From assembly GCA_038244815.1 (NCBI GenBank), contig JBBRTB010000005.1:92936-156935 (forward strand): a stretch of DNA of 64,000 bases, read 5' to 3'. A program made the translations under genes and the position numbers. The notes under the pieces are model-generated. The model saw only the letters and a program-made list of their open reading frames with translations. It had not been told where the DNA came from and did no database searches. Source of the DNA: Thermoanaerobaculia bacterium. Lineage in GTDB: Bacteria; Acidobacteriota; Thermoanaerobaculia; Gp7-AA8. Positions within the stretch are counted from its first letter, which is position 1. Each line of letters opens with the position of its first letter. This document shows, one piece after another, positions 1 to 64,000 of the stretch.

Positions 1-2028
1 CTTCCGCTCCAGGCGCGCGGGAAGAACGAGTCGTATATCTCGTACGACGATGGTGGGACGGTCGTCCGTCAGGGCGACGACAACCAGCGCGAGATCGACG
101 GGCGCGTGAACCTGCCTGTCTTTCCGGGAGACGAAGTGATCACGAACCGCCGCGGACGCGCCGAAGTGCGTCTCGCTGACGGTAATGTCGTCGGGATCGA
201 CCGGGCCACGTCAATTCTCTTCCGCTCGGTTCTCGACAGCTACGACACGGAGTCGGACGGCACGATCGCCGAGCTCCGCTATGGCAAGGTAGCCGTTCTC
301 CGCACCGGCGATGCCAGCCAGTCATTCCGTCTCGATACGCCCAGCGCAAGCTACTTTGCAGGCAACGAGGCCATCTTCTCCGTGGAGATGGATACGCGCG
401 GCCGGGACCATCTGACCGTGTTCGACGGGCCGGTGGAAGTGCGAACTCCCGCACGCACGTCGCGCGTCCGTTCGGGTGAGACGGCGGACGTCGACGACCG
501 TGGGCTCTACAACCTTGCCAGCGACGGGCAGCCCTCCGCTGATGAGTTCGAGCGCTGGTTCCTGCAGCGCAGCGAGAAGTACAGCAACTCGAACAGCCGC
601 TACCTCGATCGATCGCTGGCGTACTCGGATGAAGATCTTTCGTCGCACGGCACGTGGTCGCTCATCGGAGGCTACGGCTGGGGATGGCGTCCTTCCGTCG
701 GCGCTGGCTGGCGTCCGTACTACAACGGGCAATGGGTCACCGGTCCGTCGGGCTGCCTGACCTGGGCGTCCTACGAGCCGTGGGGATGGGTGCCGTATCA
801 CTACGGCCGATGGGCCTATGACCCGATCTACGGCTGGTTCTGGCTGCCCGGCTCGGCGTATTCGCCCGCCTGGGTGTACTGGATGTACAGCCCCGGCTAC
901 ATCGGCTGGGCTCCGGCCGGCTGGTACGACTGCTACCGGCCGTATTACGACTGGGCCTATCGCCCCTATGCACGCGCGGGATTCGACTTCGGATTCGGGT
1001 TCTATGGACGCGTGCACGTCAATGAGATCGATTTGCGTCCGTGGACGTTCATCAACGCGAATGCGATCGTGTCCGGCCGCGTCGACCGGGCCGCCATCGC
1101 CATCGACATCGTGCGCGCCCGTCTGACGCGCGCCCCCGCGGACCTGGCGACGATTTCCGGCTCACCGGCCCGTTTCGGCCGCAACGATCTGCGCGATCCG
1201 GCCGGCGCGGTGAATGAGATCTATCGCCGCGGTCTCACCGGTGCGACCGGCCAGGTCATACCGGCGACCGATATGACACCGTTCTTCCGGCGTGATGCGG
1301 AGCTTCCTGGCGCCATCCGCGAGCGCATCATCCGCACGCGTCCGGTGGAAGGCACCGTGACGCGTGGCGGCCTGTCGCCGTCAGCGGGAGGAAGCATCGC
1401 GCCGATCGGCACCGGCAGCCTTGCCCCGATCGGAAGGGGAAGCGTCGCACCCATCGGCAGCGGCAGTCCCGCTCCGACGACTGGCGGCACGATTCACCGC
1501 GGTGACGGCGGCAGCGGCACGACGCCCCGGCCCGACAACGGCGGCCGTGTCAATCGCGGCACGCGGTCCTTCGTTCCACCACCGGTATGGCGCAACAGGC
1601 TTACGCCCGTGACGCCCGAGAACGGCAGTTCCACGACCGCGCCGGCTCCCGAAGGAGCTCCAGTGCCTCAGGAGCGTTGGCGCGGCCGGATCGTTCCGCG
1701 CGAGCAGGGAGGGAGCACCGGTTCCCCGCCGGAGCCGGCGGCTGCCACTCCGGGCGGACGCTCGCGCTCGGTCGATCGGGGCAGCAGCAGTGACGTTCCG
1801 CGCCGCGTAATCGACGGGATCGGCGGAACGCGGATCTACCGGGGGGCGGGAGAGCGTCCGGCTCCGCCCCCGCGGGCTCCCGAGGCTCGTCCCCCGGCAC
1901 GCGAGTCTGCACCCCCGCCGGAGCATCACGCTGCGCCACCGCCGGAGCATCACTCTGCGCCCCCGCCGGAGCATCACGACAGCGGCAGCCGCTCCGGTGG
2001 CGGCCGTGTGCACCGCGACAAGAACTGA
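1..2028 (+). CDS. FecR-domain protein (5'-truncated by window edge) with Trp/Tyr-rich central segment and Pro/Gly-rich repetitive C-terminus
   Basis: Frame 1 is open from base 1 with no upstream stop. The N-terminal section (GDEVITNRRGRAEVRLADGNVVGIDRATSILFRS...ELRYGKVAVLRTGD) resembles a FecR domain. Residues around 200-300 are W/Y/G-rich (WGW, YGW, PGY). The C-terminus has SIAPIGTG and APPPEHH repeats. A rho-independent terminator follows. Confidence 0.7.
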   Translation, partial: LPLQARGKNESYISYDDGGTVVRQGDDNQREIDGRVNLPVFPGDEVITNRRGRAEVRLADGNVVGIDRATSILFRSVLDSYDTESDGTIAELRYGKVAVLRTGDASQSFRLDTPSASYFAGNEAIFSVEMDTRGRDHLTVFDGPVEVRTPARTSRVRSGETADVDDRGLYNLASDGQPSADEFERWFLQRSEKYSNSNSRYLDRSLAYSDEDLSSHGTWSLIGGYGWGWRPSVGAGWRPYYNGQWVTGPSGCLTWASYEPWGWVPYHYGRWAYDPIYGWFWLPGSAYSPAWVYWMYSPGYIGWAPAGWYDCYRPYYDWAYRPYARAGFDFGFGFYGRVHVNEIDLRPWTFINANAIVSGRVDRAAIAIDIVRARLTRAPADLATISGSPARFGRNDLRDPAGAVNEIYRRGLTGATGQVIPATDMTPFFRRDAELPGAIRERIIRTRPVEGTVTRGGLSPSAGGSIAPIGTGSLAPIGRGSVAPIGSGSPAPTTGGTIHRGDGGSGTTPRPDNGGRVNRGTRSFVPPPVWRNRLTPVTPENGSSTTAPAPEGAPVPQERWRGRIVPREQGGSTGSPPEPAAATPGGRSRSVDRGSSSDVPRRVIDGIGGTRIYRGAGERPAPPPRAPEARPPARESAPPPEHHAAPPPEHHSAPPPEHHDSGSRSGGGRVHRDKN
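1393..1476 (+). repeat. in-frame 24-bp tandem repeat (about 3.5 units; S-I/L/V-A-P-I-G-x-G) inside FecR-like CDS
   Basis: Direct reading: agcatcgcgccgatcggcaccggc / agccttgccccgatcggaagggga / agcgtcgcacccatcggcagcggc / agtcccgctccg. Confidence 0.8.
1919..1990 (+). repeat. in-frame 3 x 24-bp tandem repeat encoding APPPEHH(A/S/D) at the C-terminus of the FecR-like CDS
   Basis: gcacccccgccggagcatcacgct / gcgccaccgccggagcatcactct / gcgcccccgccggagcatcacgac. Confidence 0.85.
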
Positions 2029-2032
2029 CAAA

Positions 2033-2058
2033 AGGGCCTCTCCGGAGGCCCTTTTCAC
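2033..2058 (+). terminator. rho-independent terminator (agggcctc-tccg-gaggccct followed by tttcac)
   Basis: Perfect 8-bp stem with a 4-nt loop and T-rich tail, 5 nt after the stop of the FecR-like gene. Confidence 0.65.
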
Positions 2059-2094
2059 TCTCGATTCTGCATTCTGGATTCGTAAGTCATCATT

Positions 2095-2100
2095 CATAAT
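2095..2100 (+). promoter_or_regulatory. -10-like hexamer CATAAT 6 nt upstream of the ATG at 2107 (possible leaderless transcript)
   Basis: cattcataat caccgg atg. No Shine-Dalgarno sequence. This geometry recurs at other genes in the window. Confidence 0.3.
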
Positions 2101-2106
2101 CACCGG

Positions 2107-2349
2107 ATGTCGGTCCCGCTCTTCTTTGCGCTCTACTACCTGGAGGCGGGACTTTTTCTCACGGTGATCCCCTGGACCCGCATCTGGACGCTGAACCCGC
2201 TCCTGCATTGGCACGTGGCAGTGGGCTTGTGGGCCGATAATCCCTTCGTGCGTGGATTCGTATCGGGGATCGGCGTGATGCACATTCTCATCGCCGTGAG
2301 AGATATCGTGGTCATCAGCCGCGGCCGCCGTGGGGGCGCCACCGGATGA
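2107..2349 (+). CDS. small hydrophobic membrane protein (80 aa), hypothetical
   Basis: ORF with two clear hydrophobic segments (LFFALYYLEAGLFLTVIPW, VSGIGVMHILIAV). Its end overlaps the start of the MscS gene at 2346, suggesting coupling. Confidence 0.45.
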   Translation: MSVPLFFALYYLEAGLFLTVIPWTRIWTLNPLLHWHVAVGLWADNPFVRGFVSGIGVMHILIAVRDIVVISRGRRGGATG

Positions 2350-3746
2350 AGCGCACCCGCTCGCGCTATTTCTATCCGCTCTTCGTCAGCGCGGTGCTTT
2401 TCGCGCTGTATTACACCGCCCTGAAGTCGTTCGATCCGGACCTCGAGCAGGTTTTCGGACAGAACTTCCACGGCCTGCTGTTCGCCGCGTTCATCCCGCT
2501 GGTTTTGCTGGCCGGCCGGCTGATCGATGCCGTTGTCTTCGATCTGTTTCTCTCGCAGCAGCGTCGCAAGGCCGCCCCGCGCCTGCTGCGCGACGTTGTG
2601 GCGCTCATCATCTACTTCATTCTTTTCTCGATCGCGGCAGTCAGGATTTTCGGCTCTTCGTTCACCAGCCTCTTCACCGCCGGCACCGTCGTCGCCGCCA
2701 TCCTCGGTCTGGCCCTGCAGGAGACCCTGGGGAACCTCTTTTCAGGCATCGCCCTGCACATGGAGGACAGTTTCGCTGTCGGTGACGTGGTGAAGTCGGG
2801 CGACGCCATCGGAGTGGTGCAGGGCGTGACCTGGCGGGCCACCCGGCTGCGCGCGTTCAACAACAACGTGATCATCCTGCCCAACTCGATCATCGCACGC
2901 GACCGCCTGGAGGTGTTTCCGCGCGATCATCTCAACGCCCGCGTGCTGCAGATCGGCGTCGACTACAACGTTCCTCCGGCCACCGTGATCAACGTCCTTA
3001 CACAGGCCGCCGCTCATGTCGACGGAGTGACGCGCGAAATGCCCTGCCTGGCCCGTGTGGGAGCCTTCGGCGATTCCGCCGTTGTGTATGAGGTCAAGTA
3101 CTTCACCCGCGACTACTCCGCGCGTGATCGCATCGACGCCGACGTGCGCAAGGCCGTCTGGTACGCCCTGCGCCGCAACAACATCTCCATCCCCTTTCCC
3201 ATCCGCTCGATTCAGCAATACGAGGCGCCCCGCCATGACCAGCACGACGTCGGGACCGAGGACGTCCGCCGGCGCCTGCAGCGCGTCGACTTCCTGGAGC
3301 CTCTGCCGGAGCCGGCGCAGGAAGCGCTCGTGGAAGCGGCGCGCGTCTGCTTTTATTCGCGCGGCGAGACGATCATCCGGATCGGCAGCGCCGGTGAATC
3401 GATGTTCATCGTCCACGATGGCACCGTGTCCGTGCGCATCCCCGACGACACCGCGGCGGGACGCCACGAAGTCGCCCAGCTCGGTCCGGGAAGCGTGTTC
3501 GGCGAGATGGCTCTGCTCACCGGCGAAGCACGCACCGCCAACGTCATCGCCCTCACCGACGTTACCGCCATCGAGATCACGAAGTCGGCGTTGCAGCCGA
3601 TCCTGCAGAGCCATCCCGAGATCATGCGGGTGATCTCATCGAAGGTCACCGAACGGCGGCTGCGGTTGAGCGAGCTCAAGGCCGCCGACGTGGAAGAGGA
3701 AGAGATGACGCTGGTGACCCGGATCCGTTCCTACTTTGGTCTGTGA
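2346..3746 (+). CDS. mechanosensitive ion channel (MscS family) fused to a C-terminal cyclic-nucleotide-binding domain
   Basis: N-terminal TM helices; MscS core motif (GNLFSGIALHMEDSFAVGDVV...GVVQGVTWRATRLRAFNNNVIILPNSII). C-terminal cNMP-binding fold (GETIIRIGSAGESMFIVHDGTVSV...FGEMALLTGEARTANVIAL). Confidence 0.85.
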   Translation: MKRTRSRYFYPLFVSAVLFALYYTALKSFDPDLEQVFGQNFHGLLFAAFIPLVLLAGRLIDAVVFDLFLSQQRRKAAPRLLRDVVALIIYFILFSIAAVRIFGSSFTSLFTAGTVVAAILGLALQETLGNLFSGIALHMEDSFAVGDVVKSGDAIGVVQGVTWRATRLRAFNNNVIILPNSIIARDRLEVFPRDHLNARVLQIGVDYNVPPATVINVLTQAAAHVDGVTREMPCLARVGAFGDSAVVYEVKYFTRDYSARDRIDADVRKAVWYALRRNNISIPFPIRSIQQYEAPRHDQHDVGTEDVRRRLQRVDFLEPLPEPAQEALVEAARVCFYSRGETIIRIGSAGESMFIVHDGTVSVRIPDDTAAGRHEVAQLGPGSVFGEMALLTGEARTANVIALTDVTAIEITKSALQPILQSHPEIMRVISSKVTERRLRLSELKAADVEEEEMTLVTRIRSYFGL

Positions 3747-5134
3747 TGAAGCGACTGCTGATCGTCGAAGACAAGGAATCGCTCGGTCTGATGCTGCGCG
3801 AGACGGTGGAAGCCGAAGGCTTCGAGGCCGAGATCGCCTCGACCGGAGCGCTGGCCACGCGCTGGCTGGCCGAGGGACGGCGCTATGTGGCGGTGCTGAC
3901 CGACCTGCGCCTGCCCGGCGCCGACGGCATCGCGGTGCTCAAGCAGGCCAGAGAAGCCGACGCCGATTGTCCGGTCATCGTCATGACGGCGTTCGCCACG
4001 ATCGAGAATGCCGTGGAGGCCATGAAGCTCGGCGCGCACGACTTCATCCAGAAGCCCATCGACGTCGATTACCTGCTCCTGCTGCTGCGCCGCTGCCGTG
4101 ACGAGCGCGCCATGCGCTCCGAGAACCTGTTGCTCAGGGACGAGTTCCAGAAGCGATACCGGCTGCCGGCGATCGTCGGGGAGTCGCCGCGCATCGTGGA
4201 GGTGTCGCAGGCAGTCCAGAAAGTGGCCGGCACCGACTCGACGGTGCTGCTGCAGGGAGAATCGGGAACGGGGAAAGAGCTGTTTGCGCGCGCCATCCAT
4301 CAACTGTCGGCCCGGGCGGAGCGGCCGTTCGTGGCCATCAACTGCGCCGCCATTCCCGACACGCTGATCGAGAACGAGCTGTTCGGCCACGAGAAGGGCT
4401 CGTTCACGGGTGCCACCGGACGCCAGCTCGGAAAATTCGAGCTCGCCGATACCGGAACGATCTTTCTCGACGAGATCGCCGAGCTCGGACAGCCCGTGCA
4501 GTCCAAGCTCCTGCGCGTCATTCAGGAACGGCGTTTCGAGCGCATCGGCGGCGGACCGACCCTGGAAGTCGACGTGCGCATCATCTGCGCCACGAATCGC
4601 AATCTGGCGGACGACGTGAAGCAGGGGAGGTTCCGCGAGGATCTGTTCTTCCGCGTGAACGTCTTCCCGATCATCGTCCCGCCTCTGCGGGCACGGCGGG
4701 AGGACATCGACGCGCTCACCGACTTCTTCGTCGTGCGCTTCGCCCGCGAGCTTAACAAACCGCAGTTGCGGGTCGACGACGACGCCCGTGCCCTGATGCG
4801 TGCGTACGACTGGCCGGGCAACATCCGCGAACTGCAGAACTGCATCGAACGCGCGGCCATCCTCTGTGACCGCAGCACCATCAAGCCGGCGGATCTGCAC
4901 ATCCCGGCTGCGGCGGTTCCCACCTCACTCGGTGAGGCCATCGATCTGTCGGGAACGCTGGGCGACGCGGTCGGACGCGCCACGGCCGCGGTCGAGCGCA
5001 TCAAGATCTCCGAAGCCCTGAAGCGCTTCCCCTCTCGCACCGAAGCATCCGAGCGCCTCGGCATTTCGGCGCGCACGCTGCAATCGAAGATCAAGGAGCT
5101 CGGAATCGATGACCGACAGGATCCCGACGTCTAA
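3746..5134 (+). CDS. sigma54-dependent response regulator (NtrC/AtoC family: REC + AAA+ + HTH)
   Basis: Receiver domain (LIVEDKESL...DLRLPGADG), sigma54-interaction Walker A GESGTGKELFARAIH, ESELFGHEKGSFTGA motif, C-terminal Fis-type HTH. The ATG at 3746 overlaps the MscS stop (GTGATGA). Confidence 0.9.
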   Translation: MKRLLIVEDKESLGLMLRETVEAEGFEAEIASTGALATRWLAEGRRYVAVLTDLRLPGADGIAVLKQAREADADCPVIVMTAFATIENAVEAMKLGAHDFIQKPIDVDYLLLLLRRCRDERAMRSENLLLRDEFQKRYRLPAIVGESPRIVEVSQAVQKVAGTDSTVLLQGESGTGKELFARAIHQLSARAERPFVAINCAAIPDTLIENELFGHEKGSFTGATGRQLGKFELADTGTIFLDEIAELGQPVQSKLLRVIQERRFERIGGGPTLEVDVRIICATNRNLADDVKQGRFREDLFFRVNVFPIIVPPLRARREDIDALTDFFVVRFARELNKPQLRVDDDARALMRAYDWPGNIRELQNCIERAAILCDRSTIKPADLHIPAAAVPTSLGEAIDLSGTLGDAVGRATAAVERIKISEALKRFPSRTEASERLGISARTLQSKIKELGIDDRQDPDV

Positions 5135-5342
5135 AGACGTCGTGGCGTGGCTCAACGCACGCTTCGAAGCGCGCAATCTGCCGTACCGCCTCGAGCACAT
5201 CGCCGTCCTGCCCTATGTCAATCCCATGTGGCTCGCCAACTGGGACGTGCCGCAGCTCGCAGACGCCCCCGAGCGCGACGTCATCGACGAGGAGATCCGC
5301 GATGCCAGATGGAAGTTTCCGCAGGTGATGGAGGAGTATTGA
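5109..5342 (+). CDS. hypothetical small protein (77 aa)
   Basis: Non-repetitive ORF overlapping the NtrC 3' end by 26 nt. No recognisable family. Confidence 0.3.
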   Translation: MTDRIPTSKDVVAWLNARFEARNLPYRLEHIAVLPYVNPMWLANWDVPQLADAPERDVIDEEIRDARWKFPQVMEEY

Positions 5343-5345
5343 ATC

Positions 5346-5527
5346 GGGTCGCTGGGTCGCTGGGTCGCTGGGTCGCTGGGTCGCTGGGTCGCCGGGTTGC
5401 CGGGTTGCCGGGTTGCCGGCTCCTAGCCGAGCACCGAGCACCGAGCACCGTCCGTTCCACCGCCCAGATTCCTCGCGCTCTTCGGCGTTCGGAATGACGC
5501 GGCCGGGCGGCCGAGCACCGAGCACCG
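5346..5527. repeat. intergenic short-tandem-repeat block: (GGGTCGCT)x4.6, (GCCGGGTT)x3, (GAGCACC)x3, then (CCGAGCAC)x2
   Basis: Read directly from the sequence, between convergent genes. The heptamers produce a spurious 116-aa ORF (5147..5497). Confidence 0.85.
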
Positions 5528-5530
5528 CGC

Positions 5531-6958
5531 CTAGTGCTCGAGACTCTTCAACACCCTGGCCCGGTACTCCTTCGCCTTTGCGATTACGGCGGGCACGTCC
5601 ACGGTCAGCAGTTTGTGGTCGCGCATCAGAATCTTTCCGTCGCAGATCGTCGTGACGACGGAGTTTCCCGACGCGGCGTAGACGATCGCCGACTCCACGG
5701 AGTACACCGGTTGCGTCCTGGGCTGATTGAAATCGATGATGGCGATGTCGGCGCGCTTGCCCGGTTCGAGCGAGCCGATCTTGTCAGCCATGTTCAGGGC
5801 CCGCGCCCCACCGATCGTGGCGAAGCCGAGGACCTCGCGCGCGCTGAGTGCCTTCGGGTCCATGCGCGTGATCTTCTGCAGCCGCGCCGCGCTGGCCATC
5901 TCCTCGATCATGTCCAGATCGTTGTTCGATCCGGCCGGGCCGTCGGTGCCCAGACCGATGTCGACGCCGGCCCGCTGCATCTGGATGATCGGCGCTACCC
6001 CTGAGGCCAGCATCATGTTGCTCTCAGGGCAGTGCACGACGCCGACTTTGCGTGCCGCAAACATCTGGATCTCGTCGGGGGTGAGCCACACGCCGTGCGC
6101 GGCCACGACGTCGTCGCCCAGGAAGCCGATCGATTCGAGGTAGGTACCTGGCGTCATGCCGTTGGCCCGCTGGGCGATCTGACGCAGTTCGTCTTTCGTC
6201 TCCGAGACATGGATGAGGATCGGCACTCCCAGCTCCGTGGCCAGCTTGCGCACCTGCTGCAGATGCTCCCGCGACACCGTGAACGGTGCATGCGGAGCCA
6301 GCGCGGGGGTGATGAGGCGATCGCCCTTCCATTGCTTCACATACTTCCGCACATAGGCCACGGCATCGTCCCAGGTCTTGTTGTCGGGAGCGGGGAAATC
6401 GATCATGGTCTCGCCGGCCACGGCCCGCAGGCCGGCGGCTTTGGTCTCGCGGGCGATGTCCGACTCGTAGTAATACATGTCCGCGAATGTCGTCGTGCCG
6501 GAGCGGATCATCTCCGCCGCGGCCAGCCGCGTTCCCCACTTCACGAACTCCCGCGACACGTTCTTGGCCTCGGCCGGAAAGATGTAGTTGTTCAGCCAGT
6601 CCATGAGGTCGCGGTCGTCGGCGATGCCGCGGAACAGCGTCATCGGCACATGCGTGTGCGCGTTTACGAAGCCGGGGAGGACGGCCATGCCCTTCGCGTT
6701 GATGGTGGTCTTCGCGGTAAACCGCTTGGCGATGTCGGAGGCTTTGCCGACCGCGGCGATGTCGTGACCGACGATCGCCACCGCACCGTCCTCGATATTC
6801 GGGCCGGCCATGGTGATGACCGTACCGCCGGTGATCACGATGTCGGCCTGGCGGGCGAACGCCCCCGACGCCACAAGGAGAATGGCGGCCACGATTGCAA
6901 ATCTGCGCAAGATCACTCCTCGGTTGAATGAAAACGGATGAGGGAACAGTGTCGGCAC
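5531..6958 (-). CDS. secreted amidohydrolase (MtaD / atrazine-chlorohydrolase / guanine-deaminase superfamily)
   Basis: Signal peptide, then metal-binding HxH (GFVNAHTHVPMT) and downstream HVSE and HCPESN motifs typical of the amidohydrolase_1 fold. GTG start. Confidence 0.85.
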   Translation of the reverse strand: MPTLFPHPFSFNRGVILRRFAIVAAILLVASGAFARQADIVITGGTVITMAGPNIEDGAVAIVGHDIAAVGKASDIAKRFTAKTTINAKGMAVLPGFVNAHTHVPMTLFRGIADDRDLMDWLNNYIFPAEAKNVSREFVKWGTRLAAAEMIRSGTTTFADMYYYESDIARETKAAGLRAVAGETMIDFPAPDNKTWDDAVAYVRKYVKQWKGDRLITPALAPHAPFTVSREHLQQVRKLATELGVPILIHVSETKDELRQIAQRANGMTPGTYLESIGFLGDDVVAAHGVWLTPDEIQMFAARKVGVVHCPESNMMLASGVAPIIQMQRAGVDIGLGTDGPAGSNNDLDMIEEMASAARLQKITRMDPKALSAREVLGFATIGGARALNMADKIGSLEPGKRADIAIIDFNQPRTQPVYSVESAIVYAASGNSVVTTICDGKILMRDHKLLTVDVPAVIAKAKEYRARVLKSLEH

Positions 6959-6961
6959 ATT

Positions 6962-7411
6962 CTATCGTGGCGTCACGCGGCGCGGTCGCTGCTTCGCGGA
7001 AACCGACTTGATGATCAGCCGCCGCGGGCCGGCCATCGGTTTCTCCGACTGTCCCACGGCGCCCGCAATCAGATCCTCGACCTCGGGCTCGTCGAGGTGA
7101 TCGGCCGACGTCAGCCGCACGTGCCGCACGAGTTTTCCGGATCCCTGCAGCAGCCGGTGGGGATCCCGTAGTGTTGCGCCGTGGAGAAAGCAGAGCGTGA
7201 CGTGCTCCGGGAGCAGCAGCAGCGACAGGATCGCCTCGGATGGCCGTTCCGTCGGTCCGAATCCGATGACCAGGCCGTTCCAGTTGTCGTAGACAAGTTC
7301 CACCGCTCCGGGCAGCCGCTTGCGCATCTTGCGCAGCATCGCCCTGGCCGACTTTGCCAGCGCCGGCGTGTACTTCGCCATGAAGGCGTCGAGCTGCTGC
7401 TGCGGAGTCAT
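6962..7411 (-). CDS. DUF1801 (YdhG-like) domain protein, 149 aa
   Basis: The C-terminal 149 codons of a long antisense ORF match the DUF1801 pattern ([47 protein letters not shown]...[31 protein letters not shown]). The ATG is at 7411. The rest of ORF 6962..8683 is antisense to tyrS and was rejected. Confidence 0.65.
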
Positions 7412-7440
7412 GTTTTCGAGATTCGAGATCCTCAGAAGTC

Positions 7441-7446
7441 TACAAT
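7441..7446 (+). promoter_or_regulatory. -10-like hexamer TACAAT immediately upstream of the tyrS start (leaderless or near-leaderless)
   Basis: tctacaat gccgcctcgc atg. In-frame ATGs at 7445 and 7457. Confidence 0.3.
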
Positions 7447-8659
7447 GCCGCCTCGCATGACACCGGACCAGGAATTCGATTACCTCGCCAAGGGAACGGT
7501 CGACCTGATCGAGAAGGGCGATCTCAAGGCGAAGCTGGCGCGCGCGAAGCGTGATGGCAAACCGCTCACCATCAAAGTGGGTTTCGATCCCACCGCTCCG
7601 GACATCCACCTCGGGCATACCGTGGTGATCCGGAAGATGAAGCACTTCCAGCAGCTCGGCCATCGCGTCGTCTTTCTCATCGGCGACTTCACCGGGATGA
7701 TCGGCGATCCGACCGGAAAGAAGGCCACCCGGCCGCCGCTGACGCGCGAGCAGATCGAGGAGAACGCACACACGTACGAACGCCAGGTGTTCAAGGTTCT
7801 CGATCCCGCCAAGACCGAAGTGCGCTTCAACTCCGAGTGGCTGAGTGCCCTCGGCGCGGAGGGGATGGTGCGACTGGCGGCGAAGTACACGCTGGCCCGG
7901 ATCCTCGAGCGCGACGACTTCCGCAAGCGCTTCCAGGCCAATCAGCCCATCGCCATCCACGAGTTGCTCTACCCGCTGGCGCAGGCATACGACTCCGTGG
8001 CCCTCAAGTGCGACGTGGAGATGGGCGGGACCGATCAGCTCTTCAACCTGCTGGTCGGCCGCGACCTGATGCGCGAGTACGGCCTGGAGCCGCAGGTGGT
8101 CATCACCATGCCGCTGCTCGAAGGCACCGACGGTGTCGAGAAGATGTCGAAGTCCCTCGGCAACTACATCGGCATCGACGAAGCGCCGGGACAGATCTTC
8201 GGCAAGATCATGTCGATCTCCGATGAGCTGATGTGGAAGTACTACACGCTCTGCACCGACCTCACACCAGACCAGATCACAGCGAAGAGGGCGTCCGATC
8301 ATCCGATGGACGCGAAGCGCGAGCTGGCCAAGTCGATCATTCGCGATTTCTACGACGAAGCGGCCGCCGATTCGGCCGAGCAGGAGTTCCGGCGCGTGTT
8401 CAGCGAGCGCCAGGCACCGGCCGACATCGAGGAGAAGGAGTTGACCGCGTCGGATGATCCGCAGCTGGTGAGCAAAGTGCTCACAGCGGCGGGACTGGCG
8501 CCGACGAACAAAGAGGCCCAGCGGCTGATCGCGCAGGGCGGCGTGCTGGTCGATGGTGTGAAGGTGGAGAACCTCAGGCAGACTCTCGACGCCTCTCGCG
8601 GAAAGTCCTATCTCCTCAAGGTGGGGAAGCGCCGGTTCGGAAGAGTGACGTTTACGTAG
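7445..8659 (+). CDS. tyrS: tyrosine--tRNA ligase
   Basis: Class I HIGH motif (PDIHLGH), KMSKS motif (KMSKSLGN), C-terminal S4-like RNA-binding domain. The start may instead be the ATG at 7457. Confidence 0.9.
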
Positions 8660-8666
8660 CGGGTTG

Positions 8667-8771
8667 CCTGTTCGCTGGGTCACTGGGTCACTGGGTCGCT
8701 GCTAACTGCTAACCGCTAACCGGTAACCAGTAACCGGGCTACCGGGCAACCCGGCAACCCGGCAACCTGTT
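8667..8771. repeat. intergenic short-tandem-repeat block: (CTGGGTCR)x3, (CTAACYG)x3, (GTAACCR)x2, (GGCAACCC)x3
   Basis: Read directly, between the convergent tyrS and secreted-protein genes. Shares GGGTCGCT and GGCAACCC/GGGTTGCC units with the block at 5346..5527. Confidence 0.85.
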
Positions 8772-8772
8772 C

Positions 8773-9825
8773 TCAGTAGAAGCGCAGAGGAATCGTCAGG
8801 ATCGTCGACAGTCCGTCCGCGGTGGTGGCCCGAACCTGAAGCTGTCCGGTTTTGCCGGCCAGTGCGGCACTGGCGACCATCTGGATCGTTCCGTTCTGGT
8901 CGATGAGGCGGGCGTCGGCCGGCGACGACACGATCTCGTACGTGACCGGCTCCTCGGTGACGAGGCGGAAGTAGGTCGGGAAGCCGAGGGTATAGGCGTC
9001 GACCGAAGAGTCGAGCACGTTGTCGTGTGCGGCGATGTCGATCGTTCCGTTCTCGTCACGGTCCACGCCCAGGAGGTTGACGTTGGCCTGCTGCCGCGTG
9101 CGGATGCCGGGGACGAACGACGGGTCGCCGCTGGCGTTGTTGATGATGCTGCCGTAGAAGATGGCGCTCCCGCTGAGCACGTTGGCGTGGATGACGTCGT
9201 CGTTCTCCAGCGCTCCCAGGAGGGCGGGCACGCTGTACTGGTTCTGCACGCCCGCGTTGTAGGAGATGGTCCGAGTGGCGGCCACGGTCCCATCGGCGCG
9301 AACGAGGTCCCACTTCACATTCGTGGCGTCGAGCGTGTAGAGGCCGGCGTTGAAGCGCGAGGTGGAAGCGTTGTCCGGGCCGGCGATGACGGCCACGTCA
9401 CCGGTGCTGATGGCGTCGGTGGAGCGAATGGCCGGGATGTCCTGGCCGAACTCCTGGTCGCCGAGGACGTTGGAGGTACGGGAGGTGATGGCCAGGCGAT
9501 TGAGATCCGGGTCGGCCATGTCGATCTCGATTGCGCCGACGCTGCCTTCACGCTGGAACCGCGTGCGCACGATGTCGTCGATGGAGATGGTGTGCCGTGC
9601 CGGCACGGTGACCGTGGCGCTCCCGGCCGCTCCATTCTGGTCGTGGTAGACGAGGCTGACGTTGATATCGCGGTTGGCGGTGTTGTGCAGCGTCAGCTCG
9701 CTCTGCCACATGCTGCCATTCGCGCCGGTCGCCGAGCCCGCCGCGGGGACGATGAGGGTGGCCGCTCCGGCGGTGAGCGGCAGCAGCGCCAGGGACGCGG
9801 CGGTGATCAGATTTCTGAACTTCAT
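8773..9825 (-). CDS. secreted hypothetical protein (350 aa) with signal peptide
   Basis: ATG at 9825 preceded by a GGAG ribosome-binding site (aaaaaggagaaaccc atg). Signal peptide MKFRNLITAASLALLPLTAGAA. No recognised domain. Confidence 0.6.
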   Translation of the reverse strand: MKFRNLITAASLALLPLTAGAATLIVPAAGSATGANGSMWQSELTLHNTANRDINVSLVYHDQNGAAGSATVTVPARHTISIDDIVRTRFQREGSVGAIEIDMADPDLNRLAITSRTSNVLGDQEFGQDIPAIRSTDAISTGDVAVIAGPDNASTSRFNAGLYTLDATNVKWDLVRADGTVAATRTISYNAGVQNQYSVPALLGALENDDVIHANVLSGSAIFYGSIINNASGDPSFVPGIRTRQQANVNLLGVDRDENGTIDIAAHDNVLDSSVDAYTLGFPTYFRLVTEEPVTYEIVSSPADARLIDQNGTIQMVASAALAGKTGQLQVRATTADGLSTILTIPLRFY

Positions 9826-10011
9826 GGGTTTCTCCTTTTTCGAATCGCTGTTGCTGGGGTCTGATACGCGCGACCGAAAAAGAATGTCTATAAAATATGT
9901 TGTTAAAGCATCACAAGAACGAGTGATGGACGGATGGGTTTCGTCTCTTGATACGGCTGTGACGGGCGGGGCGTCCATGGCACGTGCCGATCAAGTACAC
10001 TCCCGCGCGCG

Positions 10012-11139
10012 ATGGCCGTTCCTCTGCTCGATCTGAAACTGCAGTACGCCACGATCCGCGACCAGGTCATGCGCGTGACCGAGGAAGTCTACGAGTCGCA
10101 GATGTTCATCCTCGGAAAGCGCGTGGACACCTTCGAGCGTGATTTCGCCGCGTATTGCAGCGCGAAACATGCCGTCGGCGTTTCCTCCGGTACCGATGCG
10201 TTGCTCGTCGCGCTCATGGTCCACGGGATCGGAGCGGGCGACGAAGTGATCGTCCCGGCGTATTCATTCTTTGCCACGGCCGGTGTGGTGGCGCGGCTGG
10301 GGGCCCAACCCGTGTTCGTCGACATCGCGCTCGACGACTACAACATCGATCCGGCGCTCATCGAGGCCAGGATCACGCCGCGAACCAAAGCGATCATGCC
10401 GGTGCACCTGTACGGGCAGACCGCGGCGATGGACGAGATCAACGGGATCGCCCGCAAGCACAAACTGCTCGTGGTCGAGGACGCGGCGCAGGCCATCGGC
10501 GCGGAATACGCGGGCAGGCGTGCCGGCGCCCTGGGCGACATCGGTTGCTTTTCGTTTTTCCCATCGAAGAATCTTGGCGCGTTCGGCGACGCCGGTGCGG
10601 TCACGGTCGAAGACGACGCGGTGTACGAGCGGCTCGTCGACTTCCGGGTGCACGGGATGCGGCCGAAGTATTACCACCGCTACGTCGGCGGCAACTTCCG
10701 CATCGACGCGCTGCAGGCGGCAGTGCTGCACGTGAAGCTTCCGTACCTCGACAGTTGGGCGGCGGGGCGGCGGCGCAACGCCAAGGTCTACGACGGGCTG
10801 TTCGCGGAGGCAAACCTCGGGGAGCGGATCGTGCTCCCGAATGAGCTTCCCCGGCGGCATCACATCTACAACCAGTACATCATCCGCTTCACGGAAGGCC
10901 GGGCCAGGCGCGATGGCGTGATGGAACACCTGCGAAGCGCCGGCATCGGCTGCGAGATCTACTATCCGCTGACGCTGCCGCAGCAGGAATGCTTCCAGTC
11001 GCTCGCGGGCGCACGCGAGCGCTACCCCAATTCTGAGGCGGCCGCGGAGCAGACGCTGGCCATTCCCGTGTTTGCCGAACTGACCATCGATCAGATGCGC
11101 GAAGTGGTTCGCGAGATCGGGAAAGGACTCGGGTCGTAG
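10012..11139 (+). CDS. DegT/DnrJ/EryC1/StrS-family PLP-dependent sugar aminotransferase
   Basis: Full-length family match, including a PLP-binding lysine region (FSFFPSKNLGAFGDAGAV) and an N-terminal QVMRV...ESQMFILG segment. Confidence 0.85.
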   Translation: MAVPLLDLKLQYATIRDQVMRVTEEVYESQMFILGKRVDTFERDFAAYCSAKHAVGVSSGTDALLVALMVHGIGAGDEVIVPAYSFFATAGVVARLGAQPVFVDIALDDYNIDPALIEARITPRTKAIMPVHLYGQTAAMDEINGIARKHKLLVVEDAAQAIGAEYAGRRAGALGDIGCFSFFPSKNLGAFGDAGAVTVEDDAVYERLVDFRVHGMRPKYYHRYVGGNFRIDALQAAVLHVKLPYLDSWAAGRRRNAKVYDGLFAEANLGERIVLPNELPRRHHIYNQYIIRFTEGRARRDGVMEHLRSAGIGCEIYYPLTLPQQECFQSLAGARERYPNSEAAAEQTLAIPVFAELTIDQMREVVREIGKGLGS

Positions 11140-11212
11140 GTCGTCGGTCGTGGGTCACGGGGGCTGCGAAGAGGCCCCAGGACCCGCGACCCGCGACCGG
11201 CGACCGCGAAGC
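11131..11212. repeat. intergenic heptamer arrays (GGTCGNN)x3 and (GACCSSC)x4 arranged as a long imperfect inverted repeat around a central ggggc...gcccc hairpin
   Basis: gggtcgtaggtcgtcggtcgtgggtcac gggggctgcgaagaggcccc aggacccgcgacccgcgaccggcgaccgcg. The arms are approximate reverse complements. Confidence 0.7.
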
Positions 11213-11905
11213 ATGATCCCCCTCCGCCAGACCTGGCCGCGCCGCACCACTCCGCTGGTCAACCGCGCTCTCGTTGCCGCCAACGTGGCCGTGTTCATCG
11301 GGCAATTGTTCATGGGCAGCTCGGCGGAGCGGTTCATCGAGACGTTCGGATACATCCCGGTTCGATTTCTCCATCCCCAGCTCTTCGGGTATTCGCCGTT
11401 GGAAGGTGCGCTGACGCTGGTGACGTCGCTGTTCATCCATGGCGGACTCGTTCACCTGTTCGGCAACATGATCTACCTGTGGGTGTTCGGTGAAGCGGTC
11501 GAGGACGCGCTGGGGCATGCGCCGTATCTGCTGTTCTTCGTTGCCGCGGGCGTGATCGGCAGCCTCGCGCACACGATCGTCTTCCCGCGTTCTGCCATCG
11601 CCTCGATCGGAGCTTCGGGCAGCATCGCCGGCGTCCTGGGCGTGTTTCTGGTGCTTCGCCCGCGTGCCCGGATCGTCACGCTCTTTCCACTCGTGATTTA
11701 CTGGGCGATGCTGGAGATCCGCGCGGCGCTGTTTCTGCCGGTGTGGTTCCTCATGCAGTTCTTCAACGGTTTTCTGTCGCTGGCCGCGGCGCGCGGAACG
11801 CAGGAGGTCGCCGGGATCGCGTGGTGGGCGCACATCGGCGGGTTTGTGTTCGGCGCGACGGTCGCGGCGGTTCACCGCATCATGGCCACGAAGGAGCAGG
11901 AATGA
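11213..11905 (+). CDS. rhomboid-family intramembrane serine protease
   Basis: Six-TM topology, catalytic GASGSIAG serine motif and downstream AHIGG histidine. Its stop overlaps the rfbA start (ATGA). Confidence 0.85.
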
Positions 11906-12768
11906 GAAAGGGGATCATCCTCGCCGGCGGCTCGGGCACGCGCCTCTATCCGCTGACCTCGGTCATGTCGAAGCAGCTCCTGCCTGTCTACGACAAGCCG
12001 ATGATCTATTACCCGCTGACGACGCTCATGCTCGCCGGCATCAACGACGTGCTCATCATCACCACGCCCGCGGACCAGCCGCTTTTCCGCCAGCTCCTGG
12101 GCGACGGATCGCAGTGGGGAATCCGCCTGACGTACGCGGAGCAACCGAGTCCCGGCGGGCTGGCCCAGGCGTTTCTCATCGGCCGCGACTTCGTGGGCGG
12201 CAATCCCAGCTGCCTGATCCTCGGCGACAACATCTATTACGGCCATGGATTGACCGAGGCGTTGCGGCGGGCTTCGGCGTCCACCAGCGGCGCGACCGTG
12301 TTTGCGTACCGCGTCAAAGACCCGGAGCGCTACGGAGTGGTGGAAGTCGACGGCAGCGGCCGTGCCGTCGGGATCGAAGAGAAGCCGGCGCGTCCGAAGT
12401 CGACGCTGGCCGTGACCGGGTTGTACTTCTACGACGCCAATGTCGTCGACTACGTGACGAAGATCAAGCCCTCGGCGCGCGGCGAGCTGGAGATCACGGA
12501 TTTGAACCGCCTCTATCTCGAGCGCGGCACCCTGCACGTCGAGCAGCTCGGACGCGGGTACGCCTGGTTCGATACGGGAACGCAGGAGTCGCTGCTCGAG
12601 GCCGCGAACTTCGTCGAGACCATCGAGCTGCGGCAGGGGCTGAAAGTGGCCTGTCCCGAGGAGGTGGCCTACTTTCTCGACTGGATCACGCGCGAGCAGT
12701 TGCTCGAGCAGGCCGGGCGCCTCGCCAAGAGCGCCTATGGCCAGTATCTTCTCGGTATCGCGCAATGA
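11902..12768 (+). CDS. rfbA: glucose-1-phosphate thymidylyltransferase
   Basis: [19 protein letters not shown]...[16 protein letters not shown] and the remainder of the RmlA signature. ATG at 11902. Confidence 0.9.
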
Positions 12769-13670
12769 AGACGGTCCTGGTGACGGGCGGCGCGGGATTC
12801 ATCGGGTCGCACCTCGTCGATGCGTATCTGCAGCGCGGATGGCGTGTGGTCGTGGTCGATGATCTCTCCACCGGTCAAACGCGCAATCTCGATGAGAAGG
12901 CGGAACTGCATGCCATCGACATCCGCGAAGCCGGGCCGCTGATCGCGCAGGTCAAGCCCGATCTGGTCAGTCATCACGCTGCCCAGATCGACGTGCGGAA
13001 GTCCGTCGCCGATCCTGCCGGCGACGCGGAGGTCAACGTCGTCGGATCGCTTCGCCTTCTGCAGGCCTGTGTCGAAGCGGGGGTGAAGCGTTTCGTCTTC
13101 GCGTCGAGCGGAGGAGCGGCTTACGGCGAACCGCTCTTCGCACCGCAGACCGAGGAGCATCCCCTGCGTCCGATGTCTCCGTACGGATGTGCGAAGGTGG
13201 CCGTCGAGTACTACATGAGCGCGTTTCGCGAAACGCATGGCCTCTCGACCGTCGCGCTGCGCTACGGGAACGTCTACGGTCCGCGGCAGAGCAGTCTGGG
13301 CGAAGCAGGAGTGATCGCGATCTTCGCCGATCGCATGTTGCGCGGGCTGCCCGTCACCATCAACGGAACCGGCGGGCAGACGCGCGACTACGTCTATGTC
13401 GGCGACGTGGTGGCCGCGAACATGGCCGTCACCGACCGCGAAGACCTCAGCGGCGCGTTCAACGTCGGCACGGGCATCGAGACGTCGGTCAACGAGCTCT
13501 ACTCGATGCTGTCTTCTATCCTGGGCGTAGAGACGCCCGCTCGACACGGCCCGGCGAAGGCGGGAGAGCAGATGCGCAGCGTGCTGGATGGCTCGAGGTT
13601 ACGCGGACAAACCCGCTTGCCAGAGCCCGCCAGGCTCAATGAGGCGCTGCGATCGACGTTCGCGACGTAG
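12765..13670 (+). CDS. NAD-dependent epimerase/dehydratase (GalE-like UDP-sugar 4-epimerase)
   Basis: GGAGFIGSH Rossmann motif, YxxxK (YGCAKVAVE). The start overlaps the rfbA stop (ATGA). Confidence 0.8.
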
Positions 13671-13892
13671 TGGCCGTGTGGCATGCCCGATGAACTCGGG
13701 CTTCGCGGATGATCCGATCCTTCCCGCGTACGCGCCGTCTACATCAACGAGCTGCGTGCGGCGCTTGACGATGCCAGAGGTGCTCTCGGATTCCCGACCG
13801 GGCGGCTACACGGACACACTCGCCGCGGGCATGCCGGTCAAGACCGAGCACCTCCCGGAAATCCGCAATCGGGTGAAGTAGACTGCCCACGC

Positions 13893-14628
13893 TTGATCCT
13901 CGTCACCGGTGCGGCCGGTTTCATCGGTTATCACGTTTCGAGACAGTTGCTCGACCGCGGTGAGCGGGTCGTGGGCGTCGACAATCTCAATGACTATTAC
14001 GACGTCTCGCTGAAAGAAGCCCGGCTGGAGCGGCTGAGGGACGAGAGATTCGCGTTCCGTCGCGCCGACGTTGCCGATACCACGGCGATGCTGGCGATCT
14101 TCGAGGAGCTCCGGCCGCTAAGAGTGGTGCACCTCGCGGCACAGGCCGGCGTCCGCTACTCGCTCATCAATCCGTTCGCGTACGCGGACAGCAACGTGCG
14201 GGATTTCTGAACATCCTGGAAGCGTGCCGGCGGTTCCCGGTCGAGCATCTCGTTTTCGCGTCATCAAGCTCCGTGTACGGGATGAACACGAAGCAGCCGT
14301 TCGCCGAGACCGACAACGTCGATCATCCCGTGTCGCTGTATGCGGCCACGAAGAAGGCCAACGAACTGATGGGGCATTCCTACGCGCACTTGTTTTCGAT
14401 TCCGATGACGGGCCTGCGCTACTTCACGGTTTACGGCCCGTGGGGGCGTCCGGACATGTCGCCGATCAAGTTCGCGAAAGCGATCTTCGCGGGCCAGCCG
14501 TTTCCGGTCTTCAATGAGGGGAGGATGATCTGCGACTTCACCTATATCGACGACATCACGGAAGGCGACGATCCGCGTGCTGGACCGGGCCGCCGGAAGG
14601 CCAGCCTCCTTACCGGATCTTCAACATG
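13893..14628 (+). pseudogene. degraded paralog of UDP-glucuronate 4-epimerase (at least three frameshifts, 3'-truncated)
   Basis: The first 105 codons are about 65% identical to the intact gene at 18451..19491 ([15 protein letters not shown]...[14 protein letters not shown]). The reading frame then breaks at about 14195, with the match continuing in another frame ([33 protein letters not shown]...). It breaks again near 14565 and 14610 (RVLD and PYRIFN matches lie in different frames). Homology ends at about 14628, 78 bp before the convergent protease gene. Confidence 0.75.
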
Positions 14629-14706
14629 GTTCATCTCCACGACGATACAGGCGTTCTTCATCTGGCAAGTCGTGCTGACGCTGTAGAGCCGCTGGTACGC
14701 TGCCGA

Positions 14707-17082
14707 TCAACGCATGGCGTTGCGGGCCTCGGTGAAGTCGATCGCTTTGATGATGGAACTCGCCGAAATCGTATTCGTGTAGGTCGGGGCGGCGAATCCC
14801 ATGCCGGTAATCGGAGTGCTCAGGTTCGTCCGCAGCTCGGTCATATCCAATGCATGCACGAGGGTCGAGCCGGGGGTGAGGGTCGGGAACGAGTAGGCGC
14901 CGGCACCGATCCCGTACAGCGTACGCACCGCGTTCACGGCCGTGCGCAGCTCCGTCATGTCGACTGCCTGCACAGTCGAGGAGCCTGCGGTCAGCGTGGG
15001 ATGCGTATAGACGACGATGGTGGCCAGGTCGCGGTTGCTGTCGACCGATTCGTTGCCGCCGCCGCTGTCCGCGGACAGCACCTTGTAGAGATAGGCGTTG
15101 TTCGTGGATACGGTATCGGCGAAGCTCGTCGACATCGTGTTTCCGGCGGGCGAGTAGTTGACCGCGTCGGCGCTGCGATAGACGTTGTAGCGGCCGGGCG
15201 GCGTGCCGGTGGCCGCGGTCCAGGAAACGAGCGCTGACGTCGCTCCGGTCACGTGCGCCTCCACGCTCGTGGGCGGGTTGTACGAGACCGCGGTGATCGT
15301 CACTGTGCGGGTATCGGTGATCCCGCAGTTGTTGGAGCCGTACGCGTTCGCTTTGAGAATGACGCTGCCCGACGCGCCTGCCGTGAATGTGATGCCGGTA
15401 GTCCCCTGGCCGGCGGTGATGGTGCCGTTCATGATCGTCCAGTTGTAGGTGGACCCGCTCGTCACCGAGATCGAGGCGACGTTGCCGGTGGAACTCGGCG
15501 CCACGGAGACGGGCACGGTAAAACCGGTCACGTTGTCGAACGTGTTGTTGATGATGGTGCTCACTCCGGTGAGTGGCGCGGCGGTGAACATGTAGTCGTT
15601 GAGCTCGTGGATGCTCGGCTCAGCGGCCTGGCCGAACGTGAAGCGGCTCTGCGGGACGCTGGTGACGAACACGTTGTGGCAGTAACTCATGATCGTCCCG
15701 CGAAACGTCGTCTGGGAGCCGGCGACGTAGTCGGTGCTGGCCGAGAAGCATCCCAGCTCGTGAGCGAAACAGTGATCGATGACGTCGGACGCCGCAGTGG
15801 CGGGGCTTCCGTCGGTAAATCCCGAGGCGATGCGCTCGGCGTCCGTGATGACGACACAGTGGGTGTGGTGGCCGGCCAGGTTGTGGCCGAGCTCGTGTGC
15901 GTACTCGGCGAGCGGCCAGTAAGTCTGGAATCCCGCCGGCATTCCATAGGGCACACCGTTCGTCAAGTCAGGATTCGGGGCGGTGACGAATCCCCCATTC
16001 CCGATGGAGCCGCACCAGGCGTATGCGCCGGCGTACATGTTCGCCGCGCCAGAGTCACTGCAACCCGAGCCGTCTGGTCCACAAAAGAAGTCGCCGTCGC
16101 AGATCGTGCCTTCCCAGGCAATGCCGCCGGCGAGATTCTTTCCGCTCAGGAATACCGCCGAGGAGTGGGCGACCGGATGGTATCCGGGGTTGTTGTGGTA
16201 GTAGGTGCCGAACTCGTAGAGCGCGGCCTGCGTGGAGGCGCCCTGCAGCCACGGGTCGGTTCCGGGGCCGCCGCTGTGCAAGTGGGTTTCGACGAGGAGC
16301 ACATCCGTTTTCAGATCGCGGTTGTAGATCGTCGATACCGCTCCGGTCAGGTTCGTGATGTAGGTCGTCTCGGCGGACGTGCTGTTGCCGGAGTTCGCGT
16401 ACAGTTCGTCGTCGGTCTCGACGGTGAGGCGGATCGAGTAGTGCTGCGTGGGCGTCAGAGCCTGCGACTGGATCGGCAACCCGTTGGCGTCGGTCTGGGT
16501 ACGCCGCAGCGTCGAGGGCGTCATGCGATGCTCCTCGACGTCGCACTGCCAGGACCGTCCCTCGGGCATGTTCATGTCGTTTGCGTTCGTGGAGGTGAGG
16601 AAGTAGTCGTAACCCGCGTCCGCGCTTCCCTGATCGATCGTGCGGTTGTAGGGATGCGGCTTGACGGGCCGCTTCACGCCGTCGACGGCGAAGTTGTCAT
16701 CCTTCGTCGTGACGAGGCCGGTGATCCTGCCGGTGTTCAGCTCGACCGAGAAGTAGGCGAAGGATTCCGGATCGCCGTTGACCTGGCCGCGGAAATAGCG
16801 CATGGCCGGCGGATCGAGTTTCTGGACGTTTCCGTGGCCGTCGTGGATGAACACCTGGCCGTCGGGCGCCCACACCTGAAACTCCTCGAGGTCGATCGGA
16901 GTGGGGCGGCTGCCGTACAGGGGCAATCGGTCGAGGTGAATCGTTCTGGCAATGGTGGCCGCGCGCAGCGGAGCGAGGACGTCGTCGTTGAGCTTGGTAA
17001 CGGTAGCGGCGAAGAGAGACGGCGTCAGGGAAAGGGCGATGAATGCCAGTGCAGCGAACAGCCGATGTTTGGTCACAGCCAT
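14707..17082 (-). CDS. secreted zinc metalloprotease (metzincin-like HExxH...H) with PKD/FN3-like beta domains and a C-terminal triple ~35-aa repeat
   Basis: Signal peptide MAVTKHRLFAALAFIALSLTPSLFA. Zinc motif HELGHNLAGHHTH. Ig/FN3-like segment (PPTSVEAHVTGATSALVSWTAATGTPPGRYNVYRS). C-terminal repeats (VQAVDMTELRTAVN / VHALDMTELRTNLS / IKAIDFTEARNAM). Confidence 0.7.
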   Translation of the reverse strand: MAVTKHRLFAALAFIALSLTPSLFAATVTKLNDDVLAPLRAATIARTIHLDRLPLYGSRPTPIDLEEFQVWAPDGQVFIHDGHGNVQKLDPPAMRYFRGQVNGDPESFAYFSVELNTGRITGLVTTKDDNFAVDGVKRPVKPHPYNRTIDQGSADAGYDYFLTSTNANDMNMPEGRSWQCDVEEHRMTPSTLRRTQTDANGLPIQSQALTPTQHYSIRLTVETDDELYANSGNSTSAETTYITNLTGAVSTIYNRDLKTDVLLVETHLHSGGPGTDPWLQGASTQAALYEFGTYYHNNPGYHPVAHSSAVFLSGKNLAGGIAWEGTICDGDFFCGPDGSGCSDSGAANMYAGAYAWCGSIGNGGFVTAPNPDLTNGVPYGMPAGFQTYWPLAEYAHELGHNLAGHHTHCVVITDAERIASGFTDGSPATAASDVIDHCFAHELGCFSASTDYVAGSQTTFRGTIMSYCHNVFVTSVPQSRFTFGQAAEPSIHELNDYMFTAAPLTGVSTIINNTFDNVTGFTVPVSVAPSSTGNVASISVTSGSTYNWTIMNGTITAGQGTTGITFTAGASGSVILKANAYGSNNCGITDTRTVTITAVSYNPPTSVEAHVTGATSALVSWTAATGTPPGRYNVYRSADAVNYSPAGNTMSTSFADTVSTNNAYLYKVLSADSGGGNESVDSNRDLATIVVYTHPTLTAGSSTVQAVDMTELRTAVNAVRTLYGIGAGAYSFPTLTPGSTLVHALDMTELRTNLSTPITGMGFAAPTYTNTISASSIIKAIDFTEARNAMR

Positions 17083-17250
17083 GATGCGGTTACCCCCGGG
17101 AACAGGTTTCCCATGTCTTGGAGCTCCATTTTCGGGCCGGATTGAACAAGAGTATAACGCCGCCCGCCCATTCCCCGGCGTGTGAGAGGGATCACCTCGG
17201 AGGGAGGTGGTGGGCCGAGGCTGACAATCTCATTGCAACCCATGGGGATC

Positions 17251-17278
17251 TTGAACCGGGGGCGCGCTGGCGTATACT
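17251..17278 (+). promoter_or_regulatory. sigma70-type promoter candidate (-35 TTGAAC, 16-nt spacer, -10 TATACT) for the gene at 17361
   Basis: ttgaac cgggggcgcgctggcg tatact. It is about 80 nt upstream of a start codon that has a GGAG ribosome-binding site. Confidence 0.4.
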
Positions 17279-17360
17279 GGTGGCTCTCAACCGAGCAAGG
17301 ATATTTTAAGGTGGCTTCCGGCAAGGTCCGGGAAGGTTGGTTTTCAACCAGGAGATTGAA

Positions 17361-18395
17361 ATGATCAAGACACTCAGGAACGTGAAGTCGACGCGGCTGT
17401 TCTTGCTCCTTTTGTTGGCGGTCACGTTCATCGCCGTGAACGCGAATGCCCAGGACGGTCAGACCTCGATCATGGCGAAGCGCCAGGCGTCGAGCAACGC
17501 GCTCACTCCGGTCTCGAACCTCGCCGGCACGGGCACGCTCAACTTCGTTGCCAAGTGGATCGATGGGGCCGGAACGCTGGGAAACTCGATGATGTTCGAC
17601 AACGGGACAAGAGTCGGGGTCGGGACGACCACTCCGCAGGCGTACTTCCAGGTTGGTCCGGGCGCCGATGTGCCGAACTTCCCGGGGACAAGATTCTACG
17701 TGGTCGGAGATATGACGGCCGGTCAAACTGGAGCTACAGGCATCGTTGCTCGTGACAACCTTAACCATGTTGAGTTAGCTATCGGAACGGCGGGGCTTGG
17801 CGGCGGTCAGTTCGTTGGCCTCTTCGGAACACGCACACCCCATGACCTTTACCTCCAGGCCAACGGCAACAACTTCATGGTTGTGAAAACTTCGGGTAGG
17901 GTTGGTATCGGTACGCTCACACCGACGGCGACGCTCGACGTTGCGGGGAATGTCAACGTGTCGGGCAACATCGCCGCGAAGTATCAGGATGTCGCCGAGT
18001 GGGTTGCCACAGACGGCGATCCGATCGATGGCGGCGCACTGGTCGTCCTTTCCACCGACAAGACGAATTCCGTTCGCGAGTCGTCGCACGCGTACGACAC
18101 CGCGGTCGCCGGCGTGGTCTCCGATCGGCCCGGCATCCTTCTCGGCGAGGCCGGAGAGCTGAAGGCGAAGATCGCCACGACCGGCCGCGTCAAGGTTCAC
18201 GCCGATGCGAGCAACGGTGCCATCGCCATCGGCGATCTGCTGGTCACCAGTGACAGAGTCGGCTTTGCGATGCGCAGCAATCCGGTCGACGTCGGCGGAA
18301 TCAAGATGCATCGTCCGGGCACCATCGTTGGCAAGGCGCTCGAGCCTCTCAAGAGCGGTCAGGGCGACATCCTGGTCCTGCTCACCCTTCAATAG
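17361..18395 (+). CDS. secreted Gly/Thr-rich beta-repeat protein with weak tail-fibre-like character (hypothetical)
   Basis: GGAG ribosome-binding site 7 nt upstream, signal peptide (LFLLLLLAVTFIAVNANA), and degenerate repeats of the form VGVGTTTP / VGIGTLTPTATLDVAGNVNVSGN. No confident family assignment. Confidence 0.6.
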   Translation: MIKTLRNVKSTRLFLLLLLAVTFIAVNANAQDGQTSIMAKRQASSNALTPVSNLAGTGTLNFVAKWIDGAGTLGNSMMFDNGTRVGVGTTTPQAYFQVGPGADVPNFPGTRFYVVGDMTAGQTGATGIVARDNLNHVELAIGTAGLGGGQFVGLFGTRTPHDLYLQANGNNFMVVKTSGRVGIGTLTPTATLDVAGNVNVSGNIAAKYQDVAEWVATDGDPIDGGALVVLSTDKTNSVRESSHAYDTAVAGVVSDRPGILLGEAGELKAKIATTGRVKVHADASNGAIAIGDLLVTSDRVGFAMRSNPVDVGGIKMHRPGTIVGKALEPLKSGQGDILVLLTLQ

Positions 18396-18413
18396 AACAG
18401 AACGACCGTACGT

Positions 18414-18454
18414 GAGACCCGCCGCCTGAAAAGCGGCGGGTCTTTCTGTTTTAG
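18414..18454. terminator. bidirectional rho-independent terminator (11-bp perfect stem agacccgccgc / gcggcgggtct, 7-nt loop, U-tract)
   Basis: Lies between the convergent genes ending at 18395 (+) and 18451 (-). Confidence 0.75.
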
Positions 18455-19491
18455 CGGCCGCTGGGCGCGTCCGCGTTCACCGGCTCATCGATCCGGTAGA
18501 ACGCGCGGTACCAGGCCACGAACCGCGTGATCCCTTCTTCGATGGTGGTGCCGGGCCGGAATCCCACCGCCGCTTCGAGATCGTGGACGTCCGCCGATGT
18601 GGAGCGGACGTCGCCCGGTTGCATCGGAAGCATCGTCAGCTTCGCTTTCCGTCCCAGGCAGCGTTCCAGCGCGGTGATGCAGTCGAGCAGTGGAACGGGG
18701 CGGTTGTTGCCGATATTGAAGATCCGGTAGGGCGCGCGACTGGTGGCCGGGTCGGGCTTCTCTGTCGAAGCAGACGGATTGGGACGGGGCGGCGCATCGA
18801 GGACGCGGACGACGCCTTCGACGATGTCGTCGATGTACGTGAAGTCGCGGATCATGTCGCCGTTGTTGAAGACGGGAATCGCTTCGCCGGCAAGGATCCC
18901 CTTTGTGAACTTGAAGAGCGCCATGTCCGGACGGCCCCATGGTCCGTAAACGGTGAAGAAACGGAGGCCGGTGGCCGGCAGTCCGTACAAGTGAGAGTAG
19001 GTGTGAGCCATCAGCTCGTTGGCCTTCTTCGTGGCCGCGTACAGCGAGATCGGATGATCGACGTTGTCATGCTCCGAGAACGGCTGCTTTTCGTTCGCAC
19101 CGTAGACGGAGCTCGATGAGGCGTAGACGAGGTGCTCGATTCCGTGGTGGCGGCAGCCTTCGAGGATGTTGAGAAATCCCTCGACGTTGCTGGCAGTGTA
19201 TGCGTGCGGATGCGTCAGTGAGTAGCGGACGCCCGCCTGTGCCGCGAGATGAACGACGCGGTCGGGCTTCACGGACGCGAACAGTTCGGCCATCCCGGTG
19301 CGGTCGGAGACGTCCAGCCGCTGGAATCGAAAGCGCGCGTATGCGTGCAGCAGGTCGAGACGGGCCTGCTTCAGACTGGGATCGTAGTAGTCGTTCAGGT
19401 TGTCGATTCCGAGGACATCGTCGCCGCGCTCGAGCAGCTTCTTCGAGACGTGATAACCGATAAAACCGGCCGCGCCGGTCACGAGAATCAT
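18451..19491 (-). CDS. UDP-glucuronate 4-epimerase (NAD-dependent epimerase/dehydratase, WbpP/Cap1J-like), intact copy
   Basis: [37 protein letters not shown]..., YAATKKANE catalytic YxxxK, full length 346 aa. Confidence 0.85.
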
Positions 19492-19508
19492 CGGAGGGGG
19501 AGTGTACC

Positions 19509-20882
19509 TTATGCCTTATAGAGCCGGCCGGATGGCAAAGCGGATGGAGGCACGATGTTCCGCGTGTCGATGACGAGTTTTGCGTCGCGATAAAGGCTCG
19601 GGTCTTTGAAGAACGAGTGAGCGGTCGAGACGATGATCGCGTCATATCGGGCGAACGTCTCGGCCGTGCAGGGCACCGATGTGAGGGTCAGGTCGTGCTT
19701 GCGTCCGCGTCGCGCCACCGGGATATGCGGATCGCAGTAGGCGATGTCCGCTCCGCGATCGCGCAGCAGCTCGAGAATCTCGAATGACGGCGACTCCCGG
19801 TCGTCGTCGATGTCCGCTTTGTACGACAGGCCCAGGACGAGCACGCGCGAGCCCTTGAGGCTCTTTTGTGCGTCGTTGAGGGCGGCGGCGGTTCGATCCA
19901 CGACGTAGCGCGGCATCGACGTATTCACTTCACCGGCCAGCTCGATGAAGCGCGCCCATACGCCGTGCTCCGCCGCCTTCCACGAGAGATAGAACGGGTC
20001 GAGCGGGATGCAATGTCCGCCCAATCCGGGACCGGGATAGAACGGCATGAACCCGAACGGCTTCGTCTTCGCGGCCTCGATCACTTCCCAGACGTCGATG
20101 CCCATGCGATCGAACACGACCTTGAGCTCGTTGACGAGCGCGATGTTCACGGAGCGGAAGATGTTTTCCAGGAGCTTCGCGGATTCGGCGACCTCCAGCG
20201 ATGACACCGGGACGACGGTGTCGACGACGCTGCTGTACAGTCTGACCGCAGCTTCCCGCGAGCGCAGATCCATCCCGCCGACGACTTTCGGGATGGTCTT
20301 CGTACTGAAGTGCTCGTTGCCGGGATCCTCGCGCTCGGGAGAAAACGCCAGGAGGTAGTCGGTTCCGCAGTGCAGCCCGGTGGCTTCGAAGCGTGTGAGC
20401 AATTCCTCGCGCGTCGTGCCGGGGTAAGTGGTCGACTCCAGCACGACGAGCTGGCCTCGCTTCAGGTGCCCGGCGATGACCTCTGCGGTGACCCGGATGT
20501 AGGTGAGGTCGGGCTCGCGATGATCGCCGAGCGGCGTGGGGACGGCGATGATCAGGACATCACATGCGGCCAGCCGCGCGAAGTCGCTCGTGGCCGAAGC
20601 GTTTTTCCCGACGAAGGCGCTGGCGACGCGGTCGACGCCGATGTGCCTGATGTACGAGGTTCCGCTTTCGAGGGCGGCGACCTTGTTCTTGTCGATGTCG
20701 AATCCGATCACGGGATATCCGTTTTCCGCGAAGATGAGAGCCAGCGGGAGGCCGACGTAACCGAGGCCGATGACGCCGATGGTGGCCGTGCGCGATTCGA
20801 TGCGCTCAAACAGCCGCCGGACCGTCTCGGATTGCGTGGTGGGCTCAGGGTAGGACGACATGCGCGGCAGATGATAGGACAT
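19509..20882 (-). CDS. nucleotide-sugar 6-dehydrogenase (UDP-GlcNAc / UDP-ManNAc dehydrogenase, WbpA/WecC-like)
   Basis: N-terminal NAD-binding [13 protein letters not shown] and catalytic GGHCIPLDP cysteine motif. The ATG is at 20882 (alternative at 20861). The upstream part of ORF 19509..21107 was rejected. Confidence 0.85.
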
Positions 20883-20966
20883 CCGGCGGCGAAAGCAGCG
20901 CCCAGCTGCCGGCGGAGCAGGGAGGAGCGCTTTGCCCGAGCAGGTTTTCTGTGTTCCAATGGCAGC

Positions 20967-20981
20967 GTTCAACGGTTGAAC
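20967..20981. promoter_or_regulatory. perfect palindrome GTTCAAC-G-GTTGAAC 8 nt upstream of the MarR-EPS gene; candidate operator
   Basis: Read directly. Located in the 106-bp divergent intergenic region between the wbpA-like and MarR genes. Confidence 0.45.
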
Positions 20982-20988
20982 AGACTCG

Positions 20989-21345
20989 ATGTCGACGACG
21001 CTAACGGACGAAGTCCGATACCGCCTCCTCAAACATCTTGCCGATCGCCCTGGTGCCTCGCAGCGGGAGCTGGCCCGCGAGCTCGGCATCAGCGTGGGCA
21101 AGACCAACTACTGCATTCGCGCCCTGATCGCGAAAGGTTGGTTGAAAGTCCGGAACTTCCGTCGGAGCGACAACAAGAGTGCCTACCTCTACGTGTTGAC
21201 TCCCAGGGGCATTCAGGAAAAGGTCAACGCCACGCGGGCATTCCTCGTCCGGAGGATGACGGAGTATCAGATGGCCGAAGAGGAGATCCGTCTTCTCACG
21301 GCGGAGATCGAGCAGTGGACTCGCGAAACGGAAGCGGCACCATGA
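20989..21345 (+). CDS. EPS-associated MarR-family winged-helix transcriptional regulator
   Basis: LLKHLADRPGASQRELARELGISVGKTNYCIRALIAKGWLKV..., 118 aa. Position at the head of the polysaccharide operon. Resembles the MarR_EPS subgroup linked to exosortase/EPS loci. Confidence 0.75.
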   Translation: MSTTLTDEVRYRLLKHLADRPGASQRELARELGISVGKTNYCIRALIAKGWLKVRNFRRSDNKSAYLYVLTPRGIQEKVNATRAFLVRRMTEYQMAEEEIRLLTAEIEQWTRETEAAP

Positions 21346-22307
21346 ACTCGACGTCAACGCCGAAGAATTTCGCCGTCATCGGAGTGGCCGGGTATGTTGC
21401 GCCGCGGCACCTGAAAGCGATCCAGGACACGGGAAACCGTCTCGTCGCCGCGACGGATCCGCACGATGGCGTGGGCATTCTGGACCGCTATTCGTTCGAC
21501 GTGAAGTACTTTCGCGAGATCGAACGGTTCGACCGGCACCTGGACAAGCTCCGACGCGGACCGCAGGAGCAGCGCGTCGATTACGTCAGCATCTGCTCGC
21601 CGAACTATCTGCACGACGCCCATGTCCGGCTGGCGCTGCGAAACGGCGCCACCGCTCTCTGCGAGAAGCCGCTCGTCATCAATCCCTGGAATCTCGATGC
21701 GCTCGCCGAGCTGGAGATCGAGACCGGAAGGCGCGTGTTCACGGTGCTGCAATTGCGCGTGCATCCGTCGCTGATGGCGTTGAAGGAGCGGCTGGCACGA
21801 GCCAAAGGGGGGCACCGCGTCGAGCTCGCCTATGTGACCAGCCGCGGACCGTGGTACCACGTTTCGTGGAAGGGAGCGGAGGATCGTTCGGGCGGTCTGG
21901 CCACGAACATCGGCATCCACTTCTTCGATCTGCTGATGTGGCTGTTCGGTCCGCTGCGAAAGAGTGCGGTCTTCGTGAGGACGCCGTTGCGGATGGCCGG
22001 CGCTCTCGAGCTGGAGCGGGCCGAGGTTCAGTGGTTCCTCTCGGTGGATGGCGGGGATCTTTCGAGCAAGCCCATACCGGGAGGACAAACGACGCATCGC
22101 TCGATCACGGTCGACGGCGAGGAGATCGAGTTCACGGAAGGCTTCACCGATCTCCACACCCGCGTCTACGAGATGACGCTGGCAGGCCAGGGATTCTCGA
22201 TCGATGACGCCAGACCGTCGATCGCGCTTGTCCACCGAATCCGCACGGATGCGGTTGTTTCAACGAGCGCCGCACATCGGACCTGGGCGGACCAGATTTC
22301 GCGATGA
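21342..22307 (+). CDS. Gfo/Idh/MocA-family oxidoreductase (WbpB-like UDP-GlcNAcA 3-dehydrogenase)
   Basis: N-terminal Rossmann FAVIGVAGYVAPRHLKAI, EKPL motif (CEKPLVINPWNLDA). Start overlaps the MarR stop (ATGA). Confidence 0.75.
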   Translation: MNSTSTPKNFAVIGVAGYVAPRHLKAIQDTGNRLVAATDPHDGVGILDRYSFDVKYFREIERFDRHLDKLRRGPQEQRVDYVSICSPNYLHDAHVRLALRNGATALCEKPLVINPWNLDALAELEIETGRRVFTVLQLRVHPSLMALKERLARAKGGHRVELAYVTSRGPWYHVSWKGAEDRSGGLATNIGIHFFDLLMWLFGPLRKSAVFVRTPLRMAGALELERAEVQWFLSVDGGDLSSKPIPGGQTTHRSITVDGEEIEFTEGFTDLHTRVYEMTLAGQGFSIDDARPSIALVHRIRTDAVVSTSAAHRTWADQISR

Positions 22308-22446
22308 ACCACGCTCGACTTCCCCTCCGTGTGCAACAGGTCGTGAGGAGTATCCAGTCCTGACTCAGGTGCGGCCAGAAGAGCTGGGAGGTGGTCTGCT
22401 GACTGCCGAGGTTTCCAGCAAACCCAACGAAGCCGATGGTGGCGTC

Positions 22447-23754
22447 GTGGGAAACCTTCGCGCACGATTTCGCAAGGGGGTCTTCTGGAGTGTTGCCGCT
22501 GCTGTCTCGTCGTCCGGTTTCAATTTCATCTTAAGCATCAGTGTCGCTCGACTGCTTGGACGGGAACTGTTTGGTCAATTCGGAATGGTTCAAAGCACGA
22601 TCGCGACACTTGCGGGTATTGCTCAGCTCGCAATGGGCTACACGGCCACGAAATTCGTAGCCGAATTTCGTTCGAGCGACCCGGTGCGTGCCGGTCGAGT
22701 CATCGGACTTTGCTCGGTCGTATCGCTTGTAACCGGCTCGGCGGCGGCCGTGGCGCTCTGTGCATCGGCACCTTGGCTCGCCACCTCCTCGTTGAAATCG
22801 CCGCAGCTCGCCGGCAGTCTGCAACTGGCTAGCGTGATGGTGTTTTTTATGGTCCTCACCGGCCATCAGATGGGGGCTCTCGCCGGCCTTGAAAACTATC
22901 GATCGCTCGCCATGCTTGCACTAGTGTCGGGAGCTTCGACTCTAGTCGCCGCATCGCTTGGTGCCATGATGTGGGGGCTGAGTGGCTCGATTGTTGGGTT
23001 GGTGATCGGATCAGCGATTCAATGGGCCCTCTTCAGAAATAGGTTGAATGCGGACTGTGAACGCCACGGTATACCTATTTCAAGGCAAGATCTTGGAAGC
23101 GAACGCGAAATACTCCTGTCGTTCGCAGTACCGGCAGCATTGGCAGGGATGTCTTCCATGCCGGCACTGTGGTTTGCGAATGCGTTTCTAGTCCGTCAAC
23201 ATGACGGGTATGCGCAGATGGCACTCTATACGGCAGCATTCAGTCTTCGATCGTTAGTCTTCTTCCTGCCGAGCCTTCTGAACCGCGTCAGCATGTCCCT
23301 TATGAATAATCACCGTGGGCTACGCGACGCGCAGTCATACCGACGCGTGTTTAAGGTCAACCTGATCTCATCGACTCTCAGTGTTGTCACCGGGGGGGCA
23401 ATCGTGGCTCTGTTGGCAACTCGCTTATTGCTGGTATTCGGGAAAGACTTCGCGTCGGGGCTGCCCGTTCTGCTCGTGCTGTTGTTGGCAGCCATGTTAG
23501 AGGCTATTGCCGGGTCTCTCTACCAGGTCGTGCAGGCGGAATCGCAAATGTGGTCATCGATGTTCATGATCGTGATCCCGCGCGATGTGCTAATAGTTGC
23601 ATTGGCATTCTTATGGACGCGCACCAACGGTGCCGTTGGCCTTGCTGCAGCGTATACCGTTGGATGGTCTGTAGCGTCACTACTGACAGCGCTACTCGTA
23701 ATACGAATCGGTAGGAGCTCGCTATGGCAGGTAACAGGAGTAGTTAGAGAATGA
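22447..23754 (+). CDS. polysaccharide biosynthesis / O-unit flippase (Wzx, MOP superfamily); start uncertain
   Basis: About 12 predicted TM segments across 22.5-23.7 kb. The GTG at 22447 is the first start after the upstream stop. ORF track opens at 22204; a later start in 22500-22600 cannot be excluded. Confidence 0.6.
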   Translation: MGNLRARFRKGVFWSVAAAVSSSGFNFILSISVARLLGRELFGQFGMVQSTIATLAGIAQLAMGYTATKFVAEFRSSDPVRAGRVIGLCSVVSLVTGSAAAVALCASAPWLATSSLKSPQLAGSLQLASVMVFFMVLTGHQMGALAGLENYRSLAMLALVSGASTLVAASLGAMMWGLSGSIVGLVIGSAIQWALFRNRLNADCERHGIPISRQDLGSEREILLSFAVPAALAGMSSMPALWFANAFLVRQHDGYAQMALYTAAFSLRSLVFFLPSLLNRVSMSLMNNHRGLRDAQSYRRVFKVNLISSTLSVVTGGAIVALLATRLLLVFGKDFASGLPVLLVLLLAAMLEAIAGSLYQVVQAESQMWSSMFMIVIPRDVLIVALAFLWTRTNGAVGLAAAYTVGWSVASLLTALLVIRIGRSSLWQVTGVVRE

Positions 23755-24653
23755 GTTATGGCGACATCGCGCGGGGTACGCTCAGGGCCATCTGGCGTCA
23801 CATGCCCCGAAGGCTACAGGGGGTCCTGTTCAGTGGATTTAGCTATGCTATGAGGAAGCGTAAGATACTCGCTGAAGTTGATGGGCTACGTTTCGCACTT
23901 GATCTGGGCGAGGGTATCGATCTTCAGGTCTATCTAGGAAGCTTTGAACGAGATGTTGTCCGTGCGATCGAAGTGTTGTGCGAGCCGGGTTCCTGCGCGG
24001 TCGACGTAGGGGCAAATATCGGCGCTCACACCATCAGGATGAGCCGGCGCGTCGCGGCTAGAGGGCGAGTGATCGCGTTTGAACCAACGGTATTCGCATA
24101 TACGAAGTTGCTGAAAAATATCTCGTTGAATCAAGCGGACAATGTCACACCCGTCATGGCAGCCGCATCGGACCGAGATCGTGATCTAGAGGAGATCAGC
24201 GTTCGGTCGCGGTGGCCGACTCATGGATCCGCAGAACTTGACATCGCGTCAGTTCCGCTTTGGTGCCTCGATCATTGGCTGGACCGACACGGAATTGATC
24301 AAGTGCGTCTGATGAAAGTGGACGTTGACGGTGAGGAAGCTGCTGTCCTCAGAGGCGGGGGCAACATGATCAAGAGGTCGCTTCCGGTGATCATTCTCGA
24401 AATCGGCGCGTATCACTTCGAGCGGTCTGACTCAAACCCGGTAGCATTCCTCGCGGCGACCGGGTACCGGTTTTGGGATCTGTCAACGCTAGTCGAATAC
24501 CCGGATGAGGGCGCCATCCGCTCGCGGCTGCCAGAGCATGACCCAGACAAGGAATTATCTGTGAATCTGCTGTGTGCTACCCATATTCACGCGATCGCTG
24601 ACTTGCGGGCCTACACGGGGCGTCATGCGCTCGTCTCGGGTCCTTCGGCATAG
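23751..24653 (+). CDS. FkbM-family SAM-dependent methyltransferase
   Basis: VDVGANIGAHTI...VIAFEP motif region. Start overlaps the Wzx stop (ATGA). Confidence 0.75.
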   Translation: MSYGDIARGTLRAIWRHMPRRLQGVLFSGFSYAMRKRKILAEVDGLRFALDLGEGIDLQVYLGSFERDVVRAIEVLCEPGSCAVDVGANIGAHTIRMSRRVAARGRVIAFEPTVFAYTKLLKNISLNQADNVTPVMAAASDRDRDLEEISVRSRWPTHGSAELDIASVPLWCLDHWLDRHGIDQVRLMKVDVDGEEAAVLRGGGNMIKRSLPVIILEIGAYHFERSDSNPVAFLAATGYRFWDLSTLVEYPDEGAIRSRLPEHDPDKELSVNLLCATHIHAIADLRAYTGRHALVSGPSA

Positions 24654-24700
24654 GCCGACACAAGATAAGTGCGAGCGGGCATTGGCGGTAACGGACTGCA

Positions 24701-25762
24701 ATGAAGATCGTCGTTTCGTATAACAAGAGTGGCGAGGAGTCGCTCCTCTGGGCGAAAGAGATTGCCGCCGCGTCGGACGCGGATACGACGTTCATTCCCT
24801 TCGATCACGGCGCGAAGCTGGGCTCCTTGCGTTATTCGACCGCGATAGCTCTCGATCGCCTCTATCAGAGCGGCGAGCCTGGCTTGCGACATCTGTATCG
24901 GGAGTTTCAAGGAAGCATAGTCGAGAACGCCGCTGATGCTATTATCGTGGCTAACGCACCGCCGTACCACCCCGACTTTTTGCGTAAGTTGCCGGTGTAT
25001 AAGGTGCTGTATAGCGCCGATGATCCAGGTGCGACGTATCTCATCAACATCCCGTACCTTCACGCATACGACCACGTGTTCTTTGTTGCGCCGACATATA
25101 GCGCGGATATGGACATGCACGAAAAGATGCAATACGCGGGCAAAGTGAACGCGGACTGGCTGCCAATCTCTGTCTTCGACTTCGAACATGCGCCCGACCG
25201 GACAGAAGATCAGGTCTTCGGGCGTAGACGGGACATCGACATCATCTACATCGGCAGTTTTTGGCGGCAGAAGCTGCCGATACTGGCGGCAGTGAGGCGG
25301 GCCTTTGGCCGCCGGTTCCTTCTGCATGGGTTCTTCGGGCTTAAGCATAATCTCTTCATGAACGCGAGATACGGGTTCGGGGGCTGGGTGACTCCGGTCG
25401 GGCTCGCGGAGCGCGTGGCTTTCTATCAGCGCGCGCGGATCGGCCTCAATATTCACTGGAATGAACACGGCCTCGGGAATCAGCGGCTGTATCACCTACC
25501 GGCCAACGGCGTGATGCAGATTTCGGACTGCGCCGCCGATCTGCATCGGATCTTCGAGCCCGGGCGGGAGATCGTCGGTTACCGCGGCGCTGACGACCTC
25601 ATCGACAAGTTGAAATACTTTCTCCAACACGATGATGAGCGCGAAAGGATCGCCCGGCAGGGCTATCGCAGAACGATGCGCGATTATCGGTTCGCGGATG
25701 TGATGCGTCGCGCGGGAACACTCATCGAGCGAGGTATGGCCCGTATCGGATGGACTCATTGA
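24701..25762 (+). CDS. CgeB-like glycosyltransferase (Glyco_trans_1_2 C-terminal domain)
   Basis: C-terminal ARIGLNIHWNEHGLGNQRLYHLPANGVMQISD...LIDKLKYFLQHDDERERIARQG resembles CgeB / GT1-type domains. Confidence 0.6.
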   Translation: MKIVVSYNKSGEESLLWAKEIAAASDADTTFIPFDHGAKLGSLRYSTAIALDRLYQSGEPGLRHLYREFQGSIVENAADAIIVANAPPYHPDFLRKLPVYKVLYSADDPGATYLINIPYLHAYDHVFFVAPTYSADMDMHEKMQYAGKVNADWLPISVFDFEHAPDRTEDQVFGRRRDIDIIYIGSFWRQKLPILAAVRRAFGRRFLLHGFFGLKHNLFMNARYGFGGWVTPVGLAERVAFYQRARIGLNIHWNEHGLGNQRLYHLPANGVMQISDCAADLHRIFEPGREIVGYRGADDLIDKLKYFLQHDDERERIARQGYRRTMRDYRFADVMRRAGTLIERGMARIGWTH

Positions 25763-27300
25763 TGCGGTCGTCGTCTCCGCATCGTCACGGCGTCACACTG
25801 ATCGCATCGTGCGGGTCGCTGCTCTCTGCGACTCTGCTGAGCCTCGTGCTCCTGTCGATGGCGGTGCAAACGAGCGTGTTGCTCGCGCATCCTGATGAGC
25901 AGGCGGTCGGCATCGGCCTGCTGCTGCAGATGGCTCTCGTGGGAGCATTCTGGTGGTGGTCGACGTCTGCGAGCGGAACCCTTCTCAACGGGCCGTTTGT
26001 CGTGCTCGTGGCCATCTTCTTCTGGCACTCCTCATTTCTCGCCGCGCGCCAATTACACGTGAACGACATCTTTCTCTACACGGGACCGGTGTTTGCCTAC
26101 GGAGAGAATCAGATACCACGCGCCGTGGCGCTGGTGTCCCTGTCGATGGCCTGCGTGGTATTAGGCAGTGTAGTGGCTTTCTGGCAACGGGGACGGGAGG
26201 TCGGTCGTGCCCATGGGCGAGTGCCTGGCGCGGTCGGTGAGCCGGCTTTTGGGCGGTATGCGTTCTTGCTGTTCGCAGTTTACATACTGATCACCATCAC
26301 GTATCTCGCGAGGGAGGGCATTGGATCGGCTCAGGATTATCTTGATATCTACACGCAGGCGTCTGGAAGTGTGACGTATCGTCTGTATCAGATGGGCAAG
26401 TTTCTCGGTGTGGCCATCATTGCGCTGCTGGTCGCGTCGGCCCGAAGCAGGCTGACCATCGCCATTGCCTACGGAGGAACGGCACTCTTGATCCTCGCGA
26501 GCGCTCTGACCGGGGCGCGTTCGATGCCGTTCCTCTTTGCCGTAACGCTCCTCGTTGCCATCGACTACTTCAGGAGGCGAGTCCCGCTGGTTGCGATCAT
26601 TGGGCTCGCTTTCGCGGCTGCCGCGGCGAGTTGGATCATGGTCCAGACGCGCGCCGTCGGTGTGGGCCTGCAGATGTTGACGTCCGTAAACACGGAACAC
26701 CCCATCTCACTTTGGCACATCGTCTGGAATACTGGAGCGACTCTCAACACGGTCTTACGAACGATGACCTTCATGGCCGCGACCGGGCCGATTCACGGCC
26801 GTTCGTTCGCGGAAGCGCTCGTGTATGTGATTCCCGGGCCCCTGGTTAAGCTGGTCGCGCCGGGATGGATGGTACTACCGCCGAGCCAATGGTTGATCAT
26901 CCAGTCTCCGGATGTCCCCGACGGCGCAGGGCTGGGCTACTCGCTTGTGGCCGAAGCATTTCTGAACTTCGGATTGTCGGGCAGCCTGATCTTCGCGTTC
27001 ATCGGATGGCTCGTGGCCTATTTGTTTTTTGGCTTCCGCTTCAAGCGCGACGTCTTCGCGGGTCTTCAGTCTCTCAATCTGGTGGTTCTTTTGTCACTGC
27101 AGTTGCGAAATGACAGCATCACCTATGTCCGCGTTCTCGTCTGGGGCTCGCTGGTGATCTGGTCTGCGCAGTGGATCAATGCCCGGGCGCGCCTTGGGAT
27201 GACCATTCCAGGCGAGCGATTTGCCAAACATCTGGGCCGCCACGGCAGAAGGCTTTTGCGGCGGACAATCCCGGCCTCATCGTCAACCACGGCACCATGA
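25750..27300 (+). CDS. polytopic membrane protein, Wzy-like O-antigen/EPS polymerase candidate
   Basis: At least 10 hydrophobic segments and no soluble-domain motifs. Its position between glycosyltransferases is consistent with a polymerase. Assignment is by topology only. Confidence 0.5.
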   Translation: MDSLMRSSSPHRHGVTLIASCGSLLSATLLSLVLLSMAVQTSVLLAHPDEQAVGIGLLLQMALVGAFWWWSTSASGTLLNGPFVVLVAIFFWHSSFLAARQLHVNDIFLYTGPVFAYGENQIPRAVALVSLSMACVVLGSVVAFWQRGREVGRAHGRVPGAVGEPAFGRYAFLLFAVYILITITYLAREGIGSAQDYLDIYTQASGSVTYRLYQMGKFLGVAIIALLVASARSRLTIAIAYGGTALLILASALTGARSMPFLFAVTLLVAIDYFRRRVPLVAIIGLAFAAAAASWIMVQTRAVGVGLQMLTSVNTEHPISLWHIVWNTGATLNTVLRTMTFMAATGPIHGRSFAEALVYVIPGPLVKLVAPGWMVLPPSQWLIIQSPDVPDGAGLGYSLVAEAFLNFGLSGSLIFAFIGWLVAYLFFGFRFKRDVFAGLQSLNLVVLLSLQLRNDSITYVRVLVWGSLVIWSAQWINARARLGMTIPGERFAKHLGRHGRRLLRRTIPASSSTTAP

Positions 27301-27392
27301 TCAACCCTTCTTCTTCGCGGCTCCACTTACGGACAACCGTTTCGCCTTCGAGCGTCGTGGGGAACGATGGAGGCGATAGACCGACCGTGGCA

Positions 27393-28511
27393 ATGTTCAT
27401 CCCATCGCTTCAACCCGGCGGAGCGGAGCGGCAGGCCGTCCAGCTCGCCTGCGCTCTCGACCCGTCGAAATGGCGGGTGCTCATACTGACCCTCCGAGGA
27501 GGCTCGATGACGGAAGCGGAGGCGTCGAGGCGGGTCACGCATATCCGTCTCGGGACGACAGGCGTCGCGGCCGTCCGGGCGGTGATGCGAACTCTCGCCA
27601 GAGAGCACGTCGATATCCTTCAGGCGTTTCTGCTCGGCGCACAGATTTACGCCCTGCCGGCGCGATTATTCCGGCGGAACGTAAAGCTCATCGCGGCGAT
27701 CCGCTCGTCGATGGGGCCGGACCAGATCGTCGGCTGGAAGGGGAAGCTCAGCCACGTTCTTGTGTTCCGATTGCGCGGGCTCGTCGATCAGTACGTCTTC
27801 AACTCATCCGCCGGCGAGCGTACGCTGGGTCGCAAACTCTCTGCCACTCGAAAGCGGGTGATCTTCAACGGGATCGATACAGTTCGTTTCCGGCCCGATG
27901 CCCGCGGGCCGGAGTACCTGCGTGAGGTCGCGGAGGTACCGGCCGGCTCGAAGGTCATCGGAATCGTTGCGAACGTCAATGTCGATAAGGGATTTGAGAC
28001 GCTGGTCCGCTCCGCTGCGATTGTCACCAGGGAAGTATCGGACGTCTGTTTCGTGGTCATCGGCGAACACCGCAATTCCCTGGGTGATCGGATTCGAGGG
28101 ATGATCGCCGCGCTCTCCCTGACCGGAGCGTTTCGCTTGCTGGGCTTGCGCAGAGACGTCGAAAGGCTCGTGCCGGGGCTGGACATCCTCTGCTCCGCCT
28201 CGACCTCGGAAGGGTTCTCGAACTCGATCGGAGAGGCCATGGCCTGTGGGGTTCCCTGCGTCGTCACCGCTGTCGGCGATTCTTCGTGGATCGTCGGCGA
28301 AACCGGAGTGTCGGTGCCGCCGAACGACCCCGCCGCGCTCGCTGAGGCCCTGTTGCAATTGCTTCGTCTCGACCGAGACGAGTTGACGAGGCTCGGCGAA
28401 GCGGCGCGCGCACGGATCGAACAGTTCTTCAGCGTGCGTCAAATGATCGAACATTACGAGTCGTTGTACGAATCACTGTTGCAGCGGAAATCGCAAGACC
28501 GGAGCGCTTGA
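27393..28511 (+). CDS. glycosyltransferase family 4 (GT-B, retaining)
   Basis: C-terminal EGFSNSIGEAMACGVPCVVTAVGD (the E-x7-E region). Confidence 0.8.
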   Translation: MFIPSLQPGGAERQAVQLACALDPSKWRVLILTLRGGSMTEAEASRRVTHIRLGTTGVAAVRAVMRTLAREHVDILQAFLLGAQIYALPARLFRRNVKLIAAIRSSMGPDQIVGWKGKLSHVLVFRLRGLVDQYVFNSSAGERTLGRKLSATRKRVIFNGIDTVRFRPDARGPEYLREVAEVPAGSKVIGIVANVNVDKGFETLVRSAAIVTREVSDVCFVVIGEHRNSLGDRIRGMIAALSLTGAFRLLGLRRDVERLVPGLDILCSASTSEGFSNSIGEAMACGVPCVVTAVGDSSWIVGETGVSVPPNDPAALAEALLQLLRLDRDELTRLGEAARARIEQFFSVRQMIEHYESLYESLLQRKSQDRSA

Positions 28512-28513
28512 GG

Positions 28514-30481
<1,968 letters not shown>

Positions 30482-30494
30482 TGACCGGAACGCC

Positions 30495-31499
30495 ATGCCG
30501 ACCGATCCTCAGCCCGACGCCGTCGGCAGCTCCGGGACGGATCTCCCGTTCGTTCCGCTCTCCTGTCCCCTTCACACGATGCCCCTGACTGAGGTCGAGG
30601 GCGGTCTGCTCTGTCCCACAGGCGACAAGTATGCGGTGCGCGACGGAATCCCGCGCTTTGTGCCCGAGAACACGTACGCGGATGCGTTCGGCCTGCAATG
30701 GACGACTTATCGGACGACGCAGCTCGACTCGCACTCCGGAACAACGATTACCAGAGATCATCTGCGCCGCTGTCTGGGAGAAGAGACTTGGACGAGTCTG
30801 CCCGAAATTCAGGCCCTGGAGTGCGGGTGCGGAGCCGGACGTTTCACGGAAGTCCTGCTCGATCGCGGCGCACGCGTCACCTCGATCGATTTGAGCACGG
30901 CGGTCGACGCCAACGCGGTGAATTTTCCGGTGACGGAACAACATCGCATTGCCCAGGCGGACATTCTCGCGCTCCCATTTGCCCCCCGGCAGTTCGATCT
31001 CGTCATCTGCCTCGGTGTCATTCAGCACACGCCCGATCCCGAAGCCACGATCGCCAGTCTTGCGGAACATGTGAAGCCCGGAGGCTGGCTCGTGATCGAC
31101 CATTACACGTACAGCATCTCGTGGTGGACGAAGAGCGCTCCGCTGTTCAGGGCCGTTCTGCGCCGCTTGCCGGCACGGGCCGGTTTGCGGTGGACCGAAA
31201 AGCTCGTGAACAGCCTCCTGCCGTTGCACAAGGCTGTGCGAGGGTTTTTTCCGGCGCACATCGTCGTCAGCCGGGTGTCGCCGGTGCTTTGCTATTACCG
31301 CGCGCATCCCGAGCTCGGTGACGAGCTGCAGCGGGAGTGGGCCATGCTCGACACGCACGATTCTCTGACCGACTGGTACCGGCATCTCCGGAGCCGCAAG
31401 GCCATCCGGCGGGCTCTGCGCGCGGCGGGACTGTCGTCGATCTGGTGTGAAAAGGGAGGCAACGGCATAGAGGCCCGCGCGATGCGGCCCCTGGCCTGA
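30495..31499 (+). CDS. class I SAM-dependent methyltransferase with N-terminal Trm112-like zinc-ribbon
   Basis: CPLHTMPL...LLCPTGDKYAVRDGIPRF (Trm112-like CxxC...CP), then methyltransferase motif I (LECGCGAGRFT). The ATG at 30495 is 14 nt after the asnB-1 stop. Confidence 0.7.
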   Translation: MPTDPQPDAVGSSGTDLPFVPLSCPLHTMPLTEVEGGLLCPTGDKYAVRDGIPRFVPENTYADAFGLQWTTYRTTQLDSHSGTTITRDHLRRCLGEETWTSLPEIQALECGCGAGRFTEVLLDRGARVTSIDLSTAVDANAVNFPVTEQHRIAQADILALPFAPRQFDLVICLGVIQHTPDPEATIASLAEHVKPGGWLVIDHYTYSISWWTKSAPLFRAVLRRLPARAGLRWTEKLVNSLLPLHKAVRGFFPAHIVVSRVSPVLCYYRAHPELGDELQREWAMLDTHDSLTDWYRHLRSRKAIRRALRAAGLSSIWCEKGGNGIEARAMRPLA

Positions 31500-31506
31500 T
31501 GAACCG

Positions 31507-33351
31507 ATGTGTGGCATCGGCGGAATTGCGTACAAGAGTGAGCGGGACGACGGCGCCCTGGACGCCGTGCGCTCGATGATCGCCGCGGAACGCCATCGAG
31601 GCCCGGACGGGGAGGGCTTCTACGAGTCGGCGGGAGTGGCGTTCGGTCATTGCCGGCTGGCCATCATCGACCTGCATGAGACCGGCGACCAGCCGATGGC
31701 GGATGCCAGCGGCCGGTTCTCAATCATCCTCAATGGTGAGATCTACAACTACATCGAGCTCCGTTCGACCCTTGCAGCGCTGGGTCACACCTTCCGTGGT
31801 CACTCCGATACCGAAGTGCTCGTGACGGCGTACGCGGAGTGGGGCGAGGCCTGCCTGAGCCGCCTGCGCGGGATGTTTGCCTTCGCGATCTGGGATACCG
31901 CCGAACGTGTCCTCTTTGCCGCGCGCGATCGGCTGGGCATCAAGCCCTTTCACTACTGCCTCGATGAAGGACGGTTCTACTTCGCGTCGGAGATCAAGGC
32001 GCTCCTTCCGTGGGTTCCGGCGCGGCGAGCGAGAGCCGGCCTGGCCACTGCCTTCCTGGCCTGGAATCTCCTCGAGCATGAGCCGGCGAACACGATGATC
32101 GAGTCGATCCAGCGTCTGCCGGCCGGACATTCCCTGACATGGAGCGGCGACCGCGGCCTGGCCATCCGCCGGTACTGGGATCTTTCCGTCTCGAACGAGC
32201 TTGCTGCCGGCGGCAACCGCGGCGCATACGCCGAGCGGTTCCGCGCCGAGTTCTTCGAATCGATCTCCATGCATCTGCGGTCGGATGTTCCGGTAGGCAC
32301 CTGCCTCAGCGGAGGACTCGATTCGTCCTCCATCGTCTGTGCCGTCGATGCCCGGCTTCGCGCGGATGCCGGCCAGAACACCGCACGGCAACACACGTTC
32401 AGCGCGACGTTCCCGGGCAAGAGCATCGATGAACGGCGATACATCGACGAGGTGACGCGGGTGGCCCGCTGCGAGCCGCACTTCGTCACGCCCAGCGGCG
32501 AGCGTTTGCGCGAGGAGATCGATCGCTGGCTCTGGCATCAGGAGGAGCCGGTTGGCGGCACGAGCACGTACGCACAGTTCTGTGTGGCACGTCTGTCGAG
32601 GGAAAACGGTGTCAAGGTTCTGCTCGACGGGCAGGGTGCGGACGAGCAGCTCGGCGGGTATCGAAAATTCATCCTGGTCTATCTGCGGCAGTTGATGGCC
32701 GAGGGCCACGTGTTTCAGGCGGCCAGGGAGGCGTTCGCGTTCTTCGGGAATCTCGATGTACTGCGAACGACGCGCGTCGTCGACGGTTTGCGCTACCTCG
32801 GAAGAGCGAGCGCTCCGGTGCGGCTTCTCTGGCCATCCGCAAGTCCGTCCATGCCGGAATCGATGGGCATTTCTCATCACATGGGAGACAGGATCAAGGC
32901 GGACCTCACGCACTTCAGTTTGCCGGTCCTTCTTCGTTACGAGGACCGCAACACCATGGCATTCGGCATCGAGTCGCGCGTCCCGTTCGTCGACCACGTG
33001 CTCGTGGAATGGCTGGCGTCGTTGCCGGTGGAGATGCGGCTCTTCCATGGATGGACGAAGGCCGTTCTGCGAGAAGGGCTGGAGGAATTGCTGCCGGAGG
33101 CGATTCGTACGCGAAAGACCAAGCTTGGATTCTCGACACCTGAATCCGATTGGCTCCGTGGACCGCTGGCAGAGTGGGTCGAAGACACGCTGGCCAGTCC
33201 ACACCACCTGCTGGATGTCGTGGAGCGAAGCGGCATCGAGGAGATTCTGCGGCGGTTCAGAGCCGGCGACGGTTCGGCCGCGCTCGAGAACATGGTCTCC
33301 AGGCTCGCCATCTATGAGACATGGGCGCGCCTCTTTCTTCAGGAACGGTGA
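31507..33351 (+). CDS. asparagine-synthetase-family glutamine amidotransferase, paralog 2
   Basis: MCGIGGIAY Cys2 nucleophile. LSGGLDSSSIV motif. Confidence 0.85.
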   Translation: MCGIGGIAYKSERDDGALDAVRSMIAAERHRGPDGEGFYESAGVAFGHCRLAIIDLHETGDQPMADASGRFSIILNGEIYNYIELRSTLAALGHTFRGHSDTEVLVTAYAEWGEACLSRLRGMFAFAIWDTAERVLFAARDRLGIKPFHYCLDEGRFYFASEIKALLPWVPARRARAGLATAFLAWNLLEHEPANTMIESIQRLPAGHSLTWSGDRGLAIRRYWDLSVSNELAAGGNRGAYAERFRAEFFESISMHLRSDVPVGTCLSGGLDSSSIVCAVDARLRADAGQNTARQHTFSATFPGKSIDERRYIDEVTRVARCEPHFVTPSGERLREEIDRWLWHQEEPVGGTSTYAQFCVARLSRENGVKVLLDGQGADEQLGGYRKFILVYLRQLMAEGHVFQAAREAFAFFGNLDVLRTTRVVDGLRYLGRASAPVRLLWPSASPSMPESMGISHHMGDRIKADLTHFSLPVLLRYEDRNTMAFGIESRVPFVDHVLVEWLASLPVEMRLFHGWTKAVLREGLEELLPEAIRTRKTKLGFSTPESDWLRGPLAEWVEDTLASPHHLLDVVERSGIEEILRRFRAGDGSAALENMVSRLAIYETWARLFLQER

Positions 33352-34370
33352 TGGCCCGGGACAATCCACTGAAGATTCTGTTCGTGGGAAACTACGGTTC
33401 GGCGAAGGCTCGAGGCGATTGTGCGGGCATTTTCGTGGATCGTCAGGTGCAGTCGCTGCGGGACATGGGCGTGATCGTCGAGATTTTTGACATCGGAGAA
33501 GGCCATTCCTTCGTGAAGCTCCTGCGCAGCTGGCGCCTCCTGCGGCGGGAGATTCGCACAGTCAGGCCCGATCTCATCCACGCTCAATACGGCACCGTCG
33601 TCGGCCTCACCTCGGTGCTTTCGTTTCATCCCGCAATCATCACGTTCAGCGGCAGCGACCTTCTTCCCGGCGCCTCGATCTCCCGGCTGCGCACGTACGC
33701 CGGGATCCTCATGTCCAATGTGGCCTCCCTCTTTGCGCGGCGGGTCATCTGCGTCAGCGAACAACTGAGGCGCGCGTTGTGGTGGCGCAGGGACGGAACG
33801 GTTGTCATCCCACGCGGAGTGGACCTCGACCTCTTCTCTCCCGGTCCTCGGGACGAGTCCCGCCGGAAACTTGGATGGGACTCGCGTTCGATCATTGCCC
33901 TGATCGACGGTGGCCGCGACTGGAAGAACAAGGGTCTCGATGTCGCGGAAGCGGCGGTGGGCATTGCACGCCAGTCGGTGCCGCTGCTCGAATTGAAAGT
34001 GATCAGGGCCGTTCCTCCTGACGAGATGCCTGTCTGGTACCGGGCAGCCGATCTGCTGATTTGTGCGAGCCGACAGGAAGGCTCGCCGAACGTCGTCAAG
34101 GAGGCGCTGGCCTGCAATCTTCCGATCATCGGCGTCGACGTCGGTGACGTCCGCGAACGGCTCGCCGGCGTTGAGCCCTCGCAGGTCGTCGAGCGGGACC
34201 CGGCCGCAATCGCCGGCGGGATCATCAGTGTGATCGCGAGCGGCGGCCGGAGCGACGGACGACAGCATGTGGCGTCACTGTCGATGGACCAGGTAGCGCG
34301 ACGGATCCTCGACGTGTACGCGACGGCACTTTCCCCGGATGAGCTTGTGGCGATGAAGAAAAGCGCATGA
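33351..34370 (+). CDS. glycosyltransferase family 4
   Basis: QEGSPNVVKEALACNLPIIGVDVGDV GT4 C-terminal signature. Start overlaps the asnB-2 stop (TGATG). Confidence 0.75.
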   Translation: MARDNPLKILFVGNYGSAKARGDCAGIFVDRQVQSLRDMGVIVEIFDIGEGHSFVKLLRSWRLLRREIRTVRPDLIHAQYGTVVGLTSVLSFHPAIITFSGSDLLPGASISRLRTYAGILMSNVASLFARRVICVSEQLRRALWWRRDGTVVIPRGVDLDLFSPGPRDESRRKLGWDSRSIIALIDGGRDWKNKGLDVAEAAVGIARQSVPLLELKVIRAVPPDEMPVWYRAADLLICASRQEGSPNVVKEALACNLPIIGVDVGDVRERLAGVEPSQVVERDPAAIAGGIISVIASGGRSDGRQHVASLSMDQVARRILDVYATALSPDELVAMKKSA

Positions 34371-35008
34371 TCCTTATCGAGGAGATTGACGAGCCCACGG
34401 TGGCGGCGGTCGTGGACGTGCACATGGAAGCATTCCGCGGATACATGAATGCGTCGATCGGCCGCGAATACGTCCGCCGGTTCCTGCTCTGGTTCGCGCG
34501 CGGCCCGGGCACGATCGCAATCGCCGCTGCCGATGGCGGCCGTGTCGCCGGCTACACCGTGGGCGCTCCCGTCGGTTACGATCGAGAGATGAACCGCGAC
34601 CTGTTCTGGACCGTCATGCGTGCTATCGCCGTTCATCCCGGGTTGCTGTTTCAGAAGCGATTCCTGGCGCGCCTGACCCAGCGCGCCCGGCGGCTCTTCG
34701 GGCGTTCTCGCGGCGAGACGGAAGCACCGCCGCTGCCGGAGCCGGTCATGTCTCTGGTCGGAATCGGGGTGTCGGAGGCTGCAAGAGGAAGGGGCGTCGG
34801 CAGGACGCTGCTGCGCGAGTTCGAGAGCCGCTCCCGGGCGGCACGAATGAAGTCGATGCGCCTTTCCGTGTACGCGGACAACTCTGCGGCGTGCGCGCTT
34901 TACGAACGGGCCGGCTGGACCCTGTTCGCACCGGCTCCCGGATCCCGAGCCGTCTATTACTACCGGATTCTCGAGCCAGAGAACGGGGCTCTGCAAAGCT
35001 CACCGTGA
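34367..35008 (+). CDS. GNAT-family N-acetyltransferase
   Basis: Acetyl-CoA-binding motif A (VGIGVSEAARGRGVGRTLL). Start overlaps the GT4 stop (ATGA). Confidence 0.7.
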   Translation: MILIEEIDEPTVAAVVDVHMEAFRGYMNASIGREYVRRFLLWFARGPGTIAIAAADGGRVAGYTVGAPVGYDREMNRDLFWTVMRAIAVHPGLLFQKRFLARLTQRARRLFGRSRGETEAPPLPEPVMSLVGIGVSEAARGRGVGRTLLREFESRSRAARMKSMRLSVYADNSAACALYERAGWTLFAPAPGSRAVYYYRILEPENGALQSSP

Positions 35009-38000
35009 GAACGTTGTTCCTGCTTCCGGTCGTCGCTCTTTGCGCGCTGGCATTGTCCGGCGGCACGTACTCCGTCGGGCCGGCGGCATCGCCGCTTCCA
35101 GGGACCGGCTTTCGCGGTGACGCCGGATTCGAGGTTGCCGACTGGAGCGGCGACGGGAAACCGGATCTCTTCGTCTATGACACGGGATCGGACGGCGGCG
35201 GCTCGGTCTACCTGAACCTGGGCACGCTCAGCCATCCGCGATTCGGCCACGACAACCTTCTGCCGTTCAACAGCACAGAGACGACTCCGCAGACGATGCA
35301 GCACATCTCCGCCCGCGCCTACTGCGATCTGAATCACGACGGACTCACCGACGTCATCTTCTTCGACGGTCAGCTTCGCTATTGTCCGAATCTCGGAACG
35401 AAATCGAACCCATACTGGTGGTCGCTGTGGCCGCGGCCGCCTGGCTATTTCCCCGGGACTGCCGGGATGATTCGTGACAACACGCGTTATTCGACGGGGC
35501 CCGAGAGCATCTACTGGAACAAGGGCATCTTCGCGCGGCAGGTTCTGACATTGACCGTAGCCGATTGGGACGGCGACGGACTGGAGGACCTGCTCATCTG
35601 CCGCACCCATGGCGAAGCGCCGGGCGTGGTGTCCCTCGGCGAACACGAGGAGTGGACGAACTGGGGCCGGATCGCCACCGGCGTCCCGGCGAATCTGAGC
35701 GGCTCCGATCGGGACACGGCCGGTGCGCTGAAAGAGGCGCCGGAGCGCGGTCTCTGGTTCTACAAGAACATCGGGACGCCCGATCGGCCGATGTTCGACA
35801 AAGGTCTGGAGATCGTCACGCCGGATGGGCGGCCGATTGCCGCACCGAATCCGGTCGTGACGGACGTCGACGGAGACGGCGTGGCTGACGTCGTGAGTAC
35901 CGAGACGGAATACACCTCGAATGCGTTCCGCGTCGATTGGCCGGCGGGGCAGCAGGTGGTCTGGTTCCGGCGCTCCTCGTCTGCCGATCCCGCGCATCTG
36001 GAGCTTGCGCGACCGCTGAGCGAGGCGTCGGGCCTGCCCATCAAGTCGGGCACGCTGGCTCGTTTTGCCGATCTGCGCGGTCAGGGCGTTCTCGACCTTC
36101 TGGTCTCCGAGCCCGGTTATCCCGGCACGATCCGCTGGTACCGCAATGCCGCCGGGTCACCGCGCGAGAAACTGGAGCTGGAGGCACCGGTCATTCTGGC
36201 GGGGAGCGACTTCGGGCGCTTCGAGTTCATGGATCAGCCCCTCATCGTCGACTGGTTCGGACCAGGCTCGCGCGATCTTCTGATTCATGGAGTGGCCGAC
36301 GCCCATTGCAAGTGGGGACTTCGCCGCACCGCCCTCTACAAGAGTGTCGCGGATCGCGGCGAGATTCGTTACCAGTTCGCCGGTCTGTTGAACTTCAGCG
36401 GAGATCCGGCCATGGTGCCGCTGTCCGCTGAAGAAAGGCCGTACGACGTATATGGCAGCGCCATCAGCTTCGCAAGAGACTCCCGAGGCAAACGGCATCT
36501 GATGATGAGCGTCGCCGGGAATCTGTTCTATTTCTCCGATCTTGCGCCGGACGGACTGACATTTCGCAGGATGCAGCGCGTTTCACTCGGCGCCGTGAAC
36601 AACCGGCAACGAGGCTGGCAGGAAGTCGGCCTGACCGCGGCAGCAGGTGAGGTGAAATTCATCCGCATCAGCAATGATATCCGCGGCCGGGCGCATCTGA
36701 GCGACGGCATGCTGGACATCCTTCGGTTCGAAGCGATCGCGGACGGCAAGAATGTGGCAACCGTCGCCAACGGTGTGCAGGCGGAACGATTCGATCTCCA
36801 TGACGGGAAGACGCATGGGCTCGATCGCGCCATGAATCTGTTCACCGCCGGCAATGCCAATACCGACTCCTCGTTCAACGCCACATCGTTCGGTAAGAAC
36901 GACGAGCTCCTGGTCACGCTGGGTCAGCCTTCGAAGCTGGAGCGGATACGATTTCTCCTTTCGGATCGCGATGCGGGCTGGTACTCCAGACTCGTTCCAT
37001 TCTCGTGGCAGGGCAGAATCTATCGAGCCGGCTACGAGCAGGGAGAGGTCTGGTACCAGTACAAGGTCGAGGTCTCCGCCGATGGCTCGAACTGGACCAC
37101 TGTCTCGGACAGGCTGAAGACCGAGATGCTTTACAGTCATCCTGTTCTCATCGACCGCGATGGCGACGGGAGACTGGACATGCTTCTGTACTTTACGTCG
37201 GCAGACGCGATCTATCCATCCACGAAGACGCTTCGTTTCTACCGGAACCTCGGCACCGATGAGAATCCACGCTACGCGGCCCCGATTGACGCCACGGACG
37301 AATACGGAAAGGTACTGGAGTTCCCCGCGAACTGGGCCCGCTACTTCAGCCCCCAGTGCGGTATTGCCGTGGCTCACCTCGATGGAAGCGGGGCAGCCGA
37401 CATCATTCTGGAGGGGGGAGATGACGGACAGCTTCTTCGCTTCCGCGATGTCTCGTCCCATCCGAAAGCGATGCTTACGCTGGCGAGTGAAGGTTCGATC
37501 ATGATGGGACAGAAAGCCTTCGAAACGCACGCCGGTTACTGGTACTTCGACGTGGCCGACGCGGACGGAGACGGCACGCCCGATCTGATCGAAAGCAACA
37601 ACGCCCGCCCGATGTTCTACAAGGGCGCGCGGGCGGGAGCAGTGATGACACGGGAGGTCTCGAACGCATCCGGTCTGCCCGATGGAATCATTCTCCGCAA
37701 TGGATCTTCGATCCCTGGCGGGCCGGTCTATGCGGGGAACGAGGCGGTCTCGATCGACGCCCGGAAGCTGATCGCGGCAACCAACTCTGAGCCCGAGGAG
37801 CTGGAGTTTCGGGGCCAACAGGGCGGCCGCGAGAATCAGAAAATGATTCTGTTGCGATTCAACGATCTCCCGGATGGTCCGGTCGACAAGGCCGTTCTGG
37901 AACTGTCAACGGATGCGGAACTGCAGGCGGACCCGTGGATCCGCGTACCGGGCGCCTCAAGCCCCGTATCCTGCAACGCAATCGGTAATGCCTGGGACCC

Positions 38001-38319
38001 GTTGTCCTGCACGTATCGCAACGCCGCTGAGCGGCGGCCCTGGCCCGCGAACCTTCTCGACAAGGGTGGCACGTTTCAGTCGTTCGTCGAGCCTGTTGTC
38101 GATCAGCGGCACGTGCAGAGACTGCGATGGGACGTCACGCAGGCGGTACGCGCGGCTCACGATCAGGGACGAAATCAGGTCGACCTGCTCATTCGCGTTG
38201 ACGGGACAGGTCCTGACGTTGCTGGCCGGGGACTTCGCGTTTGCGGTCCGGGATGGCCGGTCATCGACCAGCGTCCGAAGTTAATCCTCACCACAACGGC
38301 GGCGCCTGCCACGCGCTGA
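35005..38319 (+). CDS. large secreted FG-GAP/VCBS-repeat beta-propeller protein (about 1104 aa) with discoidin-like and carbohydrate-binding-like C-terminal domains
   Basis: GTG at 35005 overlapping the GNAT stop. Signal-like VRTLFLLPVVALCALALS. At least six FG-GAP/VCBS calcium-binding loops (DWSGDGKPD, DLNHDGLTD, DWDGDGLED, DVDGDGVAD, DRDGDGRLD, DADGDGTPD). C-terminal LLRFNDLPDGPVDKAVLELSTDA, like carbohydrate-binding modules of the DNRLRE/CBM96 type. Confidence 0.7.
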   Translation: MRTLFLLPVVALCALALSGGTYSVGPAASPLPGTGFRGDAGFEVADWSGDGKPDLFVYDTGSDGGGSVYLNLGTLSHPRFGHDNLLPFNSTETTPQTMQHISARAYCDLNHDGLTDVIFFDGQLRYCPNLGTKSNPYWWSLWPRPPGYFPGTAGMIRDNTRYSTGPESIYWNKGIFARQVLTLTVADWDGDGLEDLLICRTHGEAPGVVSLGEHEEWTNWGRIATGVPANLSGSDRDTAGALKEAPERGLWFYKNIGTPDRPMFDKGLEIVTPDGRPIAAPNPVVTDVDGDGVADVVSTETEYTSNAFRVDWPAGQQVVWFRRSSSADPAHLELARPLSEASGLPIKSGTLARFADLRGQGVLDLLVSEPGYPGTIRWYRNAAGSPREKLELEAPVILAGSDFGRFEFMDQPLIVDWFGPGSRDLLIHGVADAHCKWGLRRTALYKSVADRGEIRYQFAGLLNFSGDPAMVPLSAEERPYDVYGSAISFARDSRGKRHLMMSVAGNLFYFSDLAPDGLTFRRMQRVSLGAVNNRQRGWQEVGLTAAAGEVKFIRISNDIRGRAHLSDGMLDILRFEAIADGKNVATVANGVQAERFDLHDGKTHGLDRAMNLFTAGNANTDSSFNATSFGKNDELLVTLGQPSKLERIRFLLSDRDAGWYSRLVPFSWQGRIYRAGYEQGEVWYQYKVEVSADGSNWTTVSDRLKTEMLYSHPVLIDRDGDGRLDMLLYFTSADAIYPSTKTLRFYRNLGTDENPRYAAPIDATDEYGKVLEFPANWARYFSPQCGIAVAHLDGSGAADIILEGGDDGQLLRFRDVSSHPKAMLTLASEGSIMMGQKAFETHAGYWYFDVADADGDGTPDLIESNNARPMFYKGARAGAVMTREVSNASGLPDGIILRNGSSIPGGPVYAGNEAVSIDARKLIAATNSEPEELEFRGQQGGRENQKMILLRFNDLPDGPVDKAVLELSTDAELQADPWIRVPGASSPVSCNAIGNAWDPLSCTYRNAAERRPWPANLLDKGGTFQSFVEPVVDQRHVQRLRWDVTQAVRAAHDQGRNQVDLLIRVDGTGPDVAGRGLRVCGPGWPVIDQRPKLILTTTAAPATR

Positions 38320-38329
38320 ACTGCGCGGC

Positions 38330-39553
38330 ATGAAGATCACCATTCTCACGCAGTACTACCCGCCCGAAACGGGCGCCCCGCAGAACCGGTTGTCCGATCT
38401 GGCCCGGCGGATGAGCGAGGCGGGACACGAGGTCACGGTGCTGACGGGGAAACCGAACTACCCGACCGGACAGATCCGGCCCGAATATCGGGGCGGTCTC
38501 TGGAAGCGGCGTCTCGAGAGCGGTGTGCGGGTGATCCATTGCTGGCTCTTCGCTTCGCGCAGCAAGCGCACCGTGGCGCGCCTGGCGAATTACTTCTCGT
38601 TCGTCCTGTCATCGGCGGCCATCGGCACCTTCCTTCTTCATCGTTCCGATTACCTGCTGGTCGAGTCGCCACCGCTGTTCCTCGGTCTCACGGCCTGGTA
38701 CCTGTCGCGATTGACGCGGGCCGCGATGATTTTCAACGTGTCCGATCTGTATCCGCAGACTGCCATCGAGCTGGGATATCTCCGCCCCGGCCTGGCGGCG
38801 CGCCTGATGTTCGCGCTCGAGCGATGGTGCTATCGATCGAGCGCGCTGGTAACGGGACAGACCCGTGGAATCATCGACGACATCAACCGCCGGTACCCGT
38901 CGCAGCGTCTGTTTCTGCTCACCAACGGCGTGGACGTCTCGGACTTCAAGTCATTCGATGCCGCCGGAAGAGCGCCCGGGCGGATGTTTGTCGTCGGCTA
39001 CGCTGGCGTTCTCGGTCACGCTCAGGGATTATCATCGGTGCTCGACGCGGCGCGCATTCTGCAATCGGCCGGCGTTCCCGTCCGGCTGGAGTTCTTCGGC
39101 GACGGTCCACTGAGGGAAGAGCTGGAGCAGAAGACCCGGGCACTGGGACTGACCAACGCGGACTTTTTTGGCCACCGCTCCCGAACGGAGATCGTCGAAC
39201 GGATGAAGTCGTGGGATGGGGCTATCGTGCCGCTTGTGAACTCACCGGTGATGGCCGGAGCGCTGCCGTCGAAGATGTTCGAGGTCATGGCTGCGGGATT
39301 GCCGATCGTGCTTGCAGCACCGCGGGGAGAGGCCTCGGCGCTCGTCGAATCGGCGCAAGCGGGCATCTGGGTGGAAGCCGGGGAGGCCCCGTCCATTGCC
39401 GAAGCGATGCGAGCACTGTGCATGGATCGCCATGCCGCCAGCGCGATGGGCGGGCGAGGCCGCCAATTCGTTCTGGAGCATTTCGATCGATCCACGATCG
39501 CAAAGAACTTCATGTCCGCTCTTGAAGGATTGGGGACCCCGTGCGCGTCATGA
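38330..39553 (+). CDS. glycosyltransferase family 4 (WcaI-like)
   Basis: MKITILTQYYPPETGAPQNRLSDLARRMSEAGHEVTVLT and the C-terminal GT4 region. Confidence 0.8.
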   Translation: MKITILTQYYPPETGAPQNRLSDLARRMSEAGHEVTVLTGKPNYPTGQIRPEYRGGLWKRRLESGVRVIHCWLFASRSKRTVARLANYFSFVLSSAAIGTFLLHRSDYLLVESPPLFLGLTAWYLSRLTRAAMIFNVSDLYPQTAIELGYLRPGLAARLMFALERWCYRSSALVTGQTRGIIDDINRRYPSQRLFLLTNGVDVSDFKSFDAAGRAPGRMFVVGYAGVLGHAQGLSSVLDAARILQSAGVPVRLEFFGDGPLREELEQKTRALGLTNADFFGHRSRTEIVERMKSWDGAIVPLVNSPVMAGALPSKMFEVMAAGLPIVLAAPRGEASALVESAQAGIWVEAGEAPSIAEAMRALCMDRHAASAMGGRGRQFVLEHFDRSTIAKNFMSALEGLGTPCAS

Positions 39554-40635
39554 GCATCGTGGGCGCTCGCCCGCAATTCATCAAGGCAGCCATGGTCTCT
39601 GCCGCCCTGGCCGGCCGGGAGATCGGCGAAGTGATGGTTCACACCGGCCAGCACTATGACTACGGGATGTCGAAGTTGTTCTTCGAGCAGCTGGAGCTTG
39701 CCGAGCCCCGTTACAACCTGGAGATCGGATCGAGCTCGCATGGTGCGCAGACGGGCAGGATTCTCGAGCAGGTGGAGCGGGTGATGATGAGCGAGGAGCC
39801 CGACATGGTCATCGTCTATGGCGATACCAACTCCACCCTCGGTGGGGCGCTGGCCGCGGCCAAGCTTCACATCCCGGTCGCTCACGTCGAAGCGGGACTG
39901 CGATCGTTCAACCGGCGCATGCCCGAAGAGATCAATCGCCTCGTTACCGACCACGTTTCGGAACTCCTGTTCGCGCCGACCGGGTCTGCGGTGATGAATC
40001 TGAGGAGCGAAGGGATCGCGGAGTCGAAGATCATCGTAACCGGCGACGTGATGCTGGACGCGGTCAGAAGATTCGAGCCGCTCTTTCTACGCGAGCGCGG
40101 CCGTTTGTTTCAGATGCTCGATCTCACCGAGCGGTGTTATTTCGTGGCCACCATCCATCGAGCCGAGAACACCGACGACCCGTTGCGCCTGCGGGCCATC
40201 GTCGATGCGCTCGATGAGATCGCCATGAAGATCGCGCCGGTGGTCTGGGCTGTCCATCCACGAACTCGAAAGCGGTTGGAGGAGATGAGTCTCGATGGGA
40301 CGGGCGCCGTCCGCATGATCGATCCCGTCGGGTATCTGGAGATGCAGACGCTGCTGACGGGTGCCCGCGCCGTCCTGACGGACTCCGGAGGCGTGCAGAA
40401 GGAAGCGGCATTCCACGGCGTGCCGACGATCACGTTGAGAGAGGAGACGGAATGGCCGGAAACGATCACAGCCGGATGTAACGTTCTGACCGGCGCGGAT
40501 CGCGAGAAGATTGTGCTCGCCGCGGCGGACGCCTCGGGGCGCCTCACGCCGCCTGCCGGATTCGGCGGAGGGAACGCGTCGGGCATGATTGCGGATGCCA
40601 TCACGGCGTGGAAGTGCGGAGAGGAACCAGGATGA
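39550..40635 (+). CDS. wecB: UDP-N-acetylglucosamine 2-epimerase (non-hydrolysing; WecB/WbpI-like)
   Basis: [14 protein letters not shown]...VHTGQHYD...[12 protein letters not shown] signature. The ATG at 39550 overlaps the GT4 stop; a GTG at 39541 is an alternative start. Confidence 0.85.
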
Positions 40636-41291
40636 GAAATTACTTCGTCCACGAGTCATCGTTTGTCGATGAGCCATGTGAAATCGGTGAGGAGACGAAG
40701 ATCTGGCACTTCTGCCACGTATCCAGAGGGGCTAAGATCGGCCGCCGCTGTATCTTCGGGCAAAACTGTTTTGTCGCCAGCGACGTCGAGATCGGATCGA
40801 ACGTCAAGGTGCAGAACAACGTGGCCATCTATACGGGAACGTTCATCGAGGATGACGTGTTCCTTGGACCTTCGTGCGTGCTGACCAATGTGACGAATCC
40901 CCGCTCCCAGGTGAACCGCCATGCCCTGTATGAGAATACCCGGGTGCGGCGCGGAGCCACGATCGGTGCCAATGCCACGATCGTCTGCGGCATCACGATT
41001 GGCCGCTACGCGTTCATCGCTGCCGGTTCGGTCGTGACGAAGGATGTTCCCGATTACGCACTGGTCTTTGGCGTCCCGGGAAAGCACGGCGGCTGGATGA
41101 GCCGTCACGGTCACCGGCTGTCATTCGATGGTGAAGGGATGGCAGATTGTCCGGAGAGTGGATTTCGGTACCGGCAAACGGGTCAGGTCGTCCGATGTCT
41201 TGATCTCGACGAAGATTCGCCGTTGCCTTCGGAGCTGAGCATCGGCAGAGGAACTTATGATCAATTCAAGAGCGACGAACATGGCCGTTGA
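40632..41291 (+). CDS. left-handed beta-helix (hexapeptide-repeat) N-acetyltransferase, WbpD/WlbB-like
   Basis: Hexapeptide repeats ([32 protein letters not shown]...). Start overlaps the wecB stop (ATGA). Confidence 0.8.
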
Positions 41292-42468
41292 CGTCGAGAG
41301 CCGGCGCGTCAGGCCGGCGTTTCTGCCGTTCGCACTTCCCGATGTCGGTGAAGAGGAAATCGCTTCCGTGGTCGAGACTCTGCGATCGGGTTGGCTGACC
41401 ACCGGCGCAAAGGCGAAACGGTTTGAACAGGAGTTCGCGGCGTTCGTCGGTGCGCGTGAGGGAGTTGCCCTCAATTCAGCGACTGCCGCGCTTCATCTGG
41501 CGCTTGACGCGATCGGAATCGGGGAGGGCGACGAGGTCATCGTTCCCACCATGACGTTCGCCGCGACCGCCGAGGTCGTGCACTACTTCAGGGCCAGGCC
41601 CGTTCTGGCCGACTGCGAGGAGGATACGTACAACCTCTCACCGGAGGCATTCGAGCGGGCCATCACCCCGCGCACCAAGGCGGTCATTCCGGTGCACTTC
41701 GCCGGTCAGCCATGCCAGATGGACCGGATCGTCGATATCGCCAAAAGCAATCACATCCGGGTCATCGAAGACGCTGCCCATTCGTTCCCCTCGCATTTTC
41801 ACGGCAAGTCCATCGGCACGATCGGAGACATGACCTGCTTCTCGTTCTATGCGACGAAGACGATCACGACCGGTGAAGGGGGAATGCTGGTCAGCGACAA
41901 TCCTGAGTTCATGGAGCGGGCCCGTGTGATGAGTCTGCACGGGATCAGCAGGGACGCGTGGAAGCGCTACACCGCCGAGGGATCCTGGTATTACGAGATC
42001 CTCTACCCCGGATACAAATACAACATGACCGACATCGCCGCTGCCATCGGTCTGGAACAGCTCAGGAAGGCTGCGCGGTTTCTCGACGTTCGCCGGCGTT
42101 ACGCGGAGATGTACAACGAGGGCTTCGTGGAAACGCCGGGAGTCGTCCGTCCGGCGGTGCGCACCGGATTGGGTCATGCCTGGCATCTCTATGTCATACG
42201 GTTGAATCGGGAGAAGCTGACCATCGATCGCGGTCGTTTCATCGAGGAGCTGAAGGCGCGGAACATCGGCAGCAGCGTTCATTTCATTCCGCTCCATTTG
42301 CACCCGTACTACCGGGAGACGTTTGGCTACGCTCCATCCGACTTCCCCGTGGCCAGCCGGGTTTACGAGGATACGGTCTCGCTCCCGATCTACACGCGGA
42401 TGACGCCGGAGGACGTGCGGTTCGTCATCAGCGCGGTCAACGATATCGCCAGCCGGCACCGCCGATGA
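41281..42468 (+). CDS. DegT/DnrJ/EryC1-family aminotransferase, WbpE-like
   Basis: PLP-dependent sugar aminotransferase signature with [15 protein letters not shown] lysine region. ATG at 41281 (alternative at 41257). Confidence 0.85.
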
Positions 42469-43064
42469 TCAAGCGGATTTTCGACCTGGGAGCTTCAGCT
42501 CTTGGGCTGGTGCTGCTCAGCCCCGTGTTTCTCGTCGTGGCAGTGGCCATCAAACTCGACTCACCAGGGCCGGTCTTCTTCAGGCAGGAGCGGATGGGGC
42601 GGAACTTCCGGCCGTTCCGCATTCTGAAGTTCCGCTCCATGAGCGCCGGGCCGGCCGAAAACGCGCCGCAGATCACCGCGTCGGGCGATCCGCGTGTGAC
42701 GCGCCTAGGCCGTCTGCTCCGCAGGACGAAGGTCGATGAACTGCCGCAACTGGTGAACGTGCTGCGCGGCGACATGAGCCTGGTCGGACCCCGCCCGGAA
42801 GTCAGAAGGTACGTCGAACTGTTCGGCGCGGACTACGATGAGATTCTCAAATACCGGCCCGGGATGACCGACCTGGCGTCGATCCGTTTCCGTGATGAGG
42901 AAGAGTTGCTGGCCGCGGCGAACGACCCCGAAACGGAGTACGTGAGCAGGGTCCTGCCGGAGAAGATCAAGCTCGGCAAGGAGTATGTCCGGCGTGCGAG
43001 TTTCGCCGTGGACATCGAGCTGATCATCAGCACACTACTGAGAATCCTTCCCCGGGCCCGCTGA
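42465..43064 (+). CDS. initiating sugar-phosphate transferase (Bac_transf family, PglC/WbaP C-terminal-domain type)
   Basis: Single N-terminal TM helix, then PGPVFFRQERMGRNFRPFRILKFRSM...DELPQLVNVLRGDMSLVGPRP. Confidence 0.85.
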   Translation: MIKRIFDLGASALGLVLLSPVFLVVAVAIKLDSPGPVFFRQERMGRNFRPFRILKFRSMSAGPAENAPQITASGDPRVTRLGRLLRRTKVDELPQLVNVLRGDMSLVGPRPEVRRYVELFGADYDEILKYRPGMTDLASIRFRDEEELLAAANDPETEYVSRVLPEKIKLGKEYVRRASFAVDIELIISTLLRILPRAR

Positions 43065-43577
43065 TCTTCTCGGAATGCCGCGGTTGTGCTCCTCGTGCAC
43101 CGCGCGGAGAACCGACTGGCGAATGTTGAGATTCGGGATGTCGTTGACGTAGTTGAGGTTGAAGAGGCAGGCTTTCGTCAGATTGCCCATTGCCAGATCG
43201 CTCTGATTCATCTGAAGCTGAACGAGCCCGAGGTTGAGAAAGATCTCCGGCCGCCGGTCATACGCCAGAGCGGCCGTATAGGCGTCCGACGCCTCCTGCA
43301 ACTGCCCGAGGACGCGTTGGTAGGCCGCCAGGGTCATGTACATGTCCGGGTCGGTCGGGCACGTTTGAATGCAGCGCTGCATGTTGGCGATCCCCGCTCT
43401 GGCGCTCCGCACCACTGCAAAGGACGACGGCAGATTGATGAGCGAGAACACGATCTGCTGCCGCTGCTTCTTGATGATTTCACAACGGTATGGGAGCCAG
43501 CTGAATCTGTAGACCGCACAAACGGCGAGTGCGCAGACGAGCACCGCTGCCAGCCACTTAAGCGACCGCATCTTCAT
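43035..43577 (-). CDS. membrane-anchored TPR-like protein, hypothetical
   Basis: N-terminal hydrophobic anchor (WLAAVLVCALAVCAVY) and TPR-like helices (AYQRVLGQLQEASDAYTAALAYD...LNLGLVQLQMNQSD). Confidence 0.5.
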   Translation of the reverse strand: MKMRSLKWLAAVLVCALAVCAVYRFSWLPYRCEIIKKQRQQIVFSLINLPSSFAVVRSARAGIANMQRCIQTCPTDPDMYMTLAAYQRVLGQLQEASDAYTAALAYDRRPEIFLNLGLVQLQMNQSDLAMGNLTKACLFNLNYVNDIPNLNIRQSVLRAVHEEHNRGIPRRSAGPGKDSQ

Positions 43578-44886
43578 CCCACTTGAGGATCACGGCGCAG
43601 AAGAAAGCGATTTCGGCCGTCGCCGCGGCGATGTGCAGGGGAAACGATGACAGCATCAGCGTGAAAAGACCGACGGCCAGCGGAAGAGCGAGCGCTCGTG
43701 CGAAGCCCGCTGTTTCCGTGTCCGGGTGCGCTTTCCTGAGAGACAAGCGGGATACAACGATGAAGGCCGCAAGAAAGATCGCGTAGGCGGGCAGGCCCCC
43801 CTCGGCCAGGATCTGCAGGTGCTCGTTGTGGGTTTCCCCGAAATTCACGACGTTGCGATTGATGAGCCGGGGATGGGTCTTTTCGATCGCGAGCTTTTCA
43901 TCGAAGTACTGAAATGGGAAGCACCCCAACCCGACTCCTGTGATCGGATGGGTGGAGAACATTCGCCAGGCGGCGAGGAATGCCGGAATGCGTCCCGAGA
44001 GCAAGGGATCGAAGTCGCCTCCAAGGACTGACTCGATCTTCCAGCGTGTCGCCGCCCTGCGAGGCGGCGACGACGCGATGAACACCGTTGCAAGCAGCAG
44101 AGCAACGGTCATGGCCGCGATCGTCGTGCGCGGCGCCCGCGGGAGGAACAGGACCAGGAGGCCGGCTCCGAGAGCGATGAGAGCGCCCAGGGTCTCGCTG
44201 GCGACCATGCCGGCAACGATGATCGTCGCCAGCGCCATCGCGGTGAGGCGATGCTTTTTCGACACCAGGGCCAGCGCGGAGGCAGCAAGCGCCGGAGTGA
44301 GCAGGTACATTCCGACGTCATCGGGATTGCCGAGCAATGCCGTCGTCCCGAAGCGGGAGCTATACACGGCGTCGAACTTGATCGGCGTCCAGAGTGTGGT
44401 TCTCTGCGTGATGGCGAGCGTGGCATTGAGTACGGCAGGGATGAATGCGAGATACAGGATGGAGAGCGAACGGCCGGATGCGCCGGTGTAGATCGCGACG
44501 AACACCATCATCGCAACCACGAGATTGAACAGGGAAGCGACACTGAGCGCGCGATTCGTGGACAGCCACGTCGTCACCAGGCACCAGAAGAGAGCGGCAG
44601 CCAGCACGGCCAGGAGCGGCCGCGACCGCCATCGATCCAGCGCACGGCGTCCTCCGAGGATCAGATCGGAGATCGCCAGAGCACACAGCAGGATCCCGGC
44701 CGCTTTGAACAGCAGCTCCTTCGGCAGCCGGAAGCTGTCCTTCGCCTCGAGCGATATTACCAGGGGGACGGAGAGCATCGTGACGGCGATGACGAACCAG
44801 GAAAGGCGTTCGCTGATCGATCGTGAGGGAGCCCGAGTCTCCTCCACGGTTGCCGCGCCGTGTGCGCGCCGCGCGGAGTCGGCCAT
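43558..44886 (-). CDS. O-antigen ligase / polymerase family membrane protein (Wzy_C domain)
   Basis: Multi-TM protein with a large loop containing GVGLGCFPFQY...NEHLQILAEGGLP. The ATG at 44886 overlaps the fcl stop. Confidence 0.7.
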   Translation of the reverse strand: MADSARRAHGAATVEETRAPSRSISERLSWFVIAVTMLSVPLVISLEAKDSFRLPKELLFKAAGILLCALAISDLILGGRRALDRWRSRPLLAVLAAALFWCLVTTWLSTNRALSVASLFNLVVAMMVFVAIYTGASGRSLSILYLAFIPAVLNATLAITQRTTLWTPIKFDAVYSSRFGTTALLGNPDDVGMYLLTPALAASALALVSKKHRLTAMALATIIVAGMVASETLGALIALGAGLLVLFLPRAPRTTIAAMTVALLLATVFIASSPPRRAATRWKIESVLGGDFDPLLSGRIPAFLAAWRMFSTHPITGVGLGCFPFQYFDEKLAIEKTHPRLINRNVVNFGETHNEHLQILAEGGLPAYAIFLAAFIVVSRLSLRKAHPDTETAGFARALALPLAVGLFTLMLSSFPLHIAAATAEIAFFCAVILKWDEDAVA

Positions 44887-45833
44887 CAGCCGCCAACCGG
44901 TTGCGGAAGTACGGCCTCCGCGAGCGCCCATCGGTAGGTCGTCGACAGTCCTTCGCGCAGCAGATGTTTTGGCCGCCAGCCAAGCGAAAACAAGCGCGAG
45001 CTGTCGAGCAATTTTCGCGGCGTGCCGTCGGGTTTGGTGGGGTCCCAGCGGATCGTGCCCCGATAGTCCACGACGTCGCGCATCGTCTCAGCGAGTTCCC
45101 GAATCGTGACCTCCTGACCGGTGCCCACGTTGATCGTCTCTGCGTTTTCATAGACCTGCATCAATAAGTACAGTGCATCAGCCAGGTCGTCGACGTGGAG
45201 GAACTCCCGCCGAGGCGTTCCCGTGCCCCATACCAGGACCTCCGGGGAGTTTGTGGTCTTCGCCTCATGAAAGCGCCGCATCATCCCCGGAATCACATGT
45301 GAGGCCATCGGATCGAAATTGTCGGCAGGTCCGTAGAGATTCGTCGGCATCGCGGAGATGAAGCACCTTCCATATTGCCGGTAATACATTTCGCACAGCT
45401 TGAGGCCGGCGATCTTCGCGATGGCGTAGCCTTCATTCGTCGTTTCGAGCGGACCTGTCAGCAGCGACGATTCCCGGAGCGGTTGGGCAGCGTCGCGAGG
45501 GTAGATGCACGAGCTGCCCAGATAGAGGAGCTTTCTGGTATCGGCCTCGAACGCGCTGTGAATGGTGTTGCTGGCAATGAGCAGGTTCTCGTAGATGAAG
45601 TCCGCCTGGCGGGTTGAGTTCGCGTAGATCCCGCCGACGAGACCAGCCACGATGAACGCGTACTCGACTCCGGCCTGGCGAAAGAAGCGGTGAACCGCGG
45701 CCTGATCGAGAAGATTCAGTTCCTCCCGCGTTTGCACGATCGGCTCGATTCCGGCGGTTCGGAGCCGGCGAACGAGAGCTGAACCGACAAGACCGCGGTG
45801 GCCGGCGACATAAACCCGGCTCGCCGGCGTCAT
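44886..45833 (-). CDS. fcl: GDP-L-fucose synthase (GDP-4-keto-6-deoxymannose 3,5-epimerase/4-reductase)
   Basis: VYVAGHRGLVGSA..., SxxxxxYxxxK region (YAIAKIAG), full-length match. Confidence 0.9.
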   Translation of the reverse strand: MTPASRVYVAGHRGLVGSALVRRLRTAGIEPIVQTREELNLLDQAAVHRFFRQAGVEYAFIVAGLVGGIYANSTRQADFIYENLLIASNTIHSAFEADTRKLLYLGSSCIYPRDAAQPLRESSLLTGPLETTNEGYAIAKIAGLKLCEMYYRQYGRCFISAMPTNLYGPADNFDPMASHVIPGMMRRFHEAKTTNSPEVLVWGTGTPRREFLHVDDLADALYLLMQVYENAETINVGTGQEVTIRELAETMRDVVDYRGTIRWDPTKPDGTPRKLLDSSRLFSLGWRPKHLLREGLSTTYRWALAEAVLPQPVGG

Positions 45834-45838
45834 TGCCG

Positions 45839-46963
45839 TCAAACCGCGCTCCACCGTTTGTCGTTGTCCACGATCCCACCACCGGCGTTGGCCATTGCTC
45901 GCTCCACACGCGCCAACTCGACGTCGTGGTCGATCATCGTCGCCACAAGCTCCGGAAACGATACTCGAGGCTCCCATCCCAGCGTTGTTCGTGCCTTCGT
46001 GGCATCGCCGAGCAGCACGTCGACCTCGGCGGGCCGGAAATAGCGTGGGTCGACTTCGACGTACTCCTTCCAGTCCAGATCGAGTCTGCCGAAGCCGAGA
46101 TCGAGGAACTCTCTCACCGAATGGGTTTCACCGGTGGCCAGAACGTAGTCGCCTGGCTCATCGGCCTGCATCATGAGCCACATGCCTTCGACGTAGTCTC
46201 TCGCGTGACCCCAGTCCCGCCGCGCATCGAGATTGCCGAGGTAGAGCTTTTTCTGCAGACCGTGCTTGATACGACCGGCAGCCCTGGTGATCTTCCGGGA
46301 GACGAATGTCTCGCCACGCCGTTCCGACTCGTGATTGAACAGAATGCCGTTGCAGGCGAAGAGACCGTACGACTCCCGGTAGTTGACGGTGATGTAGTAC
46401 GCGTAGGCCTTGGCGCAGCCATAGGGAGAGCGCGGGTAGAAAGGCGTCGTCTCGCTCTGGGGGATCTCGACTGCCTTGCCGTACAGCTCCGACGACGAAG
46501 CCTGATAGAACTTCGGTTGGATCCCCGCTTCACGGATCGCTTCGAGAAGCCGAACGGTGCCCAGTCCGCTCACTTCTCCGGTGTACTCGGGGATGTCGAA
46601 GCTGACGCGCACGTGGGACTGTGCGCCGAGGTTGTAGATCTCGTCAGGGCGGACTTGTCGGAGGACGGTATTGAGCGAGCTGGAGTCGTTCAGGTCGCCA
46701 TAGAGCAGCCGGAGTCGGGTTCCCTTCTGATGGGGATCCTGATAGAGGTGGTCGATTCGATCCGTGTTGAAGGTCGACGAACGCCGGATGATTCCCCAAA
46801 CCTCGTACCCCTTGTCGAGGAGAAGCTCGGTGAGGAAGGACCCGTCTTGGCCGGTAATGCCGGTGATGAGCGCGCGCTTTCCCTTCGTTTGTTGCGGACC
46901 TGCGGCCACGATTACGCGCCCGCGCCGCTGGTTCGAGGTTGTGAGAGGATCATCGAATGCCAT
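45839..46963 (-). CDS. gmd: GDP-mannose 4,6-dehydratase
   Basis: [33 protein letters not shown]...[21 protein letters not shown] catalytic motif. About 28-aa N-terminal extension if the ATG at 46963 is used. Confidence 0.9.
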
Positions 46964-48891
46964 TCCCCTGAGGCAGCCGGATCGGACGACGTGGCGGTCC
47001 CTCCGGTGGCGGTGTATTCCGGTAGCAGCGACTTCAGAATATCGACGGTCTCTCGTGCGTGGATGCACCGTTCCGCGAAGCGCGTCCACTCCGCGATCTG
47101 CTCCGACGTCGGCTGAGGCGATTCCGTGATCACGATCTGCGGATGTACGGTGGGGTGCGCGGATTCGCCCTTCAATCGAATCTCCTCGAACAGTTTTTCG
47201 CCGGGTCGCAGTCCGGTATAGGTGATCGGAATCTCCTCTTCGTTGTGGTTCGAGAGGCGGATCAGGTCGCGCGCCAGATCGGCGATCCTGATCGGATCTC
47301 CCATGTCGAGCATGAAGATCTGTCCGGCGTCGCCGAGGGTCACTGCCTGCAGGACGAGCGAAATCGCCTCCGATGTGCGGATGAAGTATCGCGTGACGTC
47401 CGGATGGGTAACGGTGATCGGTCCTCCCGCGGCGATCTGTTCCATGAACAGCGGGATCACGCTGCCTGACGATCCGATGACATTACCGAAACGAACAGCG
47501 GTGATCTTCATCCGGGTGGTGCGGGTGAGGTCGAGCAGGAGGATTTCCGCGGCCCGCTTGGTTGCACCCATCACACTCGTCGGATTGATCGCTTTATCGG
47601 TCGAGATGAAGACAAAGCGCTTGACGTCCGCTTCGGCGCAGATTTCACCGAGAACCCTCGTGGCCAGCGCGTTGTTGCGGAGATATTCGGAAGGATTCTC
47701 TTCGCCGAGAGGCACGTGTTTATGGGCCGCGGCGTGAAGAACGATGTTCGGGCGCGCTTCGGTGACCGCCTGCCGCACGATGTCGGCGTCCTGAATGTCC
47801 ACGAGCCTGCAGGAGACCTTCGAGGCCGCCTCTTCCGACTCGCGCACCAGACGCTTGCGAACCTCATAGAGGAGATACTCGGATCGCTCGATGAGCGTCA
47901 GACTCTCGGGCTCGAATGCCAGGATCTGGCTGGCGAGCTCCGATCCGATCGTCCCGCCGGCGCCCGTCAGAAGGACGCGCTTCCCCTGGAACAAGGCCCG
48001 GACCGGATCGCCGGGAAGGTCGATTCTCTTCCTGCGCACGAGGTCGTCCACGTTGACCGGGCGGAGCTGCGACACCTGGACCTTGCCACTGACGAGCTGA
48101 TCGATCCCGGGCATCGTCTTGAAGGTGAGCTCCGCCTCCGACAGATGATGAATGATGTCGCGCACGCGTTTGCCCGAGGCGCTCGGGATTGCAATGAGCG
48201 CCTCCGCGGCATTGGAGGCATCAGCGATTTTACGGATCGCAGAGATCGGGCCGGTGACTTTGATTCCGCGGATGTGCGAGTTCCACTTGGCCCGCTGATC
48301 GTCGATGAATCCGACGACCTTCATCCCCAGCTGGGGACGATGCTCGATCTCGCGGGCCAACGCCTCACCGGCGTCACCGGCGCCGACGATCAGGACCCGC
48401 TTCGGTTCGGCCGTCTCACCATTTGCCGGTCGAAGGTGGTCTCGACCGACGCGGATGGCCACCCGAGTCCCGAACAGGAGCAGCAGCGAGAAGGCCCAGT
48501 CGATCAGCAGGACTCCTCGAGGCGAGTGAACGAACAACTGATTCGATCCAAGGATCGAGCCCGCGTACCACCCGCCGATGAGCGCAACAAGACTCGTGGT
48601 GAGGCCGAACACCAGCCTCACCACGTCCGCGATCCCGACGTAGCGCCACCACCCTCGGTAGAATCCGAAGAGCAGGCCCACGAACAGCTGCACGCTGACG
48701 ACGATCGGGAAACTCGCGGTGAGGGTGTGCAGGTATTCCGGTGGGATATTGAACTCGAACCGCACCAGGTACGCGAAGACGTAGCAGCCCGAAAAGACCA
48801 GTGCGTGGAAGGCAAAGAGCAGCACAACCCGGGCTCCGGCCATGCGGACGAGAAACGACTCGATGAAGGATTCTCTGTTCGCCACTTTCAC
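46912..48891 (-). CDS. membrane-bound polysaccharide biosynthesis protein CapD/WbpM/PglF family (UDP-GlcNAc 4,6-dehydratase type)
   Basis: Four N-terminal TM helices, then two Rossmann domains ([13 protein letters not shown]; [14 protein letters not shown]) and a catalytic YxxxK region. Confidence 0.85.
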
Positions 48892-48967
48892 TTGATGGAC
48901 CCTGAATTAACCCTTGTTGCTGTGCGACTTCCGGAGGAGTTGATTATATTCGTCGCGTCCGCCGGTT

Positions 48968-48973
48968 TACAAT
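48968..48973 (+). promoter_or_regulatory. -10-like TACAAT, 19 nt upstream of the ATG at 48993
   Basis: ggtttacaat tatttcagtctacgacgac atg. No Shine-Dalgarno sequence. Confidence 0.3.
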
Positions 48974-48992
48974 TATTTCAGTCTACGACGAC

Positions 48993-49730
48993 ATGTCTTT
49001 GCACCATCTGAAAAGCCTCAACCGCGACGCGCTCGCCGATTTTCTGGCGGAGAATCTCGCTCATCTGGTCGAGGACGAGGCCCTGGCCGTGCTCGAGAAC
49101 CCCTACGTGACGCCGCGGGTCTGTCAGGCCATCGCCCAGAACCAGCGGCTGTCCGCGTTTTACTCCGTGCGGGTGAAGCTCGTCGGGCACCGCCAGACTC
49201 CACAGGCGCAGGCGGTGCGGCTCGTTCACTACCTCTACTGGCCCGACCTCGTCCGGCTGTCGGTCGACGTGACGGTCTCGGCCCAGGTGCGGCGTGCCAT
49301 CGACACCATCCTGCTGACCCGGGTCGACAAACTCTCGCTCGGGGAACGGATCGCCGCCGCGCGCCGCTGCAGTTCGGCGCTGATCAAGGTCCTCCTCTTC
49401 GATCCCGATCCGAAGGTCTTCGCCTCGCTGCTCAACAACCAGCGGCTGCGCGAGGACGATCTGCTGCTGATCGCCAGCTCACACAACGCGGCCGCGGAGC
49501 AGCTGGCCATGATCGCCGGCGAGAGAAAGTGGGGTAGCCGCTACAGCGTGCGCAAGGCGCTGGTGCTGAATCCGATCACGCCGCGATCGGTGGCGGCCTC
49601 GCAACTCCGCTTTCTCTCACGCCGCGATCTGGTCGGCATCCATGAGAATCCCGCCACCTCCCTCTATCTGAGGCGATGCATCGAACGTCTGCACGAGTCC
49701 ATCCGGACCCTGCAAGGCACGGTAGAATGA
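48993..49730 (+). CDS. helical-repeat (LRV/HEAT-like) hypothetical protein
   Basis: Recurrent about 24-aa helical units (ENPYVTPRVCQAIAQN; LNNQRLREDDLLLIAS; LNPITPRSVAASQLRF). Confidence 0.5.
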   Translation: MSLHHLKSLNRDALADFLAENLAHLVEDEALAVLENPYVTPRVCQAIAQNQRLSAFYSVRVKLVGHRQTPQAQAVRLVHYLYWPDLVRLSVDVTVSAQVRRAIDTILLTRVDKLSLGERIAAARRCSSALIKVLLFDPDPKVFASLLNNQRLREDDLLLIASSHNAAAEQLAMIAGERKWGSRYSVRKALVLNPITPRSVAASQLRFLSRRDLVGIHENPATSLYLRRCIERLHESIRTLQGTVE

Positions 49731-50557
49731 GGTTCCCGATGCCCGAACAGGAGCCCCAGGCGCACTCCGAGCTGGCGTCGTTCGGCGAGGACCTCAGGCG
49801 CGAACGCGAGATCCGCGGCATTTCGCTCAAGGAAATCGCCGACGCGACGAAGATCAGCAAGCGATTTCTCGAAGCGATCGAGCGCAACGACCATCGCACG
49901 CTGCCGGCGCCCGTCTTCACACGCGGTTTCGTCCGCGAATACGCGCGCTACCTCGGCCTGAGCTGCGAGGAGATGGTCAACCGCTACAACTTCGCCGCCG
50001 CGGGCGACGACCGGATCGAGAAGAGCGCGCATCTGGACCGTCTGACGCAGCCTCCGCCGGACATTCCCCGCGAGCCTCCCAGGAAGCGGTCCATCCCGCC
50101 GCCGTACGCACGGATCGACCGCGGCGTGTATCTGCTGATCATCATCGTGGCCGCTCTCGCCGCCGTGGCCTGGTGGGCCGTCGAGCACAAACATCGCTCG
50201 GAGCTCGACAGCCCGCGGGCCGAGGTGACGCGTCCGGCGCCGGTGCGGCACAGGGTCGTGACGCCCCCTCCGCCGGTGGTGGCCGCGCCGCCTCCGCCGA
50301 TGCGCATGGTCATCGAGCTGACCGACGACTGCTATCTCGATCTCGACGTCGACGGTCAGAACGTGCTGAAAGACGACTATCGGCGGGGGATGCGTGATAC
50401 GTTCGAGGCGAAGCAGAGCTTCGATTTCAAGCGTATCGGCAATGCCGCCGGCGTCATCCTCATGATCGATGACAAACAGATTCCGCCACTGGGTGGCGAC
50501 GGTCAGGTGATCAAGAATCGCGTCTTCGACCGTAAGACCCTGGAGAGACTGCCGTGA
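49726..50557 (+). CDS. RodZ-like protein (N-terminal XRE-type HTH, one TM helix, Pro-rich linker, C-terminal DUF4115-like domain)
   Basis: HTH (GEDLRREREIRGISLKEIADATKISKRFLEAIE), TM (VYLLIIIVAALAAVAWWAV), then a PPPPVVAAPPPP linker. Confidence 0.7.
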
Positions 50558-51645
50558 GCACCACGCCCGGAGAATTGACCGCGGCGCAGGTCATCGCGCA
50601 GATCGAGGGCGAGGCCTACGAGCGGGAAGTGCTGCTCACGCTGGCTCGCGGATTCCTGCCCCTGCCGCAGGAAGAACTCATCGCCGTCCTTTCGTATCTG
50701 ACCCAGACCCCTGACGAGGAGATCTCGACGCTGGCGCGAGGCTCGCTCAACGACATCCCCGCGCGGTCGGTTCACGGATTCGCATCGAACGAGAACGCCT
50801 CGCCCGAGTATCTGAAGCTGCTCACGCGTGCCACCAGCGACGCGCACATCCTCGAGGCCCTCATCCGCAACCGCACCCTCACCGATGACGCCGTGGTCGA
50901 GCTGGCGCGCCGGGCTGAGGGAGCGGTGCAGGAAGTCATCGTCATCAATCAGTCGCGCATCCTCCGCTCGCCTGAGATCCTCGACGCCCTTCTGGATAAC
51001 CCGCAGATCACACAGGACACCCGACGCCGGGCCCTGGAGACGCGCGAGGAATTCTTCGAGAAGAAAGCGCGCATCGAAGAGCTGAAGCGCGTTCTCGCGG
51101 AGGAGGACGTGATCGACCAGACCATCCCCGACGATGCCATCGCCGACCTCCTCGAACAGGTGCCGGCCGAGCAGACCAGCTTGTTACCGGCGGTCGGCGA
51201 AGTCTCCATCGAGGGCATGGAGGAAACCAAGAAGAAGTCGATGTGGGCCATCCTGGGCTCCATGAGCGTGTCGGAGAAAGTGCAACTGGCTTACAAGGGC
51301 AACAAGAGCGTCCGCGCCATTCTCGTCCGCGAGCGAAACCGGTTGATCTCCTCCGCCACGATGCGGAATCCCCGCATGACGGACAGCGAGGCCGAACAGA
51401 TCGCCGGCATGCGCGATGTGGGCGAAGATGTGCTGCGCATCATCGGAATGCGCCGTGACTGGATGGCGAAATATCCGGTAGCAATCGCCCTGGCCAAGAA
51501 TCCGAAAGCTCCGATCGGGGTTGTCCTGCCGTTGATCAATCGTTTAAGCTTACGGGACTTGAAGGGGTTGAAAGACGACAAGGGTGTGAGCGAAGCAGTT
51601 CGTTCGAACGCCAGGAAGCTCTACCAGATGCGTCAGAAATCGTGA
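50554..51645 (+). CDS. helical-repeat (HEAT/LRV-like) hypothetical protein
   Basis: Repeated SPE(Y/I)L..LL.NP motifs. Its last 43 codons lie inside the 133-bp direct repeat, copy 1. Confidence 0.5.
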   Translation: MSTTPGELTAAQVIAQIEGEAYEREVLLTLARGFLPLPQEELIAVLSYLTQTPDEEISTLARGSLNDIPARSVHGFASNENASPEYLKLLTRATSDAHILEALIRNRTLTDDAVVELARRAEGAVQEVIVINQSRILRSPEILDALLDNPQITQDTRRRALETREEFFEKKARIEELKRVLAEEDVIDQTIPDDAIADLLEQVPAEQTSLLPAVGEVSIEGMEETKKKSMWAILGSMSVSEKVQLAYKGNKSVRAILVRERNRLISSATMRNPRMTDSEAEQIAGMRDVGEDVLRIIGMRRDWMAKYPVAIALAKNPKAPIGVVLPLINRLSLRDLKGLKDDKGVSEAVRSNARKLYQMRQKS

Positions 51646-51649
51646 TCCC
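51517..51649 (+). repeat. 133-bp direct repeat, copy 1 (3' end of gene 50554..51645 plus 4 nt)
   Basis: Matches 53340..53472 with 5 mismatches (about 96% identity). Confidence 0.9.
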
Positions 51650-51686
51650 TGCCCGTCCTTGCCAGGCTTGACGCCGTGGACCCCGG

Positions 51687-53285
51687 ATGCCATTCTCCGC
51701 CTCGATGCAAAACGAGCCCGTGGAACCTGTCCCAATCGCCGAATCCGAACTCGCGGCGGAACCGGAATTACCGGTGTCTCTCAGTCATCTTGCTCATGTT
51801 CTCGTGAAGTACCGGACGGCGATCATTCTGGCGGTAGGGAGTTGCGTGCTGGCGTATCTGATCGTCGCGCTGGCTCTCTACCTCTTTGCTCCGGCCTTCC
51901 GAGTCACGACGCAGGCTTTCCGTCTCGACTTCGCAGGGGCGGGACAGGGTCATTATCCGAACGGGATGGCTTTCAACATCATTGAAGTCATCAACGAGCC
52001 TGTTCTCGCACACGTCTGGCAGGCAAACCATCTGGGCAACTATCTGGCCTTTGGTGATTTCAGCCGGGCGGTGTACGTCCTGGAGTCGAACCGTGAATAC
52101 GAATTGATTGCCTCCGAATACCAGACAAAGCTGGCCGATCCCAAGCTGTCGGCCGTGGACCGGGAGAGGCTGCAGAAGGAGTTTGCCCTCAGGATCGATA
52201 GCGTGGTCAAGAACGAATACGCAGTGTCGTTCAAGCGCTCGGTGGGGATGCGCTCCATTCCCGAGCCGCTGGCGCGCAAGGTGTTGGTGGATATTCTCGC
52301 CGAATGGGCGGACTTTGCGGTCAACCAGCAGCACGTGGTTTCGTATCAGGTGTCGATTCTGTCGCCGGCGATCCTGAGGCCGAGCCCGACGGAACCGAAC
52401 GGAATCGTTGCAACAATCGAGATTCTGAGACAGAAGGCCAACAGCGTCCTGGACAACCTCGCTGCCATGCGAGGCCTGCCTGGAGCGAATCTGGTCCGGA
52501 CGCCGACGGACCCGATCTCGCTGGAAGAGCTTCGCCTTCGTCTCGACGACATCGTCCGCTTTCAGCTCGAGCCGTTGCTGACCGTGGTTCTGAATTCCTC
52601 ACTGGCAGGCGATCGTGCCAGGGAGGCTGCCTTCCTCGAAAACCAACTGGCCCACGATCAGCGTCGTCTCGACGCCACGGAGCACGAAGCCATCGCGGCA
52701 CGAGACGCCATCACCGCCTACGAGCAGCCCGGCGCCGGCCCGGCCGCGGGCGACCGGTCGACGGCGAGATCATCGAACGATCAGGCCAAAGGATCGGATG
52801 CAGTCGTCCCGCAGTTGAACGACACGTTTCTCGATCGTCTGATCACTCTCAGCGGCAGAAGCGCCGATGTTCAGTACAGGCAAAAGCTCGTCGACGAATA
52901 CCGCAAAGCGGTCCAGGCGGCCATCCCTTTCCAGCAGGCCGTCGCGTACGATACGCAGTTGCTCGAGTCCATGCGGAAACCTGCCGGCAATCCGGTACAC
53001 CTCGATGGCCCCGCCGTTCTCGCCCAATTGGATCAGACACGAACCGAAGTAGGGCAGCTGATCGCCAAAACGAATGAGCTTTATCAGACGATCTCGCGCA
53101 ACATGACCGCCTCCACGCAGCTTTTTACGCTGAGTGGGCCACCGACGACGGGGACGTTACGCGCCGTCAGTCTGTCGCAACTCGCGTTGTACGGGTTACT
53201 TGTCTTCCTCCTCTCGATTCCCGTCGTGATCGCCGCATGTCTTGTCCACAACCGCATTCAGGAGGAAGAAGCAGCCGACCACTAA
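51687..53285 (+). CDS. polysaccharide co-polymerase / chain-length determinant (Wzz-like, PCP topology)
   Basis: TM helix near the N-terminus (IILAVGSCVLAYLIVALALYLF), about 430-aa periplasmic region with predicted coiled-coil segments, and a C-terminal TM helix (LALYGLLVFLLSIPVVIAACLV). Confidence 0.65.
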   Translation: MPFSASMQNEPVEPVPIAESELAAEPELPVSLSHLAHVLVKYRTAIILAVGSCVLAYLIVALALYLFAPAFRVTTQAFRLDFAGAGQGHYPNGMAFNIIEVINEPVLAHVWQANHLGNYLAFGDFSRAVYVLESNREYELIASEYQTKLADPKLSAVDRERLQKEFALRIDSVVKNEYAVSFKRSVGMRSIPEPLARKVLVDILAEWADFAVNQQHVVSYQVSILSPAILRPSPTEPNGIVATIEILRQKANSVLDNLAAMRGLPGANLVRTPTDPISLEELRLRLDDIVRFQLEPLLTVVLNSSLAGDRAREAAFLENQLAHDQRRLDATEHEAIAARDAITAYEQPGAGPAAGDRSTARSSNDQAKGSDAVVPQLNDTFLDRLITLSGRSADVQYRQKLVDEYRKAVQAAIPFQQAVAYDTQLLESMRKPAGNPVHLDGPAVLAQLDQTRTEVGQLIAKTNELYQTISRNMTASTQLFTLSGPPTTGTLRAVSLSQLALYGLLVFLLSIPVVIAACLVHNRIQEEEAADH

Positions 53286-53339
53286 CCAGCCTCCTGTCAA
53301 GACGAGCTCCGCGTGATCGCTAGCCTCGTCCCTCCCATA

Positions 53340-53472
53340 GGGGTTGTCCTGCCGTTGATCAATCGCTTAAGCTTACGGGATTTGAAGGGATTGAAAGACG
53401 ACAAGGGTGTGAGCGAAGCAGTTCGTTCGAACGCCAGGAAGCTCTACCAGACGCGTCAGAAATCCTGATCCC
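53340..53472 (+). repeat. 133-bp direct repeat, copy 2
   Basis: Retains an in-frame 51-codon remnant ORF (GTG 53313..53467). It ends immediately before the ATG of the J-domain gene. Confidence 0.9.
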
Positions 53473-54129
53473 ATGAAGGTTAACTACTACGACGTTCTCG
53501 GCGTTGACCGCTCCGCCACGGAGCAGGCCATTCGCGATAAATTCCGCCAGCTGGCGCGGGAGCACCATCCCGATCGCTACAAAGGCCCCGACAAGGCCGA
53601 GGCGGAAAGGAAGTTCCAGACCCTCACCGAGGCCGTGAACATCTTGACGAATCCGGCCCGTCGCAAGCAGCACGATGTCGAGGTGGGCTCGGGCGGGCCG
53701 AAGGCCACCACCGACCTCACCCAGGTGGCCAAGGTCTATCTGGCCAAGGGAACGAAGGCTTTTCAGGAGGGCAACATCCGCGAGGCCTACGAGAACCTCG
53801 ACATGGCGGTGAAGCACAACCCCAACGACTCCAAGGCTCTCTTCGCGCTGGCCCGGGTGGCCTCTCGCAGCCCGGCCTGGTACCGGCAGGCCGTACAGGC
53901 CATCGAGGCGGCCGTGCAGAAGGAACCGATGAACCCGCAATACCTGAAGGAGGCGGGGTTGATCTGCAGGAAGGCCGGTCTGCCGGCGAAGGCCGAGCGC
54001 TACCTCGAAGAAGCCCTGAAATGGGACAAGGACAACTTCGAGATCCAGAGCGCGCTGGCCGAGTTGAGGCAGGGAAAGGGCGAGACGAAGGATTCCGGCA
54101 AGGGTCACGGTCTCTTCCGGAAGAGCTGA
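53473..54129 (+). CDS. J-domain (DnaJ-like) protein with TPR repeats
   Basis: YYDVLGVDRSATEQAIRDKFRQLAREHHPDR (J domain with HPD), followed by TPR-like helices. Confidence 0.8.
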   Translation: MKVNYYDVLGVDRSATEQAIRDKFRQLAREHHPDRYKGPDKAEAERKFQTLTEAVNILTNPARRKQHDVEVGSGGPKATTDLTQVAKVYLAKGTKAFQEGNIREAYENLDMAVKHNPNDSKALFALARVASRSPAWYRQAVQAIEAAVQKEPMNPQYLKEAGLICRKAGLPAKAERYLEEALKWDKDNFEIQSALAELRQGKGETKDSGKGHGLFRKS

Positions 54130-54133
54130 TCGC

Positions 54134-54892
54134 GTGGAAGTGCAAGCACAGGGACTGACTCACGTCGGCCGGCAACGGCAGCACAACGAGGACTCCTTCC
54201 TCGTCGAGAGCGACGCCAGGTTGTTTCTCGTGGCCGACGGCATGGGCGGTCACGCCGCGGGCGAAATCGCGTCGCGCATCGCCGTCGATGCGATCTCCGA
54301 ATTCATTCTGCACACCAAGGAAGACGACGGGACCTGGCCGCACGCGTACGACGAGAATTTCAAACGCTCGACGAACCGGTTGATGGCCGCCGTGCGGATG
54401 GCCAACACCCGCGTCCTCGAAGCCATGCGCAAGGACGCCCGGCTGCGCGGGATGGGCACGACCGTCGTGGCCTGTCTCGCCGACGACGACGTGATGTCCT
54501 TCGCGCACGTCGGAGACTCCCGGGCCTACCTCATCCGCGACAACGCCCTCAACCGCATCACCAACGATCATTCCTGGGTCTTCGAGCAGGTGCAGGCAGG
54601 TATGCTCACCGAGGCGGAGGCGGAGAAGCACCCGCTGCGCAACGTGATCACGCGCGCCCTGGGTGGCGCGCTGCAGGTCACACCGGACGCCTCGGAGATC
54701 AAGACGAAACCCGGCGACGTGTTCCTGCTCTGCTCGGACGGGCTGACTGGCATGGTTCCCGAAGATGAGATCCTGCGAGTGGTGACCGAGAGCCCGTCGC
54801 TCGACGAAGCCTGTCAGAAACTGATCGACACCGCCAACGAGCGCGGCGGCCTCGACAACATTACCGCCATCCTAGTGAAGACCATCTCATGA
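54134..54892 (+). CDS. PP2C-family Ser/Thr protein phosphatase
   Basis: GRQRQHNEDSF...LFLVADGMGGHAAGEIAS...CSDGL motifs. GTG start. Confidence 0.85.
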   Translation: MEVQAQGLTHVGRQRQHNEDSFLVESDARLFLVADGMGGHAAGEIASRIAVDAISEFILHTKEDDGTWPHAYDENFKRSTNRLMAAVRMANTRVLEAMRKDARLRGMGTTVVACLADDDVMSFAHVGDSRAYLIRDNALNRITNDHSWVFEQVQAGMLTEAEAEKHPLRNVITRALGGALQVTPDASEIKTKPGDVFLLCSDGLTGMVPEDEILRVVTESPSLDEACQKLIDTANERGGLDNITAILVKTIS

Positions 54893-55116
54893 ACGTTCGA
54901 ATCGACTATTGCGGCGTCTGAAACTACCTGCCCCGGGCCTCCAGTCTGGCGGCCGAGATCAGGAAGGAGCTGGGAATCGACAGCCAGCTCGTGCGTGGCA
55001 GCGGCGGCATCTTCGTCGTCACGGCCGATGGAAAACAGATCTTCTCCAAGAAAGACCAGGGGCGCTTCCCATCCGAGAAGGAGATCCTCGATCAGTTGAA
55101 GGCGTTGGGCGCGTAG
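54889..55116 (+). CDS. selW: SelW/Rdx-family selenoprotein (75 aa) with in-frame TGA at 54919..54921 read as selenocysteine
   Basis: ATG 54889 overlaps the phosphatase stop (ATGA). Translation: MNVRIDYCGV-U-NYLPRASSLAAEIRKELGIDSQLVRGSGGIFVVTADGKQIFSKKDQGRFPSEKEILDQLKALGA. This carries the CxxU redox motif at residues 8-11, YxxRA after it, and the GSGGxF and GRFP motifs characteristic of the family. A candidate hairpin lies 15 nt after the TGA (ggcctcc agtct ggcggcc, 54936..54954). ORF callers split this gene. Confidence 0.7.
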
Positions 55117-55196
55117 GGCGCCGCGTAGTCGGGCCTGCCGGAGCCGCGCTCGCAGGAACGGCTCTCGGACTGCTGATCGCCCGCGGCCGTCGCGGG

Positions 55197-55202
55197 TAGA
55201 AT
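55197..55202 (+). promoter_or_regulatory. -10-like TAGAAT 8 nt upstream of the TTG at 55211
   Basis: cgcgggtagaat gagaacga ttg. Confidence 0.25.
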
Positions 55203-55210
55203 GAGAACGA

Positions 55211-56845
55211 TTGCATCCTGACCTCGACGAGCTTCGTCCGAAGCTGAAAGAAATCCTCTATGACTGCGCGGTGGACATCCGCGCCACAAAGGCCGCGCTC
55301 TACCTGCTCGACAGCGAGACGAAAAAATTCGAGCTGGCCACCGAATTCGGGTTCCGCTCGGCGGTGCGGCAGTCGGCGAATGCCAACGATCCGATGGTTG
55401 AGAGGTGCTCGCGTGGCCGCTCGCCGTTCTACGTGAACAATCCGGCCACCGACCCGCGTCTGTCCGAGCTGTTGTTCGAGGCGTCGACCGAGCGCATGTT
55501 GGGCGTTCCGCTGTTCTCACGCGGTCAGCTCGTGGGGTTCATCGACATGCGCGACAAAGCGCAGAATCAGCCGTTCGATCAACCCGATCTGGCCAAAGCG
55601 CAGGGCATCGCTGACCGCATCCTGGCGCTCTTCTCGACGAAGAACATCTGGAACCAGCGGTTCATCACCATGTCCGATTCGGAGATGGTTCGCCTGCCTC
55701 AGATTTCCGCGACGCCCGCGGAGTCCGAGGCTCCGTCACCGCGGCCCGGGGTGTCGCTGGCAGAAATGCTCACCGCTTCGCGCACGATCGCGGTGCGTCT
55801 GCGGGATCCGCGACCGCCCGACCCGATCGGATCCTCGGAACTCGCCGCGATCACCGATACGCTTCGGACGATGCTGCTGATGCCGGGAGCAATCGCCGTG
55901 GCGTTTTCAGCGACGGGGAGCGCGGGCGAAATCCAGGAGATCGCCTCGCGTGGAACGATGACCGAGGGCGCCCTCTCGGCCCTGCAGATGAAGCTGCAGA
56001 CCTGGCTCGACAAGCGCGGGGAGTCAGCCGGTCTTCTTCGCACAACCGTGCGCACGCCGCTCGGAGTGACCATGCCGCCGATCGCCGCCGCGCAACTGGA
56101 GAAGGTGTTTTCGGCCGCGGTGAGCGTACCGAATTTCCGCGGGCTGTACGTCACCGTCGCGTTCAGCGGCATGCCGGAGCGCAACACTCACGAGTTGCTG
56201 GGGGCCATGCTCATCCAGTTGCAGGCGAGCATCGAGTCGTCGGCCCTGCGGACCACGCTGCAGGACACACGCATGCGCATCGCCGAGCGTCTCGTCGAGC
56301 CCGAGCACGAGAATTTCCCCGATCTTCGCCGCCACTGCATGAGCGTCCTCGATCTCACCTCCACTTTTGCCAGACAACTCGGTCTCGGCGCTGCGGAGAG
56401 TGAGATCGCGCAACTGACCGCTCTGGTGCACGACTGCGGTATGCGCCTGCTCGATTACGACAGGCTCTACCGTAAGCGCGATTTGAACCATGACGAGCTG
56501 GAGCTGCTCAAAGAGCACGTCACGGTCGGTGCCTCCATCGTCGAGCCGCTCCTGGGACCGGACATCGCCCGGGCCGTCCTCAGTCATCACGAGCGCGTCG
56601 ACGGCGCGGGCTATCCGAACCAGCTTCGCGGGGAGGAGATCCCTCTGGCCTCACGCGTGCTGCAGATCTGCGACGCATACATCACCATCACCGATCCGGC
56701 CACGTATCAGATGCCCGAGACTCCCGACGAAGCCCTGGCGGCGATCCGCCGCGGAGGAGGCGCACAGTTCGACCGCGAGCTGGCCATCCGCTTCGAGGAG
56801 ATGATGCGCGCCGGTGTGCAGTCCACTAAACTCGCTACCCGATGA
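55211..56845 (+). CDS. GAF-domain / HD-GYP-domain signalling protein (putative c-di-GMP phosphodiesterase)
   Basis: N-terminal GAF-like region, then an HD domain (ALVHDCGM...) and the HD-GYP signature (HHERVDGAGYPN). TTG start at 55211; start uncertain. Confidence 0.75.
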   Translation: MHPDLDELRPKLKEILYDCAVDIRATKAALYLLDSETKKFELATEFGFRSAVRQSANANDPMVERCSRGRSPFYVNNPATDPRLSELLFEASTERMLGVPLFSRGQLVGFIDMRDKAQNQPFDQPDLAKAQGIADRILALFSTKNIWNQRFITMSDSEMVRLPQISATPAESEAPSPRPGVSLAEMLTASRTIAVRLRDPRPPDPIGSSELAAITDTLRTMLLMPGAIAVAFSATGSAGEIQEIASRGTMTEGALSALQMKLQTWLDKRGESAGLLRTTVRTPLGVTMPPIAAAQLEKVFSAAVSVPNFRGLYVTVAFSGMPERNTHELLGAMLIQLQASIESSALRTTLQDTRMRIAERLVEPEHENFPDLRRHCMSVLDLTSTFARQLGLGAAESEIAQLTALVHDCGMRLLDYDRLYRKRDLNHDELELLKEHVTVGASIVEPLLGPDIARAVLSHHERVDGAGYPNQLRGEEIPLASRVLQICDAYITITDPATYQMPETPDEALAAIRRGGGAQFDRELAIRFEEMMRAGVQSTKLATR

Positions 56846-57114
56846 AGATCGATCGCGACGAGGCGCGGCGCATCGCCGCACTCGCCCATCTCGAGTTCGA
56901 CGAGGCCGGTCTCGAGCGCATGGCTGTCGAGATGACGAAGATTCTCGGCTACATCGAGATGCTGCCGGATCTCCCGTCCGCACCCTCCCAAGGCGGCTCC
57001 AGCACTCCATTGCGGGAGGATGTCGTGCACCAGTCCGTCGATCGAGACGCCGTGGCGCACAATGCCCCCCGATTCGAGGATGGATTCTTCATCGTGCCGC
57101 CGGTGATCGAGTGA
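56842..57114 (+). CDS. gatC: Asp-tRNA(Asn)/Glu-tRNA(Gln) amidotransferase subunit C
   Basis: MKIDRDEARRIAALAHLEFDEAGLERMAVEMTKILGYIEML, 90 aa. ATGA overlap with the upstream gene. Confidence 0.85.
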   Translation: MKIDRDEARRIAALAHLEFDEAGLERMAVEMTKILGYIEMLPDLPSAPSQGGSSTPLREDVVHQSVDRDAVAHNAPRFEDGFFIVPPVIE

Positions 57115-58514
57115 GCGACGTCCTCGATCTCCCGTTTACGGAGGCGCGCGAGCAGGTGTCGCCGGCCGAGTATCTGGCTGAGTCGCTGCGTGCCATCGAA
57201 CGGCAGAATGCCGCGCTCAACGCGTTTTTGCGTGTCAGCGACTCCCCGCGCGGCGCATTTCCCCTGGCCGTCAAGGACAACATCGTGACCACGGAGATGC
57301 CGACGACCTGCGCATCCCGCATTCTGGAATCGTTCCGGTCGCCGTTCGACGCCACCGTCATTGCCAGGTTGCGCGCGGCCGGCGCAGGCATCGTGGGCAA
57401 GACCAACCTCGACGAGTTCGCCATGGGCTCGTCGACGGAGCACTCTGCGTTCGGTCCGACACGCAATCCGTGGGATACCACCCGCGTGGCCGGCGGCTCC
57501 TCCGGCGGCTCCGCCGCCGCGGTGGCGGCGCGCATGGTCCCGGCGGCCCTCGGATCGGACACGGGCGGCTCGGTGCGACAGCCGGCCGCGCTCTGCGGCG
57601 TCGTCGGCGTCAAGCCGACCTATGGGCGCGTGAGCCGGTACGGCCTCGTGGCGTTCGCCTCGAGCCTCGATCAGATCGGCACATTCACGAAGACGGTGGG
57701 CGAGAGTGCCGAGCTCCTGGGAGTGATCGCCGGCCGCGATCCGTTCGATTCGACCTCGAGCGCGGAGCCGGTCGACGACTACGTCGCCGATCTCGAGCGC
57801 GGAGTGCGCGGCCTGCGCGTCGGCGTGATCTCCGAGGGTCTCGACAAGCTGAGCGCCGAGGTCCGCCGCAACTTCGATGATGCCGCCGGAGTGTTTCGCC
57901 GCGGCGGTGCGGTTGTCGACGACGTCCACGTTCCTTCGATCACGCATTCGATCGCCATCTACTACGTCGTGGCGAACGCCGAGGCCAGTGCGAACCTGGC
58001 CAGGTTCGACGGGATCCGGTACGGAAGACGTGCGGCGGCCGGCGGTCACACCTCGCTTCAGGAGACCTACTTCGCGTCGCGCGGGGAAGGGTTCGGGGCG
58101 GAAGTGAAGCGCAGGATCATGCTCGGCACGTTCGCGCTGTCCTCGGGCTATTACGACGCGTACTACGGACGCGCGCAGCGCGTCCGGCAGAAGCTGCGCG
58201 ACGAGCTCGCCGAGGCATTTCGCACTCACGACGTGCTGCTCACCCCGACCTCACCCGAACCGGCCTTTCGGATCGGCGAGAAGGTCGACGATCCGCTGAC
58301 GATGTACCTCAATGACATCTTCACGGCGCCGGCGAATCTGGCCGGGGTTCCGGCGATGTCGGTTCCGTCCGGGTTCACCGCCGAAGGAATGCCGCTGGGT
58401 TTGCAGATCACCGCTCCGCACTTCGGCGAGCGCGTGATGTTCCGTGCCGGCGCATTCTTCGAGAAGGAAACGGGGTACTGGAAACGCAGGCCTCGGGCCT
58501 CGGACCGGCGATGA
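57111..58514 (+). CDS. gatA: Asp-tRNA(Asn)/Glu-tRNA(Gln) amidotransferase subunit A
   Basis: Amidase signature GGSSGGSAAAVAA...GSDTGGSVRQPAA. GTG start overlapping the gatC stop. Confidence 0.9.
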   Translation: MSDVLDLPFTEAREQVSPAEYLAESLRAIERQNAALNAFLRVSDSPRGAFPLAVKDNIVTTEMPTTCASRILESFRSPFDATVIARLRAAGAGIVGKTNLDEFAMGSSTEHSAFGPTRNPWDTTRVAGGSSGGSAAAVAARMVPAALGSDTGGSVRQPAALCGVVGVKPTYGRVSRYGLVAFASSLDQIGTFTKTVGESAELLGVIAGRDPFDSTSSAEPVDDYVADLERGVRGLRVGVISEGLDKLSAEVRRNFDDAAGVFRRGGAVVDDVHVPSITHSIAIYYVVANAEASANLARFDGIRYGRRAAAGGHTSLQETYFASRGEGFGAEVKRRIMLGTFALSSGYYDAYYGRAQRVRQKLRDELAEAFRTHDVLLTPTSPEPAFRIGEKVDDPLTMYLNDIFTAPANLAGVPAMSVPSGFTAEGMPLGLQITAPHFGERVMFRAGAFFEKETGYWKRRPRASDRR

Positions 58515-58518
58515 GATC

Positions 58519-58559
58519 AGGCCTGAGGCCTGAGGCCTGAGGCCCGGCCGGGCGGGCGG
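58519..58559. repeat. intergenic tandem heptamer (AGGCCTG)x3 followed by a GC-rich ggcccggccgggcgggcgg tract
   Basis: Read directly, downstream of the gatA stop. Confidence 0.8.
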
Positions 58560-58564
58560 ATGCT

Positions 58565-58570
58565 ACAATT
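58565..58570 (+). promoter_or_regulatory. extended -10-like TGcTACAAT 5 nt upstream of the GTG at 58576 (leaderless candidate)
   Basis: ggatgctacaat ttcatc gtg. Confidence 0.3.
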
Positions 58571-58575
58571 TCATC

Positions 58576-60321
58576 GTGCGCAAGTGGTGGGTGTGGGTGC
58601 TCGCATCACTCCTCGCGACGCCCGCCTTCCCCGGTGAGCTCCGCGCGGTTCTCTCCAGCGATTACCAGATCGATGTTTCCGTGCAGCCGCACGACGGCGA
58701 CGCCTGGACGCGTCTGGCCCGGCGTGTCACCGGCGACGCCGCAAACTGGGAAGACCTCGCTGCGTTCAATCAATCCGACGACACGTTGCGGAGCGCCCGG
58801 CCCGTGCGTGTGCCGTTTGCGCTGCTGCGCCCTTCACTGCAGCGCCAGATCATCCAGAACGTTTTCCCGAACGATCATCCAGTCGCCGGCGGATGGCAGC
58901 ACACCGTCGTCGGCGGAAGCGGCATCGAAGGCGAGTCACTCTGGAACATCGCGGAGTGGTTCACCGGCGACGGCGCGAACTACTCGGCGCTGCGCAAGGC
59001 CAACACGGGCCAGGGACTCTCGACGCGAACAGGTGATGTGATCCTCATTCCAAAGGTGATGCTCACCGCCGCATTCGGCGGGGGGGCGGAGGGAGAGAAT
59101 GCACCGAAGACGGCAACAGAGGTTCGGAAATCGAAAGACAGTCAGGCTCAGCGGTCATCAACGGATGAAGATGTACAGGAGGCGGTTGCGCCGTCTTCCG
59201 TGGGATCTCCGTCGCTAACCTATGAGCGCAAAGATCCCGAACCCTACGCCATCTACCGGCTGCAGAAAGGGGAGGCGCTCTACTCCTCGGTAGCCATTCG
59301 CTTCACAGGTCGCGTCTATTCGGCCGACGTCGGCGACGTGCTGCAGCGAATCGTCGAGTTCAATTCCATCGAAGACGTGTCGAAGATGCCCGTCGGTTAT
59401 CCGGTGAAGATTCCGATGGATCTGTTGCTCCCGCAATACCGGCCGGACGACGATCCGGCGCGGCTTGCGGAGGAGGCATCACAGCGCACCAGCGCGAAGC
59501 TGGCCCGCAGAACGCGAGCGAGAAATCTCGCTGCCGTTCACGTGATCCTCGACGCCGGCCACGGAGGCAGCGATCCCGGTGCCATCTATGAGGACGTCGA
59601 GGAGTCTCAGTACGTCTATGACGTGATGTGCCGGCTCAAGACAATTCTCAGGAAGAAAACTGCGGCACGGGTCTCGGTGACGCGCACCGAGCAGGAGGTG
59701 CTGACGAATCCTCCGTACCCGCTGGACGACGCCATCGTCGGCGTCAATCTGCGCTGGTACCTCGCCAACTCCATCTTCCGCCGTGCCATCAAGTCGGGAC
59801 TGGACAAGGAGAAGGTCGTGTTCATCTCCATCCACGCGGACTCGCTCCACCCCTCGCTGCGCGGCGCCATGGCCTACATCCCCGGCGGCCGTTACGTGCA
59901 GGGGAGCTACGAGAAGCGCGGTCCGGTCTACGCGGCACGCGCTGAGGTCCGTGAGCGGCCGGTGGTGCGTCACTCGGAACAGGAGTCGCTGGAGGCCGAG
60001 GGGTTGTCGCGCGATCTGGCCGAGAACGTGATCGGCGCGTTCGACGAGTCCAGGCTGCAGGTGCACGCCTTCAATCCGGTCCGCGACAACGTCGTGCGCG
60101 ACGGGCACGAATGGGTGCCCGCCGTCATTCGCTACAATCTCGTGCCCACCCGGCTGCTCCTGGAAATCTGCAACCTCGGCAATCGCCGCGACCGCGAGTT
60201 GATCAAGACGAAGAAGTACCGTCAGAGAGTGGCAGAAGCGATCTACCGTGGTCTGGTCGAGTTCTATACCGAGAGCGATCAGGGTACGCAAGTGGCGGGG
60301 AAGGCGGTGGGGCGGCCGTAG
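58576..60321 (+). CDS. N-acetylmuramoyl-L-alanine amidase (Amidase_3, AmiC-like) with N-terminal peptidoglycan-binding repeat region
   Basis: Signal peptide, then the Amidase_3 catalytic domain (VILDAGHGGSDPGAIY...E...H). Confidence 0.8.
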   Translation: MRKWWVWVLASLLATPAFPGELRAVLSSDYQIDVSVQPHDGDAWTRLARRVTGDAANWEDLAAFNQSDDTLRSARPVRVPFALLRPSLQRQIIQNVFPNDHPVAGGWQHTVVGGSGIEGESLWNIAEWFTGDGANYSALRKANTGQGLSTRTGDVILIPKVMLTAAFGGGAEGENAPKTATEVRKSKDSQAQRSSTDEDVQEAVAPSSVGSPSLTYERKDPEPYAIYRLQKGEALYSSVAIRFTGRVYSADVGDVLQRIVEFNSIEDVSKMPVGYPVKIPMDLLLPQYRPDDDPARLAEEASQRTSAKLARRTRARNLAAVHVILDAGHGGSDPGAIYEDVEESQYVYDVMCRLKTILRKKTAARVSVTRTEQEVLTNPPYPLDDAIVGVNLRWYLANSIFRRAIKSGLDKEKVVFISIHADSLHPSLRGAMAYIPGGRYVQGSYEKRGPVYAARAEVRERPVVRHSEQESLEAEGLSRDLAENVIGAFDESRLQVHAFNPVRDNVVRDGHEWVPAVIRYNLVPTRLLLEICNLGNRRDRELIKTKKYRQRVAEAIYRGLVEFYTESDQGTQVAGKAVGRP

Positions 60322-60368
60322 GGGGTCGCGACCTGCGACCTCCACGACCCGCGACCTCCCACGCGACA
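60322..60368. repeat. intergenic CGCGACC-type heptamer repeats including the palindrome ggtcgcgacc
   Basis: gggggtcgcgacc tgcgacc tccacgacc cgcgacc tcccacgcgacacc. Confidence 0.8.
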
Positions 60369-60373
60369 CCGGA

Positions 60374-60379
60374 TAGAAT
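60374..60379 (+). promoter_or_regulatory. -10-like TAGAAT 6 nt upstream of the ribH GTG (leaderless candidate)
   Basis: ggatagaat ccgacc gtg. Confidence 0.3.
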
Positions 60380-60385
60380 CCGACC

Positions 60386-60874
60386 GTGCCGTCCACCATC
60401 TTCGAAGGCGCCCACGTGGCGAACGATCTCCGTTTCGCCATCCTGGCAAGCCGCTTCAACGACGAGATCGTCGATGGCCTGCTGGCAGGTGCGGTCGATT
60501 GCCTGACCCGGCATGGGGCGGCCGAACAGCAGATCACCGTGTTCCGCGTCCCCGGCGCATTCGAGATCCCGGGCCTTGCCCGGATGCTCATCGGCCGCGG
60601 AGGCTTCGATGCCATCGTGACCCTCGGTTGCCTTCTCCGCGGTGAGACACCTCACTTCGATTTCATCTCCCAGCAGGTGACCATGGAGCTGTCCCGCGTG
60701 GCCGTCGACACCTGTTTTCCGCTTTCGTTCGGTGTGATCACGTGCAACACCCTGGAGCAGGCCATCGCGCGCTCGTCGAAGGGAAGCGGCAACAAGGGAT
60801 GGGAGGCGGCACTGGCGGCGATGGAGATGGCCAACCTGTGGCGTCAGATTCGCACTGAACTGCGCGAGGAATGA
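60386..60874 (+). CDS. ribH: 6,7-dimethyl-8-ribityllumazine synthase
   Basis: LRFAILASRFNDEIVDGLLAGA...VPGAFEIP...TLGCLLRGETPHFDFI signature. Confidence 0.9.
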   Translation: MPSTIFEGAHVANDLRFAILASRFNDEIVDGLLAGAVDCLTRHGAAEQQITVFRVPGAFEIPGLARMLIGRGGFDAIVTLGCLLRGETPHFDFISQQVTMELSRVAVDTCFPLSFGVITCNTLEQAIARSSKGSGNKGWEAALAAMEMANLWRQIRTELREE

Positions 60875-61290
60875 TGGGTGCCCGTCGAAAAGCGCGCGAG
60901 CTCGCGCTGCAGATGCTCTTTCAGCACGACATGTCCGGCAATGTCCCGGACATGATCATCGCCACGTTCGAGGAGTTGCAGAAGTCGAAATCGAACACGC
61001 GCGAGTTCGCCACGAAGATCTTCCGGGGAACCGTGGACCATCTCAACGAGATCGACGAGATGATCACGGTCCAGGCCGACAACTGGCGGCTCTCGCGAAT
61101 GGCCGTCGTCGACCGCAACATCATCCGCATGTGTGTCTACGAGTTTCTCCATGAAAACGACACGCCGAAGCTGGTGATCATCGACGAGGGCATCGAGATC
61201 GCCAAGAAGTACGGCACGCAGAAGTCGTCCCAGTTCATCAATGGCATCCTGGACGGCATTCTCAAAAGGTACAATTTGCAGACCACGTGA
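60871..61290 (+). CDS. nusB: transcription antitermination factor NusB
   Basis: ARELALQMLFQHDM...IDEGIEIAKKYG. Conserved ribH-nusB arrangement with ATGA overlap. Confidence 0.9.
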   Translation: MMGARRKARELALQMLFQHDMSGNVPDMIIATFEELQKSKSNTREFATKIFRGTVDHLNEIDEMITVQADNWRLSRMAVVDRNIIRMCVYEFLHENDTPKLVIIDEGIEIAKKYGTQKSSQFINGILDGILKRYNLQTT

Positions 61291-63023
61291 GTCTGCTTGG
61301 CCGCCTCGAGGATCTCTCTCTCACCGACATCGTTCAGATCGTCTTCCTCAGCCGTCGAACCGGCGTCCTGGAGATCATCGACAATGCCGGCCGCCACACC
61401 GTGCTCTTTCGCCACGGTCTGGTCGTCAACGCGTCCGCGCCCCAGCATCCCGACCTGGTGACGTTTCTCGAGAAACGCGGCGACATTCCGCCGGAGAGCG
61501 TCCCTGCCCTGCGGCAGATGGAAGACGAGGGCGTAGCCTGCGGGACGGCCGTTCTGGAAATGAACCTGATGCCGGCGGACAGTCTCGTCGATGCCATCCG
61601 CCTGCGCATCCTCGACGTCGTCTCCCCCTTGTTGCAGAGCCGGGACGGCGAGTTCAACTTCATCCTCAGCGAGTCCGTCAGCTCGGTGGACATGGAGTAC
61701 GAGCCGGACGTCGTGCTCAAAGACGGAGGGTTCTCGCCGCAGAAGATCATCGGCATGGCCGAGGGCGAAAAGATCAAGCCGTTACGCGGACTGGAAGAAT
61801 CCATGAAGGCCGGCAGGGCGCTGCGCCGTGGAAACACGACGCCGGGGACGATCCCGCTGCCCCAGGAACACCGGCCAACTGTCAGTCCGCCGCCCGGTTT
61901 CCCTCCTGAGAATCTCCTCCCCATGGGTCCGGGCGAGGGCCTGGCCATCGCCGAAGACGTCGCGCGGCCGTCCCGGCCGGCCGGCCTGTTCAAAGTCGCC
62001 GGCGGCCTCTTCGAAGTGGAGTCGCCGGAGGCGGCGTACCGGAATGTGGTTCTGTTCGAGCGCGATCCCATGGTCCGGGTGGCGGCGAAGCGCGCCTTCG
62101 GCAAGCGGGGCGTGAAGATCGTGCAGTTCGGGTCGCTCGATGACGTGCGCGCGGCCATGTCGGACCTTTTCCGATCGAGCAGTTTCTTCGTCACGTTCCT
62201 GGAGTTGACCTCGGATGATTCGGCGCTGCGGATCATGCAGCAGCTCAAGCGCCGCAATCCTCGTCTGCCGGTCGTGATGGTCGACCGGGAGGCGGACCTG
62301 CGCCGCCGCCATGACCTGCTGCGTGACGGTGCGGACCTCTATCTCACACGGCCCTCACAGGACCGCATGCAGCCGGAGATGGCCGAGGAGGAGCTGGCAC
62401 TGTTCGCCGACGAGCTCGTGCTGTTCGCCGAGCGGTCATTCGAGCAGTGGGAGCGGCTCACCGGCAGTTTCGGCGCCGACGCCGGCAAGAAGTTCTACGA
62501 AATGGCGGAGAAGGAAAGCGCTGATCGCGGGTTCATCCTGCTCAAGCAGCTCATCAACGAGCTCAGCGACCCGAACGACATCAATCAGGTCGGGGAGATG
62601 ATCCTCCGTCTGGCCGCTCAGTACCTCGACCGCGGCGCTCTGTTCGTCGCGGCCGGCGACTCATTCACCGGTCTTGGCGGCTTTGGTGTCAGTGGCGGCG
62701 GTGCCTCGATGGGCGACCGGATTCGTGAGCTGCGGATGGGGAGAGCGGAGCCCTCCATCCTGTCGGACGTGGCGGATAGCGGCCAGCCGCACCGTGGCAA
62801 GATCCGGCGGACAGAAGCGAATGTCCGCCTGATCGAGGGCATGGGAAACGTGCTGCCCTCCGAGGTGGTGGCCCTGCCGATCATGCACAACGGCCAGGGC
62901 ATTGGTATTCTGTACGGAGACAACGCGGAACACCGTGCTCCCATCGACAGTACATCCGGGCTGGAGATCTTCCTCTCGCAGGCCGGTTACGCATTCGGGA
63001 ACGCGGTCACGACGTGGCAGTGA
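61287..63023 (+). CDS. DUF4388 (PatA-N-like) domain protein with central receiver-like and C-terminal GAF-like regions
   Basis: N-terminal LSLTDIVQIVFLSRRTGVLEI (DUF4388 hallmark). Central region resembles a degenerate receiver domain. C-terminal GAF-like region (ALPIMHNGQGIGILYGDN). GTG start overlapping the nusB stop. Confidence 0.6.
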   Translation: MSLLGRLEDLSLTDIVQIVFLSRRTGVLEIIDNAGRHTVLFRHGLVVNASAPQHPDLVTFLEKRGDIPPESVPALRQMEDEGVACGTAVLEMNLMPADSLVDAIRLRILDVVSPLLQSRDGEFNFILSESVSSVDMEYEPDVVLKDGGFSPQKIIGMAEGEKIKPLRGLEESMKAGRALRRGNTTPGTIPLPQEHRPTVSPPPGFPPENLLPMGPGEGLAIAEDVARPSRPAGLFKVAGGLFEVESPEAAYRNVVLFERDPMVRVAAKRAFGKRGVKIVQFGSLDDVRAAMSDLFRSSSFFVTFLELTSDDSALRIMQQLKRRNPRLPVVMVDREADLRRRHDLLRDGADLYLTRPSQDRMQPEMAEEELALFADELVLFAERSFEQWERLTGSFGADAGKKFYEMAEKESADRGFILLKQLINELSDPNDINQVGEMILRLAAQYLDRGALFVAAGDSFTGLGGFGVSGGGASMGDRIRELRMGRAEPSILSDVADSGQPHRGKIRRTEANVRLIEGMGNVLPSEVVALPIMHNGQGIGILYGDNAEHRAPIDSTSGLEIFLSQAGYAFGNAVTTWQ

Positions 63024-63048
63024 GCGGGCGGGTGAGGCGGGAAGGGAC

Positions 63049-63426
63049 ATGAAAATTCTGGTTGTCGAAGACTCTTCCTCGATGCGCGCGTATCTCACCA
63101 CCATCATCGAGGGAGGGACCGAATCCTACGACCTCGAGATCGTGGAGGCCTCAACCGGTTTCGAGGCCCTGAAGAGTCTTCCCCACCACAAGTTCGACGC
63201 CATCCTGACCGACATCAACATGCCCGACATCAACGGGCTGGAGCTGGTCAGCTTTCTGAAGAACCATCCGCTCTACAGCTCCATCCCCATCATGGTGATC
63301 TCGACCGAGAGCACGTCCGCCGACCGGGAGCGGGCCTGCGCCCTCGGCGCCGAGGAGTACCTGGTCAAGCCCTTTCAATCGGGTGAGCTCGTCGACAAAC
63401 TGCGAAGGATCCTGCGGGTGGCATGA
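63049..63426 (+). CDS. cheY: CheY-like single-domain response regulator
   Basis: MKILVVEDSSSMR...DAILTDINMPDINGLEL...YLVKP receiver signature, 125 aa. Confidence 0.85.
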   Translation: MKILVVEDSSSMRAYLTTIIEGGTESYDLEIVEASTGFEALKSLPHHKFDAILTDINMPDINGLELVSFLKNHPLYSSIPIMVISTESTSADRERACALGAEEYLVKPFQSGELVDKLRRILRVA

Positions 63427-64000
63427 GCAAAGAGGACGATCGCGCCCGTGCCGAGTTCGCCGGCGAGGCCGAAGAGATCCTGGATGCGTTGTCGCGCGAT
63501 CTCGTCGACTTCGAAGCGCAGGGAGAGGCCGTCCGCCCGGAACTCGTCAACAAGATCTTTCGCGACGTACACACGCTCAAGGGTCTGGCCGGCATGCTCG
63601 GTTTCAGCGAGATCTCCGAGCTCTCGCACAACCTCGAGGAGATGCTGGACAAGCTGCGCATGGGCAAGATCGCCATCACCCGGGATCTCGTCGACCTGCT
63701 CTATGACGCCGTCGACAGCCTCAATCGTCTGGTGATCGCCATCAGCGACCCGTCGGTGGCGGCGCTCGTCGACATCATCAGGCTGACCAGCCGGATCCGG
63801 GAGACGGTTTCCGCGCAGCCGCAGCACAAGGACAGCAATCCCCTGGCCGCGCTCACACTCGACGATCAGACCCGGCGGTCGCTGACGGAATACGAGGAAC
63901 ACCGGCTGGTCGAGAACGTGCGGTCGGGCAGGCACATCCTGGCGCTCGAAGTGACCTTCGATTTCGCGGATTTCGACGAACGCCTGCGCGCCATCACGGC
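63423..64000 (+). CDS. cheA: chemotaxis histidine kinase CheA (N-terminal Hpt domain; 3'-truncated by window edge)
   Basis: Hpt motif (IFRDVHTLKGLAGMLGF). ATGA overlap with cheY. No stop before the window end. Confidence 0.75.
   Translation, partial: MSKEDDRARAEFAGEAEEILDALSRDLVDFEAQGEAVRPELVNKIFRDVHTLKGLAGMLGFSEISELSHNLEEMLDKLRMGKIAITRDLVDLLYDAVDSLNRLVIAISDPSVAALVDIIRLTSRIRETVSAQPQHKDSNPLAALTLDDQTRRSLTEYEEHRLVENVRSGRHILALEVTFDFADFDERLRAIT

Follow-up and report, generated by a model that had tools for sequence, protein, structure and literature searches.

Tandem repeats of heptamer units have been noted for decades in cyanobacteria, Xanthomonas, Beggiatoaceae, Chloroflexus and others, without an accepted origin or role. 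Many bacteria are reported to have heptanucleotide repeats as their most abundant class of long simple sequence repeats (SSRs); the proposal made for this is that the polymerase contacts about 7 nt, a length that would favour slippage (Mrazek 2007, summarised in PMC4679880). The over-represented LSSR(5-11) of prokaryotes (Mrazek, Guo and Shah 2007; Huang and Mrazek 2014, PMC4060949) are long-unit SSRs that gather in the intergenic DNA of free-living bacteria with large genomes, heptamers being the commonest, and slippage linked to the polymerase was put forward as their cause; for the 7n3 pattern, the 2014 survey table gives the Acidobacteria (4 genera) a value of 0.00, meaning normal representation. 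The repeats of Xanthomonas (GGGAATC) and Nostoc (GGGGAYT) are tandem 7-nt units that are about 90% intergenic and differ in length between related species; 70–75 "convergent" inverted pairs occur per genome, the repeats are under-represented between divergent ORFs, and one unit dominates each genome, G-quadruplex formation being the proposed property (Rehm et al. 2015, PMC4692102). The short tandemly repeated repetitive sequences (STRR) of Calothrix and Anabaena and the TAACTGA repeats are also intergenic tandem heptamers of variable copy number; the latter occur in Beggiatoaceae, cyanobacteria and Bacteroidetes, with sets lying mostly just upstream of start codons (169 direct, 1 indirect) (PMC4679880).

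The stretch analysed here is 64 kb of DNA from a soil bacterium of the Thermoanaerobaculia (Acidobacteriota), and "the window" means this whole stretch. Its repeat arrays resemble the GGGAATC repeats of Xanthomonas, the STRR of cyanobacteria and the heptanucleotide LSSRs described by Mrazek, from which the multiplicity of their units sets them apart. The repeat class is one already known in bacteria. No earlier description of repeats in Thermoanaerobaculia or Acidobacteria was found in the literature. Tandem Repeats Finder (TRF), run over the window, returned period-7/8 arrays for all five sites at which the original prediction had placed arrays of 7–8-mers. The features are as follows; arms, arrays and spacers carry no strand assignment.

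5109–5342: 77-aa ORF upstream of site 1
5346–5413: site 1 as returned by TRF, GGGTCGCT then GCCGGGTT, 8.5 copies
5346–5393, no strand: site 1 array A, about six copies of GGGTCGCT, starting 3 nt past the stop of the 77-aa ORF
5391–5419, no strand: site 1 array B, 3.6 copies of GCCGGGTT (GGGTTGCC), adjoining array A to form a composite direct array
5427–5450, no strand: site 1 array C, 3.4 copies of CCGAGCA (TRF, exact runs)
5451–5510, no strand: site 1 spacer, 60 nt, non-repeated, dividing the CCGAGCA array in two
5511–5527, no strand: site 1 array D, 2.4 copies of CCGAGCA, ending 3 nt before the stop of a convergent amidohydrolase gene
8660–8700, no strand: site 2, 5' arm, CGGGTTGCC, two copies of GGGTCACT and GGGTCGCT, directly 3' of the tyrosyl-tRNA synthetase (TyrS) stop
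8675–8701, 8701–8736 and 8732–8767: site 2, period-7/8 arrays as returned by TRF
8701–8736, no strand: site 2, centre, about five GCTAACY/GGTAACC heptamers, with the near-palindrome ACCGGT as hairpin tip
8732–8772, no strand: site 2, 3' arm, GGCTACC and then three copies of GGCAACCC, abutting the stop of the convergent gene
8773–9825: convergent gene downstream of site 2
11131–11156, no strand: site 3, 5' arm, about 3.6 copies of GGTCGTN (TRF: 11132–11156)
11157–11180, no strand: site 3, small apical hairpin, GGGG CTGCGAAGAGG CCCC
11181–11209, no strand: site 3, 3' arm, about 4.3 copies of GACCCGC facing GGTCGTN; a rhomboid gene starts at 11213
58487–58506, no strand: site 4, 5' arm, CAGGCCTCGGGCCTCGGACC, within the final codons of an Amidase-family (GatA-like) gene
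58519–58544, no strand: site 4, 3' arm, 3.7 copies of AGGCCTG, 85% complementary to 58487–58506
60322–60368, no strand: site 5, degenerate CGCGACC/CGACCTCC units and the palindrome GGGGGTCGCGACC (TRF: 60329–60359)

At least eight different units are present in the window, and the copy numbers returned by TRF (8.5, 3.4, 3.4, 5.1, 4.5, 3.6, 4.3 and 3.7) all reach the roughly three copies or more that mark a long-unit SSR. Site 5, which lies between a cell-wall amidase gene and ribH, is returned with period 16 and 1.9 copies. The sharing of units between loci stands for GGGTCGCT, found at sites 1 and 2, with the correction that the site 2 copy starts at 8693, positions 8677 and 8685 holding GGGTCACT; similarly, GGGTTGCC is indeed present in site 1, starting at 5394 rather than 5391. 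The description of site 3 as two facing arrays around a small central hairpin is borne out; an inverted arrangement is confirmed for sites 2, 3 and 4, weakly for site 5 and not for site 1.

The occurrence of these arrays is non-random. Counting exact runs from about 2.4 copies upwards, the window has eight, four of period 7 and four of period 8, all of them at the five sites, against chance expectations of 0.2 (period 7) and 0.01 (period 8) from 200 first-order Markov simulations; periods 5 and 6 match expectation. All eight arrays fall within 6.7 kb of intergenic DNA, compared with none in 57 kb of coding DNA, the genes in the window and in the related loci having been called with a crude home-made caller. 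Short tandem repeats are open to mis-assembly, and two genes beside sites 1 and 3 have no exact product match in the public collection. It is nevertheless very unlikely that the arrays are assembly or sequencing artefacts, because the Logan assembly contig SRR19962014, an independent second assembly from raw reads, is 100% identical over 59237–61128 of the window, site 5 included, and many different studies have yielded assemblies with equivalent arrays, about 100 independent ones in all, megabase-scale contigs included; two array-bearing records are labelled chromosome or complete genome, and the arrays respect gene boundaries. Exact product look-ups with the 77-aa ORF, DegT and both start variants of TyrS gave no match and no strain of the same species, a RibH look-up returned the identical contig as its single match, and in the genome and metagenome collections the TyrS identity of the best relatives is only 88–90%. 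Large Thermoanaerobaculia/Acidobacteriota records covered by the analysis include OY970284.1, CP065003.1 and the 5-Mb contigs CAVWUH010000002.1 and CAWGEI010000003.1.

A wider view is given by about 150 related loci, all of them TyrS-gene neighbourhoods, for which reason many of their sites are orthologous and non-independent. The intergenic density there is about 0.85/kb for period 7 and about 0.38/kb for period 8, the coding density for period 7 is 0.022/kb, and the intergenic density is 35–40 times the coding density for the two periods. In the window and 69 loci, 102 intergenic and 22 "coding" arrays were counted for period 7, and 46 and 11 for period 8; periods 5, 6, 10 and 11 are almost absent. 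In 217 kb of intergenic sequence, exact tandem duplicates exceed shuffled sequence by 1.1-, 1.3- and 1.7-fold at periods 4, 5 and 6, compared with 17-, 19-, 29- and 13-fold at periods 7, 8, 9 and 10. The excess thus has a sharp threshold at 7 nt, past which the raw counts drop about 4-fold with each extra base, a fall that is expected if array births are chance duplications. Such arrays occur across Thermoanaerobaculia and heptamer arrays are also present in other Acidobacteriota; together with the SSRs known from other phyla, this does not support the suggestion that the repeats are genome-specific. Some 9-mer arrays accompany the 7- and 8-mers in the lineage, and the relatives hold 152 distinct units among 333 arrays. 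A single universal motif was considered and rejected, GGTT/AACC being present in only about 19% of units, albeit 5-fold enriched. The CACAGAG palindromic element of the relatives was not found in the window.

In the window, the stop codons at sites 1–5 end at 5342, 8659 (TyrS, 8657–8659), 11139, 58514 and 60321, and the arrays start 3, about 1–8, −8 (overlapping the stop), 5 and 1 nt from them, in agreement with the original prediction that arrays begin 0–10 nt from stop codons, twice between convergent genes (sites 1 and 2). As a defining property, however, a position just after stop codons is not supported by the comparison with the related loci, where arrays are present in 21% of co-directional intergenic regions and in 18% each of convergent and of divergent ones, the latter containing promoters only. 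A distribution random with respect to gene ends had been named as grounds for rejecting the class, and such indifference is largely what is seen for region type, though not for the intergenic-versus-coding contrast or for polarity. Array edges in the relatives lie a median of 9 nt from stops and 31 nt from starts; this nearness to stop codons arises mostly because arrays fill short intergenic regions. The slot downstream of TyrS is filled in 16 of 126 loci and the slot upstream in 27 of 129, each with many unrelated units, and there is no positional conservation at these two slots, their occupancy being the average of any intergenic region.

These positions bear on the possibility that paired arrays are functional RNA hairpins, acting as factor-independent or bidirectional terminators or as 3'-end stabilisers for upstream genes, in which tandem units would make register-tolerant stems. 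The folds of sites 2, 3 and 4 are very stable (−53 to −63 kcal/mol, z −2.4 to −6.7): the arms of site 2 pair over 35 nt with 71% complementarity, the complete hairpin of site 3 has a computed fold of −63 kcal/mol (z −6.7), and the fold of site 4 has a z of −3.1. Similar Xanthomonas repeats lie near stop codons and are mostly transcribed (PMC4692102), and both the short distances to stops and the two convergent sites fit the same account. However, the fold of site 1 is not significant (z −1.3), its spacer forming a small hairpin (ATTCC..GCGCT CTTC GGCGT..GGAAT) without a T-run behind it; divergent promoter regions carry arrays and inverted pairs as often as other regions do; orthologous slots are filled only at the background rate; and of 46 paired sites whose RNA was folded in both senses, as many favour the sense as the antisense fold (23:23, Wilcoxon p 0.98), so that a bias of stability towards the sense strand is absent. 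A functional hairpin of this kind is therefore considered unlikely. The canonical rho-independent terminator was rejected: the arrays share with it GC-rich hairpins downstream of genes, but no T-run follows the hairpins at any of the five sites, the stems are 25–40 bp of repeats, arrays also lie in promoter regions, a terminator scan of 1–20000 flagged none of sites 1–3, and ordinary hairpin-plus-T terminators exist elsewhere in the window (2030–2060 and 18414–18444).

Two other repeat classes were set aside, as the original prediction had also done in calling the arrays a distinct class. The REP and BIME elements of proteobacteria are extragenic and palindromic, often follow stop codons or lie between convergent genes, and form clusters of alternating orientation; REP units are conserved imperfect palindromes of 20–40 nt that number in the hundreds and are linked to RAYT transposases. 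The arrays are likewise extragenic and palindromic, but they share only head-to-tail units of 7–8 nt, no conserved 20–40-nt unit is present, and loops and flanks differ between sites. CRISPR, in which direct repeats of 24–48 nt alternate with unique spacers of similar length, was rejected since the units of 7–8 nt are contiguous and without spacers; Rfam at gathering thresholds and ARAGORN gave no match over the whole window.

In another, quite improbable reading, the arrays would be mobile elements, small and non-autonomous like REP/BIME or MITEs, whose ends are tandem 7–8-mers and which a putative transposase would spread from one intergenic site of a genome to another. Such elements would account for GGGTCGCT and GGGTTGCC being present at both sites 1 and 2, for GGTTGCGCGGTCTCG at three sites of the related locus L100, and for the clean presence or absence of a complete element between the relatives L018 and L026; nested arrangements could be insertions into loops, and the polarity described below could reflect a recognised end sequence. 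The sharing of units between different sites of one genome is 15.3%, compared with 4.1% between genomes, about a 4-fold difference. This sharing, together with a family of units with a GGTY core that recurs across genera, hints at copying between sites or at a sequence preference, and is counted against replication slippage as well. On the other hand, the 152 distinct units, unit-sharing copies that differ in loop and flanks, and a site 3 seeded by the adjacent gene's own codons count against mobile elements, and none of the 10 site-flanking genes is transposase-like in a Pfam scan. Among the relatives' loci, inverted ends are present and a conserved body is not seen; there is also no target-site duplication at the L018/L026 junction, a case more parsimoniously explained by loss in L026.

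Inverted array pairs are present in about half of the array-bearing regions, often nested, and their polarity is directly observed. Of 88 pairs, 77 have a G-rich 5' arm, independently of strand, as do 43 of 49 when distinct units are counted; sites 2 and 3 of the window are such G-first pairs. Ordinary hairpins were rejected as the source, those of the same regions splitting 132:153. Unpaired arrays are also oriented, the + strand being G-rich in 24 of 26 in the left half of the intergenic region and in 22 of 60 in the right half (left versus right, Fisher p 1e-6). At site 1, the + strand of the GGGTCGCT array (5346–5393) is G-rich, and array D is G-rich on the sense strand of the convergent amidohydrolase gene (stop codon 5531–5533), so that the site is G-rich on the sense strand of both flanking genes. 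The polarity is the same as that of the "convergent" pairs of Xanthomonas and Nostoc, and the G-rich strand leaves the gene at sites 1–3 as it does in 77 of 88 pairs of the relatives. The differences from those repeats are the dozens of unrelated units per lineage, the 8-mers and some 9-mers, the nested multi-unit palindromes, the absence of general G4 potential and the absence of per-region depletion in divergent regions. STRR and TAACTGA repeats differ in having few fixed unit sequences and in belonging to other phyla, TAACTGA repeats being almost never inverted; inverted or nested organisation, polarity and a sharp 7-nt threshold are not described in the cited sections of the LSSR literature. 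Iteration, excess over chance and intergenic concentration, as in long-unit SSRs, are all seen in the window, and variability of copy number in relatives only.

G-quadruplex potential belongs to a further explanation, in which the arrays are regulatory binding sites or structure-forming DNA or RNA, the candidates being G-quadruplexes, cold-shock-type proteins each bound to one heptamer, and variable promoter spacing with phase variation. The (GGGTCGCT)n array of site 1, which fits a G3N5 quadruplex motif, provides two of the window's four canonical G3N1-7 motifs; G4 is formed in vitro by the heptamer repeats of Xanthomonas and Nostoc (PMC4692102), and binding of heptamer repeats by CspB is discussed in PMC4679880. 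The end of an array often lies a short way upstream of a TANNNT box that is itself 6–8 nt before a start codon, as at site 4, where a TACAAT box (58564–58569) comes next, 6 nt ahead of the GTG start at 58576, and copy number varies between strains of the relatives. However, the unit diversity is too great for one sequence-specific protein, G-tracts are absent from most units, slot occupancy is not conserved and the flanking genes are housekeeping rather than contingency genes. A single G4 unit per genome, as in Xanthomonas and Nostoc, is not found in the window, where only (GGGTCGCT)n and (GGGTTGCC)n at site 1 fit four G3N1-7 tracts. Taken as a whole, this explanation is very improbable.

Comparison of closely related loci allows turnover to be observed directly. 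L100 and L109, about 97% identical, differ by exactly one additional 7-nt CCGACAA unit, in keeping with the replication slippage that had been proposed for the arrays. L018, L100 and L026, which are about 93% identical, carry different units in the same intergenic slot, array copy numbers differ between L018 and L100, and a 158-nt nested palindrome upstream of TyrS in L018 is cleanly missing from L026. The comparison of array lengths between strains that had been suggested thus shows varying copy number, in relatives only, since no second strain of the window's species was found. In paired arrays, the copy numbers of the two arms correlate (rho 0.51, median gap 22 nt), nested A-B-loop-B'-A' orders are present in relatives, the stems of 25–40 bp are built of repeats with periodic mismatches, and between L095 and L111 both arms have changed throughout, from CACAGAG/CTCTGTG to CACAAAG/CTTTGTG. 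The correlated copy number, nesting and concerted change suggest that paired arms act like copies of one arm.

It is reasonably probable that the five sites are long-unit SSRs of 7–8 nt, born and replaced within non-coding DNA through slippage and fold-back copying; we infer that slippage drives the process, that inverted arms come from fold-back, and that the arrays are nearly neutral. The proposed life cycle would begin with a tandem duplication of 7 nt or more, arising by chance or locally. At site 3, the seed would be the upstream gene's own end codons and stop: the first unit consists of the end codons and TAG stop of a DegT-family aminotransferase gene, and this GGTCGTA unit is native gene sequence because the C-terminus GKGLGS* matches GKGLGR* in relatives. 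Slipped-strand mispairing would then lengthen and shorten the array, and mutated units would spread to give composite or gradually changing arrays, as may have happened at sites 1 and 2. In a third step, intramolecular template switching (fold-back copying) of an array would generate a reverse-complement arm, yielding simple or nested palindromes such as those of sites 2, 3 and 4, and complete palindromes would be deleted in the end. Selection would purge frame-breaking units from genes, so that arrays would gather in short intergenic gaps and therefore sit beside stop codons. The arrays are probably by-products of replication slippage rather than terminators. That they have no conserved site-specific function, and that termination is not the force maintaining them, is likewise fairly probable; as a side effect, the long GC-rich hairpins probably still influence read-through, the stability of RNA or the spacing of promoters.

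The G-first polarity is not predicted by plain slippage and counts against it; the fold-back account of polarity would have to assume that only G/T-rich nascent arrays self-pair and prime. It is rather unlikely that the arrays are instead the product of a dedicated directional process, a mechanism or factor acting on DNA with a 7-nt ruler, building polar nested palindromes and common to many heptamer-repeat bacteria, in which the G-rich strand may always point, 5'→3', from the flanking genes to the centre, and units may propagate between the sites of one genome. If this were true, the arrays would amount to non-coding elements of a new, self-propagating kind, or to a structural signal in the DNA, and a polarity common to Xanthomonas (Gammaproteobacteria) and Acidobacteriota would point to a general rule behind heptamer repeats, which would extend to the STRR of cyanobacteria (Calothrix; cited in PMC4692102).

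The sites of the window are ordinary members of the class between housekeeping genes, with no evidence of a specific function. The arrays matter for the annotation of Acidobacteriota metagenome-assembled genomes because spurious ORFs arise from them and real gene ends can be overlapped. For heptamer repeats in general, the lineage is a richer natural experiment, with many independent units per genome, a clean 7-nt threshold, frequent nested palindromes and a strand-independent G-first polarity, and with birth, concerted change and loss visible between genomes that are 93–97% identical. With these regularities, the question "why heptamers?" can be put as testable propositions on polarity, on copying by fold-back and on a threshold for slippage.

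As shown in the list below, Tandem Repeats Finder (TRF) detected period-7/8 arrays at each of the five intergenic sites of the original prediction. Two of them (sites 1 and 2) lie between convergent genes, as had been stated, and the neighbours, taken from a codon-bias gene map with home-made gene calls and from Pfam, are ordinary housekeeping genes.

Repeat sites of the window: arrays (TRF, period 7/8), left and right neighbours, orientation and predicted fold
Site 1, 5346-5413, 5427-5450 and 5511-5527: 77-aa ORF (no Pfam hit) and amidohydrolase, convergent; fold not significant (z -1.3)
Site 2, 8675-8701, 8701-8736 and 8732-8767: tyrosyl-tRNA synthetase (TyrS) and secreted protein (no Pfam hit), convergent; -53 kcal/mol (+ strand) and -58 (- strand), z -2.4 / -4.7
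Site 3, 11132-11156 and 11181-11209: DegT-family aminotransferase and rhomboid protease, co-directional; hairpin
Site 4, 58519-58544: Amidase-family (GatA-like) protein and cell-wall amidase, co-directional; pairs with 58487-58506, z -3.1
Site 5, 60329-60359, degenerate: cell-wall amidase and RibH, then probably NusB, co-directional; weak fold, z -2.9

The window has four period-7 and four period-8 exact runs with at least about 2.4 copies, against 0.2 and 0.01 expected under a first-order Markov model; periods 5 and 6 match expectation, and all eight period-7/8 runs fall in the five sites. Some positions are corrected: GGGTCGCT in site 2 starts at 8693 and GGGTTGCC in site 1 at 5394, site 3 starts inside the last codons of the upstream gene, and the partner arm of site 4 (58487-58506) lies within the preceding gene. 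Site 1, a composite array in direct orientation, consists of GGGTCGCT x6, GGGTTGCC x3, CCGAGCA x3, a 60-nt unique insert and CCGAGCA x2. The insert (5451-5510), which carries a small hairpin, splits the CCGAGCA array and has CCGAGCACCG on both flanks, may be an insertion that duplicated its target, or else a leftover of older intergenic sequence. The 64 kb contain only four canonical G-quadruplex motifs (G3N1-7 x4), and (GGGTCGCT)n/(GGGTTGCC)n of the same site (5346-5404) provides two of them, on the + strand directly 3' of the stop codon. One arm of the site 4 hairpin encodes the C-terminal RRPRASDRR* of the Amidase-family (GatA-like) protein (its last nine codons, 58487-58514), past residue 441 of 467, where the Pfam Amidase domain ends, and the repeat may have reshaped this tail.

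The TyrS relatives place the window in Thermoanaerobaculia (Acidobacteriota); the best matches in the collections searched have 87-90% protein identity, and therefore the window's own species is absent from these collections. Site 5 is found again in a Logan contig (run SRR19962014) that matches 59237-61128 with 100% identity. An artefact is excluded, since about 100 independent assemblies carry arrays, including megabase-scale contigs and records labelled chromosome or complete genome. The class had been regarded as genome-specific; it is lineage-wide instead, with arrays in the relatives' loci and heptamer arrays also in more distant Acidobacteriota (loci L070-L080). When TRF was combined with a crude gene caller on 1.13 Mb, made up of the window and 69 Thermoanaerobaculia TyrS neighbourhoods, intergenic and 'coding' arrays numbered 102 (0.85/kb) and 22 (0.022/kb) at period 7, 46 and 11 at period 8, and 16 and 41 at period 9, counts that are not independent because all related loci are TyrS neighbourhoods and many sites are orthologous; intergenic DNA was almost without arrays of periods 5, 6, 10 and 11. 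Across the 217 kb of intergenic DNA in about 150 non-redundant loci, the ratio of exact tandem duplicates to shuffles was 1.1, 1.3 and 1.7 at periods 4, 5 and 6, and 17, 19, 29 and 13 at periods 7, 8, 9 and 10. Thus, the excess sets in at 7 nt and continues in longer units, and heptamers dominate because they are the shortest units above this threshold; raw duplicate counts drop about 4-fold with each added base.

The best-supported explanation is that the arrays are slippage-driven long-unit SSRs. Tandem duplicates of 7 nt or more would be unstable, which agrees with the proposal of Mrazek et al. 2007, as reported in PMC4679880, that the polymerase contacts about 7 nt; periods that break the frame would be purged from genes, and the spread of mutated units would yield composite or graded arrays. 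The 333 arrays comprise 152 distinct canonical units, so the class is not defined by any single sequence, and it is very unlikely that the arrays act as protein-binding or G-quadruplex elements. A unit (at most 1 mismatch) is common to two sites in 15.3% of pairs within a genome vs 4.1% between genomes, and GGTT is 5.4-fold enriched in units, orthologous sites inflating unit sharing and the GGTY/GGTT figures. A GGTY-core family recurs across genera (GGTTGTC, GGTTATC, GGTTGCTG, GGTTGCGC, GGTCTCGC; in the window GGGTCGCT, GGGTTGCC and GGTCGTN), and copies with a common unit differ in loops and flanks.

Slippage with mutation, the origin first suggested, is supported by close genomes: the loci L100 and L109 (97% identical over 20 kb) have all sites in common and differ by one extra CCGACAA unit. 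At about 93% identity, one and the same intergenic slot holds CGGTTAT/TCGGGAG/GACAACC in L018, GGTTATC plus GGTTGCGCGGTCTCGG in L100, and AGAAACC/TTCTGGT in L026; L026 also cleanly lacks the entire palindrome 5' of TyrS. The slots downstream and upstream of TyrS are filled in 16 of 126 and 27 of 129 loci, respectively, by many unrelated units and at background occupancy, and in L001-L003, the closest relatives of the window, the downstream slot holds no array. Between L095 and L111, all three copies per arm changed together from CACAGAG/CTCTGTG to CACAAAG/CTTTGTG, which is a concerted and compensatory change. A dispersed palindromic element, three CACAGAGR facing three YCTCTGTG at period 8-9, was observed in 14 of 160 loci at several non-orthologous positions (L095:2797-2847; L111:2799-2853, in the CACAAAG/CTTTGTG version; L100:17415-17451; L044:4406-4441 and 5741-5776; L114:9887-9923 and 11228-11263; others besides) and is absent from the window. 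The DegT C-terminus GKGLGS* agrees with GKGLGR* in relatives, so that the GGTCGTA unit with which site 3 opens belongs to the native end of the gene, which argues for local birth over insertion. It is quite unlikely that the arrays are mobile elements. In L001, the closest relative, the slot between the DegT-family aminotransferase and rhomboid genes holds GGTCGTTAGTCGTT.../...GACTAACGAC arrays (about 13497-13560), which have the GGTCGT core in common with site 3 and may be its diverged homologue; the slot in L003 has no array.

The facing arrays of site 3, described earlier as an inverted repeat, fold into a hairpin of -63 kcal/mol (z -6.7). Such hairpins could be read as terminators, which is unlikely: as predicted, they are not canonical ones, no T-run follows the hairpins at the sites, and a terminator scan of 1-20000, the range that holds sites 1-3, flagged none of these three. 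Textbook hairpin-plus-T-run terminators occur elsewhere, at 2030-2060 (AAAAGGGCCTC..GAGGCCCTTTT) and, between convergent genes, at 18414-18444 (GAGACCCGCCGCC..GGCGGCGGGTCTTTCTGTTTT); therefore the organism uses ordinary intrinsic terminators. Neither Rfam families nor tRNAs were found in the whole window. At 46 paired sites in co-directional regions, the sense RNA fold is more stable than the antisense at 23 and less at 23 (Wilcoxon p 0.98), and there is no sign of selection on the transcript of one strand. In relatives, about half of the array-bearing regions contain an array and its reverse complement, frequently nested (A-B-loop-B'-A'); the copy numbers of the two arms correlate (rho 0.51), and the median gap is 22 nt. 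For slippage-driven arrays, we infer that inverted arms arise by fold-back template switching of an existing, possibly composite, array, which would explain the nested symmetric orders, the arm correlation, the short loops and the concerted compensatory change.

The pairs are polar: of 88 inverted pairs, 77 have more G than C in the 5' arm and more C than G in the 3' arm (p 2e-13), and since an inverted repeat is identical on both strands, this polarity is strand-independent. It is seen in co-directional (+ and -), divergent and convergent regions and in 43 of 49 distinct units, sites 2 and 3 follow it, and the G+T-rich arm comes first in 62 pairs vs 26; ordinary perfect hairpins of the same intergenic regions lack the bias (132:153). 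Unpaired arrays share this geometry: in the left half of a region 24 of 26 are G-rich on the + strand, in the right half 22 of 60 (Fisher p 1e-6), and some may be pairs whose partner arm is too degenerate for detection. At site 1, both flanking genes have a G-rich array on their sense strand, 3' of the stop. The arrangement resembles that of Xanthomonas heptamer repeats, whose 'convergent' pairs are reported to be G-rich on the sense strand behind stops and on the antisense strand ahead of ORFs (PMC4692102). As a speculation, polarity would arise if only G/T-rich nascent arrays self-pair, through G-T wobble, to prime fold-back.

The location usually just after stop codons holds in the window and does not define the class: occupancy is 21% (1.08 per kb) in co-directional, 18% (0.83 per kb) in convergent and 18% (0.65 per kb) in divergent regions. 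Inverted pairs occupy 23 of 49 array-bearing divergent regions, as frequently as elsewhere; in L018, L100 and L056, a 158-nt nested palindrome lies between a divergently transcribed gene and the TyrS TACAAT box. The median distance of array edges is 9 nt to stop codons and 31 nt to start codons, as expected if arrays fill space that the promoter does not need. A TANNNT -10-like box was observed 6-10 nt 5' of many start codons, with no Shine-Dalgarno in between.

Boxes and start codons in the window
TACAAT, 58564-58569: GTG at 58576
TAGAAT, 60374-60379: GTG at 60386
TACAAT, 7441-7446: ATG at 7457
CATAAT, about 2095: ATG 2107
TAGAAT, about 55197: TTG 55211
TAGACT, about 13879: TTG 13893

This suggests that the mRNAs of many genes in the lineage are leaderless or nearly so, and the arrangement also suggests a TyrS start at 7457 rather than 7445; CTACAAT-N8-ATG also precedes TyrS in L018, L026, L056 and L100. 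In addition, G+C falls to 0.59-0.60 around 20-28 kb (20000-28000), and 22308-24700 and 45834-46911 have no confident gene by the home-made caller.

Among known systems, the arrays come closest to the heptameric SSRs of Xanthomonas and Nostoc, to cyanobacterial STRR, to TAACTGA repeats and to the general LSSR(5-11) class; they differ from these in many units per genome, 8-mers, nested multi-unit palindromes, equal occupancy of divergent regions and lineage. In the 2014 survey (PMC4060949), Acidobacteria score as normally represented for 7-mer repeats; the literature search found no earlier paper on Thermoanaerobaculia repeats. For the window, the result is mostly unremarkable: the repeats are non-coding, sit between housekeeping genes and give no evidence of a specific function. 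The interest lies in the class-level regularities, namely threshold, polarity and turnover.

Follow-up and report, generated by a model that had tools for sequence, protein, structure and literature searches.

Genomic islands and prophages integrate in the 3' ends of genes, where direct att repeats rebuild the end of the gene. IS elements and transposons carry a transposase and terminal inverted repeats, and they duplicate 2-14 bp of their target. Insertions with flanking duplications also arise by template switching, by staggered-break fill-in and by homology-facilitated illegitimate recombination. The genes of polysaccharide co-polymerases (PCPs) affect surface polysaccharide, and those of the PCP-1 class (Wzz proper) encode proteins that measure about 320-380 aa, have a compact periplasmic domain and act on O-antigen or ECA. 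Among the PCPs whose architecture and roles have been described, the PCP-2a proteins (Wzc) carry a BY-kinase domain as a cytoplasmic C-terminal extension of the PCP part, and the bipartite PCP-2 proteins are kinase-less, their BY kinase or pseudokinase being encoded separately and usually adjacently (PMC12004946).

Here we analysed a 64-kb stretch of DNA from a soil acidobacterium (the window), in which a PCP-like gene lies between two direct copies of the 3' end of the gene upstream of it. The gene departs from the usual PCP setting in that it lies within a RodZ/DnaJ/PP2C block, away from the polysaccharide locus of this genome. We favour an old insertion of single origin, which would have brought a promoter and a PCP gene into the conserved RodZ/geneA/DnaJ-TPR/PP2C block, and we put the probability of this whole reading at roughly 0.6.

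A duplicated gene end inside a conserved block

A repeat finder run on the window returned a pair of direct copies 141 nt long, 95% identical and 1823 nt apart (Table 1). Base-by-base comparison gave 7 mismatches over the 141 nt, with homology ending sharply at both the left and the right edge. A preliminary description of this DNA had reported a 133-bp core with 5 mismatches and abrupt edges. Both observations held, with the core at 51517-51649 and 53340-53472 and 2 further mismatches in the 8 nt that precede it. Copy 1 consists of the end of the ORF at 50554-51645 (gene A), its stop codon and 4 nt, as had been described, with 42 rather than 43 sense codons. Copy 2 ends at 53472, directly adjoining the ATG at 53473 of a DnaJ/TPR gene (the J-domain gene). 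The longest perfectly identical block within the repeat is the likeliest place for homologous recombination or gene conversion to act.

Table 1. Coordinates of the features at the insertion locus, counted from the first letter of the window.
Feature	Position	Strand	Remarks
RodZ-like HTH_25/RodZ_C gene	49676..50557	+	Pfam HTH_25 3e-23, RodZ_C 4e-7; first visible block gene
Gene A	50554..51645	+	363 aa, all-alpha ARM/HEAT-like solenoid; source of the duplicated tail
Copy 1	51509..51649	+	functional gene A 3' end, stop and 4 nt (TCCC)
Longest perfectly identical block	51568..51628	+	61 nt; partner 53391-53451
Insert-specific DNA	51650..53331	+	1,682 nt: 18-nt stretch, promoter-like motif, PCP gene, 3' spacer
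Promoter-like motif	51668..51696	+	TTGACG-N17-CATTCT, upstream TG
PCP-like gene	51705..53285	+	526 aa from conserved Met; mechanical ORF start 51687, 532 aa
51-codon ORF through copy 2	53313..53468	+	GTG start, TGA 53466-53468; putative
Copy 2	53332..53472	+	displaced gene A tail copy; ancestral stop-TCCC-ATG junction with the J-domain gene kept
DnaJ-domain + TPR gene	53473..54129	+	Pfam DnaJ 1e-20, TPR families
Stp1-type PP2C Ser/Thr phosphatase	54134..54892	+	NCBIfam NF033484 2.6e-80, above cut-off; last block gene

The repeat family has two members in the 64 kb, where sub-segments of 26 and 55 nt each occurred exactly twice against an expectation of 0 from shuffles. In all relatives that hold it (29 loci) the repeat was single-copy and always lay in the 3' end of gene A, and its first 26+ nt were invariant across many species. 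A dispersed repeat, which the preliminary description had named as an objection to its own reading, was ruled out by these counts, and neither the repeat nor the insert had any viral match. We also rejected an RNA element in the tail: Rfam returned no match at E<=1, a consensus structure and covariation were absent, and fold z-scores ran from -0.06 to -1.4. No sigma-70 promoter or terminator stood above chance in the repeat or the spacers.

Gene A belongs to a block with the conserved order RodZ-geneA-DnaJ/TPR-PP2C, the synteny of which is kept in loci L001-L033 and L042-L044. The stop of the RodZ-like gene overlaps the GTG start of gene A (GTGA), and the J-domain gene has no Shine-Dalgarno-like run in the 20 nt upstream. 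Neither Pfam nor NCBIfam matched gene A; its AlphaFold model (pLDDT 80) contains helical repeats in two domains, and its fold matches to ARM/HEAT proteins are weak (E about 1e-3). More than 1,200 gene A homologues were found, all from Thermoanaerobaculia/Acidobacteriota where named.

In all 31 relatives that show both genes (28 genome loci, L001-L010 and L012-L029, together with L042-L044; all Thermoanaerobaculia), gene A directly adjoins the J-domain gene, and there is a single tail copy and no PCP gene between the two. In these relatives the ATG of the J-domain gene lies -4 to +15 nt from the gene A stop, and in the window it is copy 2 that holds this ancestral junction, AAATCCTGATCCC-ATGAAGGT. 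The three closest relatives, L042, L043 and L044, share 86, 83 and 82% aa identity in gene A. This arrangement, shared by all 31 relatives, identifies the 1.8-kb segment as an insertion. The synteny comparison called for by the preliminary description, now run, thus bore out its proposal that a wzz-like gene had been inserted at this junction. Exact-protein look-ups with gene A and the J protein found no other assembly of the same species on record.

An independent assembly supports both inner junctions: a Logan contig of 1822 bp from run SRR19962014 (L038) is identical to window positions 51599-53420. L038 has exactly the extent of a k=31 unitig that the 61-nt identical block delimits, its ends lying exactly 30 nt inside the mismatches that flank this block. 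The source of the window is a metagenome-assembled genome, in which strains or contigs might be chimerically joined at conserved sequence. Co-occurring species share a conserved tail block, which could mislead assemblers, and the repeat length of 141 matches, perhaps by coincidence, the top k-mer that a common assembler uses. Such an artefact is nevertheless extremely unlikely. The copies differ at 7 positions and are therefore not an assembler overlap, the k=31 assembly gives both inner junctions exactly, and homologous junctions occur in a second sample and lineage (see below).

Taken alone, the k=31 graph also fits a geneA-J chromosome accompanied by a 1.8-kb circle, a question that the window's contig decides only where the 61-nt block is crossed by reads or by longer k-mers.

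The inserted gene and its promoter-like motif

The insert at 51650-53331 contains one credible ORF, that of the PCP gene, and no recombinase, transposase or terminal inverted repeats; Pfam and NCBIfam searches found no recombinase family in the insert or in the neighbouring genes. The true start of the PCP gene is probably the ATG at 51705. In the protein, an N-terminal and a C-terminal TM helix enclose about 430 aa that form a helical periplasmic domain. Hydropathy peaks at residues of about 36-60 and 490-515 (numbered from Met 51705) and helices at 43-67 and 496-531 in the predicted model mark the two TM segments. The predicted periplasmic fold, an alpha/beta base with a long helical hairpin, resembles solved PCPs. 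Its top structural matches were Wzc, WzzE, FepE and KpsE, with Wzc and not Wzz as the best; target lengths of 308-332 are consistent with the PCP-1 size range. The chain ends about 15 residues past TM2 (...CLVHNRIQEEEAADH), and no kinase family match was obtained that would indicate a BY-kinase domain or P-loop. No kinase or pseudokinase partner adjoins the gene in the window, its neighbours being gene A and the DnaJ/TPR gene.

Sequence models gave no match: Pfam, including Wzz (PF02706) and GNVR (PF13807), was empty at E<=10 and NCBIfam at E<=0.01, and a profile of 41 PCP homologues matched no chain among the PDB sequences. The genomic context of the homologues is that of polysaccharide loci, where in L034, L036, L039 and L041 they adjoin Wzy_C, GMD/epimerases, UGDH and sugar-nucleotide genes. 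The window has a Wzy_C/GMD/glycosyltransferase locus of its own at 38330-47089, which lies 4.6-13 kb upstream of the PCP gene and does not adjoin it. We found no remnant of a native PCP slot in that locus, and convergent genes overlap at the expected place. Fold and homologue context support the assignment of the gene as a putative polysaccharide co-polymerase, with a putative role in chain length or export, that is closer to the kinase-less Wzc/PCP-2 proteins than to Wzz proper. The Wzz-like label of the preliminary description is supported by the PCP fold and by genomic context, but the protein has no Pfam or NCBIfam match and resembles Wzc/PCP-2 rather than Wzz.

The PCP family is widespread in Thermoanaerobaculia, with more than 170 members that current sequence models miss.

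The promoter-like motif in the insert sits 8 nt before the ATG at 51705, a leaderless-type spacing. A family motif, TTGACG-N13/14-GCTGnCATYCT, occurs upstream of 49 of the 77 native-locus homologues, compared with 0.13% of shuffled upstream regions, and the window motif is intact and has the same 8-nt spacing to the ATG as the native loci. A generic sigma-70 scan made no call at 51668-51696. Judged from these motif comparisons, the insert appears to be a native transcription unit that carries the promoter-like motif of the PCP family itself. Upstream of the motif, the 18-nt stretch at 51650-51667 is absent from the second lineage described below, and an insert-specific 25-nt pattern had no match in a metagenome scan. 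Downstream of the gene lies a 3' spacer of 46 nt. We considered whether the spacer, taken as 54 nt, was a remnant of a native neighbour, a convergent NusG-like gene, and rejected the idea, its minus-strand translations showing no similarity.

A second lineage and the divergence of the copies

The same tail-PCP-tail junctions as in the window were found in a Logan contig from run SRR33230372 (L040). This contig, the only other lineage with the arrangement, is a 1.7-kb unitig in which 30 nt of each tail are visible. At its left edge the last bases of a gene A tail (...CAGAAATCGTGATCCC) run into TTGACG..., and it ends in ...GCCCCCGTGGGGGTTGTCCTGCCGTTGATC; its right boundary and that of the window fall in the same Ala codon. 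Both lineages share the derived GGATGCCATYCT promoter variant. TCG, the last sense codon of copy 1, is common only to the insert-proximal copy in L040, and insertion-free tails (L001-L004, L008, L017, L042-L044) have other codons at this position, mostly TCC. The PCP of L040 is the closest homologue of the window's, at 67% aa identity, dN 0.23, dS 1.53 and a third-position identity of 0.465. Between gene A of the window and that of insertion-free L042, dS was 0.60 and third-position identity 0.66. The tail pieces of L040 resemble those of L001 and L044, not those of the window.

The distribution of the insertion is patchy, the window and L040 lineages carrying it and nearer relatives being without it. 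None of 81 other PCP loci (80 from JGI and L125) had tail, gene A or J sequence beside the PCP gene. A search with the 51-aa tail ORF yielded for the most part incomplete pieces of gene A, three of which start at the repeat boundary where their contigs end.

These comparisons suggest an insertion that is neither private nor recent and that had a single origin. The preliminary description, which counted a gene-fragment scar among its possibilities, would fit a recent private event; copy 2 as such a scar would then be neutral and yet to decay. In keeping with this, the copies are 95% identical and have common derived, window-specific states (AGC for ACC, AGG, CGT), as if the duplication post-dated the split from L042, and the genomes of all sampled relatives lack the insertion. 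We find it quite improbable, however. A relative with the same duplicated arrangement, which the preliminary description had itself set against its reading, exists in L040, which has the same junctions and a PCP with 33% protein divergence and dS of about 1.5. Furthermore, copy 2 has diverged from the orthologues no more than the functional copy. The two copies differ from each other at 7 positions and each differs from the nearest orthologue, L042, at 12. Differences of copy 2 and copy 1, respectively, to orthologous tails were 12/12, 14/16, 25/27, 28/30 and 31/35, so that copy 2 was never further from the orthologues than functional copy 1. Read in the frame of gene A, six of the seven mismatches fall at third positions and are synonymous; this excess and the equal branch lengths are suggestive but not significant (P about 0.05-0.13, rough binomial estimates). 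As far as the sequences allow a reading, the similarity of the copies fits gene conversion between them, constraint on copy 2, or both, and not a decaying scar.

The in-frame remnant through copy 2 that had been described earlier is open over its 51 codons from the GTG at 53313, with its stop at 53466-53468 and not 53467. The GTG lies 27 nt past the PCP stop in the same frame, and the ORF ends 4 nt before the ATG of the J-domain gene, as gene A does in the relatives. In L040, a tail-frame GTG overlaps the PCP stop (GTGA).

The L040 host was placed with respect to L042-L044 by dS/dN scaling and by 60 nt of tail. Faster evolution of the PCP gene after its relocation may make the insertion younger and its distribution less patchy.

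Possible origin and loss, and comparison with known systems

In the old-insertion reading, a compact promoter with a kinase-less PCP-2/Wzc-like gene, originating from a Wzy-type polysaccharide locus, would have landed at the junction of gene A and the J-domain gene. The insertion would have duplicated the last 141-142 nt of its target, perhaps through staggered-break fill-in or template switching. Such a target duplication would leave the 3' end of gene A intact in copy 1, and in copy 2 the J-domain gene would keep its native upstream sequence and the stop-ATG junction. The identity of about 95% may since have been maintained by conversion across the 61-nt core, by constraint on copy 2, or by both; the constraint could consist in nucleotide-level conservation of the block or in coupling of J-gene translation to the upstream ORF. 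RecA-type deletion between the direct repeats would restore the geneA|J state scarlessly, and recurrent precise loss would be the simplest account of an insertion that is found in two diverged lineages and not in nearer relatives. Neither microhomology at the junctions nor a donor locus came to light.

Lateral spread rather than repeated loss could also produce the patchiness. Recombination of tail with tail would free a 1.8-kb circle carrying the PCP gene and one tail, and after its uptake by a relative a single Campbell-type crossover in the gene A tail would regenerate tail-PCP-tail, so that the segment would behave as an integrase-free mobile cassette. Presence in the window and L040 with absence from nearer relatives would be accommodated in this way, as would the L001/L044-like tails of L040, which make the tails host-like in each lineage. 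The invariant first 26+ nt of the repeat would offer a universal homology target, the TCG codon accompanies the left junction of the insert in both lineages, and both Logan unitigs are almost exactly one repeat period long, as a circle would give. We nonetheless consider this route unlikely. Synonymous sites are close to saturation between the two PCP alleles, and any transfer must therefore be ancient or have come from unsampled donors. It leaves the first joining of PCP and tail unexplained, and Campbell integration predicts donor-like and host-like halves, whereas the window copies share window-specific derived states. Moreover, two lineages are known to carry the arrangement, and none of the 80 JGI PCP loci does. 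The polarity of the mismatches (~3 derived changes per copy, one ambiguous) separates a Campbell-type origin from in-situ divergence in neither direction. In a somewhat less likely form of this route, RecA would drive the cassette, the near-invariant, rare-codon gene A tail block would serve as a universal landing pad, and copy 2 would be kept for the J-domain gene as the holder of a cis element or translational-coupling ORF that this gene needs.

The preliminary description had further suggested that the repeats might be sites of excision or inversion that switch chain-length control. Recombination can take place between direct repeats that share a perfect core of 61 nt, and PCP genes do affect surface polysaccharide, so a regulated, phase-variable toggle is conceivable; we judge it very improbable. 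Since the repeats are direct, deletion is possible and inversion is not. Excision by homologous recombination is thus the part of the suggestion that stands, and it would explain the patchiness. The excised circle, however, would be without replication or re-integration machinery and the change therefore one-way; no recombinase gene lies in or beside the insert, inverted repeats are absent, and a switch is unsupported. We regard the rearrangement as an ordinary evolutionary event and not as a genetic switch.

The locus offers a clean natural case of a gene inserted without damage inside a tightly coupled operon. Duplication of the target leaves the reading frame upstream intact and preserves the native upstream sequence of the downstream gene. 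The locus illustrates that duplicated copies of this kind can last and evolve together for long, with a built-in route for precise loss of the insertion, and it flags the Thermoanaerobaculia co-polymerase family and its conserved leaderless-type promoter motif. Current understanding is not overturned; the use of the locus lies in case studies of genome evolution and in the annotation of acidobacterial polysaccharide loci.

Compared with known systems, the window protein has the same TM-flanked helical periplasmic domain as the PCP-2 proteins (Wzc; the kinase-less EpsV/HfsA and the PCP-2b protein CapA) and the PCP-1 proteins (Wzz, WzzE, FepE), and it matches the architecture described for PCPs (PMC12004946). 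It is larger than PCP-1, measuring 526-532 aa, of which about 430 aa are periplasmic, and its best match is Wzc, but unlike PCP-2a it has no BY-kinase domain. With the bipartite PCP-2 proteins it shares a kinase-less PCP-2-like architecture, although no partner gene adjoins it in the window.

As in islands and prophages at gene 3' ends, the site is a 3' end, the direct repeats derive from it, the target stays intact and precise excision is possible. In contrast to them, the insert has no integrase or mobility gene and consists of a single cellular gene in 1.7 kb, for which no viral or plasmid association was found. The repeat also differs from att sites: it duplicates the host's own sequence over a full 141 nt, where an element would bring a look-alike that shares a short identical core. 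Like an IS element or transposon, the insert is bracketed by a direct target duplication, but this measures 141 nt, and transposase and terminal inverted repeats are absent. Unlike phase-variation switches, the locus has direct repeats and no recombinase. Insertion by template switching, fill-in or homology-facilitated illegitimate recombination is our preferred model of origin, under which the locus would represent a one-off capture of an ectopic chromosomal segment in which the target was duplicated with no dedicated enzyme.

Direct repeats and the ancestral arrangement

The repeat finder returned one long direct repeat family in the window, two copies of 141 nt that are 95% identical and spaced 1,823 nt apart (see table). 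Compared base by base, copies 1 and 2 differ at 5 positions within a 133-nt core and at 2 more within the 8 nt to its left, and the similarity stops abruptly at both edges; the near-identical direct repeats that a preliminary description had placed around the inserted gene are therefore present. Sub-segments of 26 and 55 nt are each found at exactly two places in the window and at none in shuffled sequences. Copy 1 comprises the last 42 sense codons of gene A, its stop codon and 4 nt (the gene A 3' end, here the tail), while copy 2 ends flush against the ATG of the DnaJ/TPR gene (J gene). An independent assembly supports this structure: a Logan contig (L038, run SRR19962014, 1,822 bp) matches window positions 51599-53420 without a single difference, and its extent is exactly one k=31 unitig bounded by the longest perfectly identical block of the two copies (61 nt, 51568-51628). 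Since the copies differ at seven positions, the repeat is not an assembler overlap.

Features of the window
Feature	Coordinates	Strand	Basis or remark
Epimerase/dehydratase homologue, residues 1-105	13893-14207
Epimerase/dehydratase homologue, residues 104-225	14198-14566
MarR-like and UGDH genes	19551-21339		~20 kb from Wzy-type locus
GT4, Epimerase_2 (UDP-GlcNAc 2-epimerase), hexapeptide transferase, DegT, Bac_transf	38330-43064	+
Unnamed gene, Wzy_C, epimerase, GMD	43035-47089	-
Two hypothetical genes	47716-49730
RodZ-like HTH_25/RodZ_C	49676-50557		Pfam
Gene A	50554-51645		no Pfam match
Copy 1	51509-51649
Promoter-like motif	51668-51696		intact
Inserted gene	51687/51705-53285
Tail remnant ORF	53313-53468		51 codons, GTG to TGA, open across copy 2
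Copy 2	53332-53472
DnaJ+TPR (J gene)	53473-54129		Pfam
Stp1-type PP2C	54134-54892		NCBIfam
GAF-HD	55211-56845		Pfam
GatA	56814-58514		NCBIfam

A genome scan for gene A found 33 loci. At all 28 that show gene A together with the J gene (gene A identity 43-75%), gene A, the J-domain gene and PP2C are directly consecutive, with one tail each and nothing between gene A and the J gene. The loci of the three closest gene A homologues in the protein collection (L042-L044; 86, 83 and 82% identical) are also uninterrupted, with a 6-nt gap. The tail motif is single-copy in 29/29 relatives that carry it, and copy 2 still has AAATCCTGA-TCCC-ATGAAGGT, the ancestral junction, which L001-L003 and L042-L044 also show. 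Because gene A directly abuts the J gene with a single tail in these relatives, the window state is derived, by a gain of 1,823 nt made up of 1,682 nt of new DNA and a 141-nt target duplication. This synteny bears out the proposed insertion between the two genes.

All named relatives are Thermoanaerobaculia/Acidobacteriota MAGs; the G+C content of the window is 63%. The gene A product is predicted to fold as an all-alpha solenoid and matches ARM/HEAT proteins weakly, so that the earlier label 'HEAT-like' seems fair. RodZ and gene A overlap by GTGA, start and stop codons throughout the block overlap or almost touch, and the distance from the gene A stop to the J gene ATG in relatives is -4 to +15 nt; such spacing is typical of translational coupling, which may operate here. 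Two positions upstream of gene A, a 245-aa gene (48993-49730) is a distant paralogue of the gene A C-terminal half (22-30% identity by tblastn at many loci), and synteny is conserved for both.

Identity and start of the inserted gene

The inserted protein had no Pfam match even at E<=10 and no NCBIfam match at E<=0.01, and a profile of 41 homologues matched no PDB sequence. Its homologues, about 170, are uniform in length, and two hydrophobic helices lie close to its two ends. The significant Foldseek matches of its AlphaFold model (pLDDT 81) were co-polymerases only (Wzc, WzzE, Wzz). Neighbours of the homologues at native loci are Wzy_C, GDP-mannose dehydratase/epimerases, UDP-glucose dehydrogenase and sugar-nucleotide enzymes, and further a MarR-like regulator and a NusG paralogue. 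Homologue number and length, helices, modelled fold and homologue loci together support a predicted polysaccharide co-polymerase (PCP). The protein has no kinase domain and ~15 cytoplasmic residues beyond TM2. Under the PCP-1 (Wzz)/PCP-2 classification (PMC12004946) it is more like a kinase-less PCP-2 than Wzz. It would resemble a PCP in fold and function, but it matches no sequence model, lies outside the PCP-1 size and lacks the PCP-2a kinase; we class it as a divergent PCP-2-like family without a kinase. The label 'Wzz-like' stands as far as fold and homologue context indicate a co-polymerase, and finds no confirmation in sequence models.

A promoter-like motif came in with the insert. This motif, TTGACG-N13/14-GCTGnCATYCT, lies 8 nt 5' of a conserved ATGCAR start in 49/77 native homologues (upstream regions of PCP genes in loci L034-L103) and in 0.13% of shuffled sequences. 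In the mechanical ORF, which starts at 51687, the conserved Met is the seventh residue; translation therefore probably begins at ATG 51705, at a leaderless-type distance from the motif, and the 51687 start would then be wrong. The 8-nt distance suggests leaderless transcripts of the PCP family.

A Wzy-type polysaccharide locus is present in the window itself (38330-47089), with MarR-like and UGDH genes about 20 kb from it. In relatives the native PCP position is downstream of the Wzy_C partner gene. In the window that position is closed by convergent genes overlapping at 43035-43064, and the sole PCP copy within the window is the displaced one. Native PCP genes often border flexible regions (IS481-like transposase, HEPN/nucleotidyltransferase, ParE/Phd or PIN/CopG toxin-antitoxin pairs; L039:871-2055, L039:3817-5972, L036:9726-12067), which fits frequent rearrangement around the PCP gene. 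Elsewhere in the window, an epimerase/dehydratase homologue at 13890-14566 lies in two consecutive pieces whose boundaries point to different reading frames, suggesting a frameshifted or truncated gene.

A second lineage and the persistence of copy 2

The inserted gene has its closest homologue (P0002, 67% aa) on a Logan contig from another run, L040. This contig starts with 30 nt from the end of a gene A tail (...CAGAAATCGTGATCCC) fused to TTGACGCGG... and ends with ...AATC followed by GCCCCCGTGGGGGTTGTCCTGCCGTTGATC, the beginning of a tail copy. The right boundary of the insert falls in the same Ala codon in L040 and the window, and the left junction TCCC is common to both, although in the window 18 further nt precede the promoter motif. 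The last-codon variant TCG, which is not in the aligned insertion-free tails, likewise occurs in both, as does the derived promoter variant GGATGCCATYCT in place of native GGCTGACATYCT. These common junctions and variants indicate one origin for the two insertions. At L040:1671-1722 the PCP gene ends in a stop that overlaps, as GTGA, a GTG of the tail reading frame, and the insert/tail boundary lies within a GC hairpin, GGGGGC-N8-GCCCCC. Unlike that of L040, the window PCP ORF ends 27 nt before the GTG, at a TAA that shares the frame of the tail ORF.

Divergence between the two PCP genes is high (dN 0.23, dS 1.53), with a third-position identity of 0.465 that saturated native PCP pairs barely undercut (0.39-0.42). 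For gene A, the window and insertion-free L042/L043 are separated by dS 0.60-0.66 (third-position identity 0.65-0.66); the L044/L001 level is 0.92-0.93 (0.56). The 60 visible tail nt of L040 differ at 5 positions each from L001 and L044, 7 from the window and 9 from L042. No tail, gene A or J sequence lies beside the PCP gene in 80 JGI PCP loci or L125. From these comparisons the insertion appears old and patchily distributed, occurring in two diverged lineages and not in seemingly closer relatives of each. The preliminary description held that a relative with the identical duplicated arrangement would speak against its reading; L040, with its far-diverged PCP gene, is such a relative, and a recent event is not supported. 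Three short predicted JGI proteins (P0243, P0251 (43 aa) and P0261 (46 aa); contigs of 2122, 2877 and 1041 nt), with N-termini VGVVLPL... or VPIGVVLPL..., start with a literal Val no more than three codons from the repeat left boundary, apparently at contig edges. These breaks may reflect a tail duplication there or a block common to co-occurring strains.

If the insertion has the age that L040 suggests, a neutrally evolving copy 2 would be expected to have decayed beyond recognition, and its continuing likeness to copy 1 then requires gene conversion, selection, or both. Over 141 nt the copies differ at 7 positions and each differs from L042 at 12; copy 2/copy 1 differences are 14/16 for L043, 25/27 for L044, 28/30 for L001 and 31/35 for L003. 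Copy 2, slightly closer in these four comparisons, gives no support to the gene-fragment scar earlier proposed. Both copies carry states unique to the window genome (AGC for otherwise universal ACC, AGG, CGT). Read in the gene A frame, six of the seven differences between the copies fall at third positions and are synonymous, and outgroups L042-L044 place ~3 changes on each copy, one being ambiguous; rough binomial estimates (P about 0.05-0.13) are suggestive only.

One candidate reason for selection on copy 2 is conservation at the nucleotide level. The first ~60-70 nt of the tail (51517-51585; copy 2, 53340-53408; GGGGTTGTCCTGCCGTTGATCAATCGNTTAACCTTNCGNGATTTGAARGG) are near-invariant in DNA across about 30 species (L001-L029 and L042-L044 at the equivalent place), with gene A proteins 45-85% identical. 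Within a 63% G+C genome this block contains rare codons (TTA twice, TTG several times, GTT, CGT), and its mean relative codon frequency is 0.28-0.35, against 0.4-0.6 for the rest of gene A. It contains no sigma-70 promoter, Rfam family or conserved RNA structure, with fold z-scores near zero. In many relatives (L006, L009, L014, L016, L017; e.g. L017:6939-6956) it includes an imperfect palindrome, GTTGATC-AATC-GATTAAC, 14/18 self-complementary, of which the window has a weaker variant, GTTGATCAATCGTTTAAG, at 51531-51548. A dimeric HTH protein, for instance the RodZ-like one encoded upstream, could use the palindrome as its operator. A second, hypothetical reason is translational coupling of the J gene, which has no visible Shine-Dalgarno and abuts the upstream stop in relatives; the tail ORF is open in the window, and the L040 GTG overlaps the PCP stop. 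Coupling through the tail ORF stays hypothetical because a nearby start codon could easily be chance.

Origin of the insertion

The insert holds no second gene, recombinase, transposase or terminal inverted repeats, and a viral collection gave no match to the tail motif or to an insert-specific pattern. At 141 nt the duplication is much longer than a transposon target duplication would be. We favour a one-off illegitimate event, which could have proceeded by fill-in of a staggered break or by a replication template switch into a polysaccharide locus with return 141 nt upstream; no informative junction microhomology or donor remnant was found. The direct repeats, with their 61-nt perfect core, would then permit RecA-type deletion that restores the gene A-J junction scar-free, making repeated loss cheap and explaining the patchiness. 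Alternatively, an excised circle could have spread laterally and entered the conserved tail by a single crossover. Such a circle agrees with the patchy distribution, with the host-like L040 tails and with both Logan unitigs being one period long, but it leaves the origin unexplained and predicts donor/host mosaics, which are not obvious in the window copies.

The preliminary observation is confirmed and its interpretation partly supported: the insertion holds, while inversion is excluded by the direct orientation of the repeats and a regulated switch finds no support. The DNA architecture is like that of an island integrated at a gene 3' end, here without any integrase. This is a well-documented case of an already known kind of rearrangement, with two side features beyond that kind, a tail block conserved at the nucleotide level and a patchy distribution.

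Follow-up and report, generated by a model that had tools for sequence, protein, structure and literature searches.

SelW-like proteins are a standard selenoprotein family of bacteria, with few Cys homologs in organisms that use selenocysteine (Sec) (PMC1794560). They have a CXXU motif, with a SECIS element inside the gene, and were the most abundant selenoprotein family of the Sargasso Sea data (PMC1088965). Eukaryotic SECIS elements are located in the 3' UTR and have a different architecture (PMC1088965, PMC13188914). The bacterial elements of different genes have little sequence resemblance to one another, and the model used by bSECISearch, as summarised in PMC13188914, describes an apical loop of 3 to 9 nt, an upper stem of 4 to 16 bp, a G in the first two loop positions and then a U, a spacing of 16 to 37 nt between the UGA and the loop, and a minimum free energy (MFE) of -7.5 kcal/mol or lower. 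The Acidobacteria are listed among the phyla with selenoproteins (PMC1794560). A literature search found no publications that name Thermoanaerobaculia together with selenocysteine.

The locus analysed here, positions 54889-55116 of a Thermoanaerobaculia sequence, is very probably a SelW-like selenoprotein gene in which a UGA codon is recoded by means of a SECIS element. Like the bacterial SelW-like selenoproteins described (PMC1088965, PMC1794560), its product is small and has an N-terminal CXXU motif, with the SECIS hairpin directly 3' of the UGA and within the coding sequence. It differs from them in its clade, which consists of metagenome-assembled genomes (MAGs) of the Thermoanaerobaculia (Acidobacteriota), in a 19-nt SECIS core that hardly varies among 80 species, and in its location within a conserved DnaJ/TPR-PP2C-Rdx block. 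The gene is a mis-annotated member of a long-established bacterial family and leaves what is known of selenoproteins and recoding unchanged. Its occurrence at the level of the clade and its linkage with PP2C are modestly new.

The SelW-like gene and its reading frame

The features of the locus are listed below, with coordinates in the window, which is the whole 64-kb stretch of DNA that was analysed.

54134..54892, + strand: PP2C-type Ser/Thr phosphatase gene (Pfam PP2C_2 and PP2C)
54889..55116, + strand: coding sequence of the probable SelW-like/Rdx selenoprotein, 75 residues, from ATG to TAG through the TGA at codon 11
54910..54921, + strand: putative redox motif Cys8-Gly-Val-Sec11 (TGC GGC GTC TGA), placed by alignment to the CxxC of 2FA8 and 2OKA
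54919..54921, + strand: in-frame TGA, the probable Sec codon, at codon 11 and directly 3' of TGC-GGC-GTC
54936..54954, + strand: predicted bacterial SECIS core hairpin GGCC-U-CCA[GUC]UGG-C-GGCC, within codons 16-22 (R-A-S-S-L-A-A)
54944..54946, + strand: apical loop G-U-C, 22 nt 3' of the UGA; the G and U do not vary, and they are followed by C or U
55211..56845, + strand: gene with GAF and HD(-GYP-type) domains (Pfam HD_5, HD and GAF_2)

The gene starts with the ATG at 54889-54891, which overlaps the PP2C stop codon (TGA, 54890-54892) as 'ATGA', and it ends with the TAG at 55114-55116. Its translation is MNVRIDYCGV, then the TGA, then NYLPRASSLAAEIRKELGIDSQLVRGSGGIFVVTADGKQIFSKKDQGRFPSEKEILDQLKALGA; the N-terminal side of the part after the TGA is NYLPRASS and the protein ends ALGA before the TAG. 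The original prediction had placed the ATG at 54889, the TGA at 54919 and the TAG at 55114, giving 75 residues with CxxU at residues 8-11, and all of this is confirmed from the sequence.

At this locus the list of open reading frames contains only an out-of-frame ORF of 96 aa (54909..55199) and a tail fragment of 41 aa (54991..55116), the latter without an entry in the protein collection searched. The 96-aa ORF is the longest uninterrupted ORF present, and an antisense ORF of 41 aa over the same DNA (54924-55049) has a GC3 of 0.86. However, it is scarcely credible that either of these is the real gene. The GC3 of the 96-aa ORF is 0.50, as against 0.83 for the Rdx frame and 0.71 to 0.87 for the genes of the window, and its frame contains at least one stop codon in 70 of 83 homologous loci. 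The strong family matches belong to the Rdx frame. In 82 of the 83 loci this frame has a single stop within its first 70 codons, and that stop is codon 11.

With the TGA read as Cys, the protein scores above the curated cut-offs of three family models. These are Pfam Rdx PF10262 (67.7 bits, cut-off 22.6, covering profile positions 1-73 of 74), NCBIfam TIGR02174 'CXXU_selWTH' (58.5 bits, cut-off 34.2) and NCBIfam NF041051 (93 bits, cut-off 88). A sequence search of the PDB matched 2FA8, 2OKA, 3DEX, 2OBK, 2OJL and 2P0G, followed by MIEN1 and mouse SelW. In these matches the CxxC or CxxU aligns on residues 8-11 of the window protein, the motif being CTQC in 2FA8 and 2OKA. The assignment to the SelW/Rdx family that was made from the sequence alone is thus borne out by all three models, and so is the placing of the TGA exactly at the U position, where the solved Rdx proteins have the second Cys of their CxxC.

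The fold was modelled (AF2) on a full-length homolog, P0001, as a stand-in that is 75% identical to the window protein. The model (pLDDT 93) has a thioredoxin-like beta-alpha-beta-beta-beta-alpha arrangement, in which strand 1 spans residues 3-8, helix 1 spans residues 14-28 and the motif is between the two. When it was compared with the PDB using Foldseek, SelW-related proteins came first, with TM 0.88-0.92 and rmsd 1.0-1.7 A (TM 0.89 and rmsd 1.1 A for 2FA8), and MIEN1, SelW and thioredoxins were found at lower ranks. The window protein is therefore a SelW-like/Rdx family member, for which the model of its homolog predicts a thioredoxin-like fold.

The Cys-type Rdx proteins of solved structure (Atu0228 2FA8, 2OBK, 2OKA, 2OJL, 2P0G and 3DEX) share the fold, as judged from the homolog model, and the position of the redox motif. 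They have CxxC rather than CxxU, are about 103-108 residues in length as opposed to 75, are 30-38% identical to the modelled P0001, and have neither an in-frame TGA nor a SECIS. Mammalian SelW (2NPB) and MIEN1 (2LJK) belong to the same Pfam family and have CxxU (SelW) or CxxC (MIEN1) at the equivalent position, but they are far more distant, with mouse SelW at E = 0.025 by sequence and TM 0.68.

The TGA at codon 11

A total of 84 homologous loci were compared, made up of the window, locus L002, 80 loci from genomes and two ENA contigs. The 80 are those found when 185,579 species genomes were scanned, and all are from MAGs of Thermoanaerobaculia or other Acidobacteriota. The closest of the loci compared have 75-80% DNA identity to the window. 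Codon 11 is TGA in 82 of the 84 (the window, L002 and each of the 80 from genomes) and AGA in the remaining two (L001 and L085). The AGA codons, from ERZ27285802 and ERZ27315235, may be true Arg alleles or artefacts of assembly. None of the 84 has TGC or TGT.

A search of proteins returned 154 homologs, nearly all of them 45-64 aa long and starting just past the position of the TGA. Four are full-length and have W or R at that position; the 'W' in the JGI protein of L002 is a TGA in the underlying DNA. No Cys was found at this position among 19 of the 154 homologs, which include all four full-length ones. The scarcity or absence of Cys forms, here complete among the 84 loci and these 19 proteins, is another likeness to the bacterial SelW-like selenoproteins.

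An error of sequencing or assembly would need to change only one base to turn TGC or TGT into TGA, and Cys-type Rdx proteins of the ordinary kind are common in other bacteria. The chance that this accounts for the TGA is nevertheless negligible, given that the TGA is at the same codon in 82 independently assembled loci, that TGC and TGT are seen in none, and that the protein homologs above have no Cys at that position.

The codons ahead of the TGA are those of a translated sequence. At codons 4-10 the amino acids are 98-100% conserved while synonymous changes are present (CGA/CGT/CGC/CGG, GAC/GAT, TAC/TAT, GGC/GGA/GGG and GTC/GTT), which indicates translation in the Rdx frame before the TGA is reached. 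Elsewhere in the window TGA has its normal meaning. It is the stop codon of 32 of the 46 predicted genes, including the PP2C gene, so the genetic code of this genome is the standard one and codon 11 is a local site of recoding. A genome-wide reassignment of TGA is ruled out by the same 32 genes. Candidates for a second TGA-interrupted gene in the window were also considered. No Cys-x-x-TGA or TGA-x-x-Cys was present in any of the 25 candidates inspected, out of 69 given by a crude filter that missed the Rdx gene itself because the ten codons 5' of its TGA have a GC3 of 0.70.

There is a very slim chance that the TGA is a true stop, the gene being either a decayed pseudogene or functional only in a C-terminal part that is started downstream. 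TGA is the commonest stop codon here, and the gene calls of public homologs begin just past it. For example, PYQ51798.1 and MBV8520356.1 are truncations of 62-63 aa that do not have the catalytic Cys-x-x-Sec; other records show the Sec as W. The truncated homologs from these MAGs are named 'selenoprotein' or 'Rdx family protein' by NCBI. Against this, the stretch of ten codons that leads up to the TGA keeps its amino acids, and varies synonymously, in one and the same frame in 82 of the 83 loci. A truncated product would be without strand 1 and the entire redox motif. In the window, the first ATG, GTG or TTG past the TGA is not reached until codon 35, which would give only the 41-aa fragment. 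In a pseudogene, one particular stop codon and an unchanging hairpin would not have been retained through 80 species.

The hairpin 3' of the TGA

The reading of codon 11 as a recoded UGA is supported by the hairpin that begins 14 nt past it. This hairpin is imperfect, with seven base pairs and one U/C mismatch. The loop is GTC in 71 of 83 sequences and GTT in the other 12. The original prediction had located the hairpin at 54936..54954, where it is found; the loop of five nucleotides, 'agtct', that was drawn for it is reduced by the A-U pair that closes it to the three nucleotides GUC. When set against the bacterial SECIS model (PMC13188914), the loop of 3 nt, the stem of 7 bp, the spacing of 22 nt and the MFE of -9.5 kcal/mol are all within the constraints listed, and the loop with its closing pair, A-G-U-C-U, fits the typical N1-G-[G|U]-N-N2 pattern. 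The MFE is -7.5 kcal/mol or lower in 77 of the 83 homologs. The energy of folding of the single sequence is not significant in this GC-rich DNA (z = -1.57, with 13 of 200 shuffles folding as well).

The hairpin departs from the consensus in two respects. It has no match in Rfam, where no SECIS family was found in the window at the gathering thresholds or over 54850-55150 at E <= 10. This does not weaken the functional claim, because the sequences of bacterial SECIS elements differ between genes (PMC13188914). In addition, the lower stem is not conserved. One was predicted in the window, pairing 54927-54930 with 54960-54963, and it was left out of the element since it is not conserved in the relatives.

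It is the comparison with these relatives that sets the hairpin apart from shuffled GC-rich sequence, as folding of the single sequence does not. Among 81 distinct sequences the codons of the hairpin are frozen, with GCC in 80 of 81, TCC in 78 of 78, AGT in 80 of 80 and GCG in 81 of 81, and the entropy of synonymous codons is approximately 0 at codons 17-21. The mean codon entropy is 0.14 bits in the hairpin and 1.31 at comparable codons outside it (Mann-Whitney p = 5e-4), and random subsets of codons had an entropy as low in 3 of 100,000 cases. These comparable codons, with four- or six-fold degeneracy, have individual entropies of 0.6-1.9 bits. The selection acting on these codons is at the level of the RNA.

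The outermost pair, 54936-54954 (18-36 when the U of the UGA is numbered 1), is formed by the third codon bases of Arg16 and Ala22. These bases make A-U in 43 sequences, G-C in 28, C-G in 2 and U-G in 1, and are unpaired in 9, with 31 compensatory cells. Across the alignment 98.2% of the hairpin cells are paired, in comparison with 15-44% when the partners are slid by 1-3 columns, and RNAalifold recovers the identical seven pairs unprompted. The covariation score was matched by 0 of 500 shuffles, although, with homologs that are related to one another, the shuffle-based and Fisher statistics assume more independence than there is. The covariation rests on one pair of the seven, because the remaining six hardly vary and are thus uninformative in this respect. 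The identification of the hairpin as a SECIS element, proposed on position and shape, is consequently strengthened by its agreement with the model of PMC13188914, by the constraint on the RNA, and by one compensatory base pair.

Probable decoding, annotation and the linkage with PP2C

On the most probable reading, a ribosome translating this mRNA would meet the UGA at codon 11 while the hairpin at 54936-54954 presents the G and U of its loop 22 nt beyond. The hairpin, acting as a bacterial SECIS, would recruit SelB with GTP and Sec-tRNA(Sec), and Sec would be inserted in place of termination. The same nucleotides of the hairpin would also code for the conserved peptide R-A-S-S-L-A-A. Both the identity of the inserted residue as Sec and the binding of SelB are predicted from the features of the locus. 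In the protein, Cys8-x-x-Sec11 would be at the start of helix 1, where it most likely undergoes a selenol/thiol to selenenylsulfide cycle, and the product is most likely a small thiol-dependent oxidoreductase. This chemistry, and a substrate for it, are suggested by the family and the motif.

The UGA could instead be read through with a residue other than Sec. This might be Cys, carried by a selC* tRNA(Cys) and still dependent upon SelB and the hairpin, or the residue of an opal-suppressing allo-tRNA. Allo-tRNAs that may be nonsense suppressors are described in Acidobacteria, and selC* tRNA(Cys) that may be an opal suppressor in some anaerobes (PMC5389517). There is nonetheless only a slim chance of such a reading. 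The selC* of PMC5389517 are from Firmicutes, Thermodesulfobacteria, Nitrospirae and Proteobacteria, not Acidobacteria. Under general suppression the SECIS hairpin would be neither needed nor preserved, and codon 11 stands at the catalytic U/C position in a family with well-documented bacterial Sec forms (PMC1794560, PMC1088965). No tRNA of any kind was found by ARAGORN in the 64-kb window or in 60 loci (L003-L062).

Insertion of Sec would require the genome to have selA, selB, selD and selC, the gene of tRNA-Sec. As no tRNA was found, selC is absent from the window and from the 60 loci. SelA, SelB and SelD were not found in the approximately 40 window ORFs by NCBIfam and Pfam scans, nor by tblastn with the E. 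coli proteins in the 1.16 Mb of the window and 82 loci. It is the retention of the TGA and of the frozen hairpin in 80 species that points to a working SelB system, as they would not otherwise have persisted. The capacity of this genome to decode Sec is suggested on that basis, and in addition by the listing of Acidobacteria among selenoprotein-containing phyla (PMC1794560). The keeping of a UGA-encoded SelW-like protein, with a near-invariant SECIS, in 80 species genomes of Thermoanaerobaculia and related soil Acidobacteriota would likewise imply that selenocysteine is used by the Thermoanaerobaculia as a class.

The main practical value of these results is the correction of annotation. The window gene is invisible to the calling of ORFs from stop to stop, and such genes are shortened by standard gene finders because the probable Sec of the active site is written as a stop codon.

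In 76 of the 77 loci in which this could be tested, the Rdx gene is immediately preceded on its strand by the PP2C gene, within a conserved block of a RodZ-like gene, a gene for a 363-aa protein, DnaJ-TPR, PP2C and Rdx. Between the PP2C stop codon and the start of Rdx there are at most 20 nt in 46 of the 76 loci and never more than 138 nt, and in 16 loci the genes overlap by 4 or 1 nt. Such short gaps and overlaps suggest that the Rdx gene is probably co-transcribed with the PP2C gene and translationally coupled to it. This tight and nearly universal linkage is a lead to the function of bacterial SelW-like proteins. It may be speculated, though it is rather improbable, that the selenoprotein is a dedicated partner of PP2C, forming a selenium-dependent redox switch that either regulates Ser/Thr dephosphorylation or is itself regulated by it. 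If true, this would give the bacterial SelW-like proteins a concrete role in the cell.

The GAF/HD-GYP gene follows the Rdx gene directly in only 39 of the 66 loci in which this could be tested. Of the signalling neighbourhood that had been suggested for the gene, the adjacency of PP2C is upheld and that of the GAF/HD-GYP gene is not; a link with PP2C is plausible from the gene order, whereas the neighbourhood as a whole is not conserved. The more divergent homologs, L002 and L085, are in other gene contexts. The rest of the window is mostly a cluster for polysaccharide biosynthesis, together with housekeeping genes.

Arginine codons at the selenocysteine position

In two ENA metagenome contigs, L001 and L085, the selenocysteine TGA of the SelW-like Rdx gene is replaced by AGA, encoding arginine.

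L001:1075-1302, codon 1105-1107: Rdx homolog with AGA at the Sec position, ENA contig, ERZ27285802
L085:875-1093, codon 905-907: Rdx homolog with AGA at the Sec position, ENA contig, ERZ27315235

These are two distinct homologs with differing gene contexts, and in both contigs the SECIS hairpin is wholly preserved. No cysteine variant of the Sec codon was seen among the 84 homologous loci. The AGA codons could be two independent T-to-A changes, recent loss of selenocysteine, or an artefact introduced when that study's contigs were assembled.

At the junction of Rdx with the upstream phosphatase gene, PP2C, the two genes overlap by 4 nt in the window, whereas L001 has a repeat-filled spacer.

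L001:1003-1075: PP2C-Rdx intergenic spacer with repeats

Short tandem repeats (gttcttagttcttagttgttagttgttagg ... taagaactaagaactaagaactaagaact) fill this spacer and make a long inverted repeat.

Annotation of the Rdx homologs

The N-termini of Rdx homologs are systematically wrong in public annotations. The NCBI entries, of 62-63 aa, have the start placed after the TGA and therefore are without the CxxU motif.

L021, QHVX01000080.1: truncated NCBI homolog PYQ51798.1
Cluster of P0050, a protein-search homolog: truncated NCBI homolog MBV8520356.1

In JGI products the TGA is rendered as W (L002:4124-4342). On the other strand of the Rdx gene lies a short reading frame with a high GC3, 0.86, which may do no more than reflect the sense gene's codon periodicity.

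Window 54924-55049, minus strand: 41-aa ORF antisense to Rdx

Gene order and regions of difference

Most of the 80 loci from Thermoanaerobaculia/Acidobacteriota keep the order of the block ending in Rdx, with 67-79 matches per block gene.

Window 49676-54892 and loci L003-L082, single strand: RodZ-like / 363-aa protein / DnaJ-TPR / PP2C / Rdx block
Window 51687-53285, plus strand: 532-aa ORF between the 363-aa and DnaJ/TPR genes

The 532-aa ORF has no match in Pfam and NCBIfam, and its GC3 is lowish (0.72). In related loci where both flanking genes are found they adjoin, and a homolog is present in L070 only, approximately 6.9 kb away on the opposite strand. By this comparison, the ORF looks like an insertion peculiar to the window's genome.

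A separate stretch of the window has a GC content of 0.57-0.58, against approximately 0.63 elsewhere.

Window 22001-27000: low-GC run of Wzx-like flippase, FkbM methyltransferase, glycosyltransferase and Wzy polymerase genes

The run is nested in a larger polysaccharide-biosynthesis cluster (approximately 10-49 kb of the window), a pattern typical of O-antigen or EPS cassettes that are exchanged horizontally.
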